Shown: positions 1 through 32,000 of the stretch, one piece after another | How the letters are laid out: every line of letters begins with the position of its first letter | Position numbering within the stretch: the stretch's first letter is position 1 | Assembly: GCA_001695645.1 (NCBI GenBank) | Contig: LVZN01000023.1 | Location: 30,001-62,000 of the forward strand | Reading direction: 5' to 3' | DNA: 32,000 bases | Source: Erysipelotrichaceae bacterium MTC7 | GTDB taxonomy: Bacteria; Bacillota_I; Bacilli_A; Erysipelotrichales; Erysipelotrichaceae | Program-made: the position numbers and the translations under genes | Notes under the pieces: model-generated | The model's input: only the letters and a program-made list of their open reading frames with translations | Told to the model about the DNA's origin: nothing | Databases searched by the model: none

Positions 1-239
1 ATTTCACCTTTTCCAAGCACATTGACAATGCTTCGATTGCCCCAGTAATCGAGTTTGGAAATTGTGACATTTCCTTTAAGGATAAAACCAATGGCGTACT
101 GACTTTCACCCATGGAAAATACTGTTGTTTCATGCTCGTAGATTTTATAGGTTAAACTATTGAGAATATCTTCAACTTCTGGGTTCTTTAAACCACGAAA
201 TAACGGATGTGTATAAATCATTTGAAAAACTTTATTCAT
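1..239 (-). CDS. Crp/Fnr-family transcriptional regulator, N-terminal part (gene runs off the left edge)
   Basis: Absent from the ORF track because the window edge truncates it. Minus-strand translation reads M(EHD)MNKVFQMIYTHPLFRGLKNPEVEDILNSLTYKIYEHETTVFSMGESQYAIGFILKGNVTISKLDYWGNRSIVNVLGKGE. This is the typical start of a cNMP-binding beta-roll effector domain. GGAG lies 6 nt before ATG 239. The alternative ATG at 251 has no SD. Confidence 0.75.
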   Translation of the reverse strand, partial: MNKVFQMIYTHPLFRGLKNPEVEDILNSLTYKIYEHETTVFSMGESQYAIGFILKGNVTISKLDYWGNRSIVNVLGKGE

Positions 240-252
240 ATCATGCTCCATC

Positions 253-268
253 TGTTGTAATAACAACA
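253..268. promoter_or_regulatory. Perfect palindrome TGTTGT-AATA-ACAACA, candidate Crp/Fnr-type operator in the divergent promoter region
   Basis: Read directly: a 6-4-6 perfect inverted repeat between the divergent Crp/Fnr gene and the 4Fe-4S gene. A TATAGT -10-like hexamer at 285-290 places the palindrome over the -35 region of the + strand promoter. The geometry resembles the FNR-type 5-4-5 site. Confidence 0.45.
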
Positions 269-334
269 TACTTAATAATTTCACTATAGTATTCTATGCA
301 TACAAAGTCAAATGACATGAAGGAGATATACCAT

Positions 335-1069
335 ATGAAACGAAACATTGTAACGATAAATGAAGAATTATGTAATGGTTGTGCTGCTTGTGCAGTAGCC
401 TGTCACGAAGGTGCCATCGCTATGATTAACGGAAAAGCAAAATTGATCAAAGAAGATTACTGTGATGGGCTTGGCGATTGTTTACCAAGTTGTCCAACTG
501 GAGCCATCACAATTGAAGAAAAAGAAGTGGAAGCATATGACCAACAAGCCGTCGATGCCCACATGAAGGCGATGGCAGAACTAGGAAATCCACACCATAA
601 AAACGTGGAAGTTCCTATTCATGCCCACAGTGGTTGTCCTGGTTCCATGGCAAAAGCGTTGCATCCACAAACTGAAACGATAAATGCAGTGCAAGAAGCA
701 AGTCAAAGCCAACTGCGTCAATGGCCGATTCAAATCAAACTTGTGCCAACATCTGCCCCATATTTTGATCAAGCAAACCTACTCATCGCCGCAGACTGTA
801 CAGCTTACGCTTATGCAAGTTTCCACCAAGATTTCATCAAGAATCACATTTGTATCATCGGTTGTCCAAAACTTGATGAAGGTGATTACAGCGAAAAACT
901 CGAGCAAATCATTAAACAAAACGACATCAAAAGTGTCACAATTGTACGTATGGAAGTACCTTGTTGCGGTGGGTTGGAGTTTGCTGCTAAAACCGCTTTA
1001 CAAAACAGTGGTAAATTCATTCCATGGCAAGTTAAAACAATCAGTATCGATGGAAATATCATCGACTAA
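335..1069 (+). CDS. 4Fe-4S dicluster (ferredoxin-type) domain protein with Cys-containing C-terminal domain
   Basis: Two ferredoxin-type cluster motifs are present: CNGCAACAVACHEGA and C-x2-G-x2-GDCLPSCPTGA. The C-terminal part carries AADCTAYAY, IGCPKLD and MEVPCCGG motifs. AGGAG at 321-325 sits 9 nt before ATG 335. The upstream ATGs at 296 and 317 lack an SD. Confidence 0.85.
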   Translation: MKRNIVTINEELCNGCAACAVACHEGAIAMINGKAKLIKEDYCDGLGDCLPSCPTGAITIEEKEVEAYDQQAVDAHMKAMAELGNPHHKNVEVPIHAHSGCPGSMAKALHPQTETINAVQEASQSQLRQWPIQIKLVPTSAPYFDQANLLIAADCTAYAYASFHQDFIKNHICIIGCPKLDEGDYSEKLEQIIKQNDIKSVTIVRMEVPCCGGLEFAAKTALQNSGKFIPWQVKTISIDGNIID

Positions 1070-1134
1070 TAGGAAGTCAACATGAACAAAGTCGTAAAAA
1101 CATTACGCCAAGTGAAGTTGTAGAACTTAAAAAC

Positions 1135-1416
1135 TTGGTACAAGCAAACCCTGGTGAAGTCGTAAGTAAAATCTTTGTTCAAAACGAACATGTATCGATG
1201 ACCCTATTTTCGTTCGCCCAAGGTGAAGAAATTGGAGCACACACCTCAAAAGGAGATGCGCTTGTAAGCATTCTTGAGGGAAGTGCAGAAATCACAATCG
1301 ATGGTAATGTGTTTACAGTAAACGCTGGTGAAAGTATTTTAATGCCAGCTGATATCTTACACGCACTTTATGCAAAAGAACCATTTAAAATGCAACTTAC
1401 TCAAATGTTTGCCTAA
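1135..1416 (+). CDS. Cupin-domain protein (ORF as tracked; native start probably ATG 1082, lost by a 1-nt frameshift)
   Basis: Small beta-barrel cupin signature: GEEIGAHTSKGDALVSILEGSAEITIDG...AGESILMPADILHAL. The tracked start is a TTG without an SD. A strong AGGAAG-N5-ATG start at 1082 is in another frame (see finding). Confidence 0.75.
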   Translation: MVQANPGEVVSKIFVQNEHVSMTLFSFAQGEEIGAHTSKGDALVSILEGSAEITIDGNVFTVNAGESILMPADILHALYAKEPFKMQLTQMFA

Positions 1417-1417
1417 C

Positions 1418-1463
1418 AAAAAGGTAATCAAACTCACTATCATGTGAGCTGATTACCTTTTTT
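1418..1463. terminator. Bidirectional Rho-independent terminator between the convergent cupin and ATPase genes
   Basis: AAAAAGGTAATCA (1418-1430) pairs with TGATTACCTTTTT (1450-1462). An inner CTCAC/GTGAG stem lies inside the loop. A-runs and T-runs flank it on both sides. Confidence 0.75.
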
Positions 1464-1464
1464 C

Positions 1465-4137
1465 TTACTTCATTTTAAATAAGCGTTTCAGTGCATACAC
1501 AACGATGGTTGCACCTGTTGCAAAAATGCTTATGTAAATCCAATTTTCAATTCCTAAAGGCACAGTACCAAGTACCGAATTAAAGAATGGTACATATATG
1601 GCCACCAACTGCAAACTAATGGCAACGATCATGGCAATGATCATCGACTTGTTTTGCAATAGGGTTTTGTCTAAACCAAACACTTTCAAACGTCGCACAT
1701 TTAAGATGTGCAATAGTTGCATAATTGCCATTAAGGTAAAGGTTGTCGTTTGTGCTTCAATCACAGAAACCTCGCGATGCAACATGAATGCATAGATTCC
1801 AAATGCACTTAAACCTAAAACCAACCCACTTAGTAAAATCGGTTTTAGAAAATCTGCAGACAATAAACCTTGTCCTTTCTTCCGCGGTGGTTGATCCATG
1901 ATGCTATCTTCTGCTGGTTCAAATCCCAAAGACATGGCTGGTAGTATATCAACGACAAGATTTAACCAAAGAATATGTAAAGGTAACACAGGTAAATCCG
2001 GTATCAAAAACAACAATGAAAGAATAATCGAGGTAATCTCCACCATATTACAAGAAAACAAATAGTACACAAACTTACGAATATTGGCAAAGATAATACG
2101 ACCTTCTTTGATTGCGTCAACAATCGTTGAAAACTTATCGGTTGTTAGAATCATATCTGCCGCTTCACGGGCAACCTCGGTTCCTCTAACACCCATGGCA
2201 ATTCCTATATCCGCTCCATTTAGGGCAGGTGCATCATTGACACCATCACCAGTCATAGCCACAACTTCCTCATGTTCCTGTAAAATTTTCACGATATCAA
2301 GTTTGTTTCGTGGACTTACGCGCGCAAAGACACCAGTACGATAGACATCATGGTCAAACTTTTGCGTGCGTTTTGCTGCATCAAATTCAAATCCCGTCAT
2401 GGTTGTTTGGTACGAACGCATCCCAATTTGTTTGGCAATCACGCTTGCGGTTTGCGGATGGTCTCCCGTAATCATCTTGACGCGAATACCAGCTCTTTGG
2501 CAAAGTCGAATCGATTCCATCACATCTTGTCTAGGTGGATCAATAATACCAACCAAACCTAGAATACGAACATTCCCATCACAGGTATTGTTGTAGATGG
2601 CTTCATTGTCCTCAATGATCCCAATGGCTAAAACACGCCAACCGTGACTCGCCATTTTTTCATTTTCCGCACGTAGTTTGGCTTTTGTATCTTGATCGTG
2701 ATGCGACATATCCAACAGTACATCTGGACCACCTTTGATAAAGGTATATTTTTCATTTCCTTTTTCATAAAGTGTAATCATATACTTCAGTTTCGAATTG
2801 AATGGGATTTCATCAAGTCGAGTAAATCCATCTTGATGCAATTGATCTCGCGTATAACCCGCTTTTTCACCAAGTACGATCAGTGAACCTTCCGTTGGAT
2901 CGCCAATGATATTATATTCTGATCCGTCCTGATGCAAAGTTGCATTTGTGTTTAAAACTGCAGCATACAAAAACTGTTGCAACTTTGTTTCACTTTGAAC
3001 ATCTACGACTTGTTGATTGTAGAGAATATCACCCTTCGGTTCATATCCACCACCAGTAACTTGATACTCTTTATCATCCAAAACATAAATGGCTTCCACT
3101 GTCATTTGGTTTTCGGTTAACGTCCCCGTTTTGTCTGAACAAATCACACTCGTACTTCCTAGCGTTTCCACTGCATCGAGCGTTTTCACTAAGGCTTTGT
3201 GTTCACTCATTCGCGACATCCCTTTGGCAAGCGTAATTGTCGAGACTGCAGGCATCGCTTCAGGAATGGATGCGATGGCTAAAATCAAGGCAACCTGTAA
3301 AACAAACGATAGTTCGCGTCCGGTAGCTAAACCAATGATAATCACGACAAGTGCAAACAAAGCGGCAACCCCAATCAACATCTTTCCCAATTTATCTAGT
3401 TCTTGGTTAAGTGGACTAGCCTCTTTCTTTGTTTCCTTTAGCAAGTTTGAAATTTGTCCAACTTCACTGTAACTTCCTGTTGCTGTTACCAGTGCTTTTG
3501 CATTTCCTCTAGTGACTGCTGTTCCAGCAAAGACAAAGTTTTTACGGTCACCAAGCGCCACGGTTTCATCAAAAGTTAACGTTGCATCTTTACTAGCTGC
3601 AATGCTTTCTCCAGTCAAACTCGCTTCCATACAAGCTAAATTGGTTGACTCAATCAATCGTGCATCCGCACTAATCGCATCACCACTTTTCAAGGAAAGT
3701 AGATCACCAGGAACCAAATCTTCCGAGTTGATTTCTTGCAGTGTTCCATCACGAATGACGTTGGCTTTTGTCTTAATCATGCTTTGCAAGGATTCCACTG
3801 ATTTTTGCGCTTTTAGTTCCGATACAAAACCAAAGACAACCGCAATACATACCGCAATCAAAACCGCAATCCCTTCGACAACATCACCTAAGACAAACGA
3901 AATCGTTGCTGCTACTAATAGTAAGTAGACAATGATGTTATGTATTTTCTCTAATAGAATGTGCCAAGCAGATACCTTCTTTGCACCTTCTAACACGTTT
4001 TTTCCATATTCTTCTAAGCGGACATCAACTTCCTTACTTGTTAATCCATTTGTGATGTCACTGTCAATATCTGCGACGACTTGATCTATGTCACACTTAT
4101 AATAATCTTTTTGTACCATCGACTCACTTCCTTCCAT
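1465..4137 (-). CDS. Cation-transporting P-type ATPase, P2 (Ca2+-ATPase-like) subfamily
   Basis: 890 aa with the full P-type motif set: TGES (SLTGESIA), the phosphorylation site CSDKTGTLT, MITGDHPQTA and the hinge TGDGVNDAPAL. TM4 carries IPEAMP (compare the PEGLP Ca-site motif) and TM6 carries NLVVDILPA. The size equals that of Firmicute Ca2+-ATPases. ATG 4119 is an alternative start. Confidence 0.92.
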   Translation of the reverse strand: MEGSESMVQKDYYKCDIDQVVADIDSDITNGLTSKEVDVRLEEYGKNVLEGAKKVSAWHILLEKIHNIIVYLLLVAATISFVLGDVVEGIAVLIAVCIAVVFGFVSELKAQKSVESLQSMIKTKANVIRDGTLQEINSEDLVPGDLLSLKSGDAISADARLIESTNLACMEASLTGESIAASKDATLTFDETVALGDRKNFVFAGTAVTRGNAKALVTATGSYSEVGQISNLLKETKKEASPLNQELDKLGKMLIGVAALFALVVIIIGLATGRELSFVLQVALILAIASIPEAMPAVSTITLAKGMSRMSEHKALVKTLDAVETLGSTSVICSDKTGTLTENQMTVEAIYVLDDKEYQVTGGGYEPKGDILYNQQVVDVQSETKLQQFLYAAVLNTNATLHQDGSEYNIIGDPTEGSLIVLGEKAGYTRDQLHQDGFTRLDEIPFNSKLKYMITLYEKGNEKYTFIKGGPDVLLDMSHHDQDTKAKLRAENEKMASHGWRVLAIGIIEDNEAIYNNTCDGNVRILGLVGIIDPPRQDVMESIRLCQRAGIRVKMITGDHPQTASVIAKQIGMRSYQTTMTGFEFDAAKRTQKFDHDVYRTGVFARVSPRNKLDIVKILQEHEEVVAMTGDGVNDAPALNGADIGIAMGVRGTEVAREAADMILTTDKFSTIVDAIKEGRIIFANIRKFVYYLFSCNMVEITSIILSLLFLIPDLPVLPLHILWLNLVVDILPAMSLGFEPAEDSIMDQPPRKKGQGLLSADFLKPILLSGLVLGLSAFGIYAFMLHREVSVIEAQTTTFTLMAIMQLLHILNVRRLKVFGLDKTLLQNKSMIIAMIVAISLQLVAIYVPFFNSVLGTVPLGIENWIYISIFATGATIVVYALKRLFKMK

Positions 4138-4423
4138 TTTTACTCTTCCTACCCATATACTAACAAATAACGCTTTATATATAAAACGATATGCCTAAAA
4201 AATTTATATTTTTATAAACATCGCGCTTGTGGATATTAGAGGTATGTAAATGTGCGTTAAATAGATGAAATTTGAAAATATGATAAAAAATCAACGTTAC
4301 ACAAATATCGAGATTTTTGCACGCTTTTATATACAATGAGATATAAACAAAAGATATGACTGCAAGTACATAAGAATGGTTTACGTCATAGATGATGGTT
4401 GTTTAACATTAATATTTGGTAAA

Positions 4424-4454
4424 AATGAAAAAACCAAGCGATGGTAGCTCGGTT
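4424..4454 (-). terminator. Rho-independent terminator downstream of LRR adhesin gene 1
   Basis: AACCAAGC (4432-4439) pairs with GCTCGGTT (4447-4454) at 7 of 8 positions, with a 7-nt loop. On the minus strand it is followed by TTTTTTCATTTTT. It begins 10 nt past the stop codon. Confidence 0.6.
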
Positions 4455-4463
4455 TCTTTTTGT

Positions 4464-6089
4464 TTACTTATTGTATTTTCTTCTTCTAATGAATACGCTA
4501 CATCCATATAACATTGAAATGCTTAATAGTGCAAACAATACCCTTGTACTAGAGCCATCTCCGGTTTTAACAACTGCACCATCTCCTTGTGGTGTTGTGC
4601 TTGGGCGACCAATCGTACCTGATGTTCCTTTGTCACCATTATCTGTTGTATTATCTTCTTCTTTATCTGGTGTACCAGGTTTTTTGTTAATTACCCAGTT
4701 AAGTGAGTTTGATGTTTCTTTGCTATCTTTAAATTCATAGTTTTCTGGATCTTTTAAAGTTGCAACTCCAGTGTAATTACCAGCAGCAGTTTTTTCAATA
4801 TCACCAGTTAAAATAACATTTGCAGCATCGTAATTCTCAAGTATATCTACTAGTTTATGTGCTTTTCCGTTTTCTGTAAAACTACCATTTACTGTTGGTA
4901 TATCAACCTTTTTCTTACTAACAGTAATTTTTAGGTCATCAGTCTTACCTCCATATGTAATCGTAACAACGTCATCAGACAATGTAAGATTGTCTGATAA
5001 AGAAAAACTGAAGTCATTTTGATTTTCAATGTATTTAATATCTCTACTAGGTATTGTTTTGCTATCCACAATATAGCTTGCTGTAATCACTAAATCTGTT
5101 GGATCATATGAATCCCCAAATTCATAATTAATTTCTGAGGGAGTTTTCACTTGAATGGATGCTACATCATAAGGAATTGCATGCATGCCACCTTGGTTAT
5201 TCAAAAATGTTTCTGCATGTATTGCTGTCCTTAGATAGTAAACACGTACCTCTGTGTTGATAAACACACGCACTCCCCATCTTGAAAGATTGGTTTCAGT
5301 AAGAATAATGTCATCAAGGCTTGTACAACCATTAAATGCATATGATTCGATTGTTGTCACTACGTTATTGTTTTCCAAGCCTGTACTTGTTAAATTCACA
5401 CAGTAGGCAAATGCAGCTTCTTCGATTGTTGTCACTGTACTATTTTTCTCTAATTCTGTACTCGTTAAATTCAAACAAAAGGAAAATGCCGCATACCCAA
5501 TTGTTGTCACTGTACTATTCTTATCCAAGCCTGTGCTTGTTATAGAACTTGCAGTAAATGCCCCATCTCCAATTCTTGTCACCGTGTTATTTTTCTCTAA
5601 TCCGGTGGTTATTAAATTATGACAGAAGGAATATGCCCCATCCCCGATTGTTGTGACAGTGCTATTATTCTCTAATCCGGTACTTGTTAAATTCACACAC
5701 GAGGAAAATGCGTCAACTCCGATTGCGACTATATCATAAGTAAAATCATGATACTTAACCGAAACAGGTATATATAGATCACCACTTGAGTCACTATGAA
5801 TAGCACTCATAAAATCGTCCTTTGATTGTATTGCTACGGTTCCATTTTGACCATTTTTTGATTCAGATAAAACTTTAAACGACGTTTGTACTGCAACTCC
5901 GCCAACTTCAACTCCCAAAGTCTCGAAATATTCACCCTCTATCGGTGTTGTTAGTGTTGTTGCTTCTATTTTATTAGCAGTGACCTTTAATTGCTCAATT
6001 CCTTTTCCATCTGTAAATCCAATCGCGGTAAATATTAAAAATAATACTAAAAATAATCTTGCGTACGTATTCAATTTTCCCTTTTTCAC
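4464..6089 (-). CDS. Cell-wall-anchored BspA-type leucine-rich-repeat surface protein (paralog 1)
   Basis: GTG start with GGGAGG 8 nt upstream. The protein has an N-terminal signal peptide and five roughly 25-aa repeats (NLTSTGLENNSTVTTIGDGAYSFC), followed by Ig-like modules (NYEFGDSYDPTDLVIT). The C-terminus reads VVKTGD, then a hydrophobic helix, then RRRKYNK. Confidence 0.85.
   Translation of the reverse strand: MKKGKLNTYARLFLVLFLIFTAIGFTDGKGIEQLKVTANKIEATTLTTPIEGEYFETLGVEVGGVAVQTSFKVLSESKNGQNGTVAIQSKDDFMSAIHSDSSGDLYIPVSVKYHDFTYDIVAIGVDAFSSCVNLTSTGLENNSTVTTIGDGAYSFCHNLITTGLEKNNTVTRIGDGAFTASSITSTGLDKNSTVTTIGYAAFSFCLNLTSTELEKNSTVTTIEEAAFAYCVNLTSTGLENNNVVTTIESYAFNGCTSLDDIILTETNLSRWGVRVFINTEVRVYYLRTAIHAETFLNNQGGMHAIPYDVASIQVKTPSEINYEFGDSYDPTDLVITASYIVDSKTIPSRDIKYIENQNDFSFSLSDNLTLSDDVVTITYGGKTDDLKITVSKKKVDIPTVNGSFTENGKAHKLVDILENYDAANVILTGDIEKTAAGNYTGVATLKDPENYEFKDSKETSNSLNWVINKKPGTPDKEEDNTTDNGDKGTSGTIGRPSTTPQGDGAVVKTGDGSSTRVLFALLSISMLYGCSVFIRRRKYNK
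5280..5777 (-). repeat. In-frame tandem 75-bp (25-codon) LRR coding repeats, about 5 units
   Basis: The unit x-L-T-S-T-G-L-E-x-N-x-T-V-T-T-I-G-x-x-A-F-x-x-C recurs in the protein. The period is visible at nucleotide level. Confidence 0.8.
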
Positions 6090-6524
6090 ACGTATTTCCT
6101 CCCTCTTTCGTTATCTATAAACACTTTATGTCTTTACAATCATGTATGTACAACTTAAGAACTATTGCTTTCCGTTCTCTTGTTTGTCTTGATTCCACAC
6201 ATTTGTCAAAACGATCGTTCAAACTAGATACAATATGAAGCTTTATTGTCTTAGCTTTCATTCATACCAATGAATTGAAGATACGAAACGTTCTTGATTG
6301 TGCAACAAAGTCATTATATGGGTTTTTGTCATAAAAAGAAAGTGAGTAAATCACAAACATTATTTATCGATATGCTAAGTTTCTAATAATCTGAAATGTG
6401 AGCTGGGATAAGAAATTGATTCCATCCGAATCATAATGTAACATGTATCATCATTTGCCGTGAGAGTAAAAGTAAGCGACTTGTGTAACCAAAAAAATGA
6501 CATCCGCAAGGACATCATTTTACA

Positions 6525-8549
6525 CTATTTCGTTTTAATGATTTTCTTTGCACCAACGTAGGTAACAACAAAGTAACTTGTATAAATTAGCAATAGAATG
6601 CCACAAGCAATGGCACTACCTTCTACAATGGAACTTCTTCCAACACTCATAATAATGGAATCAATAAAGTGAATTCCAACAATACTATGCACAAGAGCTA
6701 ACGCCAGTGGAATAAAGAAATAGATACATAGTTGTTTTAGCAATGCATGATTCATCATCTTATCATCTGCACCAATCTTGCTTAAAATCATATAACGTTT
6801 TTTATTGTCATTTGCTTTTGTCAGTTGTTGCAAGGCAAGTAAAGTTACACTGCTTAACATAAAGACAATTCCCAAATAAATCCCAATGTACGTTGTAATA
6901 ACTGCAGTTCCCTTACTTGCATCCATGACATCTTGACGACTTGTCAAAGAGTAGTAAAACGAACCTTCGTGTGCTGATAGTTGAGAAGATACTTCCTGAT
7001 CCAACTGTGCTTGCATATCCGCTATTTTTGTTTCATCTTTGACATTCATATTGATTGCTTGATGCGCAGTAACGATATCTTTGAATACAATACGATCATC
7101 CACAATAAAAGTGATGGTATTGCTTATAGTGTTTGCAGTCGCTAATACAAGATCAGGCAGTTCATTTTCGCGTAAGCTAAATGTGTAACCTTGCACCTTG
7201 AACGGTTCCTGTTGTTTTACATCTTTCGCGATCGCACGTTGTAGTTGTGCTTGCTTCGCGTAGGGTATGACTTCTTTAGGCTTTACATCCACCGTATCAT
7301 AACCTAAATCACTCAATACCTCATTGAAGTCACTTTCGTGAATGAACGTTACACCAATCCATTCCGGTTGTTCAATGATACCTAAATTATTCTTTTCATA
7401 ATATGCATGAACATGTTGAAACGCTTGTTTATAAGTAGCTACAGGAACTTGAACTTCGACCTGTTTTTGCACATGATACGTACTTGTTTCCTGTTTGATT
7501 GCTTCTGGAATCGTGACATCTACGATGTCCAAGCGATCGTCAGTTTGATATTGTTGATACTCCAAACTTAAATCGTAAGGGGTTTGTTGTTTCAAGGATT
7601 GGTTAATCGTAGCATTTAAACTAAATCCAGTGCTCAATGCACCAATTGACAACAGGAGCAGAATACAAACAAAACTCATCGAGATGAAGTTACTTTTGAT
7701 ACTTGCATTCACTTCCTTTAACACAAACATATTCAAACCTTTGTAGTATAGTTTTTTACTTCTTGAAACAAAACGTAACATAAAGCCAGCTAGACTTAAA
7801 AAGAAGAGTAGTGTACCTACACATCCTAGGATAATGACTTTGGCAAAGTTCTTACCTAAGACTTGGATGGGATCAGTCCATGCTAGGTAGTACGCATATC
7901 CCAAACATACCAAAGCAAGGATGAAAATCACAACATAAACACCAACATACTTGATGCGCATTTCATCGTTTTTGCGATCTGCATAAAGTAGATCAATGAG
8001 TTTAAACTTTGATAAGATAAAAACATTGAGTACCATCGCTAGTAAAAAAACGATGCCAAAGCAAAGTATGGTCAACAGTAGCGCATCAAAAGAGAAGACA
8101 AATTGATAGTTGAGTTGTACTTCGAATAAACTTGCTGTAGCAATGGTTAACACTTGTGATAATGCAATACCAAAAATAACTCCCACAACTAGTGACAACA
8201 AACCAATGATAAACGTCTCATAAAGTAAGATTCTAGCCATCTTGGATTTTTCCATTCCAAGCAGCATGTAGGTCCCAAATTCTTTCTTGCGCCGACGTAC
8301 TAAGAAACTGTTGGCATACATAATCAGAAAACAAAGTACAACGGCCACAAATACTGACATATATCCCATAATTTCTGATAGCAATTGCATGATTTCGGTT
8401 TGTGAAGCACTTAGACTAATCACGGCTTCTTGCTCAGTAAATGAATTAAAGGCAAAAAACAAACAAACGGAGAACGCAAGGGTTAAAAAATAAATAAAGT
8501 AATCTTGAAAACTCTTACGAACGTTCTGTAAAGCAATTTTAAAGTACAT
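6525..8549 (-). CDS. BceB-type ABC transporter permease (FtsX family, about 10 TM, large extracellular loop)
   Basis: About 674 aa, starting MYFKIALQNVRKSF. Hydrophobic blocks flank a roughly 240-aa hydrophilic loop (residues about 320-560). GGAGGT sits 10 nt before ATG 8549. The tracked GTG at 8561 abuts the SD, so it is unlikely. The gene overlaps the ATPase stop codon (translational coupling). Confidence 0.88.
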   Translation of the reverse strand: MYFKIALQNVRKSFQDYFIYFLTLAFSVCLFFAFNSFTEQEAVISLSASQTEIMQLLSEIMGYMSVFVAVVLCFLIMYANSFLVRRRKKEFGTYMLLGMEKSKMARILLYETFIIGLLSLVVGVIFGIALSQVLTIATASLFEVQLNYQFVFSFDALLLTILCFGIVFLLAMVLNVFILSKFKLIDLLYADRKNDEMRIKYVGVYVVIFILALVCLGYAYYLAWTDPIQVLGKNFAKVIILGCVGTLLFFLSLAGFMLRFVSRSKKLYYKGLNMFVLKEVNASIKSNFISMSFVCILLLLSIGALSTGFSLNATINQSLKQQTPYDLSLEYQQYQTDDRLDIVDVTIPEAIKQETSTYHVQKQVEVQVPVATYKQAFQHVHAYYEKNNLGIIEQPEWIGVTFIHESDFNEVLSDLGYDTVDVKPKEVIPYAKQAQLQRAIAKDVKQQEPFKVQGYTFSLRENELPDLVLATANTISNTITFIVDDRIVFKDIVTAHQAINMNVKDETKIADMQAQLDQEVSSQLSAHEGSFYYSLTSRQDVMDASKGTAVITTYIGIYLGIVFMLSSVTLLALQQLTKANDNKKRYMILSKIGADDKMMNHALLKQLCIYFFIPLALALVHSIVGIHFIDSIIMSVGRSSIVEGSAIACGILLLIYTSYFVVTYVGAKKIIKTK

Positions 8550-9306
8550 TGGAGATGTCACCTCCTAATAAGGTAACGACTTCAATGATTTGATCAAAGA
8601 ATTGTTTACGACTTTGTTCTCCTTTGTAAATTTCATTGAAGATTTTTCCATCTTTAATAAATAAAATACGGTCACAATAACTAGCAGTAAACGTGTCGTG
8701 TGTAACTAGTAAAATCGTACTATTGTACGCTTTGTTTAGTTTTTCTAAGGATTCCAGTAACATCCGACTGGCTTTACTATCTAGTGCTCCAGTTGGTTCA
8801 TCTGCCAAAATCAAGCTTGGATTATGCACCAGGGCACGTGCAGCAGCCACACGTTGACGTTGTCCTCCTGACATTTGGTATGGATATTTGGATAAGACTT
8901 CTTCAATATCCAATTTCTTAGCGACATCTTTGACCTTTGCATCAATTTTCTTTGGATTTACTTTTTGAATGGTTAAAGCCAAAGCAATGTTTTCAAAGGC
9001 CGTAAGGGTATCAAGTAAGTTAAAGTCTTGGAAAATGAAGCCCAACTGTTCGCGACGAAACTTACTAAGTTTTTGTTTTTTTAATTCGGTAATGTTGGTA
9101 TCGTCGATGTGGATGTTTCCACTAGTTACCTTATCGATGGTAGATACACAGTTAAGCAGGGTTGTTTTTCCGGAACCACTTGGACCCATAATCCCCACAA
9201 ATTCACCTTCATGAATACCAAAACTAATGCCATCAAGTGCCTTTGTCAGGTTGTCCTTATTTCCATAATATTTCTCAATGTTTTGCACATGTAATACTTC
9301 TTTCAT
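8539..9306 (-). CDS. BceA-type ABC transporter ATP-binding protein
   Basis: Walker A GPSGSGKTT, Q-loop, ABC signature MSGGQRQR, Walker B LILADEPTGALD and the H-loop VTHD are all present. GAGGAGGAAG lies upstream of the ATG. Confidence 0.93.
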   Translation of the reverse strand: MKEVLHVQNIEKYYGNKDNLTKALDGISFGIHEGEFVGIMGPSGSGKTTLLNCVSTIDKVTSGNIHIDDTNITELKKQKLSKFRREQLGFIFQDFNLLDTLTAFENIALALTIQKVNPKKIDAKVKDVAKKLDIEEVLSKYPYQMSGGQRQRVAAARALVHNPSLILADEPTGALDSKASRMLLESLEKLNKAYNSTILLVTHDTFTASYCDRILFIKDGKIFNEIYKGEQSRKQFFDQIIEVVTLLGGDISNVL

Positions 9307-9349
9307 AAACTTCCTCCTCGTATGCCTTTATCCTATCCCATCTACAAAA

Positions 9350-9394
9350 AGTATACACGCTTTCTAACTTACAGTTACCTTACAGTTTTGTAAG
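9350..9394 (-). promoter_or_regulatory. Candidate response-regulator-dependent promoter of the ABC operon: two AACTGTAAG direct repeats at 11-bp spacing plus a TATACT -10
   Basis: On the + strand CTTACAGTT occurs at 9368-9376 and again at 9379-9387, exactly one helical turn apart. The second copy also forms CTTACA-N4-TGTAAG. A -10 TATACT (revcomp of 9350-9355) follows with a poor -35, which suggests activator dependence. Confidence 0.5.
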
Positions 9395-9417
9395 AAAAAA
9401 AGATGCAAGTGCACCTT
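9394..9417 (-). terminator. Rho-independent terminator separating the RR/HK/small-ORF unit from the ABC transporter operon
   Basis: On the minus strand AAGGTGC-ACTT-GCATCTT forms a 7-bp stem with one G-U pair, followed by TTTTTT. It starts immediately after the 70-aa ORF stop at 9418. Confidence 0.55.
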
Positions 9418-9630
9418 CTATAACGGTTCGTGGCGGTCAATATCACCAATCATATGTTTGGTAATGACAACTTTACCATGACTATCTAATAGGGGTGTAA
9501 TGCCTGCACCTTGTTGTGTCTCAATCACTAAATAATTAACACCCGTGACTTGGTCTTCAATCACATAGGATGTCACCTGTTTCTCTTCTTGATGCACACG
9601 GATAAATCGTGGTTCTCTTTTACTATCCAT
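9418..9630 (-). CDS. Small soluble hypothetical protein (70 aa)
   Basis: AGGAGG lies 4 nt upstream of the ATG, and the ORF is coupled to the preceding ORF's stop. The motif TGVNYLV...GAGITPLLDSHGK resembles a small conserved Firmicute family (DUF6440-like from memory, unverified). Confidence 0.7.
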   Translation of the reverse strand: MDSKREPRFIRVHQEEKQVTSYVIEDQVTGVNYLVIETQQGAGITPLLDSHGKVVITKHMIGDIDRHEPL

Positions 9631-9640
9631 TGTTCCTCCT

Positions 9641-9829
9641 CTAGTGAAAAATCATAAAATAAATCACATAGGCCCAACTAAGTAAGCCATGAATGATTGC
9701 CCAGCCTACACTATGCCATGTAGTGTAGCTAATCACCATTGCAAGTGCACTACCAAAGGTTAACCCTTGTTTGATACTGCGATTCACAATCGTTGTTTGG
9801 TTGTCCTTACGTTTTTGATATTCTGCCAT
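9641..9829 (-). CDS. Small two-TM membrane protein (62 aa)
   Basis: AAGGAG lies 6 nt upstream of the ATG. There are two hydrophobic segments: LTFGSALAMVISYTTW and VGWAIIHGLLSWAYVIYFMIF. The start is 15 nt from the HK stop. Confidence 0.7.
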   Translation of the reverse strand: MAEYQKRKDNQTTIVNRSIKQGLTFGSALAMVISYTTWHSVGWAIIHGLLSWAYVIYFMIFH

Positions 9830-9843
9830 ATGTTGCTCCTTTT

Positions 9844-10860
9844 TTATGAGACTAGTTGTTTATAAAAGCGAGTGTTCGGAATACTTAACGTTACCGATGT
9901 GCCCTTACCTAATTGACTATCCACTTGGAGTTGAATGTAAAGTTTATCGCACAAAGCTTTGCACAAATACAAACCCATCCCGGTGGCCTTCTTTTCTAAG
10001 CGCCCATTTTCACCAGTAAACCCACGATTGTAGATGCGTGGTAGATCTTTGGGATCAATACCAATTCCATGATCACGAATACTCACTTCGATATGTTCTT
10101 CATGCTTTTTTGCATAGATTTCAATCTTGCCATAATCATTTGTATATTTTAATGCGTTATCAAGTATTTGATGCAAGATAAACTCCAACCACTTACTATC
10201 CATGGTGATCTTACAATCGCAATCCTGAATCGTTAACTTGATATGCTTTGCGATAAAGCGTTGCTTTAAACGACGCACAGCAGCATTCACACTATCACTA
10301 AGATTCATATCCTTTAAGACATAATCCTGCTGAGGATCACTACTTTTGGCGTAGTATAGCGCTTGTTCAATGTAATCATCCATGCGATCCATTTCGATTG
10401 CCAACTCTTTACTAATAAGACTTGGATGATTGGTATTCATCAGTTTTGCTGCAGTTAATGGACTTTTGATTTCATGAATCCACATCTCCACATATTCCTT
10501 ATAATCTGCTTCCCGCTTTGCATATTGTGCAAGCCGGTCATTGTAATCTTTATTTACAACTTCTAAGGTTTGGTAAAAGATTTGTCCTTCCTCAAAACTT
10601 GGAACTTCTAAGACTTCATGCAACAAACTCTTTTGGTCCAAACGCTCCAATTGCTGTTGCACATTGTGGTAAAAGTTTTGTTTGCGTCGATATTCGATCA
10701 CCAAAAAAGCAAGAATAAACAGCCACAAACTTACCATAAAAAATACGATGGTGTCAACATTTACGCCAGAAGCGATCATAAAGAACACTTGCAATGCGCT
10801 TAACAAAATACCAAACAATAGGACATACAAATGCTCTTTTACATAGGTAGATTTACGCAT
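9844..10860 (-). CDS. BceS-type intramembrane-sensing histidine kinase
   Basis: Two N-terminal TM helices are joined by a loop of only about 7 residues, with no extracellular sensor domain. H-box HEIKSPLTAA, N-box LDNALKYT, G1 DHGIGI and G2 GMGLYL are present. ATG 10860 overlaps the RR stop by 8 nt (ATGCGTAA). The tracked start at 10893 is probably an extension. Confidence 0.9.
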   Translation of the reverse strand: MRKSTYVKEHLYVLLFGILLSALQVFFMIASGVNVDTIVFFMVSLWLFILAFLVIEYRRKQNFYHNVQQQLERLDQKSLLHEVLEVPSFEEGQIFYQTLEVVNKDYNDRLAQYAKREADYKEYVEMWIHEIKSPLTAAKLMNTNHPSLISKELAIEMDRMDDYIEQALYYAKSSDPQQDYVLKDMNLSDSVNAAVRRLKQRFIAKHIKLTIQDCDCKITMDSKWLEFILHQILDNALKYTNDYGKIEIYAKKHEEHIEVSIRDHGIGIDPKDLPRIYNRGFTGENGRLEKKATGMGLYLCKALCDKLYIQLQVDSQLGKGTSVTLSIPNTRFYKQLVS

Positions 10861-11524
10861 GAATGATATACCCCATACCACGTTTGGTTTCAATAAAATC
10901 GGCCAAGTTTAGATATGCCAGTTTTTTACGCAAACGATTCATATTTACCGTAAGTGCATTATCATCCACAAACATATCACTATCCCACATCTCTGACATC
11001 AATTCATCACGTGAAACGATGTTGTTTTTATGTTTGAATAAGGTTGTTAAAATACGTAGTTCATTTTTGGTCAATTCAATACTTTCATCTTGATAAGTCA
11101 GTGTACTTTTCGCCACGTCAAGTAATACATCACGCACATAGAGTTTACTACCTTGATCACCTTCATAACTACGATTCAAAATACGCTCCATGCGTGCCAA
11201 CAAGATTTGCAAATTGTACGGTTTGGTAATAAAGTCATCTGCACCCATGTGCATGCTCATCAATTCATCCAAATCCGTATTGCGACTTGTCACAATAATC
11301 AATGGAACATTGCTTTGCTTGCGCACTTCTTTGGCCACATGATTTCCATCGACCCCAGGCAAATTCAAATCCAACAATACCAAATGTGGATGTAGATTTA
11401 CAACTTGCTTGCTTACCTCATGAAAATCAGTGATGGTGATTACCTCATATCCATTCGTTTTTAAAAAGGTTGAAAGTTCATCACGAATATTCTTTTCATC
11501 CTCAACAATTAAGATCGTATACAT
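10853..11524 (-). CDS. OmpR/PhoB-family (BceR-like) response regulator
   Basis: The receiver domain starts MYTILIVEDE and carries LLDLNLPGVDG and ITKP. The C-terminal winged helix reads LTKNELRILT...LTVNMNRLRKKL. Upstream in-frame ATGs at 11539 and 11572 would add a non-conserved extension. Confidence 0.9.
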   Translation of the reverse strand: MYTILIVEDEKNIRDELSTFLKTNGYEVITITDFHEVSKQVVNLHPHLVLLDLNLPGVDGNHVAKEVRKQSNVPLIIVTSRNTDLDELMSMHMGADDFITKPYNLQILLARMERILNRSYEGDQGSKLYVRDVLLDVAKSTLTYQDESIELTKNELRILTTLFKHKNNIVSRDELMSEMWDSDMFVDDNALTVNMNRLRKKLAYLNLADFIETKRGMGYIIHA

Positions 11525-11635
11525 AAATTTATTATACATGAATTTCACGTATTTTACGATGCTCTTCCTCATACAAAAAAAGGATGTCAGTAATCAACTG
11601 AATCACATGATAACCTTATGGTTATATAGATGTAC

Positions 11636-14296
11636 TTATTCGAATTTACCAAGCACCTTCAATTTGGAGTCAATCATCTTTTGATTGGCATAGGCAAAAC
11701 ATTTTCCACGAGCTTTCAATAAGATTTTACGACCGTTTGCACTTCTTGTATATACAAGGTCACATCGTCCTAACATCCGCTTTACTTGATGCAAGAATAT
11801 TTCTGCATCTTGTTTACGCTTGGCAAATACTTCTGGCACAACAAAGTACTTGTTTAAAGCATTTTTATGACCTTTTCGTACGATGATGTATCGTTGATTT
11901 TCCACCAACGCAAAATACTCTTCCATACAAGTCGAAAATAAATGTTTATCTTTGGCGCTTCCACCTTCCAAGTACGCCATCATCGTGCTCGCTGCTTGTA
12001 CGTTCTTTACCCGTACATACTTACTTTCATGACTCACTAGATTCAGTTCCTCAAGCGCTGCTAGCATTGCTTGTCCCACTTTCTTGACGGTATGTTGTGG
12101 AGTCACGTAGGCAAATAGACGTGACAACCCCCAATCTAAAAGAAAGATAAGAACGATAGCTACAAGAAGTATGCCAATCGCGGTAAATGGGGTGACTGGC
12201 ATGGTTTGATAAAACAGTCTTTGGGCGGCCTGAATTGCAATCGTTGTGATGACCATACACATGACAAACATCCAGTAATTGGTAAACACATAGTTCTTTT
12301 TCAATAGTTCTACATCAAGTTCAACCACATCTTCGATTGGGACTTGTTGGTTCACACAAACAAGCGCTTCATTCCATCGTTCATGCAACTCCTTGCGTTT
12401 TCTAGCTGCTTCTAGCATTTGTTTGTTGATCTTTGCAACTGTTTTTTCATCAAGTGTATCACCTACATCTTGAATATAACTTAGTCTTGCAAAACCACTT
12501 TCGATCACCGGCTTTGTATAATGGACACCCAAAAATGTCTTGAACCGTCGTTTCAGTGTCTGTAGATCAATGGAATGAAAAGGATCATAGAGAATGTCTT
12601 GTTTGTTCATTTTTGGTTCGATGCAAACCAAATGCCAAATATTACTCACTTTATTTGGATCACTCATGGATTTTCGAATGGCACGACCGCGCATCTGATT
12701 GCTTAATACAAACGAACCTACAAAGGATGCCAAAATCAAAGAATTGATACTAGGGGAATCCCAACCTTCACCAAGCAAGGCTTTTGTGCCTATCAATGCT
12801 TGAATTTGTCCGTTTTCAAAAGCTAAGGTTACTTGTTTTACAAGTGTGCCACTTTCCGCATTACTTTCTAGTAAGACATAGTCATCCACTGGTAACTTTA
12901 CAGTCTGTGAGGTGTATCCCAGTTCACGTAAACGTTCGCAAATAGAACTTGCAACAGCAACCGGTAAAATGATGACTGTTCCACTGAGTACAGCAAGCTT
13001 CATTTGTACAGATTGACTGCGAAGCGTTTCAAAAATGGTGATAGTCCCGACACTTTGACTCATCTTACCTGTACCAAGTAAATCTAACGCCTCTTTCTTG
13101 ATAAAGTCACAAAGAATCAACATGCGCAAATTTTCTTTCATGTTGTCATATTCAGCCAATGCAATCGTTTTGATGCTTTCTAGTTTTCCTTTGCTATTGA
13201 TTAACAGTTTATCGATGCGTTCATTGGTAATCATTTTGACTTGCTTACGCTGGATACATCCATATTTTTTTAGAATTTGACGCAAAACTTCAATTTCGTT
13301 GTTTTTATTAACAAAACGATCTGTATCATCATACAAGATACCTTGCATCAAAATTTCTAAATGTTTCACTGACAATGTCGGTAAGTTTCCTTTTTTGACA
13401 GACAATACTTGGTTGAGTTGGCTTGGATAAACGATTTGTTTTTCCTGCATGTACATCATTAATGCATACAAATAGGCTGGTTGTTCAAGCAGTCGATCCA
13501 AACATTCATTTGGATTTTTTAACACTTGATGGCTCGAAACAAGATCGTACAGCTGTTTAGAATCCATTAACTCTTGCTGACAAAGTAAAACTTGTTCCTT
13601 GTATTCTTTGATGGCTAATTTTTCCTCTTTGGTTGGCCAGTTGAAGTACACGTAATCTTGGTGCGGACATAGACTTTCTTCCTTGACCAATTCAGGTGTA
13701 AAGATTTCTTCATCAATTGGTCCACACAAATCAATGTATCGCTTCCATTCATTTGGGTTTGCATCATATGGTGGAGTTGCGGTAAGCGAGATTAAGCGAA
13801 TACCTTCCAGTTGTCCAAGAATTTGTTCAAGCACTTTCACCCATTCATTACGCATATGGTGTGCCTCATCTAAACAAATCACCTTTACATGTTGCGCTTT
13901 CAAATAGGCGACCACATCAATCGAATCAAGTGCATCATCACTTGCCTGTTTGGTATACATGCTATGCAAAGCTTGATAGGTAATTGCGGTGATTGGCTTA
14001 TAGTCGAGTAGACTGTTGGATAGATAGGTTTTTGCTTGAACTGTTTTACACAAAAAAGCATCCTGTATGCGAGCTAACCACTGTTCGCGTATCGTGATGC
14101 TAGGTGTTAATATGAGACAGTTTGCGCCCAATTGTCGAATCATTTCAATGCCTACAGTTGTTTTACCTGACCCCGGTGCAGCAACAATATGTATTTTTTC
14201 ATCAGCTTTGTGTTGGTCAAAGTTATCCAACACACGTTTTTGATACAATCTCCACGTACCCCTAAATTTCAAGACATTATCAAATTGATTCATCAT
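11636..14296 (-). CDS. SF2 DEAH-box helicase with predicted two-helix membrane hairpin and uncharacterised C-terminal domain
   Basis: 886 aa. Walker A AAPGSGKT (14159-14182), LDEAHH (13856-13873), SLTATP and motif VI QMRGRAIR are present. Hydrophobic segments lie at residues about 670-692 and 702-723 (nt about 12128-12289). GAGGG sits 5 nt before the ATG. Confidence 0.9.
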   Translation of the reverse strand: MMNQFDNVLKFRGTWRLYQKRVLDNFDQHKADEKIHIVAAPGSGKTTVGIEMIRQLGANCLILTPSITIREQWLARIQDAFLCKTVQAKTYLSNSLLDYKPITAITYQALHSMYTKQASDDALDSIDVVAYLKAQHVKVICLDEAHHMRNEWVKVLEQILGQLEGIRLISLTATPPYDANPNEWKRYIDLCGPIDEEIFTPELVKEESLCPHQDYVYFNWPTKEEKLAIKEYKEQVLLCQQELMDSKQLYDLVSSHQVLKNPNECLDRLLEQPAYLYALMMYMQEKQIVYPSQLNQVLSVKKGNLPTLSVKHLEILMQGILYDDTDRFVNKNNEIEVLRQILKKYGCIQRKQVKMITNERIDKLLINSKGKLESIKTIALAEYDNMKENLRMLILCDFIKKEALDLLGTGKMSQSVGTITIFETLRSQSVQMKLAVLSGTVIILPVAVASSICERLRELGYTSQTVKLPVDDYVLLESNAESGTLVKQVTLAFENGQIQALIGTKALLGEGWDSPSINSLILASFVGSFVLSNQMRGRAIRKSMSDPNKVSNIWHLVCIEPKMNKQDILYDPFHSIDLQTLKRRFKTFLGVHYTKPVIESGFARLSYIQDVGDTLDEKTVAKINKQMLEAARKRKELHERWNEALVCVNQQVPIEDVVELDVELLKKNYVFTNYWMFVMCMVITTIAIQAAQRLFYQTMPVTPFTAIGILLVAIVLIFLLDWGLSRLFAYVTPQHTVKKVGQAMLAALEELNLVSHESKYVRVKNVQAASTMMAYLEGGSAKDKHLFSTCMEEYFALVENQRYIIVRKGHKNALNKYFVVPEVFAKRKQDAEIFLHQVKRMLGRCDLVYTRSANGRKILLKARGKCFAYANQKMIDSKLKVLGKFE

Positions 14297-14392
14297 ATTT
14301 TCCCTCTAATATAGGTAATATAGCACAAATCATCTACCACGTACATAACTCACTCACTATGATATGACGAGCATCTATATTTGCTTTCGTGT

Positions 14393-14448
14393 ATAAAAAA
14401 GATAGATGTTGATTATGTTACATGTAAAATAACTATCAAATCTATCTT
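14393..14448 (-). terminator. Terminator-like inverted repeat downstream of LRR adhesin gene 2
   Basis: AAGATAGAT (14399-14407) pairs with ATCTATCTT (14440-14448). The 32-nt loop contains the palindrome TTACATGTAA. A T-run follows on the minus strand. Confidence 0.4.
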
Positions 14449-14479
14449 CTATTTATCTAAAGTTTATCCTATGCGCTAC

Positions 14480-16258
14480 CTATTGTTTATGAAAGTTTCT
14501 TTTTCTCCACAAGATAAGGAAACCTACTAAAACTGATCCGCCAAATAACATAAGCAATCCCATCACATTTACTAAATCTCCAGTTGGAATCACCGTACTT
14601 GTGTTAGCTACTTCTCCGTTAAACACTGGTTTTACTTCAACTGCTTTTTCATCATTTGAAGAGTTTGTTTCTGGAAGGCTGATTGTATCTGAAATGGTAT
14701 CATCACTTGGTTTGCTTGCATCAGTTGGTTCATTGATGTCACTTGGTTGATCAACCTCTACAGCTTTCTCTTTAATTGTCCAAGTTAAATCTTTCGCATC
14801 AGATGTCCCATCTGACCACATGTAATTGTCAACATCCTTCAATTGAACTTTTCCTGTGTAAATTCCTGCATCACTCTTAAGCACATCTCCTACTAACTGC
14901 ATCGTTGAATCATCATGACCATCAAGAACTTCTGAAATGTGATGTTCTGTTCCATCGTGTTCAAGTTCACCATTAACTGTAGGGATGTTAATTACTTTTT
15001 TATTCACGTTAATATCCAACGTTGTTGTTTTCCCTTTATAGGTAATTGTTACTGCTTCATCCGATGCTTTAAGATTGTCCGATAAGTCAAAAGTAAAATC
15101 GCTTTGATTTTCGTTGTATGCGATGTCGTTTAGCATCTCAAATCCATCTTCTGCAACAGTGTATACTGTAATAACTAAATCTGTTGGATCATATGAATCA
15201 CCAAATTCATAATTAACTTTAGAGGGTGTATTCACAGTGATTGATTTGACTTCATAAGGAATCGCTCTCCAGTCAGTCGGAGTTTTCAAGAATGTTTCTG
15301 TGTTTGTTGCATTTTTAGGATAATAAACATTTACATTCGTCATATTAAATACATTTGCTCCCCATCTAGAAAGATCTGTTTCGATCAAGATGACATCATT
15401 CATGCTTGTGCACAATAAAAAAGCATAATCTCCGATCGTCGTTACCGTTCTATTATTTTCCAAACCTGTACTTAGTAATTTATAGCACTGTTGAAATGCA
15501 CTTTCTCCGACTGTTGTAACTGTCTTGTTTTTTTCTAAGCCTGTACTTACCAAACTAGTACAACCTGCAAATGCAGCATCACCAATTGCTGTTACTGTAT
15601 TGTTACTTTCCAACCCTGTACTTGTTAAGCCATCACAACCATCAAATGCATAATCTCCAATTGTTGTTACCATGTCGTTGCTTTCCAATCCCGTACTTGT
15701 TAAGCTATTACAAAATCGAAATGCATAATCTCCAATTGTTGTTACCTTGTCGTTACTTTCCAATCCCGTACTTGTTAAACTGGCACAAAGTGCATATGCA
15801 AGATTTCCAACCGTAGTCACTGTTGTGTTACTTTCCAACCCTGTACTTGTTAAGCTTTGACAGTAATTAAATGCATATTTACCAATTGATACTATATCAT
15901 AAGTATTGCCTTCGTATGTTACAGTATTAGGGATATATAAATCCCCACTTGCTGATCTAGCAATAGCAGCATCATTTCCAATCCCAGCCCCTATCTCCAC
16001 AGTTCCATTTTGACCGTCTTTAGGTTCTGTTAAAATTCTAAATGATGTTGCAACATAATTCCCTGCAACCTTAACCCCATCAACACCATCTTCAGTTTTA
16101 AAATACTCCCCACTTTGTAATGCTGCACGTGGCGTCACTTCGACTTCACTGTCCTTTACTTGCAAGCTTTCTGTTGCTGCTGGATCAGTAAATCCAGTTG
16201 TTGTAAGCATGATCACGATCATAAGACATATCATACTGTATTGTTTTATTTTCTTCAT
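14480..16258 (-). CDS. Cell-wall-anchored BspA-type leucine-rich-repeat surface protein (paralog 2)
   Basis: GGAGG lies 5 nt before ATG 16258 (MKKIKQYS...). The protein has a signal peptide and six 25-aa LRR units (SLTSTGLESNDKVTTIGDYAFRFC). It shares the Ig-like module NYEFGDSYDPTDLVIT with paralog 1. The C-terminus reads VIPTGD, then a hydrophobic helix, then WRKRNFHKQ. Confidence 0.85.
   Translation of the reverse strand: MKKIKQYSMICLMIVIMLTTTGFTDPAATESLQVKDSEVEVTPRAALQSGEYFKTEDGVDGVKVAGNYVATSFRILTEPKDGQNGTVEIGAGIGNDAAIARSASGDLYIPNTVTYEGNTYDIVSIGKYAFNYCQSLTSTGLESNTTVTTVGNLAYALCASLTSTGLESNDKVTTIGDYAFRFCNSLTSTGLESNDMVTTIGDYAFDGCDGLTSTGLESNNTVTAIGDAAFAGCTSLVSTGLEKNKTVTTVGESAFQQCYKLLSTGLENNRTVTTIGDYAFLLCTSMNDVILIETDLSRWGANVFNMTNVNVYYPKNATNTETFLKTPTDWRAIPYEVKSITVNTPSKVNYEFGDSYDPTDLVITVYTVAEDGFEMLNDIAYNENQSDFTFDLSDNLKASDEAVTITYKGKTTTLDINVNKKVINIPTVNGELEHDGTEHHISEVLDGHDDSTMQLVGDVLKSDAGIYTGKVQLKDVDNYMWSDGTSDAKDLTWTIKEKAVEVDQPSDINEPTDASKPSDDTISDTISLPETNSSNDEKAVEVKPVFNGEVANTSTVIPTGDLVNVMGLLMLFGGSVLVGFLILWRKRNFHKQ
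15371..15943 (-). repeat. In-frame tandem 75-bp LRR coding repeats, about 6-7 units
   Basis: CTTTCCAATCCCGTACTTGTTAA recurs at 15681 and 15756, exactly 75 bp apart. Degenerate copies lie on both sides. Confidence 0.8.
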
Positions 16259-16381
16259 ATTTTCCTCCATTTTTCTTCATTTATTTTATATTTCTATGCC
16301 GTTCCTTTTTGTACCCTTCACCTCCATAGCCACTTGGTTTATAAATAAGTATTCGTTTCTCCAAAAAGGTTGGGTACTTTT

Positions 16382-17719
16382 TTATAATTTAAATAAAAAT
16401 ATATTCACATTCTCTTTACTGTCGCATAACACAACCAAAATCTCACCTTCAAAAATCCCTTCAAGATCATGACCTGATGGTAATTTCAAATGCTTGTCTT
16501 GGTATACAATATACGAATTATTGTAATCAATACCATTTTTCGTCTGTTGAATACGCAGAGAAATACCATGATTATTTTTACGTATTGAAGTAACAATTGG
16601 AATATCGTTATCAATGTTTTGGATATGGACAATTCTTTTTTCTTGACCAACCTGTACTTTATACATGCCATTATCATGAGCATAAAAAGTATAGTAGTCT
16701 TTAATGCGTGTATGCCACAACTGTTTTTGGTTACATTGCACACCTATATCTGCACTTGTGTTTGTATCAAATGGATATATTCGTACTTCAAGTGGTCCAG
16801 CAATGGGTTGTGGAACATAGCGAACTTCTTTAATTGTTTTCGTAACATTTGAAACTTTATCCTTTACAGTCGTTCTACTATCGTGAAAATCTTTGGTTGT
16901 AATTTGTTCATACTCCTGAAAAGAACTAAAGTTAACACTTTGGTTCACTGCACCTGTAAGCTGAAAATTTGGAAGGATGACCATACTTGAAAAAACACAT
17001 GAGATGACAAGACTCATTGTTTCCATTCTAGACAAAGCCTGATGCACTACCTTGCCATATGACCTCTTCTTCACATTACGCATCTTCACTTTACATGCAC
17101 GTTGGTTATCTTTTTGCATGATATCAAATATGTAGAACCCACCATTGTAGCTATAATACTCATCTGGCGTGTATCCTTGTTTTTTCAAATCTGTAATCAG
17201 TTTTTGTCGTACTTCGTAAATTCTACTTTTGACCAAACTTGGTTTGATTTCCAATTTCTCAGCAATTTCTTTCTGGGAAAGTCCTGCTAGAAAACGAAGT
17301 TGGGCTGTTTCTTTGTAAGTTGGACTTAACTTTTGAAACGAAGCGAGAATCGCATTCATAATCGTTGTATTATCAAAGTCAAGCTGCGGATTTTCTGGTG
17401 AAACGACAAGTTGCTCTAAATCACATTCATCGCTTATTTGCACAGTTTGTTTCTTTCGCTTTAGTTTTGTCTTACATATATTTCCTGCAATACCAAAAAT
17501 CCAATAGTGAAACGCTTCTTGATTTCGTAGTTGATAGATTTTTTCAGTTATGACACACATGACATCCTGAACAACTTCTTCTGCATCGTGAGTATTACGT
17601 AAAATCGATAGTGCATAGCAATATAATGGTCCTTGGTAAAATTCAAAGATTTCAACGAGTGCATGTTTATCACCATTTTGTAGTCTATTGACAACGCTAT
17701 CTTCTATCCGCTTATTCAT
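16382..17719 (-). CDS. Sigma-70 family (ECF-like) sigma factor fused to a TM helix and a roughly 190-aa extracytoplasmic domain (paralog 1)
   Basis: Region 2 reads DAEEVVQDVM...FHYWIFGIAGN. The region 4 HTH reads LSQKEIAEKLEIKPSLVKSRIYEVRQKL. A basic stretch KVKMRNVKKRSYGK precedes the TM helix TMSLVISCVFSSMVILPNF (nt about 16964-17023), followed by a beta-rich C-terminal domain. Confidence 0.85.
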   Translation of the reverse strand: MNKRIEDSVVNRLQNGDKHALVEIFEFYQGPLYCYALSILRNTHDAEEVVQDVMCVITEKIYQLRNQEAFHYWIFGIAGNICKTKLKRKKQTVQISDECDLEQLVVSPENPQLDFDNTTIMNAILASFQKLSPTYKETAQLRFLAGLSQKEIAEKLEIKPSLVKSRIYEVRQKLITDLKKQGYTPDEYYSYNGGFYIFDIMQKDNQRACKVKMRNVKKRSYGKVVHQALSRMETMSLVISCVFSSMVILPNFQLTGAVNQSVNFSSFQEYEQITTKDFHDSRTTVKDKVSNVTKTIKEVRYVPQPIAGPLEVRIYPFDTNTSADIGVQCNQKQLWHTRIKDYYTFYAHDNGMYKVQVGQEKRIVHIQNIDNDIPIVTSIRKNNHGISLRIQQTKNGIDYNNSYIVYQDKHLKLPSGHDLEGIFEGEILVVLCDSKENVNIFLFKL

Positions 17720-18051
17720 TATCCACTCCCTTTCGATTGCATTTCTTTTTCATATAGATTCACCAACACGATCAATTGCGACTATTTAGACACTACAAGA
17801 AACGATGTCAGAAATGTTGCCAACCCATTTTATAAAAATAATTGATTAATTGCAATATTTTAATAAATAATTTAATGATTATTCATAACATAATCGATAA
17901 GTAAAGCGAAGTCGTTGATCAACAACCCATTACTCGGTGTCTAGATCTAGCAAGTGTTCGTGTTGTCTTTTAGCTTATTGAAGAAAAAAAGCAGAGAGTA
18001 TGATCAGTAAGTTGGGGTTTACTGATATACCCTGAACAATTTGAAATAAAG

Positions 18052-18107
18052 AAAAGATAGATAATGAATAATCTACGTTTATTAGTAGATGACAAAATCT
18101 ATCTTTT
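18052..18107. terminator. Compound inverted repeat (terminator-like) in the long non-coding gap
   Basis: AAAAGATAGAT (18052-18062) pairs with ATCTATCTTTT (18097-18107). An inner ATCTAC/GTAGAT stem lies inside. T-runs are present on both strands. The arms match those of the 14399-14448 repeat. Confidence 0.4.
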
Positions 18108-18212
18108 TTGTATTTTTTCATTGTAAGGACAAATTAAAATGTTACTCCTTCATAAACACATGATAGTACATGTTATGACACTATCGATGGAATCATAAAA
18201 CAATTCCTAACG

Positions 18213-18247
18213 CTAAAAAGGCTGCTCCTTAGGACCAACCTTTTTAG
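18213..18247 (-). terminator. Candidate terminator downstream of the GH89 gene
   Basis: CTAAAAAGG (18213-18221) pairs with CCTTTTTAG (18239-18247), a 9-bp stem with a 17-nt loop. It lies about 150 nt past the stop. Confidence 0.45.
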
Positions 18248-18397
18248 ACATATGAATGAAGGGCATACGTATCCAAATTTCATTGCATGCACACTGTCTC
18301 GACGATTTTATATATGAAATCTACACATGCTTTGAATTTATATTTACGAATCTCAATCTTCACTTTATCAAAACTATTTTCATAGTTTCAACCAAAT

Positions 18398-21300
18398 TTA
18401 TTTTGCTTTTGTAAAGCGTTTACGTCCTAGCGCATACATCAATACAAGTGCAAAGCCTAAGACGACTACATCTCTTGCAACATTTGTTGCATCACCCGTA
18501 TTCGTTCCTGAACCAGTACTACTTTGATCACCTTGACCCTCTGGCGAGATGTTTGGTAATGAAACTCCTGGTTTTACTTCCAAGTTACGAATTGCGTTTT
18601 CTAAGTTTGCAAATGCATCTTGTAGTTGTGATACGCTTGCTTGCTCATCTGCAAACACTGCAAGTGCTTGTTGGTAAGCAAGTTCAAATGCAGTATATGA
18701 TGCTAATGTATAGTCACTTCCATCAAGATATGCTTTTGCTTGTTCAAGCAGGTTTGCTAGTGCATCTTTGCTTGGTGCATAATCTGCATCAACAAGTGCA
18801 TCAATAGCTTGTTGCAATGCTGCATTTGCATCATCTAATTCCACTTGATTTATGCTCACTTGGATAGCGATGTCTTGTGCTTTCTTCAAAGCAGCAAGCA
18901 ATTGCTTCCACGAGTTCTCTGTATAGTCTTCACCATGCAGTTTACGTACGTTTGCAATCGTATCAAGCAAGCTTTGACGATTCAACAAGACAAGTTGATC
19001 TACTTTGTCTTGCACATCTTTGCACATTTGATCAAGGTCTTCTTGATTGACACTGATTTGGTTGTAAAGTGCGTTAGCAATTTGACTAAGTTCGACCAAC
19101 TGTGCATAGGAATCTTTACTATACAAAGATTCATCAAGTGCTGCTACTTGGTCCAACAAGGCTAACAATTGACTACGGTCAAGTGTTACGAGTTGCTCCA
19201 TCGCCGCAAGTAAAGCATCTGTTGCTGCTTCAATTTCAAGCATTGACGTGCTTGTTTCATTTATTTTAAGCGCTTGTTGTAAAGCACTCGTGATAGCTTT
19301 CCATGAGTCTTTTGTGTAATCTTTTTCTTGTAATGTACTTGCTTGCGCAATGGCTTCTACCAGTGCATCTTTGTTGTAGGTAACCATACCATCCTTAAAT
19401 GTAGTAATGGCTGTTTCTAGTGCACTTGTAATCGCATCAATTTCACTCGTTGGTTTACTTTGATGGTATCCACTAGTCGCTACTTGAATTGCCTTTTCTA
19501 AAGCATCCATTGTTGCTTGACTGACTTGTCCAACTTGGTTTCCCACAGAGGTTTCTTCAACTAAGCTTTGTGCAATGGCAAGTGTTGCATGATAGCGTCC
19601 AATGCTATCGAGTTTGGCAATGGCTACCTCTTTTGCTTGTTGCAAAGTCAAGGCCGCCTCATCCAATTGTTGCTGACTTACTTTGGTTGTATCGTAAACG
19701 ACTTTCGCTTTGTCGTATGCAGATGTTAGGGTTGCATCATCTGCCAATTCATCAATAGCAAGTAAAGCTTTTACTTCACATAGTTCCACCAACAATCCGG
19801 TACGATCAATGGTAATGTAAGTTTTAAGGAAGGCTGCATATGCATCTTTCAATGCTTGGATGTGTGCATTTGCTTCAGCTGAATTTAAAGCATTCGTTAA
19901 GGCTTGTTTTGCAACATCCACCTTTTGATCAAGTGCATCTTTTGCAGCTTGTGGATAATTCCCTGCATATTCACCAATGGTTACTTTTGCAAGTGCATCG
20001 TTTAACGTATGGATGTACGCTTCTAATGCTGCATTTGCTTCCTTGTGATACAAGTTAAAATCATGAAGTTCACATGCATTTAACAAAGTTAAACGAATGC
20101 GACTTGTTAATACTGGATCAAATTGTGTGACATGTTTTTTGCTGATGCTTAAGTTGTTCGATTCATCATCTAGCATTTCCCAAGTATCAACTTTTGCATC
20201 ATTTGCGTATTCCACTTTGTATTGTAGTGCTGATGTTGCATCTTTATACAACTCATACGCGTAAATATCAACTGGTTTTTCAAATGCAAAGATAAGCTCT
20301 GTTTCTCCTTGTTGATTGAAGTTTACAAATGTGTCATAGTTTCCATCCACTAGTTTTGCTTTTTCATCTGCGCTCAAATCAACATTTGAAGTGATGGTCG
20401 CAGTTTCTGACATACTTTCTGGTTTTGTGTAGGCCTCAATTTCTGAAAGTGCAGGCGACGCCAAATAGAAGTTTCCACCTTGTGCACGGCCTTCGATTAC
20501 GACGTGAATCTTTGAACCAACGATGTTTGCTGGAATTGTATACATCGCATCTAAATCGGCTACATTATCTAATTTATCAAGAATGGTTGTACGTTTCCCT
20601 GAAGCATCTTCGATATCGACTTTAAACTGAAAGCGAATTCCTGCCTTTTCAAAATACACGCGTACTTCACTGATTTCTTGATCTGCTTGTAAATCTGTAG
20701 TAAACGTTGTTGGGAAAATATCCGTTTGAATGTTTTCCAAATCGCTTAGATCCCCATTTGTTAATTTGTCTGTGTTATATTGTTTCTTTTCGTTGCTAAC
20801 AAGTCCTGGTTTGCCAGCTGCTATGTTTTCACTTTTGAATGATACTTCTTGTTCTTTTAGTATTTTAACTTCTGCAAGTGCTGCCCATGCGCCAGGAATC
20901 GATCCACCAGTTGCACGACCAATAAATTCAATGGATACCTTTTTCACATTTGCATTTACACTAATCTTATACATGCGTTCAAGATCAACCGCGTTATTTG
21001 ACATATCTAACACGGTGGTTTTTACGCCTTTTGCATCTTCTACAACCACTTTGTACTTGAATGGTAAGTCTTTCTTTTCAAAGTATAGTTCGATAAGATC
21101 CACATGTTCTTCTTTGCTTAAATCGATGTAGAAGTTTGTTGGAAAATGACCTCCATCATTTACCCAAATACTTCCCAAATCACCATCGATGGCATTACTT
21201 GGCGCTCTTCCGCCTTGTGAATTACGATCTGAACTTGCAGTTGCACTTAGCGCTAAGTTTTCGTATACAGCTTTCTTTTCCGCTTTTCCATATACGATAA

Positions 21301-23104
21301 GTTCCGTTACTTCTGGAATAATGCTAGTATCACTTGTTGATAAAGTAAAGCGCACTTGACTAGCAATTCCACGATAGTCAATTAGGGTTTGACTTGTCAT
21401 CAACTGCTCTTCTTGTTTGGCAATGGATGTCCAAGAACCATCTTGGAAAACTTCAACTTCATAGGCGTATGGAAAACCACCTGCAAGTTGTGGCAATGAA
21501 ATTTCCATACCCTCAATACTTGATACGTTTTCTAAGTCCACAGTTAACGTAAATGTGCCCTCGTTTTTTTCTGCTTTCCATGGTGTGTTTTTATTTCCAT
21601 CGGTTAGATTGCTTAGTGGGTTTTGATGGTCACTAGTAACTGAAGCACTTACGTTTTTGCCTAACGCAATGTTTTCTTTTTCTTCCACTTCCCCAACAAT
21701 CGTTTCTAAAACATCCAAGCTATAGTTTTCACAAGCTTGTAACGTAAGTTGGCTAATGTCTAAATCTGAAGCAGTTGTTGTATACGTGCTTCCTTCATCA
21801 CTTTTCTTGTTGACCCATGCCCACTCCATCATAAACCAATCACGGTTTGGCATATTTGTTCCACTTGCTAAGTTTGCTTTTATATCATTTACCCAACGTT
21901 CCCATCTAGGATAGTAGTAGTCTTTTGTAAGTCCTGCCCACTGACGGTTGGAGTAGTCTTTTAATCCACCACCATTGGCATTCTTTTTACCACCCCAAGT
22001 GGTAATCAAACTTCGCGCATTGAATTCAAATAAATCCTTTGTCCAATCATCTGCATCAGCCAACATACTGCGTGCATCTTCTAACCAATTTCCAACGAGG
22101 AAATCCTGGTTTGTTGATAAGACTTGATCTTGTAGTAAAATCATTTCTAAAAATTTATCTGCGACTGCACTAAATTGTTTTTCATCTTTTGCATTGTATG
22201 CATTGACCATCGCTTTGTGATAGTCTTGTGCTGCATTGGCAAGTACTTGACGTGTAATATCAGATAGATCGTATAAGAAAGCAGGACTGTCTTTGAATGT
22301 ATCGTAATTTTTAGCCATCAAATACGCAGCTCGTTCAAGTTCTTTTTTATCGTAGTTGATGGTACTGTGTCCCCAAGTTGAAGCAGATGTAAAGTTCATC
22401 GTAGGCCGTGCATTCATCACGGATTCAGCTGCCCCTTGGTAATAGCTGTTTTTCTGGTTGTAGCCAGTATCCAGCAAGATGTTCCATACTTCTTCAATAT
22501 CTTGGTTGGTTCCACCATAATTGCGTTCTGCGTACTTTTGCACCCAATCACGGTAATCGATGGCATCCTTTGTCCATGTCATATCCCACAACAGTTCGTA
22601 AGCCATTGGTGAATTTTCAAGGGCTTCTGGTGTCATTCCAATTCCTGTCATATACGATTTTTCGGCATATGCTTTTGGAATTTCTTGTGCTAGTTTTGCT
22701 GGATTTGCATCAAGACCCATGCGCCCACCAAAGTTGTGAAGCATGTTCCAAACCCAAGGGATTTGATTGCGTTCCATCACATCGGATTGCGAATTGATTT
22801 CCGAGAATAAATCCAAGACCATCGCATGATCTTTTTCCTTGAGTCCTTGTAGTTTTGCATCTGACATACTACCTTGCCATTGTTGGATTAACCAAATCGC
22901 ATCTTTGTCATGTTCCATCATTTTCTTTTGAATGATCTCATAAACTTTACTTACATTCATATCTCCAGTTCTTCCACCTTCATGGAAAGGGTCCACTGCA
23001 TAGATATCTGTAATCTCACCAAATAGATCAGTTTGTGCTTGATAGAACACATCTGCCATTTCATCAAAATAGTCTTTTCCACTATTCACATATGTCGCTA
23101 ACAT
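18398..23104 (-). CDS. GH89 alpha-N-acetylglucosaminidase, downstream fragment: rest of TIM barrel, C-terminal helical domain, four CBM32-like modules, FIVAR repeats and a wall-sorting signal
   Basis: The NAGLU-like catalytic region includes AVDPFHEGG and WVWNMLHNFGG. The F5/8 type C-like modules include NLTDGNKNTPW and NAIDGDLGSIW. Ala-rich FIVAR units of about 70 aa include DYTKDSWKAITSALQQA. The C-terminus reads TNTGD, then a hydrophobic helix, then GRKRFTKAK. The tracked ATG is probably not a real start (see pseudogene entry). Confidence 0.85.
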   Translation of the reverse strand: MLATYVNSGKDYFDEMADVFYQAQTDLFGEITDIYAVDPFHEGGRTGDMNVSKVYEIIQKKMMEHDKDAIWLIQQWQGSMSDAKLQGLKEKDHAMVLDLFSEINSQSDVMERNQIPWVWNMLHNFGGRMGLDANPAKLAQEIPKAYAEKSYMTGIGMTPEALENSPMAYELLWDMTWTKDAIDYRDWVQKYAERNYGGTNQDIEEVWNILLDTGYNQKNSYYQGAAESVMNARPTMNFTSASTWGHSTINYDKKELERAAYLMAKNYDTFKDSPAFLYDLSDITRQVLANAAQDYHKAMVNAYNAKDEKQFSAVADKFLEMILLQDQVLSTNQDFLVGNWLEDARSMLADADDWTKDLFEFNARSLITTWGGKKNANGGGLKDYSNRQWAGLTKDYYYPRWERWVNDIKANLASGTNMPNRDWFMMEWAWVNKKSDEGSTYTTTASDLDISQLTLQACENYSLDVLETIVGEVEEKENIALGKNVSASVTSDHQNPLSNLTDGNKNTPWKAEKNEGTFTLTVDLENVSSIEGMEISLPQLAGGFPYAYEVEVFQDGSWTSIAKQEEQLMTSQTLIDYRGIASQVRFTLSTSDTSIIPEVTELIVYGKAEKKAVYENLALSATASSDRNSQGGRAPSNAIDGDLGSIWVNDGGHFPTNFYIDLSKEEHVDLIELYFEKKDLPFKYKVVVEDAKGVKTTVLDMSNNAVDLERMYKISVNANVKKVSIEFIGRATGGSIPGAWAALAEVKILKEQEVSFKSENIAAGKPGLVSNEKKQYNTDKLTNGDLSDLENIQTDIFPTTFTTDLQADQEISEVRVYFEKAGIRFQFKVDIEDASGKRTTILDKLDNVADLDAMYTIPANIVGSKIHVVIEGRAQGGNFYLASPALSEIEAYTKPESMSETATITSNVDLSADEKAKLVDGNYDTFVNFNQQGETELIFAFEKPVDIYAYELYKDATSALQYKVEYANDAKVDTWEMLDDESNNLSISKKHVTQFDPVLTSRIRLTLLNACELHDFNLYHKEANAALEAYIHTLNDALAKVTIGEYAGNYPQAAKDALDQKVDVAKQALTNALNSAEANAHIQALKDAYAAFLKTYITIDRTGLLVELCEVKALLAIDELADDATLTSAYDKAKVVYDTTKVSQQQLDEAALTLQQAKEVAIAKLDSIGRYHATLAIAQSLVEETSVGNQVGQVSQATMDALEKAIQVATSGYHQSKPTSEIDAITSALETAITTFKDGMVTYNKDALVEAIAQASTLQEKDYTKDSWKAITSALQQALKINETSTSMLEIEAATDALLAAMEQLVTLDRSQLLALLDQVAALDESLYSKDSYAQLVELSQIANALYNQISVNQEDLDQMCKDVQDKVDQLVLLNRQSLLDTIANVRKLHGEDYTENSWKQLLAALKKAQDIAIQVSINQVELDDANAALQQAIDALVDADYAPSKDALANLLEQAKAYLDGSDYTLASYTAFELAYQQALAVFADEQASVSQLQDAFANLENAIRNLEVKPGVSLPNISPEGQGDQSSTGSGTNTGDATNVARDVVVLGFALVLMYALGRKRFTKAK
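18600..20080 (-). repeat. FIVAR-type alanine-rich helical coding repeats (about 6-7 units)
   Basis: Blocks of the form D..AL..A...A......YT..SW..L..AL..A recur in the translated protein. Confidence 0.7.
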
Positions 23105-23134
23105 ATCCGGACGTGCAAACCCACACCAGTCACC

Positions 23135-24454
23135 TTATGCAATCACTGCAGCATCCGCAAATTTTGTTTTAAAGTTACTAGGAACCATGCCAGAGAATCC
23201 ACTTAACACTGGAGTTATACCATAGGTTTGCATGCGGTCATGCATTTGTCTTCCTAGTTCCACGCGGCTTTCAAACCAATTATCGGGTAATGGTCCTCCA
23301 TACCCAGTCATATTTTGCATATAGTACCAAGCAAAGTATCCTGGCCCAGAAATGTATTCTTTAATTTCTGTGTCACTGTAACCATATGCTTGTAAGGTAC
23401 GACGAACGACTTCTTCTTGACCCACAATATCAAGTACGGTATTGATTCCAGACATGGCTGCCCAGTCTAGAAATGCTTCATATTCATTCCAGTCCCAAAA
23501 AGCCATCGTATACGAATAAGTACAGAAGTTTAATGCATAACGATAATCATACTCTGTTTCCTTCACAATTTTTTTGTCGAGTGCTGGTAAGCTTTCTGGC
23601 ATTTGCAGTTGTGAAGCAAAGATTGGGTTGTAATCAACCTTACAGTAATTGCGTAAGTAGTAATTGAATCCTGAAGCCATCGCCACCCCATTGTTTCCAC
23701 GAATGATAATGGTTCCTTCCGCCCCGTTTTCTAGTTCAAAAATATCTTTTCCCTCTAAGTCATCGCGCATTTCAAACGTGAACTTACCAGTCCATGCTTC
23801 CCCAATAACGCGTCCAACTAAGTTTGACATTTCTTGTAAAGTCTTCGAGTTTGCATACGCTTGATCGTTTGCAAATTTGTCATACGCATCTTTCCATTTG
23901 GTATCTGCAAAGTTATCAACCTCAATTTTATTTTGGTCAACTTGTTTATCACCAATGCGTTCCCCGTATACTTCAACCTCGGCAAGATTTCCCTCCATCA
24001 TACCTGAGGTATAACTTAAATTAATTCGGATAACACTCGCTTCTACACCTGCTAGCGCATGGCTATCCCCTGCTGTTGTTGCTTTTGTCTCATCATCTTT
24101 GTACGCAACTTTCTCAAATGATGATCCGGTTTTGGATGCATAGATTTGATAGTTATAGTATGGTCCTACATTGTTGAAAATTTTAATCTCACTAAGGTTG
24201 TATAAACCATCCAATTGTAAATCAATGCTCCGGTAATGATCTTCTTGGGAGTTTGAAGATGGTGTTTGATAAAATGTATTTTTATTACCATCCACTGCCA
24301 AAGATGCATCATGTCCACTTGAGCTTTTTGCTGTTGCCGTAATATTTTCTATTTTACTTTGCGCTGCTTTTAAAGAAACTTCTGGATAAGTTACTACGCT
24401 TAACGCCATAAGTGTTGAAAATGCTACACACAATAATGTCCTCAATTTATGCAT
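23135..24454 (-). CDS. GH89 alpha-N-acetylglucosaminidase, upstream fragment: signal peptide, CBM32, NAGLU N-domain and start of the TIM barrel
   Basis: AAGGAGG lies upstream of the ATG. The signal peptide reads MHKLRTLLCVAFSTLMALSVV. The F5/8 type C module includes AVDGNKNTFYQ. The NAGLU N-terminal and catalytic motifs end at ...GFSGMVPSNFKTKFADAAVIA, then TAA. Confidence 0.85.
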   Translation of the reverse strand: MHKLRTLLCVAFSTLMALSVVTYPEVSLKAAQSKIENITATAKSSSGHDASLAVDGNKNTFYQTPSSNSQEDHYRSIDLQLDGLYNLSEIKIFNNVGPYYNYQIYASKTGSSFEKVAYKDDETKATTAGDSHALAGVEASVIRINLSYTSGMMEGNLAEVEVYGERIGDKQVDQNKIEVDNFADTKWKDAYDKFANDQAYANSKTLQEMSNLVGRVIGEAWTGKFTFEMRDDLEGKDIFELENGAEGTIIIRGNNGVAMASGFNYYLRNYCKVDYNPIFASQLQMPESLPALDKKIVKETEYDYRYALNFCTYSYTMAFWDWNEYEAFLDWAAMSGINTVLDIVGQEEVVRRTLQAYGYSDTEIKEYISGPGYFAWYYMQNMTGYGGPLPDNWFESRVELGRQMHDRMQTYGITPVLSGFSGMVPSNFKTKFADAAVIA

Positions 24455-24483
24455 AAAATCCTCCTTTTTAAGTATGCGCTTAC

Positions 24484-24489
24484 ATTATA
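24484..24489 (-). promoter_or_regulatory. Candidate -10 box (TATAAT) of the GH89 promoter with no good -35, possibly activator dependent
   Basis: The revcomp of 24484-24489 is TATAAT, about 30 nt upstream of the GH89 ATG. An AT-rich 8-of-9 inverted repeat (24506-24530) lies between it and the RR stop. Confidence 0.35.
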
Positions 24490-24529
24490 TAGAGGAAACT
24501 GTAGTAATTTGCTATAAAAATTAGCAATT

Positions 24530-26038
24530 TCATACACTGGAAATATCTTTGTATTCTTTTGGGGTTACACCGGTTACTTTCTTAAATACCTTTGTGAAGT
24601 AGTTTTGACTTTGAAAGCCTAGATCCAACGCAATCTCTTTAATCTTCTTATTTTCATTTAACATCTCTTTTGATTTTTCAATGCGTAATTCGGTAACGAT
24701 TTCCGTAAAGGTTTTGTGCATTTGTGTACTTAATAATTTGCTTAAATAAAACGGTGTCACATCCAAATAGGCTGCAACTTGATTGAGCGTAATTGCTCGT
24801 GTATAGTGCAACGAAATATAAGCAAGTGCCTTACGCACAAGGCTGTGCGTTGATGGCTCATCTTGCATCGTAAAAAACAAACGTTCCACAAAAGCATGAA
24901 GCTGCTCATGCAAGTTTGCATGAACACTTCCTTCTTGAAAAGCAACCATGTCTACCAACGATTCAGGTTTTAACTTTGCTTTAAACTCTTTATTGATGGA
25001 TGCAATCAACTGCATTTGAAACTCACGAACCAAACGCGTGAGTTGCTTTCCATCCACATACATGATTTGCATCAGAAATAAGTCCAGCTTTTCTTTGATT
25101 GCCTTTGTATCCAACTTGATAAAATCACGAACCAGTAAGTTACAAAGTTGCAAAATTTCATAGTCTTCACGAATGTTACTTGCATCATGGACCTTACGAG
25201 TCAATATTCTGGATGCACCCATCGTTTTTGTTGCATGTAAAAACGAATGATGATAATCATGAATGTTACTACTGATATCACCAATACCGATACATTCCCA
25301 GATCGTAAAATACTTGTCAATCAGCGCTTGTAGTTGCAACACTTCGCGTTGTGATATGCTTGCAACACTTAAAACAAACACAATCAAGTGCCCATAATAA
25401 TTGTCTTTCATGCAATAGTAACCCAATTCTTCTGCTTCCCTACTAAACTTTTGCAATATGACTTTCATACCATCCACCTGTTTGGCAACAATGGCAAATC
25501 CATCTTTTGGAATAATGTTTAGTAGATCAAACATCTGCTTGAGTTCATCACTTGACTTGTTTTCAATAATTCCTTGAATGCAGTCACTTTCCAAAATTGG
25601 TTTCATAGCTTCCATCTTTAAGATCAGTTGGTTTCTTTGTTTTTCATGACTGACTTTACTACTTAAATTATCCAAGGCTTGTTGGATACTATTTGCCAAG
25701 TGATCATCTTGGATTGGCTTAAGCAAAAAGTTTTCTACACCAAGTTTGATTGCTTCATGTGCATATTCAAAATAGTTATAGGACGTTAAAACCAAACAAA
25801 CCGTCTTTGGCTGTTGTTCTTTTATCTTGGCAATTAACTGTAAACCATCCATCCCTGGCATATTAATATCGGTTAAGACGATTTCCGGTTTGTATTTACT
25901 AAACAGCTTCCACCCTTCCATTCCATTTGCTGCATGGAGCACACTTACGCTATGCGAAAAGCGTTTTTTTATTACTTCGACAATCGCTTTTCGTTCGATT
26001 TGCTCATCCTCAATTATCAATAAACGAAACATAGTCAT
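24530..26038 (-). CDS. YesN-type response regulator with C-terminal AraC-family HTH
   Basis: The receiver domain includes LLIIEDEQIERKAI and TDINMPGMDG. The C-terminal AraC HTH includes LNQVAAYLDVTPFYLSKL and FQSQNYFTKVFKKVTGVTPKEY. The gene overlaps the HK 3' end by 29 nt. Confidence 0.92.
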   Translation of the reverse strand: MTMFRLLIIEDEQIERKAIVEVIKKRFSHSVSVLHAANGMEGWKLFSKYKPEIVLTDINMPGMDGLQLIAKIKEQQPKTVCLVLTSYNYFEYAHEAIKLGVENFLLKPIQDDHLANSIQQALDNLSSKVSHEKQRNQLILKMEAMKPILESDCIQGIIENKSSDELKQMFDLLNIIPKDGFAIVAKQVDGMKVILQKFSREAEELGYYCMKDNYYGHLIVFVLSVASISQREVLQLQALIDKYFTIWECIGIGDISSNIHDYHHSFLHATKTMGASRILTRKVHDASNIREDYEILQLCNLLVRDFIKLDTKAIKEKLDLFLMQIMYVDGKQLTRLVREFQMQLIASINKEFKAKLKPESLVDMVAFQEGSVHANLHEQLHAFVERLFFTMQDEPSTHSLVRKALAYISLHYTRAITLNQVAAYLDVTPFYLSKLLSTQMHKTFTEIVTELRIEKSKEMLNENKKIKEIALDLGFQSQNYFTKVFKKVTGVTPKEYKDISSV

Positions 26039-27500
26039 TCTCTTCTACCTCAATTTCTATACAAACTTCAAATCCACAATCCGGATAACTTTGAAATGAC
26101 ACACTTGCCCCTTTTCCATAAAACTTTTTGACCCTTTGAATAACATTGTATAACCCCAGTCCGCTTTTGCTGTGATTTGTTTTAAAATCTTGGATCACTT
26201 GCTCTTCCAGTTGTAAGCTTTCCATACCGATGCCATTGTCACTGACACAAATGCATAACGCATCTTGATAGGAGACCTTAATGAGTATTTCCCCATCTTT
26301 TGTGGTGTCTTTAAGTCCATGGATTACCGCATTTTCCACAAGTGGTTGAATCAGCAAACCTGGTATTGGGATGTTTGGCACAAATTCATCCACTTCAAAA
26401 AGAAAACGAATCCGATTACCAAAACGCTTCTCTTGAATATAGATATAACTTTGAATGGACTCTAATTCTCCTTTCAAATCCGACATGTGATTGGCTTTAT
26501 CCAAGCCATAACGTAAAACCTCGCTTGTTTTCGAAACAATGTCACTGGTCACGAATGCTTCTTCCCTTTGTGCACTCTTATAAATGATATTCATCGTGTT
26601 AAACAAAAAATGCGGATTGATTTGATTTTGCAACATTCGCAGTTCACTTTGTGCCAACAATTCATCTTTTTTAAGGTTTTCTTTTTCCTGTTCAAACAGT
26701 TGATGTTGCAACCATACCTTTTCCTGTTCATTTTGAATGTTTTGTTTGACTTTACTTGCCATATCTTCCAAAGCTAGACATAAGGTGTCAATCTCCACAA
26801 AGCGATTGTTAATCTTCGAAAGATCATAATCTCCTTCTTTTATCGAATTGATATGTTCGATGATGGTTGCAATCGGTGTGGTAATAAAACGCACAGAGCG
26901 TCTTGCATATTGTAGTAACACAACAATTACCACCCCTGCAATACATAAGGCAAATCCTAGTAAGTAACGCTCACTAATTTTGATGTTTTTTAAATGCAAG
27001 ACAACTTGGTTATCCACGATGTTGTAGTATTTGGTAAACGTTGAGCGAATCAATTCGTATTCTTCACTAAATTGTTGATAAACCGCTTGGTCGCTTGCCT
27101 GTCGTGACTGCATGGTTTCAAAACTAGCCTTTGCAGAACTTTCATGCATGTCCAGCATATGGTCCAGCAGTTCAAATTTCCACTTGGTTTGTTCATCTGC
27201 TTGTTCATATAAGCGAGTGGCATACATTCTTGATTCCTCGATGGTTGTATTGTATGTGTTTAACTCATTGACGCTTCCAGAATACAAATAGCTTCTCGCA
27301 TTTTGATTGGACTGTTCCAAGGTTGAATAAAAACCACTTAAGTTACTATACATATGCAACGTTCTTTCATACATACTAACTTCCGTACGGTTAAAGAAAA
27401 ATGCTAACAGAACCAAAAGCGTAAAAATAAAAACTAAAATCAGATGCAACTTTGTGATGGAGCGATTAAAGCTCATTTTATTATTATTGTTGAACATCAT
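26010..27500 (-). CDS. YesM/LytS-type sensor histidine kinase (two TM, HAMP, His_kinase, HATPase)
   Basis: The QINPHFLFNTMNII motif is typical of the LytS/YesM His-kinase domain. ENAVIHGL, DNGIGM and GLGLYNV are also present. Two TM helices bracket a roughly 150-aa extracytoplasmic region. AAGGA lies 5 nt before ATG 27500. The tracked start at 27515 and ATG 27476 are alternatives. Confidence 0.9.
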   Translation of the reverse strand: MMFNNNNKMSFNRSITKLHLILVFIFTLLVLLAFFFNRTEVSMYERTLHMYSNLSGFYSTLEQSNQNARSYLYSGSVNELNTYNTTIEESRMYATRLYEQADEQTKWKFELLDHMLDMHESSAKASFETMQSRQASDQAVYQQFSEEYELIRSTFTKYYNIVDNQVVLHLKNIKISERYLLGFALCIAGVVIVVLLQYARRSVRFITTPIATIIEHINSIKEGDYDLSKINNRFVEIDTLCLALEDMASKVKQNIQNEQEKVWLQHQLFEQEKENLKKDELLAQSELRMLQNQINPHFLFNTMNIIYKSAQREEAFVTSDIVSKTSEVLRYGLDKANHMSDLKGELESIQSYIYIQEKRFGNRIRFLFEVDEFVPNIPIPGLLIQPLVENAVIHGLKDTTKDGEILIKVSYQDALCICVSDNGIGMESLQLEEQVIQDFKTNHSKSGLGLYNVIQRVKKFYGKGASVSFQSYPDCGFEVCIEIEVEENDYVSFIDN

Positions 27501-28428
27501 TGAGTTCCTTTGCATAACTTTGATAGTTGTTTTTATTTACCATCAACAATTTGATGCTATTGATTTCTTGCGTGGGAAGTTTTCCATACCGTTGATAGTC
27601 GTACAGTTGTTGCACCGCTTTGTAGCCATACTCATAAAATGAAGTAACCACACTTCCATCAATTAAACCATCTTTGATTCCTTGGATGGTTTGTGGCATA
27701 TCATCCACTCCATAGATGCGCAACGTATCTTTCATTTGCAATGCTTTGGCAACCTCGCCACAGGATACTGCTGACTCACCTGCAAAGTTAATGGCTACAT
27801 TAATATTGACCGTTTCCAAAACTTCCTGCCACGCTTTTTTGGCACGTAACGATTCCGACTTTGATTCGCTTATGCTTTGAATGACAAAACCACCAGGGTG
27901 AGTTGCAAACACGCGCTCAATCTCTTCTATTTGTTTTTGGGCAATATCAAAATCCTTTTCGGCAACTTGGATACCAAGTTTCAAAAAGGTTTGTTTGCCT
28001 AAATGTTCTTCAATGTCAGCTAGTAGCATGTTTGCTTGTTCATTAAAATCCTTACCAAAAAAAGACATACGTGAAGACTGGCTTTGATCTGCATCAACAA
28101 AAACGACAGGAACCTTGTGCTGTTTGGCATACATAAGTGCTTGCTTACCGACTACGCCTTGCGTGATAATGCCATCAACACCTTGTAATACCCCCACTTT
28201 CATCGTGTCTTCCATCGCCTTGATGTCAATCGCCGATGGTCCAACCCATTCACAATTTACAGACAGTGCTTGACAAGCATCTTGAAAACCAACCTTTGCC
28301 CCTAGCCACACTTCATGATTTTCAAGCGGTGTTGCAAACATGAAGTAATACTTGTCCTTTTTACTTTGACTTTGTTGTGGCGTACAAGACGCCAAAAAAA
28401 GTATGACAAAAATAACAATCTTTTTCAT
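27484..28428 (-). CDS. Sugar-binding lipoprotein (periplasmic-binding-protein type I, RbsB/XylF-like)
   Basis: GGAGG lies 5 nt before ATG 28428. The lipobox reads FLASC. PBP type I features include VDGIITQGV and VPVVFVDAD. Confidence 0.88.
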   Translation of the reverse strand: MKKIVIFVILFLASCTPQQSQSKKDKYYFMFATPLENHEVWLGAKVGFQDACQALSVNCEWVGPSAIDIKAMEDTMKVGVLQGVDGIITQGVVGKQALMYAKQHKVPVVFVDADQSQSSRMSFFGKDFNEQANMLLADIEEHLGKQTFLKLGIQVAEKDFDIAQKQIEEIERVFATHPGGFVIQSISESKSESLRAKKAWQEVLETVNINVAINFAGESAVSCGEVAKALQMKDTLRIYGVDDMPQTIQGIKDGLIDGSVVTSFYEYGYKAVQQLYDYQRYGKLPTQEINSIKLLMVNKNNYQSYAKELNDVQQ

Positions 28429-28585
28429 ATAATCCTCCAACTATTTTTGACACACATACTTCTTTACACACATGATTGAGTTAATTCTTACAAAATATAA
28501 CCTACTAGCTATCTTAAAATCAAGAAACTTTTGTGCAAACTTTTTGTACAAATTAGTATCCGATACACCCACCAACTTCCTAGCG

Positions 28586-28622
28586 CATAAAAAAAAGGAC
28601 CATCTTTTACGATTATCCTTTT
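28586..28622 (-). terminator. Weak Rho-independent terminator downstream of the DUF488 gene
   Basis: AAAAGGA (28593-28599) pairs with TCCTTTT (28616-28622), with a 16-nt loop. A run of about 8 T follows on the minus strand. Confidence 0.4.
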
Positions 28623-28664
28623 GTTATTACTTGCATGAATGCTGTAAAAATGATGTCTGATTTG

Positions 28665-29027
28665 TTATAAACCAAGCTGACTTTCTAAAAAACTATGTAA
28701 CACCACTGCTTCATTGTGTGCTTCATCTTTTGCGCCGTACAGTAGTGTTACGGTTCCTTTTGCTACGTGTTCCTTTATGATGGATAGAAACGTTTGCGTG
28801 TAAGGGTTATGTTTTAGTTCATCAAGATAGGCTTGTTGAAAATATGGCCATTTATCATCTTCATGATTGAATGCCTTACGTAGCGTGTTTGTTGGGGCAA
28901 TGTCTTTTGCCCACATGAATAAGTTTGCTTTTTCTTTTGACACACCCCTTGGCCACAAACGGTCGACTAAAATCCTTGTTCCATCATTTTTGTCTGCTGG
29001 TGCATATATACGTTTTATTTGAATCAT
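28665..29027 (-). CDS. DUF488 family protein (YeaO-like)
   Basis: MIQIKRIYAPADKNDGTRILVDRLWPRGVSKEKA...APTNTLRKAF...TLLYGAKDEAHNEAVVL aligns by eye along its full length with E. coli YeaO. GGAGG lies 6 nt before ATG 29027. Confidence 0.85.
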   Translation of the reverse strand: MIQIKRIYAPADKNDGTRILVDRLWPRGVSKEKANLFMWAKDIAPTNTLRKAFNHEDDKWPYFQQAYLDELKHNPYTQTFLSIIKEHVAKGTVTLLYGAKDEAHNEAVVLHSFLESQLGL

Positions 29028-29134
29028 AAGTACCTCCATTACATTAAGTATACGCTAGATTTTGCAGATTACATGTAAATGACTGGTTTTATCAATATCA
29101 CTTTGTAAATTTTTTATACACAGCACACACAAAC

Positions 29135-29177
29135 AAAAGGATATGCTGCACATACGTGATGCGCTACATATCCTTTT
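29135..29177 (-). terminator. Terminator-like hairpin downstream of sigma-fusion paralog 2
   Basis: AAAAGGATATG (29135-29145) pairs with CATATCCTTTT (29167-29177), an 11-bp stem with a 21-nt loop. It is followed by GTTTGTGTGTG on the minus strand. Confidence 0.5.
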
Positions 29178-29363
29178 GCTTTAGGAAAGCAATCTTTGCT
29201 TACAGGGTCGCAAAAATTACCATCCAACTTCAATTTATGTGTGACAGAAGTTGGAAAGGCTTACTTCTTTATCCTTGAAGAAGCATCCCTTCATTATTAA
29301 GACGAAAGGTGTACCAAAAAGGTTCAAAAAACTTTATCAAATTTACAGACAATTTCTTAAAAC

Positions 29364-30683
29364 TTACGACTCCCCATCTTTTAACTTTAAAGTCAACGGG
29401 TTTCTTGCATAGTCATAGATTCGCAAAGTACCAGTTTTATGGTAATCGCAAGTAATTGTGATTAGATTTGCCGCTGGATCAATTGTTATGTTTGGGATTT
29501 GCACATTGCCATCCTCTTCATATTCCATACTTTCGTAGTCAATTTGTGACAAATCATCTTCTAAAGTAATGGTATAGGTTGTTCCAGAGATGTCATACCG
29601 CGAAACTTGGGGACTTACAAGATCAATATTGGTAATGTCGACTCTTCGCTCATCTACTTGTTTTCCTTCATAGTTCAAGCTCACAAGATAACTTCCATTT
29701 TGCGAAATGGTTAAGGAAGGTGAACCGTTAACTAAGATTTCATCATAATGTTCATTGGATGTTGAAACTTGAAGTTCAAAAGCCTCGTTAGTCCATGCTT
29801 CAGGGTATGTAATTGCTGTTATTTTTGCGGCCTCTTCCACTTGGGTTACTGGTCGTGAGATGACTGGTTGTTGCTTAACTGGAGTGTCATCTTGTTGTTG
29901 GTTGTAAACCAAGCCACCAACCAACCCAGCCACCCCAATTGAGGAAGCAATCCATATTTTTGTTGTCGTTGCTACTTTTGCACCAGTTGTAGATGTTTGT
30001 GAAACCACAGCGTTAAGTGCACCCCCAAAAACTAGCGGTTTAGTAAACTGAATTTGTGATAAACCTTCCGCATACGCCAGTTTGAACAGCATCGGTGATA
30101 AAACAAAACTCGGTACAGTTTTGGCAGAAATCCCTTGAGTTTCAAGTGTTTCTCTAAGTTTTTCTTTCATATGGTATAAACGCGAATGCACCGTTCCTTC
30201 TGGGATTTGTAAAATGTCTGCAATCTCACTAACCGAAAGTTCATCATAATAACGCAAGATACCCACTGTGCGAAGTGGTGTTTTCAAGGTTTGCATACTT
30301 TCATAGATCGTTTTCTGCAACTCTTTATTTTCCAATATCGCCTTTGCATCTTTTTGCTTTAGATCTTCAAATTGCTCAATTGAGTAGTCATCACCAAGAT
30401 CTACTACTTGTTCTTTTTTCTTATCATAGTCGTTACAAACGTTGTAGGTGATGCGCATCAACCATGTGTAAAACGCACTTGCATTATCAAGTTTTTCAAT
30501 ATTCTTATACACTCTTAGAAACACTTCCTGCACAATATCTCTTGCTAGACTTTCATTGTGAAAATAGTTCATCGCCTTAAAGTATACGTTGTTTACATAC
30601 GCATAATATAACTCTTCAAACGCATGCGAATCACCCTTTTTTACTAAAGTGATTAACTGCGTCAACTTCTCTTTATCTTTCAT
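29364..30683 (-). CDS. Sigma-70 family (ECF-like) sigma factor fused to a TM helix and a roughly 180-aa extracytoplasmic domain (paralog 2)
   Basis: Region 2 reads ARDIVQEVFLRVY...FYTWLMRITYN. The region 4 HTH reads LSVSEIADILQIPEGTVHSRLYHMKEKL. The TM helix is IWIASSIGVAGLVGGLVY (nt about 29904-29960). The C-terminal domain is homologous to that of 16382-17719. ATG 30683 has better SD spacing than ATG 30692. Confidence 0.85.
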   Translation of the reverse strand: MKDKEKLTQLITLVKKGDSHAFEELYYAYVNNVYFKAMNYFHNESLARDIVQEVFLRVYKNIEKLDNASAFYTWLMRITYNVCNDYDKKKEQVVDLGDDYSIEQFEDLKQKDAKAILENKELQKTIYESMQTLKTPLRTVGILRYYDELSVSEIADILQIPEGTVHSRLYHMKEKLRETLETQGISAKTVPSFVLSPMLFKLAYAEGLSQIQFTKPLVFGGALNAVVSQTSTTGAKVATTTKIWIASSIGVAGLVGGLVYNQQQDDTPVKQQPVISRPVTQVEEAAKITAITYPEAWTNEAFELQVSTSNEHYDEILVNGSPSLTISQNGSYLVSLNYEGKQVDERRVDITNIDLVSPQVSRYDISGTTYTITLEDDLSQIDYESMEYEEDGNVQIPNITIDPAANLITITCDYHKTGTLRIYDYARNPLTLKLKDGES

Positions 30684-30789
30684 GTCACACATTCCTTTTT
30701 TTCTAATTCTAACCTGAATTCATCACACTTTAAATTGCTCTTTGTACTTCGTTGGTTTGCTATGTAGCAAGCAACTACTAAGAGTGGAT

Positions 30790-30818
30790 AAAGCTAGTAA
30801 TAGGATATCACTAGCTTT
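30790..30818 (-). terminator. Hairpin between the Cna-B-type surface protein gene and the sigma-fusion gene
   Basis: AAAGCTAGT (30790-30798) pairs perfectly with ACTAGCTTT (30810-30818), a 9-bp stem with an 11-nt loop. It starts 12 nt past the stop codon. The U-tract on the minus strand is weak. Confidence 0.5.
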
Positions 30819-30829
30819 TTCATTATCTT

Positions 30830-32000
30830 CTATTGTTCTTTTCTTCTTTTCTTATAGGCAATGCAACAAACCACAATGGCACTTAACACAGCGTATATTA
30901 ATAGAGTATTTACTGGATTGTTGTCCCCTGTTTTTATACTTGGTAAAGCTTCCAATTCTTTACTCACTGCAGTTTGCGGTAGTTGACGAAACGGTTCATC
31001 CTTCGATTCTTCTTTTGGATCTCCCTTTGGATCATCCTTTGGTTCCTCTTTAGGTTCCTCTGTTGGCACTTCAACTATTTTCTCATTATAAGCTTTGACG
31101 ATAATTGTTTGCGTGGTTTGTGCATCAATTGTAAATTCAAGTTTTTCTGTTGATAACGTGTACCCGTTTGGTGCTTTTGTTTCTACAAAATAGTACGATC
31201 CTTCTTGTAACTTTTCAACTGTTATTTCACCATACATGTCAGTCACATAAGCAACATCATTGAGCTTGATATCATCTTGACCAGTTGCGACTTTGTATAA
31301 ATCAAAGTGTGCATCATCCAATGTTACAGTGTCATTTCTTCCTTCTTCATATTTGATAAGTTTCACATCTACTGTGTTTAACTTTCTGTTATACACGTTG
31401 GTAACAATGGACGCTTGCCCATAGTTTTGAATCACAACTTCAAATACATGCGTTTGACTATCTGGGCTTGCATCCAGTTCATATATGGCATCTTCTACGG
31501 TATATCCGTCTGCTGCTTTCAGTTCTTTCCAATAATAATATCCTGCATCCAAGCCACCAACTTTAGCGGTTCCCCATGGATTTGTGATAACTTCTTTAAC
31601 TAACGTATCATTTTTCGAAGGTGTTGTACCATCTGCAACTTTATATAAACCAAATGTAGATTCTGCAATGGTTTGTTTTACATCTTCATCTTTTGTTGCT
31701 AGATCATATTTCTTAACAGTTGCACTACCCTTAGCATCGCCAACGATAGTACCGCTATACGTACTAAATACAACTTTCTTTTCATCAGATGCTACTGTAC
31801 CATTTTTCCAATACATATTTGCTTGGTTTGTAACATTTTCGCCTTCCATCATTCCATCAGCAAAACTTGTTTTCAACTTAATGGTATATGCAGGAATCAC
31901 ATAACCTACTTTTGCAAATTCCGTGTCTAAATACTTGGCTTGTTCTTTTGTAAATATTTCTTCATCTTCCTTAACACCATCAACTTCAACTTCTCTTGTT
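30830..32000 (-). CDS. Cell-wall-anchored Cna-B/SpaA (prealbumin-fold) repeat surface protein, C-terminal part (ORF is open to the right edge)
   Basis: The tracked GTG at 31900 is internal. I translated 31901-31999 in frame (..TREVEVDGVKEDEEIFTKEQAKYLDTEFAKVGY-VIPAYT..) and found no stop. Cna-B-like units include FGLYK...GYYYWKELKAADGYT and FDLYK...GSYYFVETKAPNGYTL. A PKEEPKDDPK linker follows. The C-terminus reads SIKTGD, then a hydrophobic helix, then KKRRKEQ. Confidence 0.85.
   Translation of the reverse strand, partial: TREVEVDGVKEDEEIFTKEQAKYLDTEFAKVGYVIPAYTIKLKTSFADGMMEGENVTNQANMYWKNGTVASDEKKVVFSTYSGTIVGDAKGSATVKKYDLATKDEDVKQTIAESTFGLYKVADGTTPSKNDTLVKEVITNPWGTAKVGGLDAGYYYWKELKAADGYTVEDAIYELDASPDSQTHVFEVVIQNYGQASIVTNVYNRKLNTVDVKLIKYEEGRNDTVTLDDAHFDLYKVATGQDDIKLNDVAYVTDMYGEITVEKLQEGSYYFVETKAPNGYTLSTEKLEFTIDAQTTQTIIVKAYNEKIVEVPTEEPKEEPKDDPKGDPKEESKDEPFRQLPQTAVSKELEALPSIKTGDNNPVNTLLIYAVLSAIVVCCIAYKKRRKEQ

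Follow-up and report, generated by a model that had tools for sequence, protein, structure and literature searches.

A complete coding sequence of 886 amino acids and a stop codon occupies positions 11636-14296 on the minus strand of the window, that is, the whole 32,000-nucleotide stretch analysed from contig LVZN01000023.1 of Erysipelotrichaceae bacterium MTC7. The GC content of the gene is 0.387 versus 0.372 for the window. The original prediction, made from the sequence without database searches, read this gene as a stand-alone SF2 helicase carrying a membrane hairpin and an unassigned basic C-terminal domain. It listed a full set of SF2 motifs, the sequences NIWHLV and LKRRFKTFLGV and two hydrophobic segments, all of which were recovered in the translation at exactly the positions given. 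The features of the locus are as follows.

9844-10893, minus strand: histidine kinase gene (Pfam)
10853-11572, minus strand: OmpR-type response regulator gene (Pfam)
11636-14296, minus strand: helicase gene
11639..12106, minus strand: family-specific basic alpha/beta C-terminal domain (CTD), residues 731-886 (AF2 model of the CTD, conserved signature)
12107..12313, minus strand: predicted transmembrane (TM) helical hairpin, helices 662-697 and 703-730 (KD hydropathy, conserved hydropathy, AF2)
12224-12289 and 12128-12193, minus strand: hydrophobic cores of the hairpin, residues 670-691 and 702-723 (hydropathy)
12314..12661, minus strand: post-core segment, residues 546-661 (AF2: NIWHL as a strand, RRF..FLGV as a helix, then charged helices up to the hairpin)
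12662..13126, minus strand: RecA-like lobe 2, residues ~391-545 (weak Pfam Helicase_C match over 489-542)
12674-12697, minus strand: motif VI QMRGRAIR, in lobe 2
13127..13633, minus strand: helical insertion between the RecA lobes, residues ~222-390 (AF2 secondary structure)
13637..14269, minus strand: RecA-like lobe 1, residues ~10-220 (Pfam ResIII, invariant residues, XPB profile match)
13772-13789, minus strand: motif III SLTATP, in lobe 1
13856-13873, minus strand: DEAH motif LDEAHH, in lobe 1
14159-14182, minus strand: Walker A motif AAPGSGKT, in lobe 1
14301-14306, minus strand: candidate SD GAGGGA, 4 nt ahead of the ATG (consensus match only)
14317-14325, minus strand: candidate extended -10 element TGCTATATT (consensus match only)
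14400-14447, minus strand: AT-rich hairpin followed by a T-run (RNA fold of -13.6 kcal/mol, z = -2.0)

Expression signals and adjacent genes

The SD and the extended -10 element ascribed to the gene are both present as consensus matches, and streptococcal orthologs have an extended -10 of their own, TGnTAAAAT. Terminator-like hairpins had been suggested on both sides of the gene. The upstream one is plausible, and the folding result makes it likely that the structure at 14400-14447 is the terminator of the upstream LRR gene, insulating the 5' side of the helicase transcript. On the downstream side, the 64-nt gap before the response regulator gene holds only a weak hairpin by folding (z = -0.9), and a scan for the GC-stem consensus found no minus-strand terminator on either side of the gene. 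The weakness of the downstream hairpin means that read-through into the response regulator gene is possible, and the helicase is possibly co-transcribed with the adjacent response regulator and histidine kinase genes. Of the neighbours described originally, the Bce-like module of response regulator, histidine kinase, ABC and FtsX genes and the BspA-type LRR proteins were found as such, and the 1568-aa "adhesin" proved to be a NAGLU-family glycosidase. Neither a ComX cin-box nor a LexA Cheo box was found upstream of the gene at 85 loci, and regulation by competence or SOS was rejected on this ground.

The gene was described as standing alone, with no nuclease or methylase partner, and the survey of neighbourhoods agrees with this. 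No conserved neighbour was found among 34 dereplicated lineages (134 immediate neighbours), and no nuclease family ranks with the 25 most frequent Pfam families of these neighbours or is present in the window. The neighbours of homologs are mostly metabolic genes differing from lineage to lineage, so that a conserved housekeeping synteny, such as a replication or repair operon, is not seen.

A recurrent association concerns two-component systems (TCS), and it might indicate that the protein is an accessory part of envelope-stress or detoxification circuits, acting with two-component systems and resistance transporters. The one-strand order of helicase, OmpR-type response regulator, histidine kinase and transporter genes observed in the window also occurs in Faecalicatena (with a 20-nt gap) and in Sphingomonas (with an RND efflux system). 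Response regulator and histidine kinase genes occupy 13 of 134 positions at ±1/±2 versus 9 of 350 at ±3 to ±8 (odds ratio 4.1, p = 0.002; modest sample, with the control drawn from the same loci). Membrane and envelope genes, for VTT/DedA, undecaprenyl-diphosphatase, EamA, MatE and sortase proteins, recur nearby as well, anecdotally. However, the TCS association was seen in only about 8 of the 34 lineages, where the orientation and the type of TCS differ. Such systems are numerous in these genomes, and no mechanism joins a nucleic-acid motor to such circuits. A role of this kind is therefore quite improbable. An obligate operon with the Bce-like TCS/ABC module was rejected because of the same lineage count, and what remains of the link is a weak statistical association.

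Domain organisation of the predicted protein

The N-terminal part of the protein is an SF2 motor with intact motifs. The Pfam ResIII domain (PF04851) was detected above its gathering threshold (69 bits versus 22.5, E 5.9e-19, residues 14-176). SF2 membership is indicated by the Walker A motif, a DExH-type motif II, motif III, the arginines of motif VI and two RecA-like lobes recognised by AF2 and Foldseek; the full-length AF2 model has a pLDDT of 81. In an alignment of 63 homologs, residues K45, D143, E144, H146, T172 and T174 of lobe 1 and Q534, R536, G537, R538 and R541 of lobe 2 are invariant, as are N552, W554, H555, L556, R583, R584, F585, F588, L589 and G590 of the post-core segment. The insertion between the lobes, put at roughly 200 residues in the original description, exists in the AF2 model as an all-helical domain, with a size of ~170 aa.

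XPB/Rad25 was the best PDB profile match to lobe 1 (E 6e-10), and nothing else in PDB matched the 886-aa protein by sequence or profile. Lobe 2 and the segment after it show weak similarity to the corresponding region of type I HsdR. The best Foldseek matches of the model were LGP2/MDA5/RIG-I, XPB-Bax1, Hef and FANCM (E 1e-13 to 1e-9), with low TM-scores of 0.17-0.33 on the query for full-length matches. As judged by sequence comparison and by the predicted fold, the core is nearest to XPB/Rad25 in the former respect and to the XPB, Hef, FANCM and RIG-I-like translocases in the latter.

The post-core helices lead into two hydrophobic helices, taken originally for a membrane hairpin, and this assignment seems probable. 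The predicted structure comprises two hydrophobic helices of ~20 residues, modelled by AF2 as a two-helix hairpin, with KD maxima of 1.78 in TM1, which is moderate, and 2.72 over 19 residues in TM2. A short loop (~10.6 aa) connects the helices, and TM2 is followed by a basic flank with 3.8 K+R per 15 aa. The position, hydrophobicity and length of the hairpin are conserved across the family, both segments exceeding a KD of 1.6 in 55 of 63 homologs, while the sequence itself drifts freely. The protein has no stretch more hydrophobic than the hairpin, and the only one elsewhere that compares with it is a strand of the RecA core. Judging by hydropathy and the model, the hairpin probably pins the motor to the inner side of the cell membrane.

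It is also conceivable that these helices pack into a buried coiled-coil or a stalk for oligomerisation, the protein being soluble. AF2 models the hairpin with modest confidence (pLDDT 55-77), and polar residues occur within TM1. The flank on the N-terminal side is acidic, so that the positive-inside charge rule is satisfied on the C-side alone, and a whole clade functions without the segment. The hydropathy values of both segments, their maintenance in spite of the free drift of sequence, the short loop and the strongly basic C-flank argue against a stalk, as does the lack of any similarly hydrophobic stretch outside the RecA core, and this explanation is considered very improbable. The clade in question belongs to Rhodobacterales, whose proteins have no stretch of hairpin size and keep the CTD motifs. 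This indicates that helicase and CTD make up the functional core and that membrane anchoring is not essential to core activity. A small ORF translationally coupled to the hairpin-less genes is not hydrophobic and has no Pfam match, and it was dropped as a hint to function.

The last 155 residues are basic (28 K+R versus 14 D+E), as had been noticed originally. The CTD-only AF2 model is confident (pLDDT 87.7), and an alpha/beta fold spans residues 733-881 in the full-length model. The CTD sequence gave no match in Pfam or PDB, and a Foldseek search with the model gave none in PDB or BFVD (E >= 0.16), so that the domain is still unassigned. It has a clear signature, N800-Q/P-R802-Y803, V820-P821, Y849-T850-R851, G855-R856, L859 and A862-R863 (NPRY, VP, YTR..GR..L..AR), conserved across 136 bacterial and archaeal sequences, and it is always C-terminal, in proteins of ~880-930 aa. 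The signature residues are mostly Arg, Tyr and Thr; the 136 sequences show no conserved acidic or His residues in it, and Cys is absent from its conserved positions. A nuclease of the PD-(D/E)xK or GIY-YIG type, considered from the motif pattern, was rejected, since neither a fold match nor conserved acidic or His residues were found.

Distribution of the family and the question of defence

Full-length homologs share 40-98 % identity with the 886-aa protein. The family uniting helicase, hairpin and CTD comprises about 900 clusters at 50 % identity from at least 540 species, including Clostridia, Erysipelotrichia, oral streptococci, Bacillales, Bacteroidota, Alphaproteobacteria, Verrucomicrobiota and Thorarchaeota. 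It keeps a fixed, well-conserved architecture from phylum to phylum, and the position of the gene is stable across many Streptococcus species. The family was found in 2 of 50,697 phage records, in five plasmid records, all of them large and non-mobilizable, and in 3 of 2.9 M IMG/VR contigs, and mobile-element cargo was rejected. Mostly vertical inheritance belongs to the explanation preferred below and shares its roughly even standing. The databases label the family merely as "DEAD/DEAH box helicase family protein". A full-text search of the literature, including work on streptococcal defence, found nothing on it. The large streptococcal cluster is S. peroris/infantis-like and holds no pneumococcal name or locus tag by which one of the well-studied streptococci could be credited with an ortholog.

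One of the two functions suggested originally was surveillance against phages or plasmids by a single gene. In such a case a membrane-bound motor would meet incoming DNA where it enters and block it or signal through the CTD. The protein is a stand-alone ResIII-type helicase, and its layout of helicase, insertion, linker and CTD resembles that of RIG-I-like receptors. In mitis/oralis/infantis streptococci the gene marks the constant border of a defence island that is itself hypervariable, with tested defence genes near it at 23 of 25 mitis-group loci; the cargo includes type I R-M, AbiH, RhuM, ThsA-Macro, KAP NTPases and a type ISP enzyme. At three loci the gene is split into two ORFs and is possibly pseudogenised.

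On the other hand, the helicase is the conserved flank of these islands and not their variable cargo, and enrichment of defence genes, expected under the original suggestion, was confined to this one lineage. The survey, which covered ±2 genes with PADLOC and ±10 kb with 11 query families, found R-M, Abi or KAP genes within ~10 kb at none of 53 non-streptococcal loci and tested defence genes at none of 10 S. parasanguinis-group loci, and only 1-2 of the 134 immediate neighbours in the 34 lineages matched any single PADLOC model. Defence-island membership in general was thus rejected. The protein itself gave no significant match in PADLOC-DB v2.0.0, the best values (E 4e-4 to 5e-2) being noise over the generic helicase lobe, and searches of Pfam, PDB and BFVD detected no effector domain. 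The near-absence from phages, mobilizable plasmids and IMG/VR and the fixed architecture across phyla likewise speak against such a function. The gene does not resemble the usual kind of anti-phage gene, and defence in general is not supported; the island edge in streptococci keeps the idea alive as an unlikely one.

Proposed role and comparison with known systems

The second function suggested originally, a membrane-associated factor processing nucleic acids, fits the evidence best. The protein may be a membrane-anchored SF2 ATPase of the XPB/Hef/RIG-I-like kind that remodels DNA or nucleoprotein at the membrane in a cellular rather than a defensive capacity, a reading to which we give about even credence. 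The RecA lobes with the helical insertion would form an ATP-driven motor tracking along duplex nucleic acid, most likely DNA. The hairpin, located between the C-terminal helices of the helicase and the last domain, would serve as the anchor in the cytoplasmic membrane, leaving motor and CTD both in the cytoplasm (in/in topology, which the flanking charges fit). The Arg/Tyr-rich CTD would be a binding module, for a substrate, a partner or regulation, and not a nuclease. The protein most likely acts alone, and its role would be accessory or housekeeping within the cell, rather than that of a dedicated defence system. The analysis shows the catalytic motifs to be intact and establishes the fold, the conservation of the hydrophobic hairpin and of the orphan CTD, the wide phyletic range and the lack of a conserved partner; membrane insertion and topology, the substrate and the cellular role we infer.

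DNA as the substrate is no more than our preference, because the best structural matches include dsRNA translocases. An RNA helicase acting on dsRNA or RNA-DNA hybrids in membrane-associated RNA metabolism (R-loops, mRNAs of membrane proteins during co-transcriptional insertion, decay) would agree with the top Foldseek matches, namely LGP2, MDA5, RIG-I and the Dicer helicase, and with the Arg, Tyr and Thr of the CTD signature. In one member of the family a NUDIX domain stands at the N-terminus, and in Paenibacillus a NUDIX gene lies two genes downstream of the homolog. Sequence and profile similarity nevertheless points to the DNA enzymes XPB/Rad25, ResIII and HsdR, the NUDIX link is a single fusion, and no recurring RNase or degradosome gene was found nearby in the 34 lineages; an RNA substrate thus appears rather improbable. 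The NUDIX domain was the only extra fused domain that turned up in the family, and fusions were set aside as a clue to function.

The proposed cellular role leaves unexplained the position at the edge of streptococcal defence islands, the three split copies and the TCS enrichment.

SF2 helicases are among the best-studied enzymes. An integral membrane hairpin on the motor occurs in none of the helicase families compared here, and the architecture is no single-genome curiosity, being fixed among gut and oral Firmicutes, where hundreds of species have it, and beyond. Working out the role of the helicase would give a function to a large family and to a new fold, and could shed light on the handling of DNA or RNA at the cell membrane. 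Some carriers are genetically tractable (S. oralis, S. mitis, Sporosarcina and Sphingomonas), and the hairpin-less Rhodobacterales offer a natural comparison for the role of membrane anchoring.

Among known systems, the XPB/Rad25/Ssl2 group (COG1061, including archaeal XPB-Bax1 and XPB of TFIIH) is the closest by sequence and profile and also ranks with the best matches by fold. This group of duplex-DNA translocases has, like the family, an SF2 core of DExH type that belongs to the ResIII kind. The scores, however, stay far below the XPB cut-offs (NF045503, 50.5 versus 610; TIGR00603, 20.1 versus 328.7), with the N-lobe alone aligning. The inter-lobe insertion is much larger than in XPB, a Bax1-like nuclease partner is absent, and XPB has neither a membrane hairpin nor an equivalent of the family CTD.

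RIG-I-like, Hef/FANCM and Dicer-type helicases translocate on duplexes and do not unwind them processively. The family has in common with the RIG-I-like receptors (RLRs) and the other helicases of this group the order of Hel1, helical insertion, Hel2, connecting helices and C-terminal recognition domain, and its insertion, which may correspond to Hel2i, lies at the equivalent place. RLRs lead the Foldseek matches, with low TM-scores in the full-length comparison and identities of 11-16 % to the group. The latter has no membrane anchor, and the fold of the Zn-binding CTD of RLRs is not matched by the family CTD. The resemblance is one of architecture only, homology being supported for the SF2 core. 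The protein might even be a membrane-tethered prokaryotic counterpart of RIG-I-like receptors, which we regard as improbable. The motor would scan duplexes at the inner face of the membrane, for example DNA entering the cell or DNA held there by co-transcriptional insertion of membrane proteins; the CTD would be a new fold recognising nucleic-acid ends or partners, and the output would go to TCS envelope-stress circuits in some lineages. If true, this would mean a new, widely conserved surveillance or remodelling of nucleic acids at the membrane, common to bacteria and Asgard archaea.

The type I and III restriction motors HsdR and Res share Pfam ResIII with the family, the weak similarity to HsdR extending over lobe 2 and the next segment. 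The score with the HsdR model PRK11448 is 20.7 versus 729, there is no HSDR_N match and the nuclease domain is absent, and neither HsdM/HsdS nor a Mod partner occurs in the window or at the 53 non-streptococcal loci.

The membrane-anchored DNA translocases FtsK/SpoIIIE and the type IV coupling proteins VirD4/TraD offer a functional analogy, being NTP-driven nucleic-acid motors held in the membrane by a few TM helices. The helicase protein has no FtsK_SpoIIIE or T4SS-DNA_transf Pfam match. FtsK, SpoIIIE, VirD4 and TraD belong to another ATPase superfamily, the hexameric FtsK-HerA type, and have N-terminal TM segments, whereas the protein described here combines an SF2 motor with a predicted C-proximal hairpin.

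Gene, motor and expression signals

The ORF at 11636-14296 on the minus strand of the window encodes an 886-aa protein, in which every motif named in the original prediction was located where it had been placed.

Motifs and segments of the helicase (residues)
39-46, Walker A, AAPGSGKT
142-147, LDEAHH
170-175, SLTATP
534-541, QMRGRAIR
552-557, NIWHLV
581-591, LKRRFKTFLGV
670-691 and 702-723, two hydrophobic segments

The protein scores 69 bits for Pfam ResIII, above threshold, and its NCBIfam matches to XPB, Rad25, HsdR and PriA are all sub-threshold. The full-length AF2 model, built on a 63-sequence alignment, is confident (pLDDT 81, pTM 0.73) and comprises, in order, lobe 1, a helical insertion (~222-390), lobe 2, a post-core segment, helices 662-697 and 703-730, and an alpha/beta C-terminal domain (CTD). 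As was found by the Foldseek search of the PDB, the helicase domains of LGP2/MDA5/RIG-I, XPB (with Bax1), Hef, FANCM and Dicer match it at E 1e-13 to 1e-9, with low TM-scores, and the sole PDB match of the family profile was archaeal XPB/Rad25 (E 6e-10). These matches place the motor within SF2, in its XPB/ResIII-like part, but not in XPB proper, whose family cut-offs its scores miss by an order of magnitude.

A role directed at RNA is retained because of the fold matches to RLR and Dicer and a single NUDIX fusion; beside the XPB/Rad25 profile match, it would be rather improbable. The fusion, an N-terminal NUDIX domain in the 1107-aa protein P0185, occurs in only one family member. At a Paenibacillus locus, a NUDIX gene (12740-13516) lies two genes downstream of the helicase and is followed by NAD-biosynthesis genes.

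After motif III, a block at residues 191-215 (nt ~13652-13726) contains C191, G192, D195, E197, C210, H212, D214 and Y215, invariant in 63 homologs; its Cys...Cys-x-His pattern is present in the one Rhodovulum homolog inspected. The block may bind metal, have a structural role or correspond to the XPB RED-motif.

Both the Shine-Dalgarno-type signal and the extended -10 proposed for the gene were found. Of the terminator-like hairpins proposed on both sides, the upstream one is credible (AT-rich, with a T-run; z = -2.0 by folding) and the downstream one only weak (z = -0.9); a consensus scan revealed no minus-strand terminator around the gene. Its GC content (0.387) is close to that of the window (0.372).

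Predicted membrane hairpin and C-terminal domain

Of 63 homologs, 55 have a mean Kyte-Doolittle value (19 residues) above 1.6 in both hydrophobic segments, TM1 and TM2; the position, length and hydrophobicity of the hairpin are conserved but its sequence is not. A loop of 10.6 residues on average connects the two segments. TM2 is followed by 15 residues with 3.8 K+R and 0.4 D+E, and TM1 is preceded by an acidic flank. We infer membrane insertion; a predicted N-in/C-in hairpin, leaving motor and CTD both cytoplasmic, fits this pattern. In most members of a broad sample, ~245-275 residues, including one or two hydrophobic segments, lie between motif VI and the NPRY motif; in Rhodobacterales the spacing is ~196 residues and contains no such segment, a shortfall of about the hairpin size. 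This suggests that predicted anchoring is widespread yet dispensable for the helicase-CTD core.

The hairpin-less Rhodobacterales carry a small helical, non-hydrophobic ORF (120-146 aa, no Pfam match). Its 4-nt overlap with the helicase start codon suggests translational coupling, and the product may be a clade-specific partner in place of membrane anchoring.

Small ORFs of Rhodobacterales (locus coordinates)
L094, 5546-5983
L090, 7618-7983
L098, 6564-7004

The C-terminus is basic, as predicted (28 K+R vs 14 D+E in the final 155 residues). Modelled alone, the CTD is confident (pLDDT 87.7, pTM 0.81); its sequence has no match in Pfam or PDB sequences, and its fold none by Foldseek in the PDB or BFVD (best E 0.16-0.55, best TMq 0.37). 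The conserved positions in 136 sequences from bacteria and archaea are N800, P/Q801, R802, Y803, V820, P821, A831, F834, G843, L847, Y849, T850, R851, G855, R856, L859, A862 and R863. Since no acidic or histidine residue is conserved among them, a nuclease was rejected and the CTD is read as a putative binding or regulatory module.

Distribution and genomic neighbourhood

Clostridia and Erysipelotrichia are rich in full-length homologs (40-68 % identity; nearest named, Breznakia blatticola, 68 %). Post-core residues 546-886 served as query in an exhaustive search, which gave 908 representatives (50 % clustering); this region is always C-terminal, in proteins of ~870-930 aa, and shorter hits look like contig fragments. 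At least 540 species, oral streptococci among them, proved to carry relatives in a genome scan, and plasmid and protein searches added Paenibacillus, Sporosarcina, Chondrinema (Bacteroidota), Sphingomonas, Rhodobacterales, Lentimonas and Thorarchaeota. The family is large and fixed in its unusual architecture, and it is uncharacterised, with database names all generic.

The gene had been placed between a peptide-antibiotic resistance module and adhesin genes. The former is a Bce-like RR/HK/DUF6440/ABC/FtsX module (RR, response regulator; HK, histidine kinase); the other neighbours are BspA-type LRR proteins, an ECF-sigma fusion and a NAGLU glycosidase, and the remainder of the window holds no mobile-element or defence genes.

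Further features of the window
9418-9829, minus strand, two small genes between HK and ABC ATPase: a 70-aa DUF6440 protein and an ORF of 62 aa, which contains a hydrophobic stretch and matches nothing in Pfam
16382-17719 and 29364-30692, minus strand, two ECF-type sigma factors, paralogous to each other, both with a fused C-terminal extension of ~260 aa without Pfam match and both upstream of surface-protein genes (BspA-type LRR protein; SpaA-fold pilin-like protein)
18398-24454, minus strand, NAGLU-family glycosidase, apparently split into ORFs 23135-24454 (F5/8C, NAGLU_N, first third of the TIM barrel) and 18398-23104 (remaining barrel, NAGLU_C, F5/8C, FIVAR); the split at ~23104-23135 could be a frameshift, stop codon or sequencing error

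Helicase neighbours vary even among Breznakia species and across Lachnospiraceae. Among 134 immediate neighbours in 34 dereplicated lineages, the commonest families were Response_reg (8), HATPase_c (7), HisKA (6), MatE (5) and Trk (4); there is no conserved partner. The window's one-strand order of helicase, OmpR-type RR, HK and resistance transporter is found again in Faecalicatena, with a 20-nt gap, and in Sphingomonas.

Helicase-RR-HK-transporter arrangements in three distant lineages
Window, 6525-11572, minus strand
L003/L004, 10771-15743
L095, 9708-16625

The transporter is of the Bce-type ABC/FtsX kind in two of these lineages and an RND efflux system in Sphingomonas. RR and HK genes occupy 13/134 positions at ±1/±2 vs 9/350 at ±3 to ±8 (dereplicated; odds ratio 4.1, p = 0.002); the enrichment is genuine, though modest. 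Two-component genes lie near the helicase in ~8/34 lineages only, and an operon definition on this basis was rejected; that the helicase is an accessory to envelope-stress circuits is improbable, more so than an RNA role.

A defence function is retained because of a streptococcal island beside the helicase and three split helicase copies, and is unlikely, if slightly less so than the RNA role. The copies (L028, L047 and L048, helicase ~10001-12650; 336+536, 502+377 and 389+494 aa) may be pseudogenes or assembly errors. The proposed PADLOC scan yielded only noise for the helicase, and no PADLOC model was matched by more than two of the 134 neighbours. When full flanks were searched for the genes seen in streptococcal islands, the suspected defence context appeared in 23/25 mitis/oralis/infantis loci but in 0/53 non-streptococcal and 0/10 S. 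parasanguinis-group loci. Mitis-group loci share the helicase and a constant left flank of PTS EIIBCA, ROK kinase and VTT/DedA; their right flank is hypervariable (type I R-M, AbiH, RhuM, ThsA-Macro, KAP NTPases, DUF6261, type ISP enzyme). The helicase thus forms the conserved border of a hotspot and is not part of its cargo. This hotspot (L042-L082, ~12650-21000 in locus coordinates, directly downstream) includes type I R-M operons with differing inserted genes (AbiH, RhuM, ThsA-Macro) and a 1461-aa type ISP-like enzyme (ResIII+Eco57I).

The family is near-absent from phage records (two short unannotated contigs), plasmids (five large non-mobilizable replicons) and IMG/VR (three contigs). No cin-box or LexA box was found upstream of the helicase genes, and the streptococcal ones carry their own extended -10.

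Likely function

The original prediction suggested a single-gene anti-phage or anti-plasmid surveillance protein or a membrane-associated DNA-processing factor. Its observations (SF2 helicase, hydrophobic segments, basic C-terminus) are borne out, and its functional interpretation is supported in part, the surveillance role being the doubtful portion. Most likely, the protein would be an XPB-like translocase of duplexes, anchored in the membrane and equipped with a binding domain peculiar to its family; it would act alone there, with DNA, nucleoprotein or RNA-DNA as its substrate. Its layout resembles that of duplex translocases.

Follow-up and report, generated by a model that had tools for sequence, protein, structure and literature searches.

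A putative membrane-tethered ECF sigma factor with a tandem Ig-like ectodomain, encoded beside an LRR surface adhesin gene

Whether a sigma factor and its own membrane sensor can be carried on one polypeptide, and whether such a protein controls the surface adhesin gene beside it, is the question raised by an open reading frame within the 32,000-nucleotide stretch of DNA analyzed here (the window). The host is a Breznakia-like gut bacterium. To our knowledge, no branch of bacterial signaling has been studied less than the ECF sigma factors that carry their own membrane sensor, and IutY alone has been dissected in detail. The window offers a compact two-gene unit from a Gram-positive-type gut lineage, in which a sensor-regulator protein is accompanied by a single predicted promoter and a single adhesin gene. 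This compactness, together with the large size of the family described below, makes the release of a covalently tethered sigma factor practical to test. Coordinates of the features discussed are collected in Table 1.

Table 1. Features of the fusion gene, its adhesin partner and related elements in the window
Feature	Position	Strand	Basis
Sigma-TM-sensor fusion gene	16382..17719	-	ORF, 445 aa; Pfam and NCBIfam matches; family of ~90 clusters, all fused
Sigma region 2, residues 26-90	17450..17644	-	PF04542, 32.2 bits (cut-off 24); pLDDT 92-98; Foldseek to SigW, AlgU and sigmaE, E~3e-7
Sigma region 4 HTH, residues 123-174	17198..17353	-	PF08281 (Sigma70_r4_2), 38.1 bits (cut-off 25.7); AF2 pLDDT 85-95
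Predicted cytoplasmic linker, residues 181-232, with conserved QGYxPxxY motif and, in the window protein, a K/R-rich juxtamembrane stretch	17024..17179	-	Homologue alignments
Hydrophobic, probable single transmembrane helix, residues 233-252	16964..17023	-	KD mean 1.69; aligned hydrophobic segment in all members
Variable, presumed extracytoplasmic spacer, residues 253-292	16844..16963	-	Low confidence, pLDDT 30-37
Two tandem Ig-like β-sandwich domains, residues 293-368 and 369-445, presumed sensor ectodomain	16385..16843	-	AF2 pLDDT 89-97
Partner and probable target gene, BspA-type LRR surface adhesin, 596 aa	14480..16270	-	LRR_5, E=6.9e-35; likelier start is ATG 16258
P_LRR, ECF-type promoter-like site	16336..16375	-	-35 CCAACC 16373-16368; -10 CTTATT 16349-16344
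P_sigma, weaker related promoter-like site, GGCAACATTT...	17783..17822	-	~100 nt upstream of sigma start
Paralogous LRR_5 adhesin, 45% identical, without adjacent sigma gene	4464..6089	-	No convincing motif copy upstream
Second, distantly related sigma-TM-Ig fusion gene, 442 aa	29364..30692	-	Sigma r2 and r4 matches

Architecture of the fusion protein

The open reading frame starts at an ATG preceded by GGGAG and encodes, in order, an ECF sigma factor, a conserved linker, a hydrophobic helix (residues 233-252), a disordered spacer of about 40 residues and two Ig-like β-sandwiches (residues 293-445). An earlier reading of the letters alone (the sequence-only reading) had proposed that an ECF sigma factor, a membrane segment and an extracytoplasmic β-domain are joined in one polypeptide, and the Pfam and TIGRFAM matches, the hydrophobic segment and the AF2 model bear this out, with the topology being predicted. 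It had also assigned residues 1-180 to a group-4-like sigma factor with regions 2 and 4, naming failure against the sigma-70 region 2 and region 4 models as a possible refutation; the N-terminal part passes both, exceeding the Pfam cut-offs (Table 1) and that of TIGR02937 (85.1 bits against 42.9), and a Sigma70_ECF match in Pfam spans residues 9-178. Neither region 1 nor region 3 gave a Pfam match at E<=0.01, and between regions 2 and 4 the sole low-confidence stretch in the AF2 model comprises residues 94-110. With regions 2 and 4, no regions 1 and 3 and a short linker between regions 2 and 4, the module belongs to the ECF (group 4) sigma factors. Among the NCBIfam matches listed, no equivalog exceeded its own cut-off, the best being SigW (78.4 bits against 209). 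For the sigma domain dN/dS is 0.11, which indicates purifying selection. The TM-extended ECF groups described in PMC7826278 and PMC8999054 are actinobacterial, proteobacterial or multi-TM (ECF263).

Within the linker, Q181, G182, Y183, P185 and Y188 show no variation among 7 homologues, and the majority consensus across 77 members (residues shared by at least half of the sequences) reads 'G..P.KY.S'. AF2 confidence is about 80 pLDDT for residues 181-190 and below 65 beyond residue 190. A Pfam search of residues 181-445 at E<=10 found no anti-sigma domain, returning merely two spurious weak matches (PycTM, 0.0075; Tantalus, 0.071). The linker may contain a short class-II-like inhibitory helix. 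A basic juxtamembrane stretch had been noted before and is confirmed by the count of charges: the 25 residues preceding the hydrophobic segment include 8 K/R but lack D/E, and one K/R follows the segment. This positive-inside bias is strong solely in the window protein and its 89% relative. Because it is not conserved among the other homologues, the positive-inside rule was dropped as family-level evidence of topology.

The hydrophobic segment coincides exactly with the single transmembrane helix previously placed at about nucleotides 16964-17023. Taken alone, its Kyte-Doolittle 19-residue mean is marginal, and AF2 confidence there is low; every family member nevertheless has a hydrophobic segment at the aligned position (about residues 216-264), with KD means of 1.3-3.3 and a maximum of 3.28. 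S236, L237, S245 and P250 are invariant within the close subfamily. We infer a single-pass topology in which the ectodomain would lie outside the membrane.

A β-rich domain of about 190 residues had been expected beyond the helix, together with an AlphaFold and Foldseek check of that part. The outer part is indeed β-rich, but in the AF2 model, built on a 77-sequence alignment, it consists of a low-confidence spacer of about 40 residues (253-292) followed by 153 residues that form two confidently predicted Ig-like β-sandwiches in tandem. The spacer is 87% identical to that of the close relative P0002 and 5-20% identical to those of the remaining homologues. Foldseek returned generic tandem Ig/FnIII matches (E 2e-4 to 1e-3), with MET-InlB among the neighbors, and because the matches are generic alone, the fold is uninformative on ligand specificity. 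Pfam and PDB sequence searches with residues 181-445 gave no real match. N350, G351, Y353, I369, D370, P374 and S402 are nearly invariant across the 77 members. Between the window strain and L002 the ectodomain is a local hot-spot of divergence, at 77-80% identity (dN 0.10) compared to about 99% for the adhesin (dS 0.008). Such a hot-spot beside a nearly invariant adhesin suggests a sensor facing a changing external ligand.

A family of fusions paired with surface protein genes

A profile of the non-sigma part (residues 176-445), searched against 1.84e9 representatives, matched 104 proteins (83 at E<=1e-10), and the family amounts to about 90 protein clusters. Nearly all are 410-465 aa long with the matched part at the C-terminus, and Sigma70_r2 and r4_2 are present in 77/77 full-length members tested; fusion to a sigma factor is the rule across the family. 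A word-indexed whole-protein search had found just 7 full-length relatives, an apparently tiny family that the exhaustive profile search corrected. Named members come solely from Breznakia and Coprobacillaceae, and genomes carry several copies. A search of genome contigs, which ran on generic sigma patterns, returned almost solely ordinary ECFs, with L014 as the only true member, while a protein homologue search with the ectodomain alignment and a scan of metagenome contigs for related loci gave no matches.

The gene that follows the fusion on the same strand has LRR_5 repeats, a Sec-type N-terminal signal and a C-terminal 'PTGD + hydrophobic + RKR' anchor (both ends read from the translation), which together identify it as a BspA-type LRR surface protein; a weak Big_3 match is also present. 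Of the 16 loci examined across the family, 14 have directly downstream, on the strand of the fusion gene, a gene for an anchored surface protein with LRRs and/or InlB B-repeats, variously of LRR_5, DUF285+Flg_new, LRR_1/4/8/14 (some with Endotoxin_C2) or Flg_new-type anchored kinds. The pairing is kept down to 20-25% identity, with the remaining flanks unrelated. Among the loci examined there was no separate conserved anti-sigma gene, and a TonB-dependent receptor was absent from every one. From these genomic comparisons, the adjoining LRR adhesin is very probably the target of the fused sigma factor. Elsewhere in the neighborhood, the NAGLU gene contains an in-frame stop.

Promoter-like motifs around the sigma gene

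The gap between the two genes had been described as 111 nt long and free of a convincing terminator. The length holds to the ATG at 16270, but becomes 123 nt to the ATG at 16258, whose GGAGG is better placed; a search of the gap for terminator-like sites gave none, in agreement with the earlier view, and the strongest local hairpin reaches merely -2.3 kcal/mol. Beginning 9 nt past the sigma stop codon lies the P_LRR motif (CCAACCTTT, 18 nt, CTTAT). This post-stop motif is conserved in 7/7 close loci, and none was seen at one close locus, L095. With a leave-one-out matrix derived from the upstream sites, the post-stop site was the top match in 6/6 downstream gaps (empirical p<=0.008 in 5/6). 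With a matrix from the other loci, P_LRR scored best in the whole window on both strands (64 kb scanned), at 14.9 bits versus 10.3 for the next site. Upstream of the paralogous adhesin gene (4464..6089) there was no convincing copy of the motif.

In 6/7 close loci a CAAC[A/C/T]TTT motif precedes the sigma gene at a similar position, so that the putative cognate motif, CCAAC(C)TTT, 18 nt, CTTAT/TCTAAC, is found at both positions. The upstream copy in the window is weak; because it scores poorly and falls outside the top matrix matches, P_sigma is a tentative assignment there. Within a locus the -10 windows match each other more closely than across loci, and just 8/720 re-pairings reach the agreement of the true pairing, as would be expected from paralogue-specific sigma recognition. 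In its geometry (AAC, 18 nt, TCTAAC/CTTAT) the motif is similar to the E. coli sigmaE pattern GGAACTT-N16-TCAAA, and it lacks the CGT -10 common to many ECF promoters.

The sequence-only reading had regarded the adhesin as a co-transcribed or target gene. The second option is favored by the pairing in 14/16 loci; simple co-transcription is not, since in the close subfamily a copy of the putative cognate ECF-type promoter stands before the adhesin itself, which would therefore be a target gene with possible read-through. In distant members the sigma-to-surface-protein gap shrinks to 18-30 nt, which indicates a true operon. For the window, a terminator function of the post-stop motif was discarded because its hairpin is so weak, and a secondary terminator role is possible in L010 and L001. 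An Rfam scan of positions 14000-18500 gave chance-level matches alone, and folding of the intergenic RNA gave z=-2.05. Pairing between ACCUUU and GGAGGU was not adopted as a riboregulator, because the two conserved motifs produce it automatically.

Related systems and a possible mechanism

A covalent union of sigma factor and sensor, implied at the outset to be unprecedented, is not, because the sigma/anti-sigma hybrids IutY and ECF48/52/53 (SCO4117) already exist (PMC8999054, PMC5411451). Like the window protein, IutY of Pseudomonas putida (ECF243) is a single polypeptide with an N-terminal ECF sigma factor, one TM and an extracytoplasmic domain; sequential proteolysis by Prc and then RseP frees its sigma domain, which targets the neighboring receptor gene (PMC5411451, PMC8999054). 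IutY has a FecR-type anti-sigma domain, a TonB-dependent outer-membrane receptor and a Gram-negative host, whereas the window protein has no FecR or other anti-sigma domain (Pfam, residues 181-445), a tandem Ig ectodomain, a Gram-positive-type host and an LRR adhesin partner. Actinobacterial ECF48, ECF52 and ECF53 (e.g., SCO4117) likewise extend an ECF sigma factor by a long C-terminal part that contains 1-2 TM helices and an extracytoplasmic domain, and proteolytic activation has been proposed for them (PMC8999054, PMC5826349). In these proteins a zinc-finger (ZAS-like) anti-sigma motif precedes the TM, and ECF52 has a Pro-rich region and a carbohydrate-binding domain. In contrast, the window protein comes from another phylum and has a dedicated adhesin partner; its linker (residues 181-232) contains a single Cys and no HxxxCxxC zinc-finger motif, and there was no zf-HC2 match.

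Two further systems use separate proteins. For SigI/RsgI of cellulolytic Clostridia, PMC10575876 and PMC10556640 describe many paralogous sensor-sigma units per genome, a feature shared with the present family, each with a different extracellular sensing module, dedicated surface or secreted genes, autoregulation and regulated proteolysis. SigI is not an ECF sigma factor, and RsgI combines an RsgI_N domain with an autoproteolytic SEAL domain. No SigI model is found among the 25 of 75 NCBIfam matches listed for the window protein, RsgI_N gave no Pfam match, and the ectodomain is all-β in the AF2 model, not a SEA-like α/β fold. SigW, AlgU and sigmaE are the nearest structural matches of the sigma domain, and the SigW-RsiW and SigV-RsiV pairs, in which a single-pass membrane partner is processed by RIP, provide the general model. 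In those pairs the class I anti-sigma domain sits on a protein of its own, the anti-sigma factor; in the window protein the tether is covalent and such a domain is missing: the roughly 50 residues from region 4 to the TM compare with ~80-90 aa for a four-helix domain of this class, have no Pfam match and fall below pLDDT 65 beyond residue 190. The family itself is so far undescribed.

We consider it moderately probable that the window encodes a one-component, membrane-tethered ECF sigma factor that is released by proteolysis and activates the adjacent LRR adhesin gene, probably with self-amplification. The sigma2-sigma4 module would be cytoplasmic and tethered by its own C-terminal extension, whose linker, TM, flexible spacer and tandem Ig ectodomain would fill the role played elsewhere by a separate anti-sigma factor. 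A presumably external cue would be sensed by the fast-diverging ectodomain and lead to two-step proteolysis, in which the ectodomain and spacer are trimmed before a site-2 protease cuts within the membrane and frees the sigma module. The free sigma factor could then direct RNA polymerase to CCAACC, 18 nt, CTTAT directly past its own stop codon, switching on the LRR adhesin. It would probably also act on the related promoter before its own gene, so that expression in the window strain may be subject to positive feedback. Release has a precedent in IutY, on which Prc and RseP act (PMC5411451), and the same mode of activation is predicted for ECF48/52/53 (PMC8999054). The invariant Pro and two Ser within the TM (close subfamily) and the disordered spacer are weak hints in the same direction. 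Helix-destabilizing residues favor site-2 proteases.

The architecture fits equally well with a sigma factor that acts at the membrane without release, in the manner of membrane-bound regulators of the ToxR/CadC type, recruiting RNA polymerase to nearby promoters while the ectodomain modulates its activity by allostery or oligomerization. The predicted target promoter adjoins the gene, which would favor co-localization of the nascent protein and its DNA site, and the protein has no anti-sigma domain that would need to be destroyed. However, we know of no sigma factor that works while membrane-bound, and the disordered spacer and conserved Pro and Ser of the TM suit protease access. The sole characterized sigma/anti-sigma hybrid, IutY, needs cleavage by Prc and RseP (PMC5411451), and we hold action without release to be unlikely. 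The adhesin might instead be part of the sensor, with the Ig ectodomain binding the LRR/B-repeat adhesin and either ligand engagement or absence of the adhesin triggering cleavage and release, as a Gram-positive counterpart of FecA-FecR-FecI. LRR proteins bind Ig-like domains, MET-InlB is among the structural neighbors of the ectodomain, and the pairing is kept across deep divergence and different LRR classes. In cell-surface signaling, the sigma target is also the receptor gene itself (PMC5411451). Adjacency of regulator and target, however, requires no physical interaction, and the near-identical adhesins and diverged ectodomains of the window strain and L002 are contrary to a tightly co-adapted pair; an adhesin acting as co-sensor is not a likely explanation either.

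Were there no regulatory link at all, the two genes would be a travelling cassette, with the adhesin expressed from a housekeeping sigma factor or by read-through and the motif a remnant of a terminator or attenuator. In L010 and L001 the motif spacer does form a -11 kcal/mol hairpin followed by a T-run, sigma-70-like hexamers occur at chance frequency in the region, and the core 8-mer is not rare in the window (11 found versus 5.9 expected). Yet the same motif lies upstream of sigma genes, where there is nothing to terminate, the window site has no real hairpin, and its AAC -35, correctly spaced for an ECF sigma factor, would suit a promoter as well. Both the leave-one-out matrix and the concordance of the -10 windows within loci point the opposite way, and we find an unlinked cassette improbable. 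That the fusion is an artefact (a frameshift, an assembly join or a decaying pseudogene) has nothing in its favor beyond the in-frame stop of the neighboring NAGLU gene. It is ruled out for practical purposes by the same uninterrupted architecture in 77/77 clusters, from independent isolates and metagenomes, and by purifying selection on the sigma domain, and its probability is negligible.

Building on the released, membrane-tethered sigma factor, we tentatively speculate that Breznakia and related Erysipelotrichales could possess a set of mutually independent cassettes of the kind 'one sensor, one adhesin', in each of which the fast-evolving tandem-Ig ectodomain would read a distinct host or environmental cue and release, together with a private promoter variant, would turn on exactly one LRR/B-repeat adhesin. 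If true, this would be a Gram-positive form of cell-surface signaling that lets the cell choose which adhesin it displays. BspA/internalin-like adhesins are implicated in host attachment, and the cassettes may explain how they are regulated in the poorly known Erysipelotrichales. Engineering, too, could draw on them as small sensor-promoter parts that are orthogonal to one another. The window itself contains a second such fusion gene (29364..30692), with 30% identity in the sigma part and an ectodomain scoring 36 bits against the family profile, and a GAACC-N16-CGTCTTA site follows its stop codon.

Architecture and distribution of the fused sigma factor

The N-terminal 180 residues of the fusion protein constitute an ECF sigma factor by both Pfam and NCBIfam, as the sequence-only reading had claimed: regions 2 and 4 score above their Pfam cut-offs and TIGR02937 matches at 85.1 bits (cut-off 42.9). 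Neither region 1 nor region 3 gave a match in the protein, and no NCBIfam equivalog reached its cut-off (best SigW, 78 bits versus 209). The hydrophobic segment was confirmed at the position first proposed, though its hydrophobicity is marginal; eight Lys/Arg residues lie within the 25 positions before it and one follows. In the AlphaFold2 model (77-sequence alignment), pLDDT was 92 to 98 for region 2, 85 to 95 for region 4, about 80 for a conserved QGYTPDEYYS right behind region 4, below 50 for residues 212-291, and 89 to 97 for two β-sandwiches at residues 293-445. Foldseek matched the N terminus to SigW, AlgU and sigmaE (E~3e-7) and the C terminus to generic tandem Ig/FnIII folds (NCAM Ig1-2, myomesin, IL-13Ralpha, MET IPT; E 2e-4 to 1e-3); residues 181-445 lack any Pfam or PDB sequence match. 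On these model confidences and fold matches, the supposed 190-aa β-rich domain is predicted to comprise a disordered spacer of ~40 aa and a 153-aa tandem Ig-like ectodomain.

Features of the fusion locus and other genes in the window
Feature	Position	Strand	Details
Fusion gene	16382..17719	(-)	single ORF, 445 aa
Sigma70_r2	res 26-90		32.2 bits, cut-off 24
Sigma70_r4_2	res 123-174		38.1 bits, cut-off 25.7
Sigma70_ECF	res 9-178		Pfam match
Hydrophobic segment	res 233-252 = nt 16964-17023	(-)	Kyte-Doolittle mean 1.69, marginal
BspA-type LRR_5 protein gene (adhesin)	14480..16270	(-)	LRR_5 E=6.9e-35; downstream of fusion gene
ATGTGTGTGGAGG(T) element	16300-16335	(-)	also in L001, L004, L005, L009 and L010 intergenic regions
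Second sigma-TM-Ig fusion gene	29364-30692	(-)	442 aa
NAGLU-family surface glycosidase gene	18398-24454	(-)	F5/8 type C, FIVAR, C-terminal anchor; stop near 23135

A word-indexed search returned only seven full-length relatives (36-89% identity), three of them Breznakia blatticola paralogues. An exhaustive profile search of 1.84 billion representatives, using residues 176-445 only and so leaving out the sigma part, matched 104 proteins (83 at E<=1e-10), almost all of 410-465 aa with the matched region C-terminal; the weakest matches were Ig-like repeats (DUF7743/Big_13) of giant surface proteins. The fusion is the defining architecture of this family and no artefact, because Sigma70_r2 and r4_2 are present in 77/77 full-length members, all with a hydrophobic segment around residues 216-264 (Kyte-Doolittle means up to 3.28), in many far more hydrophobic than in the fusion protein itself. 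A dN/dS of 0.11 against the 89% relative shows purifying selection on the sigma domain. Breznakia species and Coprobacillaceae MAGs account for all named members, each annotated only as RNA polymerase sigma factor; literature searches found no papers on the family. B. blatticola has at least four copies (P0004, P0006, P0007, P0010) and the window two. The window comes from a Breznakia-like lineage within the Erysipelotrichaceae, and the P-type ATPase encoded there shares 87% identity with that of "unclassified Breznakia".

The sigma-adhesin cassette and its promoter-like motif

The adhesin has a signal peptide and a C-terminal anchor (PTGD, hydrophobic stretch, RKR) as read from its translation, and of its candidate start codons, the ATG at 16258 is the one with GGAGG at the better distance. 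The sequence-only reading had named it the likely partner of the sigma gene, and comparison supports this: in 14 of 16 loci examined (the window with two cassettes, L001-L014, L094-L101), the sigma-fusion gene is followed directly, on its own strand, by a gene for an anchored surface protein carrying LRR and/or InlB-B-repeat (Flg_new) modules. Partner domains are LRR_5, DUF285 with Flg_new, Flg_new_2, or LRR_1/4/8/14, some with Endotoxin_C2. The match is significant in 12 of the 14 paired loci; the L094 partner has only a weak Flg_new match (E 0.0014), and the L014 partner has no Pfam match, its B-repeat-like character being a reading of the translation. The two exceptions are the window's second cassette and the L095/L096-type proteins, which lack LRR yet are counted among the 14 via Flg_new. 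The conserved unit is a two-gene cassette, because the remaining neighbours vary by locus (PTS genes, GAPDH, malic enzyme, IMPDH/PGK, NAGLU); no separate anti-sigma gene is conserved across the 16 loci. In distant members a gap of 18-30 nt, or gene overlap, indicates an operon. The gap is 61-152 nt in the close subfamily, and in the window it contains no detectable terminator-like site, as had been noted. On one metagenomic contig (L100 4061-11422), two sigma-fusion/LRR-protein cassettes lie in tandem, each with a CGAACC... -35-like box upstream and a sigma-LRR gap of 18-21 nt, which shows in situ cassette duplication.

Close-subfamily members share the motif C-A-A-(A)-C-[C/A/T]-TTT, with CTTAT, CCTTyT or TCTAAC 18 nt past AAC(C), placed both 60-105 nt ahead of the sigma start and beginning 2-10 nt past the sigma stop. 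Several tests support its reading as a promoter. With a matrix from the upstream sites of other loci, the post-stop site was the best match in 6/6 downstream gaps tested (empirical p<=0.008 in 5/6); from other loci only, the best match on both strands of the whole window fell at 16375 (-), at 14.9 bits versus 10.3 for the runner-up, while the core 8-mer by itself is not rare there. The -10 windows are more alike within a locus than between loci, as would be expected from paralogue-specific sigma recognition, and only 8/720 re-pairings reached the observed sum. The E. coli sigmaE consensus is GGAACTT-N16-TCAAA, and the AAC -35 box and spacing of the motif fit ECF promoters, in support of the same reading. 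Autoregulation appears less secure in the window than in its relatives, owing to the low score of the upstream site at 17822..17783 (-).

In both promoter copies the conserved ATGTGTGTGGAGG(T) element follows the -10 box at a distance of 10-25 nt. In front of the sigma genes it acts as the Shine-Dalgarno sequence; in post-stop copies a tiny ORF follows ahead of the real adhesin start (MQRIT in L009, MQWIT in L001, MEVKGTKRNGIEI in the window, each ending in a stop), and together these suggest that promoter and leader were duplicated as one block. In L010 and L001 the motif spacer has a hairpin (-11 kcal/mol) with a T-run that may attenuate read-through; the window's post-stop hairpin is negligible (-2.3 kcal/mol). 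Pairing of the -35 ACCUUU with GGAGGU is conceivable in read-through RNA (fold z=-2.05). In L009, a B. blatticola paralogue, the sequence upstream of 137 retains the -10 region and leader (compare L010) but has a housekeeping-like TTGACA in place of the CCAAC -35 box; expression of this copy may have switched from autoregulated to constitutive.

Proposed signalling model and ectodomain divergence

The earlier reading implied that such a fusion is unprecedented, which does not hold: sigma factors joined to a membrane-spanning regulatory extension are established in IutY (ECF243) and ECF48/52/53 (SCO4117), and ECF263 is fused to 5-7 TM helices (PMC7826278, PMC8999054). By analogy the fusion protein would work like these, while falling outside their membership: it lacks the FecR domain and the TonB-dependent receptor partner of IutY as well as the ZAS motif of ECF48/52/53, and its host belongs to a different phylum. 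The searched literature contained no description of a tandem Ig-like ectodomain on such a sigma factor, a fused sigma factor without any anti-sigma domain, strict pairing with LRR/B-repeat adhesins, a duplicated private promoter, or multiple such fusions per genome. These features are relevant to ECF and gut-adhesin specialists and leave the paradigm unchanged.

The best-supported model is a one-component ECF system with proteolytic sigma release. We propose that the sigma module is tethered to the membrane by its own C-terminal extension, that a cue acts upon the ectodomain, and that proteolysis would then free the sigma module to transcribe the adjoining adhesin gene and probably its own. 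We infer release because Prc and subsequently RseP cleave IutY (PMC5411451) and similar release is predicted for ECF48/52/53 (PMC8999054); further hints come from the predicted disordered spacer and from Pro and Ser positions that are invariant across close-subfamily TM segments. Pfam recognises no anti-sigma domain in the fusion protein, whose linker spans only ~50 aa, and therefore inactivity of sigma must depend on the tether itself or on a short inhibitory helix. Conceivably, the sigma module could instead act while membrane-bound.

The window was compared with the L002 strain, two sequences only. Identity is 98% in the flanking helicase (dS 0.074, dN 0.009), 97% in the sigma domain (dS 0.105, dN 0.012) and ~99% in the adhesin (dS 0.008, dN 0.002-0.007), versus 80% in Ig-like domain 1 (dS 0.19, dN 0.10) and 77% in domain 2 (dS 0.38, dN 0.107). 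The ectodomain is therefore a local divergence hot-spot, and its elevated dS suggests allelic recombination plus relaxed or diversifying selection. The adhesins (window 14480-16270, L002 11450-13315) differ only at five substituted positions and by a 25-aa indel of one LRR repeat; since the adhesin dS is also far under that of the flanks (0.07-0.10), a recent sweep or exchange with repeat-number variation is suggested. The co-encoded adhesin might itself be the ectodomain's ligand, but in these two sequences it is unusually uniform while the ectodomain has diverged, which argues against that role and favours an external, variable ligand.

The second cassette and other surface-protein genes

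The sigma parts of the window's two fusion proteins share 30% identity, and the ectodomain of the second scores 36 bits against the family profile. Past the stop of the second gene lies a canonical ECF-like site, GAACC-N16-CGTCTTA (~29325), and beyond that two hairpins, one terminator-like at ~29170-29125 (within 29040-29363). No surface-protein gene follows; DUF488 comes next, and the locus is possibly a cassette that has decayed or one yielding a short transcript. Its upstream neighbour (30830-31900) has SpaA/Cna-B-type domains. The NAGLU-family gene is a single 2019-codon frame with one in-frame stop (between AVIA and GDWCGF), due to nonsense mutation or to a sequencing error; the L002 orthologue is intact (2018 aa).

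A paralogous BspA-type LRR_5 adhesin at 4464-6089 (-), which shares 45% identity, domain order and anchor with the first, has no adjoining sigma-fusion gene and no convincing promoter motif in the 435 nt upstream. The C termini of both adhesins and of the 18398-23104 product share x-T-G-D, ~20 hydrophobic residues and a basic tail (IPTGD..., VKTGD..., NTGDAT...), apparently a cell-wall sorting signal that is particular to this lineage and unlike canonical LPXTG.
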